Positions 1 to 64,000 of a DNA stretch of 64,000 bases are shown here, piece after piece. The stretch covers positions 15,314,001-15,378,000 of the forward strand of contig OZ059898.1 in NCBI GenBank assembly GCA_964057225.1. The letters are read 5' to 3'. Position 1 is the stretch's first letter, and each line of letters starts with the position of its first letter. The notes below the pieces were generated by a model that had not been told where the DNA came from, ran no database searches, and saw only the letters and a list, made by a program, of their open reading frames with translations. The stretch is from Auanema rhodensis. Taxonomy: Eukaryota; Animalia; Nematoda. The position numbers and the translations under genes are program-made.

Positions 1-28
1 GGAAAGAAAGAGAGAGAGAGAATAGAGG

Positions 29-87
<59 letters not shown>

Positions 88-1131
88 ATAAGGAAGGATG
101 AGTTAATGCAACCTTCCTGTCGACTTTGCCGCGATTAAATGACTTGTATAGTAGACACGTCACGTCATCCCATATACATATGCTAATTAAGCTTTTCACA
201 ATATTAAAATAAACATTTATCATATATAATCAGTAAAATCTTGATAAAATCTTAATTCAAAGTACAGATATTGAAAATAAATGTTGAAATGCTGCAGTAA
301 CTGTTGCATTGACGCTAAGTAGTGTAGATGTATCTGGTGAAACATGTATGTTGTTCTTAGCTTTATGGCTTTAAAGAGGACATTTAGCAATATTCCGAGA
401 TAGGAAAGACATTCAAAAACATTTGAAAACAAGCTAATTCAAATAGAAACACTTATTTACTTTCAAAAATAATTAGGACATTTTCTAATATTAGTAAAAT
501 ATGTATTTGAATTATAGAAATTGAATTTAAAAAAGTTGAGATATACATATATGGCTGGAGGAATGATGATGATGATGATGTGATATGATAAAACTTTGTT
601 AGAAATAGTGATGGATAAGCGAGAAAATACAGTATCTGAGGAATTCGAAAATGGATTGAAAAGTTATAAAATATGTTTGTTTGGATGAAGAGAGATCGAC
701 CAAATGAATCGCTTTCTCATCTTTAGCGTGAAGATATCTGTATTGCAAAATCAAGGCTAGCAGCTCAAGTTGCATGAAAGGAACACAAAAGAATTGATGA
801 TGATGATGATGATGCTGTTGGCTTGGTTAGGCTTAGCTATGCTAGCCTAGGGTATGCTAAGATCAGATGGATCTATCACTGGTAGTGATATTGCTGTTGA
901 CGGTAGGGCTTGATCATAAAACCAAATCATGATCATAGCAACAAATGCATTCCGTTGGAAGTAGATCAAAAGCGATCATAAATTTGGATTGGGTATGTAT
1001 CGGCACACTACTCATGATAGTATTTTTGACACAAATTTTCATATAAAGTGTGACCATCAGAAGGTGAACAACGATGCCAAATTACACAAAACTATTTAAG
1101 GGTACAATTCAAAATAGACAGAGAGAGATAA

Positions 1132-1190
<59 letters not shown>

Positions 1191-1617
1191 GTTGACAGGG
1201 ACTGATTGAAAACGTTGAGAGTTTCTATGTTTTATTTAGTATAGATAGACTGAGAATCTCGTTTAATTGGTGAGCAGAGATCGAGAAAATTGGATGAAAA
1301 ATGTACTGAAAGTAATTTACGTAAAACGTTAAATATGAATAAAGTATGATGTCATTGTTTTGAGAAAATTGTCAAAAACTTATCGAAACAACGTTTTTGT
1401 CTAAGAAGAGCATAAGCTTTTCTTCTATACAGTATAAACCTTTATGTTTGAATTTAAGGTATTCATTATATGAAATTGAAAGAGAAAACAGTTTTTTTTA
1501 GAGAAAAAAGCTTGTCAATGAAGATAAGAACAGACATTGGAAAATCATAACGATGAGCAGAAATAGACAAAAAGAAAGATATATGAAGAGAGTAGGTGTG
1601 TGTGTGTGTGTGTATGT

Positions 1618-1660
<43 letters not shown>

Positions 1661-2669
1661 GAAGTGAGAGAAAGAGATGTAAGAAAGGGATTTGTATAAA
1701 GTTTTATATTCAAAGTAACATAATGTATGTTTAAATAAATAAAAAAGAATAAAAGTAAAGTCAATACAATAGTTGGATAAAATTTCGTAAAGCTGATACT
1801 TGGAGTAGTTCTCGTCCTTTTCACCTTTTAGTGTATAACAAAGGAGATGAAGAAAAATCGAGAGATTAGAAAATCTTGTGAATGTTTGAATTCAAAGAAT
1901 TTCAGCGAAAAATTAAAAAACGGAAAAATTTGAAATAGTTTAAAACTATCTTGATTTCAGGAATTGAATTGAACGAAAAAATCATATGAAAATCTGCAGA
2001 ATACAGGATATGGAGAAGAAGGTGAAGAAGAAGTTCGCGTAGAGGGCAACGTCGAAGAAGACGAAGTCAGACGTAGATGAAGACAAATGCTTGAAGCTCA
2101 AGTAAAACGTTTTATTTGAGTTTATCTAACTAACTTTGACTCAAATTCAAATATGAAAATAACAATTTGGGGATTAGAAAGGAGAGAGAGAGAGATAGAA
2201 ATTGCAGAAACAAGTCGTAGTAGTAGTAGATAGATGTGAATGTTAAGGTCAATATTCAATTGTTGCTGCTGTATCCCATTAATATTGTGGCTCGTTGGAA
2301 AGAAAAAAAACGTTTGTGTGGTAGTGATGAAAGGAATATTGTGAAGAAGATGATTGGTTTTTCACTTGATAATCAAGAAAACGATGATGAAGATGATGCT
2401 GATGACGACGATGGGTTGTGAAGAAGATGAAATGAGATAAGGATGATAATGGTTAACCATCATGAAAACGAGAAATCCTTGGAATGGTCATCATGACCAT
2501 CATTGATGAAAATGGAATTAGATCGATGATATGTACGTTATGGTTGATTAGTCAGTTCTGGTTTTCATCAGGAGGGGTTAATGAGAAGTTCTTTATCTGA
2601 GAAAAAAAGGTTTGAACACAAACGATGAAAAAGCTTTTAGAGTTTGAGCTTAGTTAGAACTGCAAGATT

Positions 2670-2679
2670 TGAGAGATAG

Positions 2680-2764
<85 letters not shown>

Positions 2765-2768
2765 GAAA
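2670..2768 (+). repeat. (GA)n microsatellite, representative of more than 20 GA/CT tracts across the window
   Basis: Directly visible. Others lie at about 1-90, 1120-1187, 3302-3403, 27650-27745, 28277-28397, 33893-33963, 39754-39837, 48455-48503, 52915-52980, 54300-54350, 55475-55550 and 63020-63060. Confidence 0.95.
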
Positions 2769-5700
2769 GTTATGAGTAGGAGTATGAAAAAGTAAAGAAG
2801 TTACTTATAGATAAATCAATTTCTTATATACTTCTATATAATATGTTGCATTAAGCCAAGATGGAAAATGAATAAAAGTAGCTAATTGTATGCTAAGCAT
2901 AGTACCCAGTGTTTAATCTAGCAGAAAAAAATGTTATTTTGCTATAAGGAAATGAATTATATTTAGAATGAAGAATGAGGTAAAATAAAAAAAAATGACA
3001 GAGAGAGAGAGAGAAGGGAAGAAGAGAGAGAGAGAGAGAGAACAATGGCCAACAAAGATTTTCATATTTCATATGCACATGTTCTATAATTCATGACTCA
3101 TATGTATGTATGATATCTTAATCTTCGAAAAAAAGGTAAGCAGTTAAGACGAAGCACAACAATCCCTATGGAATACTTCTGATGAATGAAGCTAAATATT
3201 TGATCAAAATCATTGAATTGGCCCATTGCTGGGGGAACATTAGAATTGGAGGAAGTACGTAGATATGCACATCATATGTACTAACGAGGAAACCTTTTAA
3301 ATCTCTCTCTCTCTCTTTCTCTCTTTCTCTCTTTCTCTCTCTCTCTCTCTCGCTCTCTTTCTCTCTCTTTCTCTCTTACTCTCTCTCTCTCGCTCTCTCT
3401 CTATCATAAATACCTTAAGAATGTGATTGAGATGTAATGATACTCTCTGAGAAACATAACTTTTTTTTTGTTAGACATCAATATTATACTTTGAACGAAT
3501 GTAATATTAGATTGGGACAATTAATACAAGTAGCCAATTGAGATATAAATGAAAAAACCCAAAAATAGATTTTAAAATTTGTAGTAGTAATGAGAATAGA
3601 AAGTTGAAAGAAATAGTGAAAGCGATATGACCTGAGAATGAGCTGAACGAACACCATGATATTGAGATAGAGATGGTTAGTTAGAGGTAGAAACAGAAAC
3701 CTAAAATATGAGAGAAAGAGAGAGAAAGAGGGGGGGAGGAGAGGAGAGAAAGAAATTCGGGGAAGCCAAAAGGGAAAAATTTTTAAAATCAAAATAGTAG
3801 ATGACGACGTACAACTACAAGAAGCATTAGGTTGTGTGGGGGGCACGAACGACGTTCAAATATTGATGTGGGACATTATCAGTGACAACACAACTTCTCA
3901 CACAGTCATAACCAACATCATCACAAGCTGATCATCGAACGATAGCTCATCATGTGATCAAGTCATCAGAATGATGATAATAATGGGTACTAAGGAGATC
4001 TTGGAATCAAACAAACGAATCAGAGAAAGGAAAAAGAGAATTACCGAAGAAAGAAAGAAAGAACATGAAATATGAAGTTGTATAAAGAGTGAAAATAAGA
4101 TGTGAGAGAATGATACAATGCTCAGAGAGAGAAAGAGAGAACAGAGTTGTCAGAGAAATATGAAAGAGAGAGAGAGGGGAGGGGGGGGGCTGGAGTGGGG
4201 CAATGAAATACAGAGATTGTCATATTGAAATAACCTTAATGATCAAGAATTAAAAGAAAGGAATGAAGTAGAGTATAATTCGTAAAGAACATGACGTTCT
4301 GAACAGTCATAGCATCTTCCTGATAGTATTGACTTCTCCCATTTTTAATTTTTTTTTTCAATAAAAAGGGGGGCGGAGTGTTGAAAAGTGAATTGAAAGA
4401 CAGAACGACAGACATCTTAACATGTAATCAGGTAGGCTATTAGGCTATTAAGCTAACAGACAATTGCTTTTTAAACTTTTTTTTTTGGATGAAAAAGAAA
4501 ATTCAAAGGAAATTCTAATCGTCATCATAGGTTATCAACTTCTAATATCACCTAAAGGTATACAAAGTGTTGGTGGCTTCTATGAAGAATGGATAGTATA
4601 GGATTAAAAAAAAATGTCCACGGAAGCTATTTTTCTGCAAAAATATTTGAAAATCAGGTTTATCCAAAAACATTTTCAAAAAATATATTGTTTGAAGACG
4701 ACTGAAGACTAGTTGAAACTGTCTAAGACAAAAGGCCGAAAGAATAAATGATAAATGACTAGAGAGTTGAACGAACAGTTTTTGTACAAGTTGTATGATT
4801 TCTGATAAAAATTTCAAAATCACTACTGGAACAGTGCCAGGAAAAAGTTTTGAAAAAAAAACACGATTTTAATACAAATTCATTAAGAGAAGGAAGTGAA
4901 TTGAAGAGCAGAAATATGTTACGAATATGCGAAAAAAAGTAATGAAAATCAAAAAAAAAAAAAAAAGAATTTCAGAAGTAAAATAAAGAAAAAAAAACAT
5001 TAAAAATAGATAATTATAATGTAAAAGCTCATCTAAATCAGTTAATTATGCTAGAATAATTAGAAGAAATCCATATAGTTAATATAATAAATTATTATAT
5101 TGATTACAGGATATTACATGTTCGATCATATACGTACGTTCAAAGTTTAATAGTTCAAAAAATATTTTTTTTTTCGAACTGTTTGACGTATTTGTTGATG
5201 TTTAAGATATATAATGATTTTTAATCCTTATTTAAACTATATAATATAATAATAATAATAATAATAATTATTATTATTATATTTTGAGAATATATTATGA
5301 TTAAATTTAATAATTATATTAAATATCGAAAAACATAATTAGCATATTGATGATACTCACGTTACTTTGTCACGTAATTGGCAACATCAAAGAAACAAAA
5401 GATTGTATTTTGGACATTAGTTTGATGAAGAACGGTTGTTCTCTTTGAAAATGAGGTAATTTATTATTATTATTATTATATTAGTTAATTTCTCTTATAT
5501 ATAGATAGTTAGATAGATAGATAGATAATTAAAAAATAAAATATTTTATAAAATAATATATTTTGATTATACTATATAGTTAAATATAGTTAAATGTAGT
5601 TCAATATTCATATTTCGATCTAATACAATTGTAAAATTTGAATCAAATTTAAATATCTTTTTTCACTATAATTGAAAAATAGATATTACAGTTTAATATT

Positions 5701-8700
5701 ATTAACACAATTAATTAATTCTTGATAATTAGCTAATTATAAATAAAAATTTCCATAATTACTTAGAACAAATGAAAAGTTATATATGGAAAATGGACGT
5801 TGTAGTTTAATTTTAAATTTTCAACTGAAATATACAAAAAAAAAGATAAAATATTTATATATTATAATTAGTAAATATTATTTGATTAGTTATTAATTAT
5901 TTTTTAATATTTTGCTTATTTTGTGATGAGACAATTACATAGTAAATATACTTATATTTATGATTATATTCAATATCATATTGTATTCAATTTTTCATTT
6001 TGAGCTATATAAATCAAAATATAATTTTAAAAGTAGTCCAAGTAGTTTAGTTGAATAGTTAATCTTCTAATTATTAATTATATAATTTTTATTTCTTCGA
6101 ATATTCATTAAATAATATATAATATATAGTATACTATAGTACTAAGTGGTTAACTTGTCTCATTCTCTCCACCCCATCCCACCCTCTCTAGAGTACTACG
6201 AAAAATATATAAAATATGAACAAATTTATTAAATATTATAGTTTTCTTCCTTTAATTTATACTTTCAACTTTTTTTTCTTTCTTTTATATAATATTTTTA
6301 AAATATAATAATTAAGCAATAATAAGAAAACTTTACTTTAACATTAGGATTTATTGAAATTTGAAGTGAGTAAGCCAATAGTCAGAAGTTATTACTTCTT
6401 GATATGATACGGTACTAGAATAGCTTAAGTTGTAATATTTACTTCAATTTCTCCTGTGAGTTCTTTTATCTTCATGTTTAGTGTCTACTAATTTCATTTT
6501 TGTTATTTTATTGTTTCAAATCAGCCATTATGAACCATGGTGATTGTATGCTACAATTAAAAAACTCTTTTAGCTATTTCATCAGTAATTCTGCTACTTC
6601 TTATCCCTTTGGTCTGATTAAGTTGATGTGTCTGGTCTTTGTTACCTCAAAATAATTTTACGAAACTCATACTATGTAATCTGAGAAAATTACTTTTTAA
6701 TAATTTTTTATAATATTATTAACAACAAATGTTTTAACATCATAATATTCATACAGTAAGTTTCTTCTCAAATAGTATTTTTCCAACTTAGTACATCAAT
6801 ATTCTCTCTTGTAACTACTTGTAACTAAGGAAAAACGAGGATCAACGAAGAAATTTAATCTTTTATCTCAAAGACAAAGACAACAATACTATATTTAACA
6901 TTAGCCTGTATATTAGTTTTCTGATAAAATTCTATTTTCTCCTGCAAGTTCGTTCTGTGCAAAACATAGAAATATTATATGTTATGTTTATATTATTTAA
7001 AAAAAATAAATTTAATAATTTAAATGAAAATATTCAAAAACAACTGATAAACTTATCTTTTCTTAAACAGCTCACAGTGTTAGATCAATGAAAATTCCCA
7101 AAACAAAGTACCAACCAACGATAGTCATTGCTTTGAGTTTTTAGATTATAAGTTCATCCATAACGTATAATCTAAAACATTTGTTTGTTTGTTTGTTTGT
7201 TTGTTTATTGATTAATGGCTCAAAGCATATTGACAAGTACAGCTTTTGAGTTTTATACAATGAATCCTGTAATAAACTTTTCTTTTAGTTATTTTCTTAG
7301 TTACAATAAATTTTATAAATTTTGTCAGATTTCATATGACTTTGACTAATTTTTAAAAATGTTTCGGCTATAGTGTTGTTACCCATCCCTCAGTGCGGTG
7401 AGCCAAAGTGTCAAATGTCGAACCAGCGAACAATCTGCTTGTTTGTTGTTTATTCATAAAAAAATACTAATTTACAATTTACTGACATATCAAAAGTATT
7501 TGATATTTGATCCATCACTCTCTACATTCATCTCTTATCTCCCCCCCCCCCCCCTCTCTCTCTCTCTCTCTCCCTCTATGTGCTTACGTATTAACATTTA
7601 TAATCAAGTTTAAAAGTTTTATTAAATTCTCTCACATTAATCTACATAATATAAATCTAAAAAGATTTTTTTTTGTTGGAAATTTGTTGTGATTGACGTA
7701 GTGAATAGATTGTTCTGTGTTTTGTTTTAATCAAATTCAGAGTATTACAAGTAGATGATGACGCAATGAATAAGCATCATATTTCAAAAAAAGAAGAAGA
7801 AGAAGAAGAAATATTATTTTAAAAATAAAAGTTTATTAACTTTTTTTCTCTATTTAGTCGATAAACGACAAACATATACAATCTATAGACAGATACTAAT
7901 TTTCTTTTTTAAAATTAAATTATTTTTTAAAGAATAATAAAAGGAAAATAATAAACATATACTGTATGATAATTAATGAAATAGAACATAAAAAAAAGAA
8001 ATTGAAACATAAACAATAACATTGAAAGTAAAAATAAAGAGAGGGAGGGAAGGAGGGAAGAAGAGAGAGAGAGAGGGGGGGATTGAAGGGGGGAGCGAAG
8101 ATAAAGAGAAATTCTTAGAGAGATAGAGAGAAAATGAAATTTCTTTAATATTTTTATTGTAAATGTATAAAGATAGTAAGGGGAGGAGATAAAGAAGTGA
8201 TAATACGACGACGTTGGAAAAAACCCGCAGATATTCTGGAGACAACTTGAGCTGACATAGACCAAAGCATGCCCTGATGCTAAATACAGTTAGTGTTTTT
8301 TATTTTTTTGAAAAAAAATGGAAAAACGGTTTTACCCAATATTTGGATGTGATTTGAGCTGTATCAGCTCATGACAAAATGAGAGAAAATATGAAATAAA
8401 TTACAATCAAGAGATGTAGAGAAAAGGTAGAAAAATAAAAATTAAAAGGTAGAAAAGAAGGAAAAGGATGACGACGACGTCAACTTAAAGACCGGGATGT
8501 ATGAAAACTGTTTAGGGAATTGCGTAAAGTGGCTACATATGAGCGAGAAGAGCAAGATGAGAGGAATAACATCAGATTGTACAAGTTGTGGTAGACAAGA
8601 AATAGATCGGATCACATAAATTGAAACCGTAGACGAAAAACAATTCTGTTTCGCTGAGGATCTTCCGGAGCAAAATGAGAAACTTTGTAAAGAAATTAGA

Positions 8701-8728
8701 CATTAATATTTCTCGAATCGAGAGACAT

Positions 8729-11700
8729 CTATGCCAAATGATGTAGCACGATGAGCACTATAATACTGCTGAGATAGCCTAAAGCAGTTGTTGAGCCTCC
8801 TGGTGCTTCAGTTACAGTCAATCCGTGATGATTGAAGGAAGGTGATGTTGGTACAGCTGCAAGAAAAATGAGAATTATAATTGATTTCAAAGATTCTTTC
8901 ACATATGGAAGTGAGATAGCTATAGATTATGCTGAAATAAAGTAGTTGAAACATACCTGATGTTAGCTGTCCAGATGGTCTTACTGTAGCTACGACAGCA
9001 TTCATATCATCGTCTATGGGCTCATCACCTGAACCATTGCCAGATCCAGCAAAATCTTCATCATCAAGCCATGGACTAGCAGAACCCTCATCTGGCATCT
9101 GGAAAGTTGAAGCATAAGAAGCATTGTATGTATGTACATATAAAAAATGATTAAATCCAACCGACATATGCAATCAGGAAACTAAAAATGAATTTCAAAT
9201 GAGGCAATATAAACAGGAAATTCTCTTTTTTTGGAGAAATAACAAAGATTTGATGTTTGAATTAAATTTCGGAAAAAAAAATTAAAAGAAATTTAAATGA
9301 ATTTCAAATATTTTTACAAAATAATTATCAAAGTTCAGAAGAATTATCAGAATTTTCTTAATTTGATGACTCATTTTCATGTTTTTTCCCGTATAGTAGA
9401 AGATTGAAAAGATTTTGAATCTAAAAATCTTGTTTTCTATTGGGTGAAACTAAAAATTGAATTTGAAATCTTGGTAAAAGCAAAGAATAGATGATAAGTG
9501 TGAACGAACAAGATATGAGATAGGACTAAAGCTACCTCATTATTGGAAATTTTTGTTCGGATGCCAGTTTGTTAGACAAATTTTCATCTAACTTGTAGAC
9601 AACATTATGATTAGAGAGAGAGAGAGAGAAACAGAGAGAGGGAGATAGAGAGAAAAAAAAGGATTTGTAACTGTTAGATTGATACTCATACGCCAAACTC
9701 TCTGGTGTTTTAACCCTTTTTGAGCAAAAACAGCCATCTCCCCCATTTCTTTGAATCTATGCCAATCAACTATCGGAAGTTTTCTGTTTTCTCAAAAAAA
9801 ATAATATCATTTTCACTAAAATATTTACTTGAAAATCTAGTTTTTCAAGTAATTTCAATGATATTACTGAGAACAAAAGTTCAATATCTAGTCGGTAGCG
9901 ACTAACTGTTTTTCGACGATTTGCTAGCTCAGCTATGGTCGTCGTTCGTCAATAAACATGATGGACAGAGCATCTGCTAGTTTCTGAATCAGAAAAAGAC
10001 AAACTTTAACGAATGACAACACAAGCTTCACTTCATTATCGAATAACTTAGATCTTAGACAAGTTTTGATGGAAATGTCGAAGTTTCCATCTTTTCTTTC
10101 ATTTACAATCTTCAGAACCAACTATAGCTGTATACTACCACTACTGCTACTACTACGCTTTATCTGCGAAGTGATGCACATTTCGATCGTTGAGAATCAA
10201 AATTTGACAAATTGTATCAGAGCTACATGAAAAATACCAAAAGTTCATATTCTATAGATGATATAATCCGAGTTTTACATTTGTAATTTCAACCGGTATT
10301 ATCTCCCTCATATCTTTTCATATTTTCCGTTGGTCTTTGAACATCTCTCCTTTCTCTCTCTCTCTCTCTCTCTTAAACTCTCAAATCTTCAAGTTCATCT
10401 ATGTGACTGTTTCTTTGCCATTTTAAGCTGAAACAATCAGTAACAAACAAGAACAAGAAGAATAAAGAGATGGATGATCTGAGAATTGCAACGATATGAA
10501 GTTAAGAAGAAGAGAGCCAGATAGTGAAAAGGGTGCGACTGACCAAATATGGTCGATTTCCTGGGAAAGTGTCGTCGTGTTACGCTCCCTAATTCTCTGA
10601 GAGGGATTAAGATGAAGTACAAGCTGAAGATATTAGTCATCGTTTACAAGTATAACGTAGTCCGAAACAGAATGTTCTTACAATTCTCTATGCCTTTCAT
10701 CATCCCTTATTTCATTTTGCTTTTGCTTCAACCATATTGAAGTCAAAAAAAGGCAGAAATGAGAAATACTATACGACGACTGGACATGAAAGACAAAGCT
10801 ATTATAACTGATTATATATGAGTTCATGAGGAAACGAAGAAAAAAATGAAGAAGAAACGATGAATAGTTCGAATGAATGAAGAGTGAATAAGGTCTTGTT
10901 GACACAGCTAAAGGCTTCATCTATTCATTCATTTCATATAATATGAATGGGCTATACTATACTTCTAATTGAACTACGTTTACAAGAAAAATAAAAACAA
11001 TTCTTTATGTCTTTTGCTTTCAACAGAAAGAGAAATGCCTACTAATTCTGAGAGGGGAGAAGTGAACATCCATTAGATCACCACTTGTTATAACTTCAAT
11101 ATAGCTGCTTGTGTATATATTACTAATACCATTTGAACATCACTAGTTAGGTCAAATTAGCCCAGAGAAAGAGATCCAACTGTGAATCGAATTCTTCTTA
11201 TAGCATCGTGCAAATACTCTTGTGTTCATCTTTGTTCATAGGAAGCTAGACAACATTCCCAAAACTTCTTGCTCCCCATATGACCTATATGAGCTAGTAC
11301 AGCATCAATCTCAGCTCAATCAAACATATTCCAAGACGTTATATGTCAGAATACATACACATTGTCTGTCAATAAGCCGCTTTGTTTCAATGTAATATAG
11401 CATGATGATGGAAGACCTATATTCAGAAGCTGAATGCAGTTCCGACGACAGCCGACAAGAGACACAGGACTTCATCATCTTTCTATGTATTCTAATGCTC
11501 ACATATGAAGTTTGTAGGAGTTGAGATCCTTTCTCAGATTGCTTGTACTAGTTGCTTGCATAAGCTTCAGGAAGTTCATCGAGTCAGTAATTTCATTCAA
11601 GTTTTAGTCAGCTTTGATTTCATTTTGAATGAAATTTCTTCTATTATCTTCATTCATATCAATATAACAAGCTTTGAAAGCTCAAAGCCATGAATTTCAA

Positions 11701-14700
11701 TAGGTCAAGAACAAGCATAGATACAATCTTCGTCATCAAAAAGCATCACCAATGCTCTTTCCCAGAATTCTAGTCAGAAACAGAGAAAGCAAGATGCGTT
11801 GAAAAGAATAAAGTCGACGAATCATTTAGAGTTAGAATACTAGTATCCAATAACCCAGCACCGGCTAATAAATTCGTGTGGCCGAAACGAAAAATGACTC
11901 CCAGTGGACTTTCCAGCACTAAATGACATGACGAAGCTTGAAAAAAGAGCAAAAAAAGCAGATCTATGGATGATGGTGTTTGCAGCGATGCCAAGATTTT
12001 GGCTGGAGGGTTGAAAGAAGATCAAAGCGATACGTTAGTTTGAAAACCCATTTTTTCTTCTTCGAGATCCCTTAAATGCTTGGACACAAACCCTCATTGG
12101 GACCACCCATAATGATTCTCAGCATTTTTTTTGCAAGTGAAAAAAAAAAGTTTTTTAGCGGAGGAGAGACGGAAGTTCGAAAAAATGTTGCAGAGATAGT
12201 AAACGATGAAATATTTTATTTTGTTTTCAAATACAAAAAACAAAATACTAAAATAGATTTATACTATCCAGACATTTGAAAATTAATTTGTATTTTCGAA
12301 GAAACAAAAAAGGAAATTTATTGTATATTATTCCACTTTTTATTCTTTTGAATACAGGATACAAGAAATTGGTAATAAGTATATAGATTTTAGTTTCCTT
12401 CAAAGAGAACGAAGAGAGAGAGAGAGAGAGGGAGAGAGAGAATATCAGATTGGTTAAATCAAAAACAAATCAAAAAGTGTTGTCTGACATGTATGGGACT
12501 GCGAATACATCAGACAACACAACACAGACTGCATAATTCTGATTTTCAGATCAAAGTCAGGAAAAAAAACTTTTCTTTTCAATTTTCCCTAGAAACAAAG
12601 AAGAAAAATAATTAAAAAAAGAATTAATTTCATGTTATTTTCGGTTGCATGATCTATATGTATCTTAGTACATATCTAGCAGTCCCTCTATCCCACTGCT
12701 ACATTCAATTTCGGAACAAAATCGTTTCATTGCAAGTTGCCTGCGACTTTTCGCCTTGTTTGATATTGCCGAGTTTTTATGAGAGAATTTTCGAGAGAAA
12801 AACAGAAGAATAGCCTTCATTAATGAGTTGAAACAATTCAATTTTCCCTTTCAAACCTATTAGTTCATAGGACCTTTACTTTTAGTCGGCGGAAACCGTT
12901 CGAGATAAGGGCAATCATCAGAAGCTTGTAACTGATTTGCGATGGTATGACAAGTTGTAAGAGAGTGAGTGTGTATGAGAGACGATGGGGGAGAAGAAAT
13001 GACTCGTTTCCATGTTCTCTTCTCTTTATAATACCGAATTCTTAACGAATGTTGCTCTAGTGTGTGAACAAACTATATTCAATGATAGTCGGTTCCGGAT
13101 AAAAACCTTACGAGACCATATACATGACGTCATCGTTAGCCGACATGTCATACTATATTACACCAGAGTGTTAAAAAGAATAAAAAGCTCTTTATATAAG
13201 GTTCTATATAGTTTTTTTCTATTAGAACAACCTGTTTTTCTTATGATTGGTGTGAAACAAGCATGATATTGATGGTGAGACTGGATAGACGGGGAGGAAT
13301 GAGAGACCAGAAGGTGATGCTAGTTCAGTAACTGAACATTGAAATCACATTAGGATCTTAGACAACTTCTTTCATGTTCAAGTCTACCTGCTAAAGTCAC
13401 TGAAATGTTTCGACATATAGAAGTTGCAGTGTTAAGAGAGATAGAGAGAGAAAGAGAGAACGAGAGTAGAAAGAGTCTAAAGAGAGCAACTAGTTGACTA
13501 CTCCTCCGATCACATTAAACGGCGACGATGAAAAAAACGGAAAAGCAGTTAAAATTTCATGAATGAACATAAGTTTTCCGGTTATAACAAAGACACATTG
13601 ACAGAATTTGATGAAAATCTCCGGAAGGTTAGAGACAACGAATGTTGCTCAGGATTATTGAGCATTTTCGATGGAAAGAATATTCGAGGCTCACCTCCCC
13701 TTATCGGAGTATGTTCTGAAAAATATCTCTCCATGTACAAACATTTTCTGATGTTGCTGATGTTCTTTAATCCATTGAAGCCTCTCTGATCTTTATATGT
13801 ATGGCCTTGTTCATTTACAAAAAGAAAACACTGCAGATACATAGAATTACAGCTTCATCATCATGTTTGAACTTATTCGTCAAACAAGCTGATTTTTCAA
13901 GTTCGAAAAAATCATTCTATTGCTCCAGAAACCTTGAACAAACGAATATATGAACTGTTAGAACTCAGTGGAACCCCCTTCCCTTCTCCCCCACAACACC
14001 GCACCCTTTTATATGTTGTAACTATCTCTGCTATGAAACACATGACGCATTCAGATCACACGAAGCGTATCACTCATGCGACAACGTTCGTTCTGCTGTT
14101 CCGGATCCGAAAAGAGTTAGGCAGAACGACTGACTACTGGCGTCAGCACGATGAAATAACAAAACAATGGAATGTCAAAACGTTCCAGAGAAGAAAGAAT
14201 GAAGAAGAAAAAGAAGATGAAGAATACGATGAATGGACCATATATGACGAGTGTACATGTCTGGTACGGTTTTGATTCTATTGTATAACTACTGATCATC
14301 ACGCACGCAAGATGAGCAACAACAGAAGACACAATATGACCTTTACATCAGTTCCCCAATTCTCAATCACGTTGGTTTGTAGCCGCCTACTATAACATAA
14401 GAACTACTTGGAGTAGCCAGTATAAGAGCTGCAAGACATGTAATCAGGCAAGCCAGTCGGAGCCATAGTACTCAAGTCCATAGCAACAAGCTGTTTGGCA
14501 CTTCAATATTGGAAATATATTTTTCTACCCAGACAATCTGTGTGTTGCTGTATCGTATACTTGGATTGAGGACAGGCGAACAACAAGACTGTTGTTTACA
14601 AATTGAAACTAAAAGAACGAGACTTTCTTGAAAAACTTGGAAATGTTCTTGAAATTGAGAACTGTCCCGTTCATTCTCTTTCACTTTTTCTTTTTTTCCT

Positions 14701-17700
14701 TTTTTTTGCCCATTTTGATAAAACAATTCTTTTTTCAATACTTGAATATACGAAAGCTATGCGATGAAGAGACTGGAGGAAGATTGTAAGACGAAGACAG
14801 TGGATGACAATCGTTGTTGAAATGTGTCTTTCTGATACAAAACGACTTGAAAACGGAGCGCTGAGGTAATAAAAGCGGAGGAGAACAGAGACTAAGGAGG
14901 GAAAGAGAGAAAGGGTTTGTAACGTTTGATTGGGTCGTCGTATGTGCCACCATATATATGGTTTCTAGTCTTGAGGCCTTTACGCATAGCTGTCTGAATG
15001 TCAGCATAGCAGAGATACATCATCAGACAAACTGAGAGGCAAAGAGAATATATATCTCATCGGCTTTCTATAAAGTTTATGTTGTTGTCAAGTTTTTGAA
15101 CCTCACACATACACACATCATCATATCCATATAGCAGCAGAGAGATATAACAGTGCAGGACGATGATAACGTTCTTTTCTTCTCGTGAGGGACATCCTGT
15201 CAATACGCATGAAGTAGTTGGTGACAAGCTCTCGTTCAAGTGTCATCATCATCATCATCATGATAGTGATAATCCAACACCTATCTGATCATCAGTACAT
15301 CAATATCCTGACCTTTCAATATATATTTTTCATTTTTGGCCTAACAACTATCCCTACTACTGTGTTGTTTTCTTCTTTTTATTTCTTCATCTCCATTTTA
15401 CCCCCCCCCCCTCTATCTCTTTTCCCCTTTTTAAGGGCATCCCGTTCTATAAATGCCAAGTGAAGGACATTACATATAGCTTGGTAAAATGGTTTTTAAA
15501 CTGTCTAATTGACGAGGAAATATCAAGATATGACCACGAATTGAAAAAGAAAAAAACGAGCAAAACCGACAGTTTACAGGTCGATTGATCATCATATCAG
15601 ATACAGACATGCATAGAGTAGGCTTATCACATGTCTTACCAGACATCAGAACGGATGAAAAAAAGATTTTTCGTTGCAAGACCGCAAGACTGTCTGTGTG
15701 TCTATAGGACTGTTATGCTTCATCACACGTCAGACAGTCAGTTTTCATTCATTCAAGTCACGAAAGCTTTTTCCTTATCAATTGGAAAAATTCATACGCT
15801 GATGACGAGATGGAAGAAGAAGTTAGAAGGGAAAAGAAGAATTCGTTTTCTCTTTGGTTGTTTCATCTACCAGTTTCCCTCTTCTATCTCCTCTATTCCC
15901 TTTTCTCTTACTGAGAGAGTCGAAATAAAAAGGTTCATCGGTTGTCACAGAGCAAATTTGTGTCTTCTGCTAAATTCTGTTGAGGAAGAGGATATGGAAA
16001 GTTGGTGAGCTGAAAGGTCAGACATCAAATAGCAAATAAGGAATACGAAACATCTGTCTTTTCTATCGACAATCATACTTTTCACTACTACGTAATGCAA
16101 CAATGTATTTCCCTTGAAATATAGTTGAATTCGGCTCTATTGGATGTGTGTAACTACATAACCTAGTAAGAAGGTTCAGTTGTTTGAGTAGAGGCTTCTA
16201 CGAGGTCAAACTTGTATGTAAGTTCAAGATGATACTGATGCAGTCGTTCTGTAAGATCCCCTCGTACAGCACAATGCTGTTGTCGTGACATTGTGACAGC
16301 ACAATCAGATGTGTCAGGTACAGGCTACTGCTGATGCTGCTGTTGTGTAGTATGCAGATTGAGTAAATATAGCACACACCAGGAGATTCGTTTCCTTTCT
16401 TACTTTTCTTTTTCGGCTTTTCCTCGCATGTGTCTCAATCCCCCCTCTCCCTTCCATCTCTCTGCACCTTCGTCCACATACACATGAACAAGCAGACATA
16501 TCCCATACAAACAGCGGCAAAACTGCCTTTGATAACTAGGATGACCGTTGCCGATGAAGTAAGCTGAGAATTCATTGATTTGAGAGATATTGAATATCAT
16601 TGAATGGTATGTAGCTACGGCGATGAAAAGGTGCGAATAGGAGTGAGAGAACAGACACATAGAGGGAAAGATAAAAGGCAGAAGCTCAGAATATGCTTTA
16701 AGTCATCAAGCTTTCTTGACACGCCTGAACAATTTGGTTAAATAAAGGTCTGATGAGATTAATATGCAGAGTATATAGCTCATTTTCTCCTTTTTTACAA
16801 TCTGATTGCAATATTTTCCATGGATTTTGTTAACAAAAATGTAAAAATAGAAATGTTTCAAGCATATGCTGGCACAATGCTTACAGATTTCAACTCGTTA
16901 CTCTGCTTTAAGAAGTGAAAAGAGCAAAAAAACGTATTTTAAGATGAGAGAGAGACAGCTCTCGTGCTCCGCATGTTGAAAGAACATCTAGTACATTCAG
17001 CTGCTCAGAAATACGTTTCGGTGTTTCAGTTATTTCCTCCTCATCATCATAACCAGCTACAACGCACATGCAGTTGACGTCTGCTGTTTCCCAGAAGTGA
17101 ATTTTTCGTTTTTTTCCCCTCAAAATGCTTGAAAAGTGTAACAATGAAGTCAAAATGATGAGCATAAACATAACGATTAGGAAGCAGGATATAGAAGATG
17201 GCGTATAAACAACCAAAATAAGTATTCTGTTGTTAATTCCATCACTTAGATCATCAGACTCATGTTGAGTTTTACGTGAGTTTTTCCCCAAAAAATAGTC
17301 CTTCAGCAGGTTTTTCAGTATCTTCATGGCCATACAACACATAAAATCTAGAAAATCATCCCTTGCTCTATGAACTTCATCAAATTTTCTTTCAGGCAGC
17401 AGGAACAAGGAAAGAAACTACTTAACGTCGGCATTGATGACGTATCGTGCGAGTTAACTCGGCGCTAGTGAGCTATCAACATTTATTCTGTTGTTACTCC
17501 ATCGGTCATCTTGATTACAAACCTATAGCCATGGTTTGTATGAGGTCCACCAGATTAGGCTTAACCGATTTCTCTTTTGGCCTTTTCCGAGTAATTAGAG
17601 CTGTTCACGTACGTGAAACCCAATGCAGCCGGTCATTTACGCAAATTGATTGCCGAGAGAATAGTAGGAAGAAGATATATGAACTGAAGCTGTGCTGGAC

Positions 17701-19416
17701 CATGGGAGAGATGGAGCTGTATAGCTCTTCAAACCAGTTGCTATCCCGGATCACATGAGACTGGGTCACGGTCAAGCCATGAATGGATATACAACGGAGA
17801 ACGAATACGTATGAGATCCGAGAAGAGAAAAAGAGGAGTAGTAAAGCATAATTAAAGTTTCAAATGTGTAGAAGCCTAGAGTGGCCTTTCAGCTACACGC
17901 GCATCAATTGTGGAAACGAAGGATAGAATTGGGAGGAAGAAACTAAGAAAATGAATCGACAAGCTGGCACTGACGTTGCAAGGGGAAGCTGGTTAACTAG
18001 GCTGGCCGGCTGGCAGACTGGCTGGCTTGCACGCTGTGATTGGAACGTACAAACATACTCGAAACGTAAAACTTCTAGTGAAGCAGAAATGCAACCGACT
18101 CTCTTCATTGGCACAAACAGCCAAAATGAAAACAGCTGCAAGTGTCAGATTCGTTTATTCAAGTGTATAACACGTGAGTCACGTGTAATTAACATATTAT
18201 ATGACCTCTGTGTAAACAAGTATGTTTCTGGACCGTTTGTTTCATGAAGCATACTGTTAGCCATGTGTTTGTAACCTCTCAACATACGATTATGCGCATA
18301 CCATTTGGCATAAATGATTGTTCAGCAAGAAACTATAACAGAATTATTAGAAAACTATTCTGATAATCTTTGTTGAAATACATTTTGAACCAACAAGCCT
18401 GAAGACACATTGGATTCGCAGTCGGTTGGGGAGGAGGTTCAATCAAAGCAAGCCGAGATCATCAGTCTTGGTCAACTTAAATGCAAGTTGGATAGAGATG
18501 AAGCGATGAGGCAAACGGCTACGAGTCACTGAATATCAAAAAAAGCCAAAGCAATTGCTTAGCATTCCAGCCTCCTCTTCATCTTTCCTCGTCAGACCAC
18601 ATACGCACACATCATGAGCATGGCTTAGAAACATTGAGTAGGCGGATTTCCCAATGAAAAAAGGGCGGCAAAAAACTGCTGGTAAATGAGAAACACATGA
18701 ACTTGAGAGCATTGACAGCAGCTACATGCGTTTCCCTCCATTCTGAAGCAGCAGCATGGCTCAAAGTTGAACTTGCAAGCACATTTACATAGTCTGGGAA
18801 GCTTTTTTTTTGTGTCGGAAACGGATTCGCTATTCCGGAAAGAGACTACTGACTTTCATGATTTTGGCTCTTCGGGAGCACATTCCGTCCTCATTTGCTC
18901 GTCAGAGTTTCGTGCGTTTTTTCGAGCTCAAAATAGAGAAATAGATGAGCTTAACTGCTCAAGCTGACTGATGACGGCTCAATAGTGAATAGTGTGAGCC
19001 AGGCAAAGAGCAATAGGAGCAGTAAGAGAGCAGTAACCGGAAAAGCTTATCGCAAAATGGGCCCTGAAGGCACGAAGGAGTGAAATGATTGAAACAAATC
19101 GAAGTACATATGGCATGAACTAAATGTCTGAAACTTGGCTTCATGTGTACGAAGATCAGTGATGGGGGGAGGGTGGGTGGCTGGGTTTCAGTGTGGGTGT
19201 GGACGAAGTAGTCTCAGACTATATTTGCTTTTGAAATTCAAAATAATGTTTATTGAATTAAGAGAAAACTATAGAATATGTCTCTTAATAATAATGAATT
19301 GAATGAAGAAATCTATCCACCAGGAGAAAGAAGAAGGAGGAAGAACTACTAGATAGGACACCTTCACTATCTTTCTTCTTCATTCATGAGACTTTTTTTT
19401 CAGAAAATAAAAGATA

Positions 19417-19451
<35 letters not shown>

Positions 19452-22400
19452 AACAGAGGGAGAGAAAGAAAACAATGAAAACAAGAGGTAAACTCGAGAA
19501 AATATGAGATTGGAATGAGAAAGAGATTGTATGAAGTTGAGAGAAAAATAGATGAATGAAATGAAAGATGAGGTATCAAAATGACATATGAGATGCGAAA
19601 AGAAAAAAAAACTCAATCATGTTTTGTGAATCAGAAGTAAATTTCGTCGAATGTTGATTTGTATTGATACTACTACATGAAACCAATTATCATTTTCTTT
19701 TCATTTTATGCTTCTTTTAGACGAAAAAGAAAATCGAAATGATTATACGTATAATATAATTTTCCTGAAAACTGGAAAATTTGGTTAAAAACGAAAAAAA
19801 AGAAAAGAAAATTGAGTAAATGATAATAAAATTATAATAATAGTGTATTGAAAACACAAAAAATGGGAAAGAGAGAGAGAGAGAGAGAAAGAAGAAGAGT
19901 AAAGGTAAAGGTAAAGAGAGACAGGCAACTACATATAGAGAGAGGGAGAGAGATTACGTCAAAATACAGGAAAAACCTAGCATTACATCATCAAAATGAA
20001 CAAATTGAATAGTTGATGATGTTGTGTAGTCATCAAACTACAAGTAAAAAAGTCGAAAAAATAGCCAAAGGTCTAGATTTTTGAAGGCAAAATGGCTATA
20101 ACTACGATTTCATCAAATGAAAAAGTCCAAAAAATAATTGAAAAAGTGACAAAAATACGAAAAACATAATGAAAATAAAGAAAATGAAGCGTACCTTTGG
20201 TTTGGGCCGAACATTCTTGAGTATGGACGGCTCGTCAATCGAGTGACCATCAGCTTCAACGCTTCTGTAACATGACGTAAGTAGAATAGTGAATACTAGA
20301 ATAGTGGCAGTTAATCGTCCCGGTGCTATCAGCTTTTCAACGACGAGCATCATGAATCTCCTTCGGATTTTAAGAGGGAGGAGAAGATAGTTGAGAGTTG
20401 AATCTTTGTAATTTCATATGTTAGAAAGATATTTTAATCTTATTTCAACGATAAATCAAAGTAATTAACATCAAAAATTTAAAAAAAAGGAAAAAAAGAA
20501 AAAACCGACGAATATGCACGCATGCGGCTTACTTAACGGGAAGCAACGTCCGATTTGTTGCCGACGGCGCCAGTCATAGTCACGCCCATCCCTTGGCCCC
20601 GCCTCCTTCCAAGTAGAAGGGAAAAGAACATAACGTGAGAGTTCATAGGAAAATAAGAGAGATTAGACAAAGAGAGAAAGATATATGCAGGTAAATTAAT
20701 TAAAATGACTGATACTTGAAGGTAAGTAAGAAGATTTAATGAATAAAGAAGAATAGGGAAATATGAGTTATTCAACATTCAAGAGGCATAATTTTCCTTT
20801 TTTCATCAAAAACAAAAAGAAAAGATGTAAAGTTAAAATGTTTCATCAATAGTTTGAATAATTCTAAATCTCAATATTAAACTAAAAAATATATGAAACG
20901 CATGAAACTAGTTTTGAAATAATTGTAAAAATTTGAAATACGTGATTTAGTTGAGCGTTAATTATTGAAATTTACAATTAAATTTTATTAATTTTCATGA
21001 TTTTACAATGAAAACAAATATTTTGTAAAGCTTTTTCTTTTGGATAAAAAACTTTTTTTTTCAAAATAAAAGGTAGAGGAATGAATTGGAAGTAGTAGCT
21101 AAACAGGTAGGATGGAGAAAAAGGTGAAGAAGGTGGGTGGATTGATGAGAAAGAGAGAGAGAGAGAGAACCAGAGAGAGAGTAGATAGATAGATGATGGC
21201 AGTTTTCTGTGGTTTCGCGTTTTATTTTCGCAGTTGGTGGCCTTTTTGCCCTTTAGAAGCCAAAAAATTTGTATTTGTTTTCATAATGAACGTTTGAATT
21301 GAATTCAAAAATAGAAATTAGAAATACAAGAAATGAACATTTGACGAGAAACTGCAGATTTAGACGGATATAACAGATAGATTTGAAAGATTTTTTGTTG
21401 TTTTTTAGTTAATTTTTGTTGTTGAAAGAAGAGGTCGTAGGATGAGGAAGAAGAAGAAGAAGAAAAAAAGATGAAGAGTTCTATCAATAGTTTTGATAAT
21501 CAATAGTGTGTTGAAGATGAAGATGAAGGAAAAACGATGATAATGATGATGAAGAAGACGATGATGATGTGAGCAGAGATGGTACAGCCATTTTGAATTT
21601 AAAATTTCACAAGGTTAGTAAATTTTCCAGTGATATATTGACTTGAAAACATGATTTGTTGTTGATTTGTCGATAAATAAAAAGAGAAAATGTTTTGATT
21701 GAAAAAGAATAGCCCCTTGTGCTTAGAAGATTACAAGCCTGATTGCTAAATGTCACATTCATTCAGCTCGTTGTTTCTTAGATAATAATTGAAGAAGAAG
21801 ATTATGATGAATCTTGATATTAGTTTTTAAGATTAAAGAATACTAAATCTATCTTGTTATTGAGGAAGATTCGGCTTCTCATTTCTTGGGTTATTTCAGT
21901 AAATTAGAGAGTTCAATACATACATATCTCATGTACTGATGACAATCTTTTGACATCTCCTTATAAGGTCAACTTTGGCATGTTGAATGAAAATTGAAAG
22001 AAAGAAGATATCAAAGAACATGAATTTCTTAAGTTTATATGATCTAGTTAGCTATATATAGAATAAAAGAAATAGTTGTTAGATGAAGAATTCACACGTA
22101 TAGTTAACATAATATACTATAATTATGGCAATGAAGGACATGTTGCATCACGCAATCGGCCTATCGTGATGGTATTTCATCGAATAGCGGATGGGCTCGC
22201 TAACTAATACAAAGTATCTTCTTAGGATGTTACATTGCTTTTTGGGATCTCTCGTAATCTCACTCTCTCTCTCTTTCTCTCCCTCTTAGTAGATTGATCT
22301 CTTTGATCATTTCTCTTAAGAACTTTCGAGGAAGAATTCTTAGTTCAAGTATATACATATGACTCGAGAGCATAAACTGTTATGACTATGATCACCAAGC

Positions 22401-25400
22401 TGCATCAAAGCCAACTAATTTCCTTCTTTTTCAAATGGCATCAACGAATCAGATAGCAAGTCAATTTCTCTATGATTATTTCCTTTATTGCTTATCTTTC
22501 GCTTAAAACTCATAGATAGATCTCTCTTTCTCTCTCTCTCTCTGATTTCCTGTTCAGATTTTCTATAAATCAAGTGAGTTCATGAGCTTGATGGTAATCT
22601 GCACATGCGCTCTATTGACCGGAATCTACACCAATTTGCGCGAAAATCCGTTTTTCAACTCAACTCTCCCTATTTCCCTGCTGAATCGACTTCAAAATAG
22701 GAATTTTCAAACAAAAGATTCGCAGATACTACATGTTGTCGTCGCATAGCAAGCCGTATTGTCTTTAATTCTTCTTTTTCTTTTTATTTGTGGACGAGTA
22801 TGACTGCCAATGAAGAGGGAAACAGATATATACCTGATTATGTTTGTTCCATTCCAACAAAAATTTTCCGTTGATGGATCAGAGCAAACTCCTTCCGCTA
22901 CAATCCTCCAATGACCATTGTAGTCGTTTAACTGTAATTAGCATTGAGGGTCAATCTCGTTTGTAGTTAAATCCTCTCTAAACCTGACTAATCATCGTTT
23001 CTAGACGACGCGGCACAGATTTAGGTGCATGATTTGGCATAGGCGAAGCTTTTGTGGCGACGAATTGTCCGTTCGCTTCAGATGGTAAGGTTCCACAATG
23101 CCCAACAACATTACGAGCAAGATCTGGAGATGTGACTTCAACAAGCCGACGTAAATCATTCAATAGTCCTCGACGAATCTAGAAAAATTCAAACAATATA
23201 AGATTGAAACAAGAGAATACAGTATTACCACATTGAATCCATCATCAAATAAGCGATTTAATCGAGTTAAAGCAAAAATATGCTGATCAAATTGAGTATT
23301 GAGTTCTGAGAAACAATCATAACTAACTTGATTACAAGAAGTTCTGTAATACTGGGCTATAACATCATTCTCATCTCAACTATCATACCGGCAATATCCC
23401 ATCCGATCTGCTATACAACTTTCACAATTTGTAATTCTTGTATAGTTTCTGGAGCAACCAGAAGATAACTTTGATTCTGATTCAATGAGAAGAGTTTGAA
23501 GAGCCATTAATCGGCTTTCAATTAATTGGTAATGTTCAATTGTATTGGCTAAGCTGAAAATCAAATTTAAAAAAAATAAAAAGGTTAAGGAAATCTCTCT
23601 CTTCTCTCTCTCGCTGTTAAAACTTGAACACAAACCTTTTTGCAATTGAAATTTTCTCTTTTCCAAAATATGAATGCCATTTAGATGAATGATGATGCAT
23701 ACATTCAGTATATGAAGTTAATGCTGAAACACATTCACCCATTGTTAAACAAAGAAATGTTGATGGTAATATATCCGAATAGAAATCATGTAAATATTCT
23801 GTAAGATGCCTGTTACGATCTGAAGTTGTCATCTGAAAATTTATTTTAAAAAAGATTATTTTGAAGAAAAATTTAATTTGTTTTTTTTTGACAAAAAAAG
23901 CATAAAGTTTATATTAAAAGCTGGAATTTTAGATATTTTGCTTAAAATAAAATGAAAAAAAGTCAAAAAATACCTTAGTCGAATGCATAATATCTTCAAT
24001 TTTTTGAATTAATTGATGAAAATGCTGTTGAAAATCAGTATGTGTTATAAGCATTCCATATCGAGATTTCAAATGATTTATAACATCAAAACGTGTTCGT
24101 TCTAATAAATAATATTTTTCACCTTAATTATATTCATATAATTAAGGAATATATAGAATAATTACTTACGATCAGCTTGATATATCATATCACGTATTCT
24201 TGGTAACATCTTCAATGATGTTATCTTTGTTACTAATTTCAAATGATCTTCTGAATTCTTTATATTGTTTTCTGTTAAACAATCACAATGTGGATGTGAA
24301 GTTATTGTCTAAAATATTATAATTATGCTAATTATATTAATTAGAATATTCAAATTTTTTTTGTTCACGTTTTACGTGTAAAATTTTTTTCATTGAACCT
24401 ATACATTTCATTGAGAACGGTTGGTTTCAAATTTAATTGTCAACTAATAGAAATTTCATTAAAATTTTTATTTTATTTCCGAAAATCCGTTTTCAATTTA
24501 TCTGCTATTTACGTTAAACTCGACTTTTATAATCAAATACTTTATTAATTTCCTTAATTTATATATTTGAAGCTTTGATCTGTGTTGAAATTACAAAAAT
24601 AGCTTCAAATATCAAATATAACAAGGTGATTGTGATCCGGAAGTTGCAATAGCCTCATCAAAAAGGTTTTGCAGCTTCAAATCGTTTTGATGTTAGCCGT
24701 GAATAGCTTCAAAATCATATTCATAACCCCTGGATTCATATAATTCAGATGAATGATGAACGGAATAATATGTTTTAGATGATGATATGGCCACAGGTTA
24801 ATCCAGCAGTAGTCATCCACTCTTGATGTGCTGACATGACATTTGCCGATAGGAAAATGATCATATTAGCATGAGATTGAAGTTGTATTGCTAACAGCAT
24901 TGTCAGTTATTGTTTATAATAATAAGAGTTACAACTATATTTCATGTATTTAGATTAGAAGAACAAAAGAAAATTGTTTTTCTTTCTTTTCTCTTTTTTT
25001 TTGTTTTTTTTTTTGAATAATGAAAAAAATATATTCAAACAATATTAACGAAAAATTGGTTTTAAAACTACGAAATAATGAATTGAATAATTGAAATTGA
25101 TGAAGAAAGAGGGTGGATCTCAAATAATAAAAAGAGAGATAGAGGAATAGTGAGAGAGAGAGAACGAGAGAGAGAAATGAAAGTGAATATAGTATCATGA
25201 TAGCTAAACAGCTAACCGGAAATGTTAGAGATAAGCGGAAATTGAACTAGAAAAATCATTTCCGATCCCTGTATTCGGTTATATTTTCAAACTCGGGGAC
25301 GATAATGGGGTGATGATGATGATGATGATGTTCAGACACCATGTACAGTCTTTTCGACAAGCTGTCACTGATTGATAAGTTATGGATGACGGAATATGAG

Positions 25401-26970
25401 CCGGATGTACAGACAGAAATAGATGATCACTATGTGATTTCATTATGAAGATTATACTGCTAGATATAGTTAAATTAATTGAAAAATAGTTATTTTGAAG
25501 ATGATATACATCTTGAACTCTTCAGATGTTCTATACTCCAGAATTGAAAAAATAGAAAGACGACCAGGAAGTGCAATAGCTATTGGATTCCTTAAATCTC
25601 ATGGGAAACAAGAAAAGAAAAAACCTATGAGAGGAAGAAATATTTATTAATTCTACTTATTAGTAGAATTGCAAAGTAGAGCAACGGGGATATAGGGGTA
25701 GGGACACGTGAAAGCATACAGCTTACAGCATGAGATTGCACTCAAAACTTATTGATCTCTGATGATCATTTTGACAGAAGATGATGCTTTATGAATGAAA
25801 TTCTTGTCAGTCTGATCGTACCAGCCACCCTCCTGGATAACAAATGAGAGTCCGACGAGTAACACAGAAAGAATTTAGAAATGATAGAATAGCGGCTAGG
25901 TCTTTGATTTCCTTAGCCAGCACCTCATTAATATTATCAGAAACGACTACGTGCTGTCGATTGTGAAGGCATCGTTTTGGCTATTGTGTCATCGTTTCCA
26001 GATGGAAGATTAATCGTTTAGAAATCGACGAATACGAACGTTTCTCAATGCTGAAGTTGGTCATGTCTCAGACATGGCGCTCGAGTAATGATGGTTAGAG
26101 CTGGCGTAAGGAGTGGTACATGAAGCTGTGAATCTACCGTAATGCTTTAATAGAAGTTTTTTTTCTGAAGAACCAAATGAAAAAAAAGAACAAAGAATTG
26201 GAAATTATTTTAGATTTTTCGAAACAAAAAAAAAATAAAAGAAAGTCATAAATCAAATTGTAAGTTTGTGAGAATAAGAGAAAAGTTGCAAAAAAAACCT
26301 CCAATTGATGACCTTTTCTGTTCTTTTTGATTTCAAACATACTTCTAACTGATTTCTGAGCCTTGCTGTTCCGCAAACGCAGTTTTTTTCAATGAAAAAA
26401 CGAGGGAATTCCCAAGAATTAGGACAAAAATCAGCATTTTTTGAATTGTATTGTTCAATTTTTGAATCTTTTTTCTATTAAATAAGAAGAAGGAATAGAT
26501 GGTGAAGGACCACAGAGCCAGTTGTGCGAAGAGGGCGACGATGTCACTCTGTTTACACAGGATAAGATTTAAGATTGCTCATTAAAGGTGACTGATACTC
26601 TTGATATTAACAAAAAATTTAGAGAAAGAGCTTAAGTCAAATGAAAGTTTCATTGAAATATCCAATGTGATATGTGGTGGAATAAGAAGTAGAAAGAGAG
26701 AATAAGAAAGCTGATGTTTAGGCTAGAACAAACGATAAGGTTGTAGGCTGTAACAGGTTGCAGGTGGAAGATTGCCTGATGAAGATTGATATTAAACATG
26801 AAAACTGAGAATATGTGATGAGGAAGTTGTATAAAATGAAGAAAATTACAAGAAATATTAGTTTTTTTTAAATTTGAAAATTGAATTGAAAAGTAAATAT
26901 AAGATTAACATACGATTGGAAAGAAGAAGAGAACTATCAGTAGAGATAGACGATGTAAATGACCAATCAT
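8729..26970 (-). CDS. lon-2: Glypican (GPI-anchored heparan sulfate proteoglycan), LON-2 ortholog, 477 aa, 11 exons
   Basis: Exons with GT-AG borders, phases consistent, 1434 nt in total: 26970-26914, 24308-24170, 24101-23974, 23832-23636, 23553-23389, 23343-23229, 23178-22984, 22931-22834, 20264-20195, 9098-8957, 8856-8729. The protein has a signal peptide (MIGHLHRLSLLIVLFFFPI) and exactly 14 Cys in the core (HCDC, FLCLTMGEC, ECM, GCS, NCESC, YCRTSC, DCF, HCG, VCS, FCWNGT). It also has an acidic Ser-Gly cluster (EGSASPWLDDEDFAGSGNGSG) and a hydrophobic GPI tail (LGYLSSIIVLIVLHHLA*). The FLCL.GxC, VRPK and EGSASP motifs match C. elegans LON-2 as recalled, rather than GPN-1. Confidence 0.92.
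20528..20606 (-). promoter_or_regulatory. Candidate internal promoter in lon-2 intron 8 (GC boxes plus GGCGCC)
   Basis: GC-rich island in AT-rich intron. On the minus strand it reads GGAGGCGGGGCC (20606-20595, Sp/KLF box), GGGCGTG (20587-20581), GGCGCC (20571-20566), then a GTAAG donor (20532-20528). It lies about 200 bp upstream of an in-frame ATG-ATG at 20353. Confidence 0.45.
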
Positions 26971-26992
26971 TATATATATTATGATTATATTA

Positions 26993-27000
26993 TCTGAAAT
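26993..27000 (-). promoter_or_regulatory. Probable SL trans-splice acceptor (ATTTCAG) 23 nt upstream of the lon-2 ATG
   Basis: Consensus nematode 3' splice site with no upstream coding exon needed, since the signal peptide starts at the next ATG. Confidence 0.6.
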
Positions 27001-28323
27001 ATATTTAATAAATAATAAAATTTAACAAAAAAAATATATAAAAATGGGGTGAGAAGGTCAGAATGATGACGTGCTGACTCAGACCTGTGTACGTAGGTTA
27101 GAAATTAGAAAAATAGGAAGGTGAGAGAAAGAGGGCAAAGAGAAAACGTGAGCAAGAGATAGAGAGAGGAAGTAAAGAAGAGAGAGAGAGAAAGAAAGAA
27201 AGAGAGAGAGAGATGAGAGGGAAGCATGATAAGAATAAGTGCTTGTATTATGAACAAATAAGGAAGAAGTTAAAAAAAAGTGAATTTAAAAAAGAGATTG
27301 TAAATCTTTAAAAAAAAAAACAGTTTATTTCAGAGATTAAAAGCTATTTTTTCAGAAAAAATAGTGGTAGAGTCCTAGAAATATACAAAATTGACGAGAT
27401 GGGTGGTGCAGTAGACAGAGGGGCGGGATCGCTGATGGGGGGATCGTTTGTAAGACAAATGAGGTCCAAGATCCGCCCATCGGCTTGGTTCGATATCCAG
27501 AGGTTACTGAAACGGTATGTGATTCAAGTAATTGAAAGTCGTTTGGAATGGACAACATGGTAATGTGACGGCAACCATGAAAGGCGGCTTTGATGGTGTT
27601 GGGTCCTATGGATATGAACGAATATGAAGAAATAGCTAGTACTGTATTCAGAGAGAGAAAGAGAGAGAGAGATAGAGAGAGAGAAAGAGACCGGAAGAAA
27701 GAGAGATATAGAGAGAGAGAGAGAGAAAGAGAGAGAAAGAGAGTACAAAATATATTTATATTATAAGATCTTCTTTAATATATTCTTATTTATTGAATAT
27801 AGTTGAATTTAATAGCTGAATAGCACTGCCCCAATACGAACTTCAAAGTTTCGCGACTATAATACTCTGAAAGTCAGAGATGATGCTACCGGAAACAGTA
27901 CTGAATCTGAGAAAAGCAGTAGCACGAAAATCAATGTAAATAAATATATAAAGAATATTTGACTTAATTAGATGCTAGGAAAAGGTTATAATGGTAGGTT
28001 GAGTGAGATAGGCTGGGTGGGCTCCAGGTTGGCTGGAGCCATGTAGCTATCAAGCATTATGATCACATTCAGTAGTTGATAATGAATAAAAAAAATTCTT
28101 GTGTTATGATAGACGTTATAAACTATAATTTTTCGATATTATTCATTCATTCTATAAGAAATGGGGGAAAATCGAAGAACAATCATTTCAAAGTGAATAT
28201 TATTCTTATCAGCAAAATATGATGAGAGCTTATACTTACAATTGATTACCTGAATGTTCATTAACAGCGTTTGTACCTCTCTCTCTCTCTCTCTCGCTCT
28301 CTCCCTCTCCTTCTCTTTCTCTC

Positions 28324-28369
<46 letters not shown>

Positions 28370-28689
28370 TCCTTCTCTTTCTTTCTTTCTCTCTCTTTTT
28401 CGTTTCCTTTTAGTTCAAATACTTAATGCTTGCTTAATTCTTTTTTTTTTCAGGAAAAAAATGATGAGTGGATGATCTGTGATTTCAAAACAAACTGATT
28501 GTTCAATGTTTTCCACTTTTCTAATTCGTTTATGAGTTAAGATTAGAACTATATGAATTTCTTTTAATTATTATTATTTTTATTAAAAAATTTAATTATA
28601 TTATATATTAAAAGCTTTAATTATATAAATAATATATTTCAATTATTATATTTGAAGACCATCATAGCTCTTATTTCCCGCCATAGTGT

Positions 28690-28771
28690 GCAGTCATGTC
28701 CGAGTGGTTAAGGAGATTGACTAGAAATCAATTGGGCTCTGCCCGCGTAGGTTCGAATCCTGCTGACTGCG
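28690..28771 (+). tRNA. tRNA-Ser(AGA)
   Basis: 82 nt, GCAGTCA...TGACTGC acceptor stem, anticodon arm ATTGA-CT-AGA-AA-TCAAT, long variable arm, GGTTCGAATCC T-loop, T-run terminator downstream. Confidence 0.97.
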
Positions 28772-29219
28772 AATAATTTTTGTAGAATCAAGAAACAATT
28801 TTATTGATTCATTTGCTTCTCCTATCTGTCCTCTAGCTGTTCCTCGTCCGAATGTACCATAGATACTGATTAGAGACTCATTGTTCATCTCTCTCCTGAA
28901 AGTGGAATGTCCTTTCAGATGGCAATGTATATGAAATTTTACTTTTTTCTTTGTTTTTTTTTATTGAAATAAGTCAAGTTGAACATAGAATAATACTATG
29001 TTGATGAATATTTCTTCAATCAAGATATGATACTTCTACATGGGATTTTCATATTCAAAGGATCCGGCACCCGTTTCTTCCTTCGCTTCCATACTGTAGA
29101 ATCGCCAACGATGTTAGGCTCTAAGTTTGCGGCACTTGGTTCAGTTCCCCGTTTTTAAATCAATTTTATATTTTCTTTTTCATTTTAAATTTATTGTGCT
29201 GTTAAATAATATTTCTCGT

Positions 29220-30100
29220 GTAATATGACCTCTTACAAACCCATATACTCTTGACTGTACATGGCTCCATTACCCATGAACTGCTTGCTTAACAACTTGG
29301 TCAAAAAATATTCCAACTTTTCTGAAAATGTAAAAAAACCAAAGTAATTGAAACTGATTCACTAAACAAGCTTAATCTTAACATTAATAAACTTGAAACA
29401 TACAAGTATCGACAAACAAATAAAACATCTTAGAGATACACACGAAAGACGGAAGTTTCTAAAGCTACTGGTACAAGATCTACTTGATTACTGTAAAAAC
29501 AGTTGAATTATGGTTACCAGATAGCATGTAGAAGAATCAGAAATACTTCTTGACCACCTCAACAGACACACCACACGATACCGATCAAGACACAAGATCA
29601 TGCTCACAAAAATAAATAAACTTTCCAATATTCTTAATGTTTTATGAGGTCCAGAAAACAATTAGGAAGAGAAGCTGCCATTAAAAAGTTTAAATTTTCT
29701 GTTACTGTGTGAATTCTGTGTGAATTCTGCTACCTTGATCTCAAATACAAGTCACCCGTGCTCACACATGCTCTAGCCATTCAGAAGCAGCCAAAACATT
29801 AAATGCTTCGAGTATTCTTCATACTTCAATTCAAGGTCGATTTTCCAATTATTTATTTTGCGCTTTCAATGCAATCGTTAGCAGTTTATATCACATCACT
29901 TTATGGATTTATGTGTTTTTTGGGCACTGATGTCGTTTCGCTCACTCCCGGGGGGGATTGTGATTGTGATATAAACTGCAATACAACATTTATGTGCTTT
30001 TTATTGATTCTTATTACTCTACCGGAAACGTGAACTTCACAATCTCGAACTGTGTTAACGTTCTCTCATGCTTATCTACTTATCCCTTAACTGTATTAAC
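29220..30100 (+). mobile_element. Possible degenerate, internally deleted BEL/Pao-like LTR retrotransposon remnant
   Basis: Intronless A/C-rich frame at 29402-29647 reads IDKQIKHLRDTHERRKFL...HVEESEILLDHLN with two internal stops, reminiscent of the helical Gag N-terminus of nematode BEL/Pao elements. A GGGGGGGA purine tract at about 29950-29957 is followed by TTGTG (PPT/LTR-start-like). No paired LTR or pol motif was seen. Confidence 0.3.
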
Positions 30101-30495
30101 ACGTTGACTAAAGTTTCAAACCTCGATCATCATGTGTTTACTCCTGATTATACATGAAGTTGTAGTAATATTTGCAAATGAAATCTTATTCGAAGTTTAA
30201 CTTGAATATAATTTATTTGGTCTTTAAATTAGTCGACATTTAGACAATTCTCTATTTTTTCTGATAATAATACTATTTCTTTAAGCAATTAAATCATCAT
30301 ATATGTTATCTGTGTTCTGAACATCCAGAATGGTCAGATCTCGTTCTGGTATTTATCAAAAGCAATACTGATTATAATTAAAAAAAAAATTTTTACAGAT
30401 AACATGATATGTTACATTAGTAATGATAAGACGTATTCATTTCTGAGATAACCTTCTTCTCTTAAGGTACTTACAATCAGAACATCTGAACGAAC

Positions 30496-30876
30496 ATGCC
30501 AGGTTCTTCTACGGTAAGATTCTTCTTTGTTTTGTTTTTAAAATAAAAGATATTTAGGATGAAGATGAGCATAAATTCTTTGAAAGTCTATCGAACCTTT
30601 TGGAAATTGAGGATAGATATCATTTGCTCATATCTGAGATAGAAAAACTCATGGAAGATCTAAAGGTTATTACTATAATTCAAATAAATAATTTTAAAAT
30701 TAATTCAGTTAAATCATGAGATTTGCTATCTTCGTTTGGAGAATATAAGATTGAAAATTGAATATGCAATGCTGAGAAGACAAAATCATTTCAATGTAAG
30801 AATTTATAAGAATTATTTCAATCAATGTCATCTTCTTCTAAATTGAAAATATTAATTTTAGGAAGAAGAACATTGA
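30496..30876 (+). CDS. Small orphan coiled-coil protein, 75 aa, 4 exons
   Basis: Exons 30496-30513, 30558-30665, 30709-30795 and 30862-30876 with GT-AG introns, all phase 0. They give MPGSSTDEDEHKFFESLSNLLEIEDRYHLLISEIEKLMEDLKLNHEICYLRLENIRLKIEYAMLRRQNHFNEEEH*. There is an in-frame stop upstream of the ATG. Confidence 0.6.
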
Positions 30877-33800
30877 AACCTTCAGAATATGAATCTAGAG
30901 GCTGGACCACAATTTCTTTTTGTTTATTTAGTTGAAAAGTTTGTAATTATTTTTTAAAATCTTTTGAAAAGTAATTTAAGTCTTAACTGAATATTTTTTT
31001 GTATAATCAGTGATTACTGAGTAATGAACGTTGCTTATTTAATTAAATGTTTTTTATTATTTATTTATAAATAAATAAATAAAAATACATTGTAATAATC
31101 AAATATTTCATGATTTACAAGTATATTTGAGATCTTTAATTGAAATAGAAATCATCAAATATCTTTTGTATATTGACTATTCTAATAAACAAAAGAAAAT
31201 CATTTTCTAATACTTACAACTTAAACAACTTATTCTTTGAATACAAATAAACTTCCAAATATAAATCAGAGCTACTTCGGAACTGTAAGATAGCTTTATC
31301 GTAATTTTGATTTGTCATGTAATATGAGATCATTGATAAGAATAAATGAGTAAGAACTATTTTTAAAAATATCAAATTAATTGAACTTTGGAACTATTTG
31401 AAAGAAATTTTTGAAACATAAATAAGAAAAAGATATATTCTTTGAAAATCACATGTGTTCTTGTATTAATTTTGCATGAAAAATGCACGTTTTACATATT
31501 GCAAGATGACTATCTTATCTTTTACTGATTAAAAATTTCTTATTATATTAAGATTAATATCTATACAATTGAAAAACGGAAAAAAGAAAACATAATGATT
31601 CATAGAACACGTACAGTGTATACATCAATTGAGAAAAAGAAATATTTATAAGTTATTAAGCTTAAATAAGTTTTATTTTACATATAATTCAGAGATAATT
31701 ATATAATATAATTAATATAATTATAATAAAATTTATTTTATTTTACTCAAAAAGCATATATTACTCTTTTTCTCTTTATTTCCCTATCATCTAATTTGAA
31801 AAGTTATTCTAGACTATATTTGAAATTTATAAAAAACGTGCTCTAATCTTCAAGTGATTAGAGAACATTAAACTGAAACCTGATGTATTAAAGAACTAAT
31901 AGAAGAATTTTTCAACTAAAAAACTGGAGCAAAGGTTAAATCTAATACATTCCCCAATTATTACAAAGTTATAACAATATCAAGTTGGTAACCAACAATG
32001 CTTATAAAGTTTCTAATTTAATTATTAATAGTTTAATTATGCTTTAATTCTTAAATTCAGATTTAAGTTTTATATGATTTATATATAATTAGTATAATTA
32101 ATATATTTATTAAGAGAAAAACCAAAAATCATTTTTTGAAATAGCTGAAAATCAAATGAATGAGCTTACTTTAGAAGTAAGAATCTGATTTTCTTTGAGA
32201 TCGTATGTATATCCCAAATGAAATTGAAGAAAGATATAGCCTTCTAGACACATCTCGTTGTACCCACCTTTAACAACCTTTTTTCAGATAAATATGTGAT
32301 TATTTTGATTATTTGTATCAATAACAACAACAACAACAAAAATCTAGAAAAACATCTAATTTTCCCTCTATTTATCTGACAAACAAGGTTTTATTTAAAT
32401 ATTTTCAAATAAAAGAATTCAAATCACAAATTAAGAAACTAATCTCATCAAATGAATTATATCTTATAAAACATAATTTATTTTTAGCTTAAATTTATCT
32501 ATTACCTAATTTCTTTTCATAAAAAAAAACGTTCTCTTATCGCTTTTGTTTCTTCCTGTTTCTTCCTTTTTATTTTCTTTGTTAGAAATTTCTAAATTAT
32601 CTTGCCCATATCTGATGCAATATGTTGTAAAGCATAGTATAAATCTCAAAAACTTACTGTGAGTCTCCAAAACCTCTAAAAACTGGCAGTGGATAAGCTT
32701 ATAAAGCATATAATCAAATGCCATCTGTTTCTAAATTGAATAGCAAATTGCAAGAACTTAGTGGTGATTGATTCTTTTTTTTTCAGAAAATATATTTTAT
32801 TATTAATTATAAAAATTATTTATTATGTAAAGTATTTTGTTAATTTTTGAAAATAATCATAAATGATATATGTATATGTATTTTGATAAATGTTCGTGCC
32901 AGGAGATGGTGGAGAAGAATCATCAAACTCGTCCAGCTTTCAGCATAAAAACTGAAGATGAACAAACAAGCTTTAGGAAGTATCTTCTACTTATGTTACT
33001 AAAAATAAAATAATAAAATTTCTCATGAATCAAAGAAATAAAATTTAATCTAATCTAATCAATTTAGTAAGTAAGTTCGTTCTCAGAAGATAACTCTATC
33101 TATAAGAACTTCAAAACATTTAATGATTCATACAAATTTATCATTTATTTTAATTAAAAATCAAAAAAATGTATGATAAACTGTGATGAGTAACTCAAAT
33201 TGGTTATCATTCTTCTTATTTTTTATAAAATTTATCAATAAAGACATTACATTCTAGTTTTGTATGCACTTTCTATCATTGAATTCTTAATAATAAAACT
33301 GATGTTTAATCTCAAAATTCATCATAAATCATATTTCTAATTTATTTTATCAAAAAGATTTAAATAATCAGTTTAATTATCAAACTATATACAAATAAAT
33401 AAAATTTTAAAAAAATTACAGAAGGAATGATAATTTCTTTTTGATTTTCCGTTCTGATTTCGAGAACGCATACCATATGCATATTCCCTACTCTCCTCTC
33501 CTCTCCCCTCAATAATTGAAATAATTTTCTCATAACTATGTATATGTAAATACAAATATATTTATACAAAACAATATTTTAAATTTCTAAATATGATTAT
33601 ACAAATTAAAAAAATATTTTATTATTATTGTAAAACAAATTATGAATTACCTACAAAATCACACTGAAGCTCAGATGTTTTGAATTCCTAATTTCAATCA
33701 TTTTTCTTTTTTTTTTTAATTCAAAATACAAAGTATGTAACTAAACACTTTTTCTCAGATTTGAAAAAAAAGAAGATAAGTAGATAGATACAATTGATAA

Positions 33801-33920
33801 TTAAAAATTTCTTGATTAATTACTTTTTTTTTATACTTACAAGTTCATTTAATACATTGGTCTTATTAATTGGATTTATCTATGATGCTTATAGAGAGAG
33901 AAAGAGAGAGAGAGAGAGAG

Positions 33921-33966
<46 letters not shown>

Positions 33967-34242
33967 GTGATGAGCATACACTTCATACACATTTTGATCG
34001 TACACGAGTGCATGACGAGATATTGATAATACAGCCAGATCGTATAATCGGATATTATTTATATGAATTTTAATTAAAGTTTATTCTATTTTATTTAATA
34101 TTTTACTCATTTTCAAACAATTTAAAACAATTTTTTGGACAATTAATCCAGATTATCTTTAATATTATCAAGAGGAAATGAACTGTATTTAGTTGTATAG
34201 ACAGCATAATTTATATTTTCATTCAACCATCGATAGAACAGA

Positions 34243-35866
34243 ATGGTTAACCGGCCCTCAGGTCGTTGTGTTACAACATATCTCATATGTCTAACTATAC
34301 TCAACTATGTACTAACTGCTGATAGTAGAAAATTCGATGAAGCTCATATGCTCTATCATCAACCTATACTTCAAACTCTAACTATTGGAAACTATACTGA
34401 CGACAGACTTGACAACTTATTGCCTGGTACGCTACGTCCAACGATATGTGAGCTTAAGCTTTTCAAATCAAGCTCATCTAATTACTTCAGCAGACGATGA
34501 GCAAATCTTGTTAAGCCAAATGCGTAATGCATCTGCTTTCGAGTTTCGCTATAATGAAACTTCAAATCTCATGAAGGTAACATTGTATCATGATGATGAT
34601 CTATCTCTTCAAGTTCCAAGTTCATGATGATATCTCCGCATTTTCAGTTAATCATGGGATTCCACAAGACATACTATGCTGTTGATGGAATATTACCACC
34701 ACAAGCTATAAATTATCTTATAAAAGAGGTATTTATCTATAAAAAAACAAACAAACAAACAAATAATATTATTTATTTTAGATTAATCCCAATATATTTA
34801 TTTCAAAAAATTATACAGATTTTCAAATACGACAACATATATCACACATAACTGACTGTTTTACTCCTGGTATTATGGTATATTATATATATATATACAT
34901 GATTATATAATATTATAATTGAAAATTATAGAAAAGAATCACAAAAACATTGAAGAAAATTGAAAATTACTATGTTAATTTCCTAAAAGAACCTAGAGTA
35001 AGCCAAATATTTTCATATTATTCACTGTTTATATAGATTGCAACGAAAGGTAAAAAGATGGTTGAAGATTTCAAATCTGGAGCTTTATTCCGTTTTCCAA
35101 ATGGATCGGTAAGTTCATATCTATAGATTAAAGCTTAAAAACTAATTAATTTGTTATAATTATTTAGAAATTTTATTATTTATTTATAGTTAACATTAGA
35201 ATGTAAAGATATGACACGTGATGAAGAATGGGAAGCATCAGTATTTGATCCACTTCGATTACTGTATCTAGAATATCCTAACTTTGCTAAAACATCAGAA
35301 CAAGCTAAGCAACTTGATGATTCAGTGTATTATAAGAAATTTGAGAAATTCTATGAAACTGATGATGTAAATGATAGAAATGGTAAGAAATTTCTTATTT
35401 TCTTATAACTTTTAAAGAATTTATGTTTAAAGATACAAATTCTACTGATAGTATTGAGACTTCTTATCAGCCTGTAACTAATCTTGATGATTGTCCCACT
35501 CTGCTGGTTAATAATGTAAACCTAACGGCACAACAGCTTAAAGATTGCTTAGGAGAGGATTTCCTAAAAAATCCAGGCGGTGATATAGCTACTGTACCTC
35601 TGATACCGAATTTCAATGACGAAATACCCGAATTCGATATATTCACTTATACTCTGAAGAAATTCAATAATATCAATAAGGAATCCGTTTATCAACCAGT
35701 TGAAACATCATACTCAACTGATGATCTTCCAACCAATCTGTATGCACCTCAAGTACCTTTGGGAGAAAACACACATAATTCATCTGATGATGTAAAGCCA
35801 AAAGTCAGCAAGCGCGGAAGGCAAGTCTTAACATTAGGAGATGCTATAATTCGCCAACAAAAATAA
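34243..35866 (+). CDS. Secreted orphan glycoprotein, about 400 aa, 8 exons
   Basis: Signal-peptide-like N-terminus (YLICLTILNYVLTA-DS). The frame stays open across seven short GT-AG introns, joining ORF pieces 34243, 34385, 34624, 35211 and 35423. Several N-x-S/T sequons (NYT, NAS, NET, NGS, NST, NLT, NSS) and an AATAAA just after the stop. No family recognised. Confidence 0.75.
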
Positions 35867-36244
35867 ATTTGAAAAGACGAATTAATGAATAAAACATTTA
35901 ATTTTTGACATTCTTTTCTTTTATTTTTGTAAATTTTAATATAAATCTTCATAATAACTTAATAAATTATTCTTATATAGATATAAATATAGAAATTATA
36001 TAATAATATACATTTAGCACTTACTTATGTCTAATATAATTTGCAAAAAATTCAATTTTGCAACAACAAATTTATCAAAAATGTTATTAACTACTTGGAA
36101 ATTGGCTATTCAATTATCAAAAATTCATATATCTTATATGAAATATAGAGAAGATATAGAGAAGGAAGTATGAAATTACTATATTATATAGTATATGATG
36201 AATGAGTGAATGATGAACTATCTGTTCTTCAATATCTTTCTATC

Positions 36245-36288
<44 letters not shown>

Positions 36289-37101
36289 AGTCTATATACA
36301 GTATACAGATAGATTCATAGAAATGATATTTAACAACAAAAAGTAAAAAGAATTCAAAGAATTGAAAAAAGAAGAAAATTTAAACAGATGTTTGTACATA
36401 CTATGTCTGTCTAGTATGATGATAGCTTCTTTCTAATTTGTATTTATATGAGCTTAAAGCTTTTTTTTTTCATCTTCATCTTAGAATAAATAAATTTATA
36501 GTTTGATCAAATTAAAATTTCTGTTTTCTTTTAATTATTTTTTATTTTTTATTTTTATTTATATGTATTCGATTTCCCGCATGAGATGCCTGTATGAGAT
36601 TTCGCACATGAGAAACTGCTTCATGTATGTGATTTAGCTGTTTGATAAACCCAATTCTTTACTCAAATTCCCGTACAAAAAAATGATTTTTGTGTAGATT
36701 TGTACATGAAAAACTTTAATTTTCTTGAGACATTCCCCCAGGCTTTGAAATGATTCATTAGAATTCATTCTATAACTCAACTCATTACCATGTGCAACAG
36801 TCATAAGATTCTTTCTATTATTCATTAAATATCAAAAAAACAATTTATTTCAAAGTTTTTAAAGTTTTAAAGTTTCAAACAAGTTATAGAATGAATAAGA
36901 AGTTCAAAATGTTATCTTTGATTGTATTTCTTGATCTAGAGAACATTCGCATGATAGTTTCATCAGAAACAAACTGTTTTTCTTTTCCAAAAAACAAGTC
37001 ATTTTGTATCTTTTGATGATTTTCATATAAGAAGAACTATAATATATTCATAGATTATATATGTATCATTATAATTATTAATAGATAAATAGATAATAAG
37101 C

Positions 37102-37147
<46 letters not shown>

Positions 37148-37471
37148 CGACAAAAGGTTTTATCTGAATTTTGAACAAATCATTCACGCTCAAACATGAA
37201 ATTACTATTTCTCTTCATGTTCTTCTGGTTAATTAGCAATCGTTTAATATCAGTTCAATACATTTGATTCGATTCTCTCCATTCGAACATCTTAAATCTG
37301 ATAATCATCTCTGTAAATTCAGAATGACAAGTAGCAGAAGAACAAGTACGAGTTGAGAAATATAAATTTCCTTCTGTGAAAACTATATCAGCTGGCTGTA
37401 TCGTGACAGGTGCAGCTTTCGCCAACCTACCATTCTATACTTATCAGTGTGTGTCTGTGTGAGTGTGGAAG

Positions 37472-39246
37472 ATGAACCAATTATTCTACTATGATTCTAT
37501 AGATCAACATCCATTATATAACTGCAGGTAAATTTCTTTTAGATTTATTTGAAACTTAAAGCTTAAAACTTAAAACTTAAAACTTAAAACTTAAAACCAT
37601 TTGCTTTGTAGTGCTTTGACAGCAGAAAAGATAGCCTTAAGTCATTCTATTCAACGCCCATATTGGGGAATAGCCATAATCCTTTATGGGATTATTTCTC
37701 AGGTTTTCACATAGTTAAGCATTAATTATAAAACTTAATTTCAGACATTATATGTACTTTCTTTGAAAGTTATTGTAATGAAAGCAAATTTTAGCTTATC
37801 TTGTTATAAAATAATGCTTATACTCGGCTTAAATGATATGCTTTCATCCATTAATAGTAATATCATACTTGGCTATTGTATCTATGCTGGTATTTCATTT
37901 TGTGATGCTCCAAGTTTCATATACGCTACAGGATGTGTTCATTACTGTAAGATTCAAGCTTAAAACTTAAAACTTTCATTACCAACTTTTCCATATATAG
38001 TTTGTTTTGTGACAAGTGGATTTTTCGGTCTTCTATTAGCTTTAAATCGTTCATTAGAAGTTTCAAAGCATAAAGCTTTATGTTATTTGAAAGTTACATT
38101 CTTTGATGGAGATCGTACATACTTTTCCATAGCATTTGGAATTATATACAGCTTTGTCTTACAATTCTTCGGTAAAGCAGCATTGTTTAACAATACGTTT
38201 GGCTGTTTCCATCATGATCCTCTGATTTTTGACGATCGATCTGAAGAGGTATGATCTGAAAAACAAAGAAATACAAATCATATTCTATAACTATATTAAT
38301 TATATTTCAGTATAAAGATTATATAATGATTATAAATAATCTTTTTGTATTCATATTAGCAGCCATTTTTACTATTTTTTATTTTTATACCATATTGAAG
38401 AGAATTGAACTTTTTGCCAATTTTTCTACACAACGAAGAGTTCGAATATCTTTTTTCAATCTAGATTTTAAAAAATCTTTAATTATTTTAGATTTTTACA
38501 CAAGCTTTAGCACTAAATATGCTTACATGGACAGTAGCATTTGCTTATTTCTGTATTATATTTTCATTAATAGAATTTGATCCGTTTATTGAAATGGTTA
38601 TGTATGAAATTTCAACAGGTATGGATCATCTAAATATCTTTATATGGCTTTAGTGCATTTGTTGCCACCCACCACTCAGTTCAGTGAAAATTCAATTTTA
38701 TGTTAGCGGTTGTCTATCAAGCAAGAAGTTATAAGCTTAGGCATATCCACTGCCTAGAGTTAAGCTTAGGCTTAGACTTATCCACTGCCTAGAGTTAAGC
38801 TTAGGCTTATCCATTGCCTAGAGTTAAGCTTAGGTTTAGGCTTATCCATTGCCTATAGTATTTGAGGATACTTTTTTCGAGACTCAAAAGTTAAAAAAAA
38901 CAAAATCATTTTGAAATATTTGAGGTGGCAACAAATGCAATAGAATCTTATCTATATGTATTCATATATACTTATATAGTTAACTATATTATATATAATT
39001 ACAGGACTTCCAGCTATCATATATGTTACTATCAATCATACTATTAAACAAGGAGTTAAAAAGGATCTTCAATATATATTAAAGTTGTGTTATAACGTAG
39101 AGATATCCAATGTTTTTAGCTTCAGAACAAAGTTTCAGTATCCAAAAAAAATATTAGGACAAGCAGCCATCACTCCGTCAACAACAACAACAACAACAGG
39201 AACATTACCAACAACAAAACCTCCACAGCTTGAGACATCATCATAG
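37472..39246 (+). CDS. Serpentine chemoreceptor, Srt family (7TM GPCR), 8 exons
   Basis: Spliced product begins MNQLFYYDSIDQHPLYNCS...RPYWGIAIILYG...LY...SCYKIMLILGLND...LLALNR...FDG.RT...DP...NN...IFTQ...GLPAIIYVTINHTIK, the characteristic Srt motif series. The frame is intact to TAG at 39244-39246. Confidence 0.88.
38651..38942. mobile_element. MITE (about 290 bp) with 16-bp terminal inverted repeats and TA flanks, in an srt intron
   Basis: TGCATTTGTTGCCACC (38654-38669) and GGTGGCAACAAATGCA (38924-38939) are perfect inverted repeats. TA dinucleotides lie at 38651-38652 and 38941-38942, consistent with a Tc1/mariner-type target duplication. No coding capacity. Confidence 0.75.
38732..38859 (+). 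repeat. Telomere-like minisatellite, alternating 29/35-bp units (4 units)
   Basis: Approximate unit TAAGCTTAGGC[TTAG(A/G)C]TTATCCA(C/T)TGCCTAGAGT at 38732, 38761, 38796 and 38825; contains the nematode telomere hexamer TTAGGC. Confidence 0.9.
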
Positions 39247-39751
39247 TCTCCTTCTTCTTCTTCTTCTTCTTCTTCAAAAGAAAATATGATTTGAAATGTA
39301 GGTTAAACTCAATAATTTCTGTCTGTAAACACAGTTTCACAATACTCTGTATTAATCTGAAAGCTATTGAACAAGATGAAAGTCTATTCAAGCCGAGATC
39401 TATACCCAAGGGTTCATTGGCTGAAGAAAAACTATTTTTTTCAAATTTAAATGATTATAATTAACGTTTTGAGATTTTAAATTATTTTCAGAAGATGATA
39501 ATCAAAAGATATATATAGTATGTATTTTTATTAATTAGTTTATTTGGAACTTAACTATACATTCTGCGTATTAAGTTTTTATTTTTAAAACTTATAAAAA
39601 TAATTCTGATTTGATTGTATTCAATCAAATATATTTATATATATTCTTTAAAATAATAATAAGATATGTACTGTACTTTTTGTATATTTTACAATTCTTT
39701 TTGTGAATAAATATTAATTTTCTTATATATGTATACTTTCTTTCTCTTTAT

Positions 39752-39841
<90 letters not shown>

Positions 39842-40101
39842 TAATTCCAATGACGCATACAGACCTGGTAAGCGAACCATGTATAGCATTGAATTGGTCA
39901 CAGCCAACCGCTAAATAGTTAAGACGTCACCTAAAGCGAAAAGTCATCTACACGTGAAATTACGTGAAATTGGAGTAATTTTCTAACCAAACCTTGGTAT
40001 AAGCGGCTGACTCTTCATATCAAAACTCAAGGTTTTCATGCATAAATTGCTATAATTTAATTAATTTTTGATATTGGTTAAAGATTTCGATAGGCTTTGT
40101 T

Positions 40102-40219
40102 ATGGAAACTATTGAGAATTGTCAACGTGTTAAGAAATTAATAACTAAATCAGATAGAAAACGACGTCATAGCAAGGTTATTCCTTTTCTTCCTTTTTCT
40201 GATACTCACACATGTACAT

Positions 40220-40260
<41 letters not shown>

Positions 40261-41482
40261 CTTTCTTTCTCTCTTTTTGTAGTTTTCACCTGTAAATCTC
40301 ACAAAGTTTTGGAAAATTTTCATGTTCTCACCCACCTTCGCTAAGATCATTCAATTCAAATTATAGATTATTCTTCTTGATGCTGATGAATGTTCATTAA
40401 AACATCGAAAAGATGATGTTAATTCACCCAACATAACTAACTTGTCCATGTTATTCCTAACTGAGGTTGTTTTATCAAATAATCTTCATAAATCTTCAAT
40501 ATCTCAGGTTGCAAGGCATTTAAGCTTGAGTGATATGTACAATTTCTGGGCTTCATTCAAGCTTGCTAACAGAGTTCGTTTTACTGGAAGTAATATCTGC
40601 ACAGATCTCTTATCAAAATAAATTTAAGGCAGTTGATCATTACTGGATTTCACAGCGTACTCTCTCATTATCTCCAACAACTTTACAAACCTTTTTTCCG
40701 AATTGCACTGAGTTACGTGACAATTCATTTCATTGGTTCAAAGCAATTGATCAGGTAATTCGGATGAATTGAAAGATGAATGAACGGATGACTGAAGGGA
40801 GGGAGGGAGGGAGGGAGGGAGGAAGGGAGGGATAGATGAATGGATGGATGGATGATGAGTACAACGTACTTCCGTGTATTTTCAAATTTAGATATTAGAA
40901 CTGATTAGCTATATACCAGTTAATAAGATTCGTTTTTTGGATTTTGAAGGATGTTGTTCAATGGATTGGACATTATTTACTGATTGTTTAGAAGTATTTT
41001 TAATTATATATTATATTAATATTTATATTTTATTTAAGGAAATCAATATAAATACAGAAAAATTATTTCAAATGGTTGAAAAAATTAATTTTAAAAATTG
41101 TATTATTTCTAGTGATGATCTTATATTAATGGCTGAGGTATATCAAAATTAAATATTAAAGTTTCTACTATAAACTTTATTTTTAAACTTGTACCCAAGT
41201 ACGTTCTCATTTAAATTCATTTCATTTTCAGGTTGTTCCAAATCTTCGAGCAATTACTATATCAGAAAGTTTATTTCATATATATTCTGACGAAGAGTGA
41301 GAAGGCGTTTGATTTAATATTCAAATAATTTTATAATTTCAAGGAAAAATATCAAATCTATTGATATTGAAAATGGCATCAGATTACAAAAAGCCAGAAT
41401 ATTAACAACATCACGCAAGAAAACATTAGATTTTCTTGCTACAACATTTAAAAAATTGGAAACTGTAACACTTCTTGAATAA
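40102..41482 (+). CDS. F-box-like / leucine-rich-repeat-like protein, 8 exons
   Basis: Continuous frame through GT-AG introns. The N-terminal part has an F-box-like segment ITNLSMLFLTEVARHLSLSDMYNFW, followed by LRR-like units (IRFLDFEGC, VEKINFKNC, PNLRAITIS, FKKLETVTL). TAA at 41480-41482 and AATAAA at about 41671. Confidence 0.7.
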
Positions 41483-42346
41483 GAATACGGCGCAGATGCA
41501 GATGAAGATGAGCGACTCTAGGAATCCGAGATAATGTTTTTCAGATTTAACATGAAAGAATGTTATATTCTAATTATTATTTTTATTTTTATTTACTTAC
41601 TTACTAATATTATTTTTATTATTTTTATCTTAAATTATGTGTTTTCTCATCTAAACTTGATCATAAAATGAATAAAGTGTATTTACTTCGATGTATGACA
41701 GATGTCATTTTATGAAAATAAATTATAAGTTTAATTGATTCCAATTAAAAATTTAAAATTCAGAACATTATTTCTAATTTTGGAATATTTTCAGTTAATT
41801 TTCGAGGAAAGTACTAGTCTGGATTCCAATGTCAAAATACATCTGCGACAGATTTTTTAATTAAAGTTCTTGGAATATTTGGAAAAAAATTAAAAACAAT
41901 GAAAACAAAATAATTTTTATAAGCTTATAAGCGAGATCACAATAACGAGTTGTTTAGGTTTTATGAAGAAGAAAAAGGTTTATAAAGCTGAGTTATTGAC
42001 CCATAGTTAAAACAAATTTTGATTTAAAGTAAAAAAAAATAATTTAGTTAACTAAAAATTTAAAAAAAATGAGAAAACATAAAAGAAAAAGATGAAGAAG
42101 AGGAAGAACATTGAGAACATACAATGGGCAAGAAATACAATAACATGACAAAAATTTGGAAAAGAAAATGAAGAATCACAGATGTTTAAATCTACATTTC
42201 CTAAAAAAAACAAAAAAAAAACATTTTTTCGTGACGGAAAGCAGAAAATTGAGCCGGTTCATCAGTCCTAGTTTATTTTGGTTTTTTAGCTTTAAAACTA
42301 CTAAAATATCTAAACATAATATCTATAATATCAACTCAGAAGCCTT

Positions 42347-45300
42347 CTATTTTTCTATAGAATTTGGATTAGCTGAACGAGTTGTACGGACAAGACGAGA
42401 TGGACCAGACGATGGACGGGTCTTCGCATCTGTAGCTGCGGCTGTTCGTGAAGGAATTCCTGTTCTTGAGGCTCCGGATGGCAGACCTTTTGATGTTGTT
42501 GTTGCTGTTGTTGTGGCTTTTGGAATAGCTGAGCTTCGAGTAGTGCCAGCAGATGATGGTTTAATCTGTGAATACAGAAGATTTGATTGCATGATGCTGA
42601 AACTGAGGATATACCTCTTTGGTTGATGATGGTGAAGCACGTTGGCCTGTTCGCACAGGAAGGCGAGCCGATTGAGCAAGTGGTGGATCTTTGACCATAG
42701 GCTTAACGACTGATTTCGGCTTTTCCGAAGACTATAAGGTTTTTTCAATTAAAATGAGATGTTCAAAATCCTAACAAACCTTCGAAGGAGATTGTTCAGG
42801 TCGAGGTAAACTGAGGAGCTTAGCTTTATCTACAGTCATAATGGTATGAGTTGTTTGTCGTTGAAGTTGACTATCTTCATTTTCCATTATTTTTTTCCGA
42901 GCTGGTGATTTTTTGATTTCAATTGCCTTTTCATGACCACGAGGAGAATTTGTTCTTGATGGCACTTTTTCTTTTGTTTCCTGAAAAAATCATAAAATTA
43001 AACTGAAGTTCTGAACTTGAGCATCTTACATTTGGTGTTACTGATCTTGTTTCCTTCTTTTCAATCTTTTCAGGTTTTGGAGCAATCACAGCTTCTTCAG
43101 GCTTCTTTTCAACTTTTTCAACCTTTTCAGTATTTTCCTTCTTCTCATTTGAGTTCGTTGGAGGCACTACTGGAGGATTTGATGCTTTTACTTCTTTACT
43201 AGGCGCTTTAGATATTTCTAAAATATTTTGTATTAAAATTATTTTGTTTAGAAGAATCTTACCTTTAGTACTTGCTTGACTAGATGGTCGAGAAGCAACA
43301 TGCTTATCTTGTTTCCTACTTCTTCGTGGACTTTCTGCTTCAACTGGCTATAAAGATATTGAGATATATGAAGAAACAACATGAAAATAATGAAAACCTG
43401 AGGTGGTGGAAGCTCTTTAAGCAAAGGAGCTGGTTCTTCAGCTGGCTTCATCTCAACATCTGTGGAGACGGATGGAACAGTCTGTTGGATAGTTGATAAT
43501 GGACGTCCTCTGGAATGACTTACAAGTTATTCAATGAGATAATAGAAAAAGCAACAACTAACCTATCGATAGATCTTGATCGATTTCCATTATTTTGAGT
43601 AAATTGAACACCTACAGAAGCCGAACGCTTATAACTTCGATTATAGCTTGATAATCGAGGTGGTGGCGCTTTAGGTTGTCGTAATTCCACAAACAGCCCA
43701 GCTAAACATACTCAGTATGAAGATATGTGAAAGAACAATGAAGATATTACTCTCTTGGATACGAAGCTGCTCTTCTTCAGTAAGAAGATTCCAAGCTTCG
43801 GCTTTTACTACAGAAGCAGCATAATGAAGAAGGTGCTTATCCACAATTTCATATAATCGTCGTATTAATGACACAAATCTCTGAAATAATATAAGTTTAA
43901 AACTTGAAAAATAGAAATTTCAAAATGTTTTTTTTATATTTTTGAAAGAAAAAAATGTTTTTAACCAAGTTAAAAGCTTAATTTATGCTAATTATACTTG
44001 TTGAAGTTGAAACAATTTCATTTTCGTTGTGTTTCCTCGTTCAACTTCAATTTCATTCCATTTTTTTCTTTTTAAAACAAAAAAAAAGTTGAAAGAAATT
44101 GAATTTTCTTACGTTGTTCGTTGAAGAAATGCTGATACTTACTTGACAATATTCATCTATTGGCAGGCTCATACCCCGTTTTGGTGATGGTGGAACATTG
44201 GATATATCAACTAATAGCTCATTTAAACCCTATAACATCAAAGTATTAACTATATGAATATAGTATTAGATCAAATGAAAATAATTTTGAAATGCTTACA
44301 CGGAATGTCTTAATGGCTACATCAGCTGATAATGAGTGAACAAGACTTGGCAATAAATCTTCCATAATTCCTAAGTTTAATGCTAATCCCTGAAAATAAT
44401 ATTGAACTAGTAATATTCTCAAGTTTTAATTTCAAGTTTTTCAAGTTTGAACTTGAATGATAGGTTGGTATTGAACGTACTTTGCCTTGCTGTTGGAATG
44501 ATTTACTTGTGACAACTAGATGAAATGAATGAACGAGAAATTGCATGGCAACATCTAATACATCATCAACCATGGATAAAGCATTAACTGAGCCTTCTGC
44601 TTTTGATCTTGGTAATGATATCTAAACATAGTTTTAATTAAAACTTTAAAACTTGAGCATTTTACCTGTAATCGTTCACATCCTAATATAGTATCAATTA
44701 CAGTTTCATCATCCATATGCTGTATTACGGCTTCATAACATTCCTTCTGCCATCGTTCATTCAAATGAAGAAATACACGACCTTTCCATATTCGGGCAAA
44801 ATGCTTTGCTTGCCATGCTAATGCCTACAAACAAAGTTTGTCTTCTTGATCTTTTTCATAAAACTTTATGATATATGTAGTTAGATATACGTATGTATCT
44901 ACATCTATGTAACTTACTTCATCATAAAGTGAACGAAGCGAACGAATTGCTGACATCTGAGGTAAAGCATCAAACACAGCAGATACACATCCAGCACATG
45001 GCTGAAATTAATAGAAAAATAGAAAAAATAAATAATATTAATGATTATAAGATATGAAATAGAATGAAGAGAATTGAAGTATATGCATACCCTATGAAAC
45101 CAGTGACATCGTGTAGCTTTCAGATGTAATATGACAACATCAGTTAGATCTTTAAGGTTAAGATGAGCAGCTAAAGCTATAATTTCCCAGATATCTATCT
45201 GAAATATAAATTATAAGAGAATATATCCATTAATCTACAATATGTATATAGAGGTTCAATGGATTATAAGATTCACTGGGTCCGATCCGGACATCTAATA

Positions 45301-48085
45301 TCGGGATCATACAGTATACTCCATCACATATTTTTACGAATATGAGCGTTTTCAATCAGAATTTTTCGTTATCAGAAGCTTTTTTTGTGAAAAAATACTA
45401 ATATTGGTTGAGATTACAAACAAAGAATACAAGCAACAAGATCACATACTTTCAAATATTTTTGAAAGTATCGGAGTAGCTTTTGATGAAATTTGAGAAT
45501 ATTTGAGATGATAAAGAAGATGAAAAAACTCACGTCATCTGGTATACCAGTAAGGCCACCGTATAGAAAACTCAGTAGAAAATGAACAGAATTTCGTGAA
45601 AATCTTCAAAATCATTAACATTAGATATTCTTGATATGATTGAAATCATTTAACTAACCCTTTCAACTCAATTCGTTTAGATTTCGTCAATTGTTGTCGG
45701 AAAAATGGACAAGTTGCTGATAAGATACATCTGAATTCAAAAAATAACATCAGAATTGAAAATAAGAGAAACTTATGAGCATGAAGATCACCATTTTCAG
45801 TTCGAATAATGACATCTGTATCCTCGTTATTCAGATACATCTGAAGTAATTCAGATGCCAATTTGCTTGCTGGAGCACGATCACATGGTGGAACAGTAGG
45901 ATCTGCAACATGTTTGGTTAATAAGCTTCTGAATCTTAAAATCTTACTGTCATTTGGGGTCATATCAATGCTTGTAAGTGATGTCAATGATGTCATTGAT
46001 AGTCGTTTTGACATTATAACTCTACCAGCTCCACTTCGTAAAGTATCAGATGATAAGGTACGATCGAGATTTGACAGCATCTGACCATCATCTGACAAGC
46101 CAATGAACATAGGAAAAATCTGTTTAGGACCTATAATAATTTGAAAAAAAAGATAAATAATGATAAGAAAAATCTATTTTACCTCCACTACTTCGTTTAC
46201 GTTGCAAATATTCTTTCATTGGATCATTTGATGGGCCACTATTATCCAAACGAATAAATTTACTCATAGCAACTGAAAAATTAGAAATAAAATTTTGAAT
46301 TAAAAATTGATTGAATGTTAAAAGAAATGAGTGAGAAAACATAATCTCTAGATGATGTATCTTCTCAATTTCATTCACAAATGATAATCGTTTGAGAAGA
46401 TGAGGATGAATATTGAGTAACTGACCTTCTTGACGATGTGGTGTTGTCTGCTGTTTTCGTTCTTGGTGAGCAGCTAAGTCTTCATCTTCTTCTGAGATAT
46501 CTGCTACTTCACTTCTGACAGAATAGTTTGAATAGTTCATTGGAGAACTTGTAGCTAGATCACGGAATGATGTCATCATCGGTACAGATGTAGACATTGT
46601 TGGAACAGATGATGTCAGCTGAGTAGCTGATTGATTCATAATACCGAAAAGTTGTGAATTTCCGGAAGTTAATGATGACGTCATTGCTTGCGATGACGAA
46701 GAACTCGAGCTCATCTGACGACGTTGATAGACTGGAGCTGCGAACTGAAACACAATTGTGATAGACGAGTAATAGAAAGACAAAGAATAAACTATAAGTT
46801 AAGAAAAGCTTACACCGGACGACTGTGGATAGTAGCCGAGGGGCGGGCGTCCGGTGGTTGGAGTTTCTTCTTCCAATGACCTGAAGAAATAAGTTGTTTC
46901 ATTTTGTCTGTAAGCAAGACATACCTCTCATCCACCCCTCCTTGGTGAAAATCCAACTCTGTGGATTCTTCCATGTTGTAGGATAGATTAGATGACTGAG
47001 ACGGAGGTCCTAAAATTGAAAATATCTTTAAATCAATGGAGTTAATATATTTCCAAAATAAATCCAAAAAAAAAAAATCCAAAATTCAAAACAAAATGTG
47101 AACAAAAGCCCATTGAAAGGTGTAGCAAAATCATAAATCCAAGTACTATGATAAGGATTTAAGGTGAAATGAAGGGGGATTTAGCTGTGTCAAGTGTGGT
47201 TTTAGTGCTTATAAAGCATTTGTTGTTGTTGTTGTTGTTGTTATTTATGTTTTTTCTTTGAAAATACGAAATAAATAAATGAATATGATGGTGTGGGTAG
47301 CAGAGGTGTTCTTCAAGCTTATAACCTACCCTTCCGTATATTACAACTAGCTTTAGCTTTTTTCTGCTTTTGGAGAACTTGACGACAACATTCACAAACT
47401 AAACTTCGTTTGGAATCTTTGAATAAGAAGAAAAAAGAAGTTTAAACGATGAATTAGCTATATAATTTCATTAATTTCAATAAAGTTTAGAAAAAAATCA
47501 ATTGCAGAGTAAGTTTTATATTAATAAATTTGATATTTTTGCTTATTTTTGTACAAAATTTGAAAATAAACGAAACATACGTCTGTCATCCATTTCATCC
47601 TGCTCTGACGGAAATTGGGCGATTTCATCTTCAGTATACACTGAATGAATGAAGAATTCAAGCCCAGCTGAATCAATATCGCCGATGGCTACCTGGAAAT
47701 TAAATTTTTATAGAAAAATAGAAAAAAACAGTTGAAAGTAGATGGATGAATGAATGGGAATTGGATAAACATCCACACCTCACGGAGTTTGCCCTCTTGT
47801 CTAGGGCCCATAGCAGCCACTGTGGCTTCTACATGCCGCTGGTAGAAGCCTGGAGCGCGTGCTCGTAGAATGCATTCGTGAGCTGGAAGCTTTTTGCCAT
47901 CTGCAGCTACAAGCAGTAAATCGGCTGACTCCAGATTACCAACCTTTAAGGTATGGATATATTGAAGATTCATGAAAGTTGAAACATACAAGTGAACTCA
48001 TTTGCTTTCGAATTTTTTCTGCTATTCGACGTTGAAGCTGTTCACGAACAGTATGATACTGTTCCCAAGTGACGGCTGATCGCAT
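42347..48085 (-). CDS. BTBD8-like (APache/KIAA1107 family) double-BTB protein with a long disordered basic C-terminus, about 23 exons
   Basis: BTB1: [31 protein letters not shown]2: [38 protein letters not shown]...[10 protein letters not shown] following helical segment CHWFHRPC...[15 protein letters not shown] matches the BTBD8 pattern (CNFFQKP...WIVKHFARFW) as recalled. In-frame stops lie upstream of ATG 48085; the stop is at 42347. Confidence 0.82.
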
Positions 48086-48452
48086 CAGAAGCAATTATAT
48101 TCAACATCTCATCTGAAATAGAATGATGAATGAACTATTTTGCAGAATATAAGGTTTTATTGTGGAGATGAGAGAAAAAGCTGAATGTGGTGAATGCGGC
48201 AAAAGCAATGAAAATGCTTGTGAAACGTTGGAATAGGTTGAAAAGGCTAAAAATGTGCCGAGAATTCTGAAACTTGTGTGAAAGCTAGCCGATAATAGGA
48301 TATGAAGAAGATGAATGTGAACTAACAATGAATGAACGACGGTGAATTTCAAGAAATTCGTCATATTCACATAATACAATGTAAAACAAATATTTTTTAT
48401 TTTATGAATGCAATATGATCAGAATTCAGAGAGTTCACTTAGAATATGAAGA

Positions 48453-48504
<52 letters not shown>

Positions 48505-48977
48505 GGGATGAAGCATTGCATCTGTGAGATACAACATCATCATCTACATCATCATCTACATCATCATCTAGTATAAGACAAGAAAGAATAAAGGAAAAGA
48601 CAAATACTGAAGATAGAAGCTATGTGAAAAGCTTAAATGGCTTGTGTTCGTTAAGTACGAAATCGAATGTTTCTGACGCAAATTAAGAAAAAGCCTCGCA
48701 TACATGTATATATCTCTAGCATTTGAGCTCATAGGATATCTTCATTTCTAGTATTTTCTCATGATTCTTTCAGCCAATGATGATTTGAATTTCAGATGTA
48801 TTAACTATATAGAAAAGATTTAACTATACAAATTATATACTAATTTATTGAAAATGAAGAAGAAAAAAACGTGAAAGTGGAATATTTTTTTGGGGAAAAT
48901 GACATATGGGTGGGTATAGACATACATACATACATATATGTTTGAAAAAAAATAGAAAATGAGGAAAAGACAGAATT

Positions 48978-49012
<35 letters not shown>

Positions 49013-52000
49013 GGGGGGGATGGAAGACTAAACGAGAAACAAAATTGGTCAAAAGCCGTAAAGAGACTTGGGTCAACAGCCGAGAAAATGGCAATATCTA
49101 CAAGAAGAATTGCTTAAAGATGACATGAGGAAGAGGATTCTGTGGAAAGGAAAACGGAAAAGAGAAACAATAGATAGAGGATAACGTTTTTGATAGAAAA
49201 ATATCAAAAACACTGAAAAACAAGCAGATTTTCAGATAACTCTTGTGGGAATTGGAAGAGAAAAAATAGAGAAATAAGGAAAAGTTGACGATGGGAATGT
49301 GACAACAACTAGCCATAGAATGATAGCTCGTAGTTAGTTCTGAACGTCTGAAGTGTGTAGAACGAGTAGTTCAATTCTTCGGAATTATTAGAGAATAGAT
49401 AGATCGAATGTGACATCTCTCACTCCCTCTCTTCCGCTCTCTCTCTCTCTTTCACTCTCTCTCTCTCTATGTTTTGTCTTGTTGGTCGTTCATTTCCATG
49501 GAGACTCATGGATGAACCATGATATGCAATGAGTAGAGAATAGATAATGGAGCTAATTATTGGAAATATTTTGTGATTGATAGTTAGCTATGTGTTGTTA
49601 TAGTTAATATAAATATATTCATAATATTATAGATATAAAGATTCTTATACATTGGAGTAGAAGAATACAGAAAATATGATAAATGATGACGTCAGAATAA
49701 GGTATGAAAGGAAGAGATAGAGGATGTAAGAGAGAAAGAGAGACAGAGAGAGAAACAAAGAGAGAGAGAGAGAGAGACAAAGAGCAGGACATTACTAACT
49801 ATACAACAAAATATTTTATAAAATAAGAGAAATAAGACAATATCTATGAAACTATAAAGGCAAGTTTTGTGTTGTTTTGCTCGACAAGCATAAACAACCT
49901 ATACCAAATGGAGAGAAAGTGTTGTTGATGATATTAACCTTCTGTTGAAAAATAAAAAAAAATGAAAATGAAGATCAAATAATCTAAAAATAGAAGAAAT
50001 AAACATCAAAATGATGTGTAAACATGTGAAAATGTTTTGAAAATTGAAGTTTAGAACTGAAAAAAATCTCAGCGAATACAAATCAATGGCAATTTGAATG
50101 AGCTACATGATGGAGAGGAGTAGAAGCATGGGAATAATGCTTAATGAGGCGGAAAAAAACAGAAACTTTTTGTTTTTTCTTAACTTTCTTCTATTAGCTT
50201 TTAACTTTCAACATGCTTCATACAAAATTTGTTCAAAAATCCGAATAAAATGGATGTTCAAGTAGTGAATATAACGTAGAGAAATAGAGAGGGAGGGGCG
50301 GCTAATCGATAAACTGCCAGCCAGACGAAGCCTTCTGGTTGCTGTTGGACCATGAAGATGGAGCAGAAACGAAACAACAGAGAATACAGAGCTTGAAAAA
50401 AATCTTTCCTAAATTATCCGTCTTAAGTCTCTGTGGTGAACTGAAATGAATTTTTGACGCGGCCAAAATGCTGACATGAAGCCGCTTGAGAACTTTAGTT
50501 CGGAGTTGCCCTCTTAGTCTCTAGTCGAACTTTTTTCTTTTTACATCTTCTCAAGCTGTTCTCTTAGAAATATTTTAAATATTGATAAGAAGAATACTGA
50601 GAGTTATGTTATTTTTAACAAAAAAAAATGTTGAAAAAAGATTTTCTTGAAAGAATGAATTAAGTTTGATAAATGCTTCTGAGACGAAGGACAGTAAAAG
50701 TACGAGAACAAAAAGTTTTTAAAGAAGTTTAATAACTAAAACTTGAATAAACATAAGCAAGCTTATATATAATAGATTATTCAAGTTAATTATAAGAATT
50801 CAACGGGTTAACACCAAAGATTCTTATTTCTTGTTTCGTTTGCCAACAAAAAAAACGAGAGAGAGAGACCAAGTTTATTCATAAAAGAAAAATATCAAAT
50901 TACAAAGTGAGGTGAAAAGCAAAGTAATGTTTGCTAGGGGGGAGGGGAATTCGATTATGCAAATTTGATAGAACTTACCCATTTTGAAGACTTCTTCCGT
51001 TATTTTTATTCTTTTTTTTTGTTTGAAAAATTATAAAAAAATGAAGAAAAAGCTGAGAATGTTAGAGCTGGTAGTAGAGATGAAAACCTTTTTTGGGCTC
51101 AGAAATGACAACAGTCAATGACTATCGTTTGTCTTAGTGTCGACTGAGTTGTCGCTCTCAGTCTGTGATCAAAGCTGTTGGGGTGTGTAAGACAGCTCTC
51201 TTGCATGCATTGGAAAATAGCTGAAAATGCTTTGGAATAGCAATGAATGGAAGAAAAATAGGATAAGATCAAGCTTTAACAGTCATCCTTCTTTCTTTTT
51301 TTTATTCAAAGGTCTTTTAACGAATTCAAAGAAGACAGTTTTAGTGTGGTGAAGTATTCAAGTTGGTCAAGTTGAAAAGCAGACGACAAACGATTATGAT
51401 GATGATGAGAGGAAGAAGAAGAAGAAGATGATGATGAAGATGATGATGAGGGTAAGTATGATGCTAAGGAAGAAAATAGAAATACTTGTCTTTTAAATTT
51501 TAAATTTTGGTTATACTATAGACATGATTTGAGAAAAATTGACGAACATATTGAAAACTTATAAAGAAATTATTTTTTTTAATTGATGAAGCAAAAATCA
51601 AAATAAAAAAAGTTGAAATTCAAAATGAAAAACAGAAGAACGATTGGAAAACTTGAATAAGAAATTGAAAATTACTAAAGAGAAGAATTCTTTTCTCTGA
51701 AAAATAATAGAAATAGAAGTTGAATTGAAGGAAACGGTGTCGATGAGTTGAGTGGAAAGGTGAGAAAGAAGAAATTGATGTGAGAAGTTGAAGGAATTCT
51801 GAAGTTTATTAGTTCGACAACTTCAAACAGTCTTATGGTTAGTAGGATAACATCCATTGAAAGTTAGTTAATACGAATAAATTATATAAAATGAATATAT
51901 AAGAAGAAAAGAAAGAAGAAAGAAAGAAAAGAAAATTATATGTTAGGTATTGCAATGTATGATCTTAAGCTGAACATCTGCTGTTTCTAATGAAGTTGAA

Positions 52001-52921
52001 CAAATAAATTATTATTATTCACAAGTTTTAACTAAATATTAGATGGTTGCTAGAGAAGCAAGAGATTACTTACTAGTTGCTATTGGAATAACACTGAGAG
52101 AGAGAGAGAGAGAGGGCTGAAACACACTATGAACTTTCTGCACATGGTTTTGGTTATAGCTAAGCGATCGAACCATATTAGGCGGTTAGATGACCGCAAT
52201 TATGACAGACGAGGAGAGAGGTAGATGAATGGAATAACAGTTTATAGGATAACCAGGGGGATGAGTGTGTGAGAGAGAGAGAAAGAGAAAGCATTGAAAA
52301 CAAGAGAATAAGAGCAACCATACTGGATGAATGAATAATATAAAGAAAGAAAGAGATTTACAAAGAGAAATAGAGAGGGAGAGGGAGAGAAAGCGAGAAA
52401 GAGAGAAAGTGAGAACGAGAGAAAGAGATAGAGAGGTAATGGTAATGTCCTATGTGCAACCATTCTATTGTATTTTTAAAAGAAAAATAAATGAGCAACT
52501 AATGGGCGTTAATATTCACGTGACATCACGTCAAAAATTAGAATATAATAGTGAAAATTCAAATATTTTTAATGAAAAATTTAGGAAAATCATCTTATAT
52601 AGCTTATAACAATAGAATATTCGTTATACTACATTAAACGTCTTTGTATCCTATTGATTTACATCTTTGTATGGATTTTGGACTCATGTCAATGGCCATC
52701 TTGCAGCTTAATCTGCACTTTGCCCCCAGGGTATATCCATCTGACTCACCATCAAATTCGCATATTTTCAAGCAGAAAACGGTTGAATAATAATTTTCTT
52801 TGCGAAAATCAGAGAGAAGTTTGGATTTTAAATAAATTGCAGGGAGAGAAATATAAATGATATCCAAGAAGAAAGATATAAAGGGAATCTGAGAGAGAGA
52901 AAATGATTTTCAGAAAGAGAA

Positions 52922-52980
<59 letters not shown>

Positions 52981-54296
52981 TCAATGGGAAAATAAATATT
53001 GATTTACATACATGGATACTTGATATTCTATCGGTTATGTTGTTAAAGTGGTTGGAAAAGCCTTTGAGGTTGTAGCCAACCACCACCATACAAACATCAC
53101 AGAAGCAGTCATGAATGGCCAGATGTCAACAGATGCCTCAATCATGAGCACTTCTGTGGGGATTTCATGAGCATCACACATACATACAAACATGTGAATA
53201 TATGTATATATCAAAAAGTTTTTTTTGTGAAAATTGAACGATTTTCGAATGTTTCAATGCAATTTTTTGAATTTGTTCCCCTCAAATACGGAAATCGAAT
53301 GGCTAGAACGAGCAATTACATATACATATGGGAGGTGAGAGAAGAATAATGGTAATGAACTGGCTTCTGATGGCAACGACAACGCCTTCTAAAGGTGACG
53401 AGCACGAAAAAGAGCAAAAGGATGATGAGCAAATGCTGAAAAGGAGAATGAACCAGGAAAACGAAGACAATCTAAATGATCAGCTGATGTCGATGAATCG
53501 GAAGAAACGCGACAATCTAGACAGGGAATAGTTGCCAAGCGTGGAAAATTGTCAATTATGAACAAACTAGTCTCTACTCAGTATGTTTGTATATGGAATG
53601 AAAAGACCTCAAATTTCGTGGATTCTCTTGTATTCTCTTGTATTGTAAATTTACGAGAGAAATAATGGTCTGAATAAAGAGAAAATAGAAAATAAATGGT
53701 GAAAGTTAGAGAGAAAAAAGTCAAAAAAGCTAAACCGCATGAAGAAAAAGTTAAAAAGTAAAGGAGAAAAGGTTTTATAAACAACAACTTTTCTGAATAT
53801 TCATTCACCAAAAAAACAATTTAAGGCTGTGTTTGGAGAGTGGGAGGGCAGTAATCTAGGAGTCCCATATAAGAAGGAAACAATCTGAGAAGTCAAGAGG
53901 TTATAAGAGATAGCTAAGTGACTGTTTGGATAGAATGACATATGGATGAGCCAAAAAGGTGATGTCTGTTGCTCAAATGCTTGTTTTGACTTTGTTTTAT
54001 AGAAGCTGACTGACTGAAAATATGAAAGTTGTACTTAGAAGAGTGTTGAATCTAAAAACGAACGGCAAATCCGAATGAGAAGATAAAAGAATTGGGATGA
54101 GGAAGGGAAAGAGGGTGGGGAAGGGGGTGAGGGAACGACAGGATGGAAAAGAAATAAAGATGAATAGTAATCGAAGGCGATAATTAGTATAACGAAATAG
54201 CTATGAAGAAGACGAATACATTGACAATACATGAAATACATATATGAGGAACATGACTAGCTTAAGCAATGAAGAAAGTAAATGGAACAAGAGAAT

Positions 54297-54344
<48 letters not shown>

Positions 54345-54624
54345 GAGAGTATAGGGAAAGAGAGATATAATCATAGTTTGTCATCAATTACTACATTGAC
54401 CAAAATCTAATTAAAGGCTAAAACTAATAGTAGTAGTAGAAGATACATATGATACTATGTGAAATGATATAGTTCAACAGCCTAAGCTCGTTCAATATCT
54501 CTTTAAGCTTATGATAGTGAAAGCTGCAACTGTTCTCATTCTAATCATCAAAATCTTAATTCCTTTTCCGTTCATTCGTTTGCTCATGTTGCTGGCTCAG
54601 GTCATTCTCTGAGCCAATTCCAGC

Positions 54625-54678
<54 letters not shown>

Positions 54679-55474
54679 TATCTGACAGAGACAGACTAAC
54701 TGCTGAGATGATGCCGACGAGAGACGAAATTATTCGTTCAGTTTAGTATATCCATATGGTTACAGCTTTTATAGTTTAGAGATGAATTGAGTGCAAAGAG
54801 ACATCTGTCATCATAACTTCTATTTTATATTTAATCTACATCATCATCATCAAGTATAGTTAAGAAGATGAGAAAAACAGTAGCTAACTATATCATATAA
54901 TTAAGTGATTAATCATATAGAATTATAACATCAAACACACACACATACATTATATACAACAGCTCCTAGTCATGTGACATTTGCCATCAATTTTCTGCTT
55001 TAAATTAAAGAAAAAGGAACCTAATCTCGAAAAAGAAAAGAAGAAAAAGAAGAATATTTCCCGAAAATGGAGTAGTTATGAGAGAAATGGAACAAAACAT
55101 TTTTTTGGTATTAGTTTCAGCAACATTTTATTTCATAAAATAAGTGAAAATATAAAGAAAACATACATATAAATCATGATTTTAGTGAAAATAATTCATT
55201 TTTTACGAAAAAAAAAACAAACATTTTAGAACAAAAGAAGTCAAAAGGAAATACAATGACTGACACAATATGAACACATCATTTTCAAATAAGCCTAATA
55301 CAACAGAGAAACCGGAACGCTAAACGTTGGATCAATATGCTTTAGCTTTGGCTTCGTACAACCCGCAAATGGAAACGGAAGAGTGCTTAGCAGCTGGGCT
55401 GAGAATACGTTCGCGAAAGGAAATTACCGAGATTCAAAACCTATTTCAATGCTCATGGTCACTAATGCCTTTAA

Positions 55475-55554
<80 letters not shown>

Positions 55555-56423
55555 CTCCTTCTGTACTTAGGTCACTTGCTCTCCCTCTCTCTCTTTGTGT
55601 TTCTAACCCATATCATTCGTTTCCGAACTTGAATTCTGTGTTTTTCTGTTAACCAGATTTTCAAATTATTTTGTTATTCTAAGTCCAGAGTTTCAGAAAT
55701 TAGAAGAATTAAAAAACTGAAGAAGTATGTATAAACATTGAAAGAATTAATTTAATTTTCAGTTAACTATATGTTATAATTAAGTTTTTCATAGTATTAT
55801 ATCTAATTTATACAACCTTATAATCTTTTTTTGATTAAAGATAATGAGATTTATTGTACTAAATGTCATAAAAACTTTAAAATTAATAAAGATATTGATT
55901 GAATATAACAAAGAAAATATATTTTATTATATAAACGATAAGATTCAAACATAAAAAATATTATTTTAAAGATAAAATGATAATTAATCGTAATAGTTTA
56001 TAGTAAAATCGACCATTTAGTGCAGAGTTTGGAGTGTAGGAAGTAGGGGGGGGGGGGAGGAGTGTGGGAAAAGGGGTTTGTCTAATGCTCTTGTAGCTGC
56101 CTAGACTACAAAATTTTTGTAGTGATTATTCAATTCTTAAGAAATAATCATATTAGAAGCTAAAGTTTTAAAAATATTGACTTGTATTTCCTTTTATGCT
56201 ATTCATACTTATCTATTTCATGTTTTCCTATTATTCATTTTATTTTGAAAGAAAAAGGAACTACAAACTTAAGCTACGAAACTTGAACTATAAAACTGAG
56301 CAAACTTGAGCTAAACTCATTATTTAAGTTGAAACTCATGCTTAAATACATGTTTTCAACTTGACTTCCTTGCACAAAAGCCTAATACTTAAGTTTCTTT
56401 GATGCACATTGAAAACAAATTGT

Positions 56424-56550
56424 TTTCTCTCTCTCAACAAATCTTTCTTTCTCTCTCTCTCTCTCTCAACAAATCTCTCTTTCTCTCTCTCTCTCTCAAC
56501 AAATCTCTCTTTCTCTCTCTCTCTCTCAACAAATCTCTCTTTCTCTCTCT
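56424..56550 (+). repeat. 30-bp minisatellite built on (CT)n with a CAACAAAT spacer, about 4 copies
   Basis: CTCTCTCAACAAATCTCTCTTTCTCTCTCT repeated at 56461, 56491 and 56521, plus a degenerate first copy. Confidence 0.9.
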
Positions 56551-57427
56551 TCCTTCAAAAACTCTCTCTAGATGATGCTAATACTTCATGCCAAAGATCA
56601 TTTCAAATATTTTTGATAATTCATAGATGCTTATCTTCAAAATCTCAGTTTCTTATCATTAACCAAATGTTTGATTCATAAAAAAAATCGTTTACAACTA
56701 CTATTTCCACTATTTTTCATGTTTTTCTTTTGTTTTCACAAAAAAAATCAAATCAAATATCCATTTCGTTGTTCTCAAATAATTTCTCTAAACATGTATG
56801 TTTCATGTTCTTATATTAATCTTAACAAAGGTCATTTCTATATAATAAGTACAATTAAAAAAAGATTTTCAAATTGATTTTACAGATTTTGTACGAAAAT
56901 TATTTTTTTTTTGTTTTTTGTATTGATTTTTTAATTTTTTTGTCTTTTTAATCATTTTTTTTTCATTTTTTTTCTTTTTTTCATTAAATTTCTCATATAT
57001 TTTCAGAATTTACTATTTATATCGAATGATTATCAGAATATTTCAGTTTTTTTATTTCTAAAAGTCTGTTGTGTTCTCAATAATTCTTTTACTTTTCCTT
57101 TTCTTTAAAAATTTATTTGAAAATTCGGCTAATATACAACATGTTATGTGATATTCTCACAGTTTCCTCAATAACTATATCAAATAATTATAATTTTATT
57201 TAATTTTTCAATGATTGTTTCGTTTTTCTTCGTAATAATACCATTTTCTTCAAATATCCTGTTCAAACTCTGCTTGGACAGCAGCTGATGTGAGTTCTTC
57301 TCACTATTCCTTCAGCAAATTCTTCTATTTTTCTAAATTTTCTTGTATTTGATCTCTATTTTCAATTTTTTTCATATGAAATTTCTGAAATTGTAGATTA
57401 GGCACAATTTAATTTCTTCTTATTCGA

Positions 57428-59120
<1,693 letters not shown>

Positions 59121-59450
59121 CCAACAGAATAGTTCTCTTTTTAAATTGTTTCTTATTGATAAATTTATAATCATATATAAATCTGTATTAGAAATATTGT
59201 ATTCGGGAATGATCCTTGAAATATTCAAAAAATTGAATGAAAATTATTTATTTTCAATCACAATCTTCTGTAACATTTTACACATCGAAGGTGAGTCAAG
59301 TTTTAATTCAAGTTTTAGAATTCGTTGAAGCTTTTATTGTTTAGCTTTTGCAGAGTCACTTGTTCGTATTTGGCTTTTGTGGAACATCTTCACCCTTTCT
59401 CAGAAATCTTGTAAAATCTAAATTTGTTGTTCAAAATATCCAAAAGCTTA

Positions 59451-59522
59451 TTCCGTTGCGGGGAATCGAACCCCGGCCTTATGGGTGAGAGCCATAAATC
59501 CTAACCACTAGACCACAACGGA
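59451..59522 (-). tRNA. tRNA-Glu(CTC)
   Basis: TCCGTTGTGGTCTAGTGGTTAGGATTTATGG-CT-CTC-AC-CCATAAGGCCGGGGTTCGATTCCCCGCAACGGAA, 72-nt cloverleaf. Confidence 0.97.
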
Positions 59523-59638
59523 CATGTAATTCTCTTCAAATTATATATCTTTGTTTTCAAAGAAGAACAGATGCTTTTATTCGACTCAATGTTACAGCAC
59601 ACGTCAATCATGATGAACAGAAAAATGGTCATATTCAT

Positions 59639-59711
59639 GGCCGCGTGGCGCAATGGATAACGCGTCTGCCTACGGAGCAGAAGATTGTAGGTTCGAATCC
59701 TGCCGTGGTCG
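59639..59711 (+). tRNA. tRNA-Arg(ACG)
   Basis: GGCCGCGTGGCGCAATGGATAACGCGTCTGC-CT-ACG-GA-GCAGAAGATTGTAGGTTCGAATCCTGCCGTGGTCG, 73 nt, with a TTTT terminator. Confidence 0.97.
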
Positions 59712-59899
59712 TAACTTTTGGAAAATGTCTCTCCAGCGTTAAATTTGTCATACAAATTTTTTTCTTGTTTCTGTGAGAAGATAATACATAGTCTGTCTAT
59801 ATGGTCACTTGTTCGTATTTGGCTTTTGTGGAACATCTTCACCCTTTCTCAGAAATCTTGTAAAATCTAAATTTGTTGTTCAAAATATCCAAAAGCTTA

Positions 59900-59971
59900 T
59901 TCCGTTGCGGGGAATCGAACCCCGGCCTTATGGGTGAGAGCCATAAATCCTAACCACTAGACCACAACGGA
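59900..59971 (-). tRNA. tRNA-Glu(CTC)
   Basis: Identical to the 59451-59522 copy. Confidence 0.97.
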
Positions 59972-60087
59972 CATGTAATTCTCTTCAAATTATATATCTT
60001 TGTTTTCAAAGAAGAACAGATGCTTTTATTCGACTCAATGTTACAGCACACGTCAATCATGATGAACAGAAAAATGGTCATATTCAT

Positions 60088-60160
60088 GGCCGCGTGGCGC
60101 AATGGATAACGCGTCTGCCTACGGAGCAGAAGATTGTAGGTTCGAATCCTGCCGTGGTCG
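60088..60160 (+). tRNA. tRNA-Arg(ACG)
   Basis: Identical to the 59639-59711 copy. Confidence 0.97.
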
Positions 60161-60739
60161 TAACTTTTGGAAAATGTCTCTCCAGCATTAAATTTGTCAT
60201 ACAATTTTTTTTCTTGTTTTTGTGAGAAGATAATACATAATCTGTCTGTTGTTCGTATTTGGATTCAGCTTTTCTATATCTTCTGAAAACAGTATAACAT
60301 ACCGAACATTGTCGCTTCGGCGAAGGTATTTCGTGTTGCAGGTTTCCATTGAAGATCCATAGAACAGATACTCATTGGTAGAATGCTTTATTAATGAGGT
60401 TAACGGTTTCAACAAAGTATAGAACGTCTATAGTCAGTTGAGTTTTGGTTGAGGTATGTTGTGGTTGCGATCCTAAGGATGACGATATAGGAAGGCGTGC
60501 CGAAAAGTACAACCTGAAATAGAAAAAGAAAAGAAAAACGATGAAAAACAAAAAACTAAAATGGAACAAAACATAGGAAAAACATAAGAAAATAGTCGCA
60601 AACCGCGACAAACATCTTGACCCTTTTTCGGAAATCTTGTTTGTTGTTCAAAATATCCAAAAGTTTACAGATGCTTTTATTCAACTCTCATGTTACAGCA
60701 CACGTCAATCATGATGAATAGAAAAATGGTCATATTCGT

Positions 60740-60812
60740 GGCCGCGTGGCGCAATGGATAACGCGTCTGCCTACGGAGCAGAAGATTGCAGGTTCGAATC
60801 CTGCCGTGGTCG
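60740..60812 (+). tRNA. tRNA-Arg(ACG), T-stem variant
   Basis: Same sequence except GTAGG to GCAGG in the T-stem, which converts a U-G pair to C-G. Confidence 0.96.
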
Positions 60813-60959
60813 TAACTTTTGGAAATTGTAACTCTGTAACCAAATTCTATAATAGTTTTTGTTTGTTTTGATGAATTTATTCAAGTTTTCGGGACATAAA
60901 CCTTAAAAATATTTTTGCGATTGATTTTCTAAATTATATTTCAAATTTAATTTTTGAAT

Positions 60960-61405
60960 TTTATTTGATTTCCTGGAAAGATATCCACTCCTCACAAAAT
61001 ATATTTCGGGACTTCATACAAAACTTTCTTAAGGTCATCATTGTCGAATTTCTTAAGAGAGCTGGGTCTTGGACAATCTTTAAAATTGATTTCTCCGCAT
61101 ATGAAAATGGAAAGCCATTTGTTACATGTACTAGAAGCAGGATATGTAAATCCATATACAGCTTCCATTTTTACAGAAAGCTTGTTTAGCAAAAATTCTT
61201 TCATTAAGATGATAAAAAAGATTTTGGCACATATGAGCTACGAACCACAGCATATTTTCGTAAAATTTTGAAAAATTAGTGTGAGGGCCACGGAACGAAG
61301 AAGTTAGCGACCTAGTATTAGTAAATTACAACGTCATTGTTACACTTTTAACAAAAAAAAATTTGAACTGGAACCCGTTAAACGATTAACATGTTCCGAC
61401 TCGTA
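60960..61405 (-). mobile_element. Mariner transposon relic (5' part: TIR-like end plus frameshifted N-terminal transposase HTH)
   Basis: The minus strand reads HMCQNLFYHLNERIFAKQAF, then after a frameshift KMEAVYGFTYPASSTCNKWLSIFICGEINFKDCPRPSSLKKFDNDDLKKVLYEVP. This matches the mariner N-terminal consensus (VYG...T...WF..F..G...L.D..R.GRP...D.D.L...V..DP). TA-CGAGTCGGAAC at 61405 resembles a mariner terminus. No DDD catalytic region or second TIR was seen. Confidence 0.8.
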
Positions 61406-61535
61406 TTTCAGTGGTATCAGTGACATTTGCTGCTATGTCTGCAACAAAACATCAATCATGATTATCTATGATTCTTGGTTTTATTTATTTTGATATTTTA
61501 GCCTTCTTGAACTATTATTTTTCTCTTTTAAACAT

Positions 61536-61608
61536 GGCCGCGTGGCGCAATGGATAACGCGTCTGCCTACGGAGCAGAAGATTGTAGGTTCGAATCCTGC
61601 CGTGGTCG
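61536..61608 (+). tRNA. tRNA-Arg(ACG)
   Basis: Identical to the 59639-59711 copy, with a different 5' flank. Confidence 0.97.
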
Positions 61609-61796
61609 TAACTTTTGGAAAATGTCTCTCCAGCGTTAAATTTGTCATACAAATTTTTTTCTTGTTTCTGTGAGAAGATAATACATAGTCTGTCTATATG
61701 GTCACTTGTTCGTATTTGGCTTTTGTGGAACATCTTCACCCTTTCTCAGAAATCTTGTAAAATCTAAATTTGTTGTTCAAAATATCCAAAAGCTTA

Positions 61797-61868
61797 TTCC
61801 GTTGCGGGGAATCGAACCCCGGCCTTATGGGTGAGAGCCATAAATCCTAACCACTAGACCACAACGGA
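61797..61868 (-). tRNA. tRNA-Glu(CTC)
   Basis: Identical to the 59451-59522 copy. Confidence 0.97.
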
Positions 61869-61984
61869 CATGTAATTCTCTTCAAATTATATATCTTTGT
61901 TTTCAAAGAAGAACAGATGCTTTTATTCGACTCAATGTTACAGCACACGTCAATCATGATGAACAGAAAAATGGTCATATTCAT

Positions 61985-62057
61985 GGCCGCGTGGCGCAAT
62001 GGATAACGCGTCTGCCTACGGAGCAGAAGATTGTAGGTTCGAATCCTGCCGTGGTCG
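61985..62057 (+). tRNA. tRNA-Arg(ACG)
   Basis: Identical to the 59639-59711 copy. Confidence 0.97.
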
Positions 62058-63017
62058 TAACTTTTGGAAATTGTAACTTCATTGAAAATGTTTTGAAGGT
62101 TTTTAACAAACTTGAGTTATTTTGTTAAATCTTATCATATAATTAGAAAAAATATAAAAAATTAACATTTATTGCTATATGTAATAGTATTGCCACGGGG
62201 GATATGTACACATTAAGGGAGAAGGGGGAATTATGGAGGTTGGGAGGGAAAATGAAGGAAGGGAACAAAGGATTGAACATTGGTATCTGAATATAGTAAT
62301 CATCTCACCGCAACTATGACCGTAAGTCAGCATGTCATCACCTAACAATTAATATTTTTAACAAGAAAAAATGACAATTGGCAGTTATTTTACAAGTTCA
62401 CATTCAGAAAATTCTCAAAATTTTCAAAATATAAGGTATAATTGCGATAAGAATTGAAGAAAATATTAAGTAAAGAAGATATATATATATATATAGAGAA
62501 GTCACAGGGTAGATGGAAAAATGAAGGCCAACTGGAATCACAATCTATTCACCATTTATGTTTTATTTGAATAAATTGAATTATATTTGTATTACTAAGA
62601 GGTTAAATTATTGAAACCGGGATGAAAAAGTATTGGAAAAGCATGAAGACATGAGAGACTAGATACCATTGTTGGAAAACCTGTATGAATATGGAGGGCA
62701 AGAGAGATATAAGAATCTTCTATAGTTATAGTTATATAAGAAGAATAAATTTAAATTCTACAATCGTTTTTGTCTACAGTAGTTAAAAGTGTTTGAAAAA
62801 AAGTTTGTGTTTCATTCAAAATAACCGAAAATGACGACAAACAAGCAGTTTGAACCCGGCTATGTATGTACCCGTATATGGAATTGATTTAAATCTCAAT
62901 GAACTTAGAGATTATGAGATGAAAATCAAAGAAAAAACGTAGAAATCTGATGAAATGACTGTGGTAATGTGAAATTTTGCTCAATATATATGGTATATTA
63001 ACTAGAAGAAAGTAGTT

Positions 63018-63061
<44 letters not shown>

Positions 63062-63456
63062 GGAGAGGGAGACAGGGAGGGGAAGGAAAAGAAGGGGAAG
63101 AAAGGGCAAAGAGATCACAGATGATGAAGCATTTCAGCTTCAGAATCAACTGATTTTAATCTATAATTATAAACATAATCACAAACTTTCTGGAAAAAAG
63201 GGAAATGAAATTTAAATGAAAAAAAAATTAACATAGAAATCTTTGATCTAATAAAATGTTCTGAACCGGTATTACGATTTAAGGAAATTTTTCTCGAATT
63301 TCGTTATTCTGTGACACTGAGTGAAGGGAGAGTAAAGCAGATTCTTCCGCTATGTTAGTGTGTGTGTATATATATAAACAGGAAGATATGCTAGAAAGGC
63401 AGAAGAGGCTTGTAGAACTATGAGCCATGTGCTGAGGCTGACACAGCTTGCTTCGG

Positions 63457-64000
63457 CTATAAGAATCCGGAAGCTGGAGCAGAAAAGTTATCGTTTTCAT
63501 CTCCTTCTTCTAAATCGTGCATGTCGAAATCAGGAACTCTGAAAAACATTGAGATATCAGCAAATGAAGAGAAAATGATTGAACTGACCTATCTGTTTGA
63601 TCGAACAAGCTATAGTTTACTTCATATTTACCCAACTTTTCATTCAGAGTTACCATAGTTTTGAATCTGTAACATGAAATTTGTGGACTTTTGATCTTTT
63701 TTCATCAAATCTGAGGATTCAGATGCCTTTTCTCAGTAACGTACCTATGACCCCAAAGAATTTCGCTGGGCAAAAACGATGTTCTGGCTTGAAATGTCAT
63801 ACCAGTTGCTTCAACTATGCCTTCGACCGTCATAATAATCTCAAAATCAGCATCTTGTAATGATTCTCGTGTCATTCCATGTAAAGGACTATTCTCATCA
63901 ATCACATGTCGCACAACTATTGGCCTAAAATTAGATGAAGATGATGTTAGATATGAAGCAGTGTATCATGAAATTCTTACCATAGAAGCAGGACACGATC
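63457..64000 (-). CDS. irk-2: Inward-rectifier potassium channel (Kir), 3' exons only; the gene runs off the window
   Basis: Four spliced pieces give DRVLLLWPIVVRHVIDENSPLHGM...[40 protein letters not shown]...YEVNYSLFDQ...ASGFL*, the Kir cytoplasmic domain. The Kir call is secure; the irk-2 assignment rests on recalled similarity. A putative polyA signal at about 62168-62173 implies a roughly 1.3-kb 3'UTR. Confidence 0.88.

What the first reader, a model, noticed from the sequence alone, without database searches (positions are those of the whole stretch)
20195..20606. Hidden 'mini-glypican': an internal promoter and second signal peptide in lon-2 intron 8 could make a core-less HS/GPI isoform
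Seen: the reading frame of lon-2 exon 9 stays open about 30 codons upstream through its splice acceptor to ATG-ATG at 20353. It encodes MMLVVEKLIAPGRLTATILVFTILLTSCYRSVEA-DG, which has a basic residue, a roughly 14-aa hydrophobic core and a V-E-A cleavage-type site. About 200 bp further upstream is a GC island with two Sp/KLF boxes, a GGCGCC, and a plausible 5'UTR intron (donor 20532, acceptor 20404). Splicing this exon (20353-20195) to exons 10-11 gives a 142-aa protein with signal peptide, acidic Ser-Gly HS sites and GPI signal, but no 14-Cys core. Known: LON-2 antagonises DBL-1/BMP; engineered C-terminal HS-bearing fragments of C. elegans LON-2 were reported to inhibit that signalling alone; GGCGCC is a BMP-Smad element. 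Inference: a natural, separately promoted and possibly BMP-inducible feedback inhibitor isoform. Caveat: intron 3' ends can read as hydrophobic by chance.
Basis: partly seen in the sequence, partly recalled or inferred. Interest (0 to 1): 0.82.

Follow-up and report, generated by a model that had tools for sequence, protein, structure and literature searches.

The report
Natural core-less glypican short isoform
A roundworm glypican gene makes a second, short messenger RNA that starts inside an intron and encodes only a signal peptide, the sugar-chain attachment sites and the membrane-anchor signal. The same hidden start is kept in five distant parasitic worm species, so this stripped-down proteoglycan is probably a real and previously undescribed product.

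Summary

**RNA evidence.** Spliced RNA contigs from four runs of one study show two mRNA forms.
- The canonical form joins exon 8 to exon 9 (22834 to 20264).
- The second form is colinear with the genome from 20405 to 20195. It is not spliced at 20264. Its 5' end carries CAAGTTTG, the 3' end of nematode SL1, and it is spliced from 20195 to exon 10 (9098).
- In the second form the first AUG is the ATG-ATG at 20353, in frame with the glypican tail. The product is 142 aa.

**Conservation.** The in-frame ATG plus hydrophobic leader upstream of the orthologous exon-9 acceptor occurs in all five strongylid loci fetched: Cylicocyclus, Necator, two Angiostrongylus species and Ostertagia. About 45 other exon starts in the same genes lack it. 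The chance rate is 1-3% per acceptor-like site.

**What did not hold.**
- The proposed 5'UTR cis-intron is really an SL1 trans-splice site.
- The GGCGCC "BMP element" is not conserved.
- The promoter is inferred, not mapped.
- Secretion, glycanation, GPI anchoring and BMP antagonism are untested.
- Orthology to C. elegans lon-2 could not be checked.

The papers searched describe no natural isoform of this kind. They describe only an engineered equivalent (PMC3875644).

The parts
20547..20606 (-). GC island, candidate internal promoter. It holds Sp1/KLF-like boxes GGCGGGG (20603-20597) and GGGCGTG (20587-20581), and GGCGCC (20571-20566).
   Evidence: It is the most GC-rich 60-mer of the 64-kb window at 66.7%. 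It lies 142-201 nt upstream of the trans-splice acceptor. Every strongylid locus has a 63-75% G+C 60-mer starting 208-299 nt upstream of its alternative ATG. Promoter function is inferred; no TSS data were available.
20406..20546 (-). Presumed outron, the transcribed leader removed by trans-splicing.
   Evidence: No RNA contig covers it (tables 2 and 8). This is expected if SL1 replaces it. Its extent is inferred.
20404..20405 (-). AG of the SL1 trans-splice acceptor (attacaaAG|ATTCAAC).
   Evidence: Contigs of all four runs end their genome match at 20405. In X2 and X4 the 8 loose letters are CAAACTTG on the plus strand, which is CAAGTTTG on the minus strand. With the AG this reads CAAGTTTGAG, the 3' end of SL1 (table 7). 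The genome has AATTACAA at that place.
20354..20403 (-). 5'UTR of the short mRNA (50 nt, no ATG).
   Evidence: Covered by contigs. It contains no upstream ATG.
20265..20353 (-). Isoform-specific coding sequence, ATG-ATG to the exon-9 acceptor. It encodes the signal-peptide-like leader MMLVVEKLIAPGRLTATILVFTILLTSCY(R).
   Evidence: Sequence. Transcribed colinearly with exon 9 (records 1, 3, 5, 7). It has a net +1 n-region, a 16-residue uncharged core with KD8 3.34 (canonical leader 3.56), and a V-E-A|D site. The homologous leader is conserved in 5 strongylids.
20195..20264 (-). Exon 9, shared by both isoforms (SVEADGHSIDEPSILKNVRPKPK).
   Evidence: The canonical joint 22834 to 20264 is present, and the 20195 donor joins to exon 10. 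Its orthologues are RVQFADEFSVGTKDVRPRPE and similar.
8957..9098 (-). Exon 10, the acidic glycosaminoglycan-attachment region (DDEDFAGSGNGSGDEPIDDD, two tandem Ser-Gly sequons).
   Evidence: The loose end at 20195 equals 9098-9069. Translation. Acidic residues C-terminal of Ser-Gly specify HS through EXTL3 (PMC10570366).
8729..8856 (-). Exon 11 coding part, with a GPI-signal-like tail (…EAPGGSTTALGYLSSIIVLIVLHHLA, stop at 8731-8729).
   Evidence: The 17-residue hydrophobic tail has mean KD 1.94 and is preceded by small residues. No GPI predictor was available.
7888..8728 (-). 3'UTR (its end is approximate).
   Evidence: Inferred from length only. The X1 contig is 1327 nt and 1111 nt of it lie beyond 20195. 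The contig letters themselves were not shown.
22834..26993 (-). Canonical glypican exons 1-8, absent from the short form. Exons: 26993-26914 (ATG at 26970), 24308-24168, 24120-23974, 23832-23636, 23553-23389, 23343-23229, 23178-22984, 22931-22834.
   Evidence: Spliced contigs with GT..AG joints in 4 runs. The exon-1 letters are located. Weak Pfam Glypican hits fall on two exons.

Best explanation
The glypican gene on the minus strand has two transcription units that share their last three exons.

**Long form.** Eleven exons, about 484 aa. It encodes an ordinary glypican.

**Short form.** It starts inside intron 8, probably at a promoter in or near the GC island at 20547-20606. Its leader is replaced by SL1 at the acceptor at 20405-20404. 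The sequence 20403-20265, which is intron in the long form, is exon in the short form. The first AUG (20353) opens the glypican frame with a 30-codon extension that has the build of a cleavable signal peptide. The mRNA then uses the normal exon-9 donor and exons 10-11.

**Predicted product.** A 142-aa precursor is processed to a peptide of about 85 residues. It lacks the cysteine-rich core, carries two acidic Ser-Gly glycosaminoglycan sites and has a GPI-anchor signal.

**Predicted function.** By analogy with the engineered C. elegans LON-2(423-508) fragment, it would act at the cell surface through its heparan sulfate chains, for example by restraining BMP-type ligands.

**Shown:**
- the mRNA structure;
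- the SL1 5' end;
- the open frame;
- conservation of the alternative leader.

**Inferred:**
- the promoter position;
- translation;
- signal-peptide cleavage;
- glycanation and GPI anchoring;
- any role in signalling.
For: **RNA.**
- The runs are cDNA-derived: seven joints, each with GT..AG ends on the gene strand.
- The X1 contig (1327 nt) lies on 20405-20195 without a gap. Beyond 20195 it continues with letters identical to 9098-9069.
- X2, X3 and X4 each have a contig on 20405-20238 that crosses the 20264 acceptor unspliced.
- The loose 5' letters CAAGTTTG plus AG equal the SL1 3' end. The chance of an 8-mer match is about 1 in 65,000.
- No coverage lies further upstream, so this is not intron retention. 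No joint 22834 to 20404 is seen.
- Contig depths of the two forms are of the same order (short form 14.9-19.2, long form 7.1-21.1). The tool warns that such depths cannot be ranked.

**Frame.** There is no ATG in the 50-nt 5'UTR. The frame runs through to the stop at 8731-8729.

**Conservation.** The orthologous leaders are:
- Cylicocyclus: MPHITTVALLLVLFSCCR|VQFADEF;
- Necator: MPRITTYIILLLFACYR|LQVADDF;
- Ostertagia: MSRITTLTVILLFCNCR|LQNAADEL;
- Angiostrongylus cantonensis: MSLRIRLNTTSAIIRLAMLIMLLFSYCR|IQLATDDF;
- Angiostrongylus costaricensis: MSLRIRINTTSAIIRLTMLIMLLFSYCR|IQLATDDF.

The window protein is only about 40% identical to these glypicans, and flanking intron sequence is at random-alignment level.

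**Controls.**
- None of about 45 other exon starts reaches the threshold of a Met plus a 10-residue KD mean of 2.3 or more.
- The chance rate is 1-3% per acceptor-like site. The joint chance is 6e-4 if only two lineages are counted as independent, and 4e-11 if all six are.

**Leader features.** All six leaders have signal-peptide features.

**Function by analogy.** From PMC3875644. The acidic tandem Ser-Gly rule for HS is from PMC10570366.
Against: - No signal-peptide or GPI predictor was available, and no protein-level data exist.
- All RNA evidence comes from one study, and only as assembled contigs. Contigs cannot give true 5' ends or expression levels.
- Only 5-8 SL1 letters are present.
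- No TSS data exist.
- The window's GC island is not detectably homologous to the conserved strongylid upstream block (nhmmer finds nothing there).
- No RNA evidence was obtained for the strongylid species.
- Clade III contigs did not reach exon 9.
- C. elegans could not be examined.
- A globular core has been reported to favour HS over chondroitin on glypican-1. This is my own recollection of Chen and Lander 2001, not checked here. The glycan type on a core-less form is therefore uncertain.
Confidence: 0.8

Rival explanations
1. The short SL1-capped RNA is real but has no promoter of its own. SL1 would be trans-spliced onto a cryptic acceptor within intron 8 of the full-length pre-mRNA, so the two forms are alternative processing products of one transcript.
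For: No transcription start was mapped, and contigs cannot show one. The GC island shows no detectable homology to the strongylid upstream block.
Against: It is established in C. elegans that trans-splicing needs an outron without an upstream 5' splice site. Here the exon-8 donor at 22833 lies upstream and would be expected to cis-splice to 20404, yet no joint 22834 to 20404 is seen. Such a product would also hit a stop after 11 codons. A unique GC island with Sp1/KLF-like boxes lies 142-201 nt upstream. All five strongylids have GC-rich sequence, including a block that is 79-98% identical between them, at the same relative position.
Confidence: 0.1
2. The short mRNA is made and translated, but the N-terminus is not a cleaved signal peptide. 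The product would then be a signal-anchored, mis-targeted or rapidly degraded peptide, not a glycanated GPI-anchored proteoglycan.
For: No SignalP or GPI predictor was run. The window leader has an unusually long 13-residue n-region containing a Glu. In the strongylids the residue at -3 of the shared A|D site is Gln or Asn, which is atypical.
Against: The hydrophobic cores are 11-17 uncharged residues. That is too short for a membrane span and equal in hydrophobicity to the canonical leader. Other sites that fit the -3/-1 rule exist after the conserved Cys. The leader would not be conserved across six species without a use. The downstream parts are exactly those that work when given a signal peptide in C. 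elegans.
Confidence: 0.07
3. It is a chance open frame plus transcriptional noise. The intron's 3' end merely reads as hydrophobic and the RNA is a by-product.
For: Met plus hydrophobic extensions occur at 1-3% of acceptor-like sites. With about ten acceptors per gene, a single instance is unremarkable.
Against: The extension is present at the orthologous acceptor in 6 of 6 species and at none of about 45 control exon starts. MP[RH]ITT / MSRITT is conserved among three strongylid families while the neighbouring intron is randomised. The RNA is mature: SL1-capped and spliced to exon 10. Its contig depth is of the same order as the canonical form in four runs.
Confidence: 0.03

Closest known systems
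Engineered C. elegans LON-2(423-508) C-terminal fragment (Taneja-Bageshwar and Gumienny; PMC3875644)
   Same: It has the same parts list: a signal peptide, a short unstructured linker, two Ser-Gly GAG sites and a GPI signal, with no cysteine-rich core. Its 86-aa size is similar to the predicted mature peptide of about 85 aa. In vivo it inhibits DBL-1/BMP signalling and needs both the GAG sites and the GPI signal.
   Different: That fragment is a laboratory construct driven by the lon-2 promoter with the normal signal peptide. Here the form is natural, is made from an intronic start with its own conserved leader, and comes from a different nematode. Its activity is untested.
Canonical glypicans (LON-2, Dally, GPC1-6; Pfam PF01153)
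   Same: It is the same gene and shares the last three exons, the GAG-attachment region and the GPI signal. The long form of this gene is an ordinary glypican.
   Different: The short form lacks the whole 14-Cys globular domain that defines the family and that binds ligands and partners. It is a product of a glypican gene, but it does not contain the glypican domain.
Internal-promoter, N-terminally truncated isoforms, for example Ce-punctin L and S made from alternative promoters (PMC8258370). SL1 trans-spliced intronic first exons, which are common in C. elegans, are a further example from my own knowledge, not checked here.
   Same: The mechanism is the same: an intronic start, SL1 trans-splicing, a private first coding exon and shared downstream exons.
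   Different: Here the private exon supplies a second signal peptide, so a secretory-pathway product is kept while the entire folded domain is dropped. The papers searched describe no glypican example. The mouse Gpc6 alternative starts change only the 5'UTR (PMC5470264).

Membership tests
Glypican (Pfam PF01153), long form of the gene | Cysteine-rich globular glypican domain | tested here: met
   Single exons give only sub-threshold Pfam hits (E 0.004 and 0.011). The exons align at about 40% identity, with the conserved Cys residues in place, to strongylid proteins that carry PF01153.
Glypican (Pfam PF01153), short form | Cysteine-rich globular glypican domain | tested here: not met
   The short mRNA starts at 20403 and contains none of exons 1-8. 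It is a product of a glypican gene but does not contain the glypican domain.
Glypican (both forms) | Ser-Gly GAG sites near the C-terminus with acidic flanks | tested here: met
   Exon 10 encodes DDEDFAGSGNGSGDEPIDDD. This fits the acidic tandem Ser-Gly rule for HS (PMC10570366). Actual glycanation was not tested.
Glypican (both forms) | C-terminal GPI-anchor signal | tested here: inconclusive
   Small residues (GGSTTA) are followed by a 17-residue hydrophobic tail with mean KD 1.94. No GPI predictor or experiment was available.
Secretory protein with a cleavable signal peptide (short form) | Basic n-region, hydrophobic core of about 10-16 residues, small residues at -3/-1 | tested here: inconclusive
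   A feature count fits in all six species. SignalP was not available and cleavage was not shown.
SL1 trans-spliced nematode mRNA | SL1 sequence joined at a 3' splice site at the mRNA 5' end | tested here: met
   The 8 loose letters plus AG read CAAGTTTGAG at the AG at 20405-20404 in runs X2 and X4. The contigs of X1 and X3 run 5 letters beyond 20405, but the tool did not show those letters. Only the last 10 of the 22 SL1 letters are seen. SL1 gene arrays in this genome were reported by earlier notes and were not checked here.
Orthologue of C. elegans lon-2 (rather than gpn-1) | Reciprocal best match or phylogenetic grouping with C. elegans LON-2 | not tested
No Caenorhabditis protein was returned by any search. 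The Atlas lead puts the strongylid orthologue nearest a Dally-named cluster, which is only a lead.
BMP/Smad-responsive promoter | Conserved GGCGCC / GRCGNC Smad element with partner site | tested here: not met
   One GGCGCC lies at 20571-20566. No GNCV or GTCTG partner sits at the 5-nt spacing (read). None of the five strongylid loci has a GGCGCC within 450 nt upstream of its alternative ATG. At the roughly aligned position in A2 they read GGCGTA or GGCATA, but that alignment is not supported as homology.

The most novel reading that the evidence does not exclude
An ancient core-less "mini-glypican" would be a physiological second product of the lon-2-type glypican gene across rhabditid nematodes, possibly including C. 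elegans. It would be a GPI-anchored peptide whose only job is to display heparan sulfate. It would have its own promoter, and in strongylids its own ultra-conserved upstream element, so it could be regulated independently of the full-length protein. Worms could then tune BMP-type (or netrin, Wnt or Hh) signalling through HS dosage without the ligand-binding core.
Probability: 0.35. Interest if true: 0.85.

Novelty: new variant of a known kind. Interest (0 to 1): 0.72.

Why it matters
Glypican biology has long debated how much of the function lies in the protein core and how much in the heparan sulfate chains. That debate has relied on engineered deletions.

Nematodes may naturally make a core-less, HS-bearing, GPI-anchored form from a separate start. 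If so, the engineered "C-terminal fragment is sufficient" result in C. elegans has a physiological counterpart.

This would have practical consequences:
- lon-2 alleles and tags would need re-reading isoform by isoform. Lesions or tags in the N-terminal exons would leave the short form untouched.
- The conserved intronic leader gives a clean genetic handle. Mutating the intronic ATG removes only the short form.
- It flags a systematic gap in helminth annotation. The Necator, A. cantonensis and A. ceylanicum gene models break down at exon 9 (Necator, A. cantonensis) or just after exon 8 (A. ceylanicum).

Tried and rejected
1. **Word search with the open frame 20353-20105 (83 aa).** It found nothing. 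This species' proteins appear to be absent from the collection, so the blank says little.
2. **Exhaustive phmmer with exon 4.** The best hit was 53% identical. There was no close relative and no Caenorhabditis protein.
3. **Two further word searches with a strongylid orthologue and with an 11-sequence profile.** They returned only Strongylida and one snail protein. C. elegans LON-2 was never retrieved, so neither the C. elegans test nor the lon-2 versus gpn-1 orthology test could be run.
4. **Clade III test.** Three Logan contigs were fetched: an ascarid (L008), L009 (ascarid/spirurid-like by its matches) and L010 (filarial-like by its matches). They carry exons up to exon 8, but no exon-9 or exon-10 motif lies in the 0.9-6.7 kb that follow. 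This is inconclusive.
5. **Homology of the window GC island to the strongylid 63-75-nt conserved block.** MAFFT placed them together, but an nhmmer profile of the block finds nothing at 20520-20620. The homology claim is rejected. Only position and GC-richness are shared.
6. **The conserved strongylid block as a structured RNA.** There is no Rfam match and no covariation, and the inner hairpin arm is deleted in Angiostrongylus. Rejected.
7. **Rfam on window 19500-23000.** Only chance-level hits.
8. **5'UTR cis-intron from 20532.** No contig or joint supports it.
9. **Literature.** Searches for a natural short glypican or lon-2 isoform found none.

**Left out by rule.** The joined 142-aa spliced model was not sent to any search or fold tool. 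Exons were handled one by one by reference.

Full report
**What is in the sequence**

The finding lies on the minus strand of an AT-rich window (about 32% G+C). The 70-nt exon at 20264-20195 is preceded by the acceptor ttacag and followed by the donor gtacgc. Its frame stays open upstream to ATG-ATG at 20353-20348. The extension reads MMLVVEKLIAPGRLTATILVFTILLTSCYR and then runs into SVEADGHSIDEPSILKNVRPKPK.

- From the ATG to 20195 is 159 nt, which is phase 0.
- Exon 10 (9098-8957) encodes MPDEGSASPWLDDEDFAGSGNGSGDEPIDDDMNAVVATVRPSGQLTS.
- Exon 11 (8856-8729) encodes …VPTSPSFNHHGLTVTEAPGGSTTALGYLSSIIVLIVLHHLA and the stop.
- The stretch 20547-20606 is 66.7% G+C and is the single most GC-rich 60-mer of the 64-kb window. 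It holds GGCGGGG, GGGCGTG and GGCGCC.

**The gene**

Four runs of one study hold about 17% of the sampled words of 19500-25400, roughly the exonic share. Laid on that stretch, their contigs are spliced: seven joints, each with GT..AG ends on the minus strand. The runs are therefore cDNA-derived, although they are recorded only as "RNA?". All contigs are 99% or more identical to the window, apart from one stray 90-95% contig in X3 (see "Noticed in passing").

The contigs define these exons:
- 24308-24168
- 24120-23974
- 23832-23636
- 23553-23389
- 23343-23229
- 23178-22984
- 22931-22834, then a joint to 20264

The 87-91 loose letters beyond 24308 start with sequence that maps uniquely to 26914-26943. 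That is exon 1, with its ATG at 26970 and a hydrophobic leader MIGHLHRLSLLIVLFFFPI.

Two exons give weak Pfam Glypican hits. An exhaustive phmmer search with exon 4 finds nematode glypicans. A strongylid hit then retrieves annotated glypicans of Ancylostoma, Necator, Cylicocyclus, Angiostrongylus, Ostertagia and others. Exon by exon, the window protein is about 40% identical to strongylid glypicans and 33% identical to an ascarid one. No Caenorhabditis protein was ever returned.

**The second mRNA**

The same four runs contain a second kind of contig (tables 7 and 8).
- In X1 a 1327-nt contig lies without a gap on 20405-20195.
- In X2, X3 and X4 contigs of 173-176 nt lie on 20405-20238.
- All of them cross the 20264 acceptor unspliced.

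At 20195 the X1 contig continues with ATGCCAGATGAGGGTTCTGCTAGTCCATGG (minus-strand reading). This is exactly 9098-9069, the start of exon 10. The same loose end at 20195 appears in all four runs.

At the other end the genome match stops at 20405 in every run. In X2 and X4 the remaining 8 letters are CAAGTTTG (minus-strand reading), where the genome reads AATTACAA. With the AG at 20405-20404 this spells CAAGTTTGAG. Those are the last ten letters of the nematode spliced leader SL1, GGTTTAATTACCCAAGTTTGAG (sequence from my own knowledge). Earlier notes of this scan report SL1 gene arrays in this genome; I did not check them.

There is no coverage from 20406 to 22833 apart from one stray, 90-95%-alike contig in X3. 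This is not intron retention or DNA contamination. It is a mature, SL1-capped mRNA whose body starts at 20403. Its 50-nt 5'UTR has no ATG, so the first AUG is the one at 20353, in the glypican frame.

The remaining 1111 letters of the X1 contig fit exon 10, exon 11 and a 3'UTR of about 840 nt. I could not see those letters, so that part is inferred from length. Contig depths of the two forms are of the same order (short form 14.9-19.2, long form 7.1-21.1). The tool warns that such figures cannot rank expression.

**Conservation**

I fetched the genomic loci of five strongylid orthologues and located the exon-9 equivalent by its …DVRPRP[KE] motif. In every one the frame upstream of the acceptor is open to a Met followed by a hydrophobic stretch.

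| Species | Locus | Alternative leader and start of exon 9 |
|---|---|---|
| Cylicocyclus nassatus | L002 | MPHITTVALLLVLFSCCR\|VQFADEF |
| Necator americanus | L004 | MPRITTYIILLLFACYR\|LQVADDF |
| Ostertagia ostertagi | L007 | MSRITTLTVILLFCNCR\|LQNAADEL |
| Angiostrongylus cantonensis | L005 | MSLRIRLNTTSAIIRLAMLIMLLFSYCR\|IQLATDDF |
| Angiostrongylus costaricensis | L006 | MSLRIRINTTSAIIRLTMLIMLLFSYCR\|IQLATDDF |

The window's …GRLTATILVFTILLTSCYR|SVEADG fits the same pattern, R-[IL]-T-x-T… L-L-[FT]-x-C-[YC]-R.

Further points:
- Necator and Cylicocyclus differ by a whole codon and by several third-position changes.
- The two Angiostrongylus species differ by three synonymous and two conservative changes.
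- As a control, I walked upstream in frame from about 45 other exon starts in the six genes. None reaches the threshold of a Met followed by a 10-residue stretch with mean KD of 2.3 or more, whereas exon 9 has it in all six.
- Across all acceptor-like sites (YYNYAG|R) of the six sequences, the chance rate of such an extension is 1-3%. The joint chance is 6e-4 if only two lineages are counted as independent, and far lower otherwise.
- Intron sequence flanking the region is at random-alignment level between strongylid families. The leader is therefore under selection.

**Signal-peptide and tail features**

No SignalP or GPI predictor was available.
- By simple counting, all six leaders have a short n-region. 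Five have net charge +1 to +3; Cylicocyclus has only a His (net 0).
- Each has an uncharged core of 11-17 residues with KD8 of 2.85-3.52, compared with 3.56 for the gene's canonical leader.
- Each has small residues at possible -3/-1 sites. In the window these are V-E-A|D after residue 34 or T-S-C|Y after residue 28.
- The C-terminal tail has small residues followed by 17 hydrophobic residues.
- Exon 10 has two tandem Ser-Gly sequons with acidic residues on both sides. In a reconstituted system, acidic residues C-terminal of Ser-Gly are what make EXTL3 choose HS (PMC10570366).

**Promoter**

In C. elegans, trans-splicing needs an outron with no 5' splice site upstream. A pre-mRNA started at the canonical promoter carries the exon-8 donor and would be expected to cis-splice to 20404. 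No such joint is seen, and it would run into a stop after 11 codons. The short form therefore most likely starts within intron 8.

The GC island lies 142-201 nt upstream of the acceptor, a typical outron length. Every strongylid locus also has a 63-75% G+C 60-mer starting 208-299 nt upstream of its alternative ATG. Within it is a 63-75-nt block that is 79-98% identical across the five loci, and 92-96% among Necator, Cylicocyclus and Ostertagia. Flanking sequence there is 40-65% identical between different genera.

That block has no Rfam match and no covariation, and its inner hairpin arm is deleted in Angiostrongylus. I read it as a DNA regulatory element. It contains an Sp1-like GGGCGG (Cylicocyclus and Necator) or GGCGG box and a TGATAG (WGATAR) site.

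An nhmmer profile of the block does not find the window's GC island. The two share position and composition, not demonstrable homology. None of the five strongylid loci has a GGCGCC within 450 nt upstream of its alternative ATG. The window's copy also has no partner site at the known spacing. The "BMP-inducible" idea therefore has no support beyond one hexamer in a GC-rich patch.

**Comparison with what is known**

PMC3875644 reports the following about C. elegans LON-2(423-508):
- it is an 86-aa unstructured fragment with two GAG sites and the GPI site;
- it inhibits DBL-1 signalling in lon-2 mutants;
- it loses activity when either the GAG sites or the GPI signal are removed.

The natural short form described here has the same parts and nearly the same size. 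Searches for a natural short or internally promoted glypican or lon-2 isoform found none. The mouse Gpc6 alternative starts change only the 5'UTR. The major lon-2 papers read do not mention isoforms.

I cannot exclude that a gene-model database lists such an isoform without comment. The protein searches could not see products of about 125-142 aa when queried with full-length proteins, because of the length filter. The joined short model was not searched, by rule.

**Verdict**

- The central interpretation is supported at the RNA and evolutionary levels. It is a natural core-less isoform with a second signal peptide, made from inside intron 8.
- The cis 5'UTR intron is replaced by SL1 trans-splicing.
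- The promoter is inferred.
- BMP inducibility is unsupported.
- Protein-level behaviour and function are untested.

This is a new variant of a known kind, an alternative-promoter isoform applied to a glypican so that the defining domain is dropped. It offers a clear and cheap route to a genetic test.

Noticed in passing
L002:20545-20619, L004:18784-18854, L005:26702-26764, L006:26822-26884, L007:28141-28211: A 63-75-nt noncoding block lies in intron 8 of strongylid glypican genes: GGCGGAGCGTGCTGTTGGCGTAGATCCGAACTGATAGCCGTCAGCCTCCGTTGACGGACTCATCAGAAGAC. It is 79-98% identical across the five loci (92-96% among Necator, Cylicocyclus and Ostertagia), while flanks are 40-65% identical between genera. 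It ends about 90-180 nt upstream of the alternative ATG. It is palindromic (CTGAT…ATCAG, CCGTCA…TGACGG) and carries an Sp1-like box and a WGATAR site. It has no Rfam hit and no covariation.
   Followed up: partly
L004 (Necator, P0016), L005 (A. cantonensis, P0019), A. ceylanicum P0011: Deposited gene models mishandle the end of the gene. Two read through the exon-9 donor into the intron (…VRPRPKVSAGGRY…, …VRPRPKVTQLYSI…). One stops after exon 8 and runs into the intron. The large introns around exon 9 seem to defeat gene callers.
   Followed up: partly
window 59451-62058 and 28689-28772: A cluster of eight tRNA genes lies here: five tRNA-Arg(ACG) on the plus strand and three tRNA-Glu(CTC) on the minus strand, in repeated units. 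A lone tRNA-Ser(AGA) lies at 28689-28772.
   Followed up: partly
window 21470-21666: One X3 contig, 90-95% alike, lies inside intron 8 with a loose end at 21536. It is probably a transcript of a related repeat elsewhere, not part of this gene.
   Followed up: no
window 26994-26995: The canonical mRNA probably also begins at a trans-splice acceptor (atttcAG|ATAATATAATC). The contigs carry 87-91 letters beyond exon 2. Of these, 80 fit 26993-26914 and 7-11 are left over. The extra letters were not shown, so SL1 is not confirmed there.
   Followed up: no
window 9099-20194: Intron 9 of the glypican gene is 11.1 kb and 36.6% G+C (intron 8 is 31.9%). It contains several open frames of 80-170 codons on both strands, for example 16908-17408 on the minus strand. 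I did not examine whether a nested gene or a mobile element sits there.
   Followed up: no
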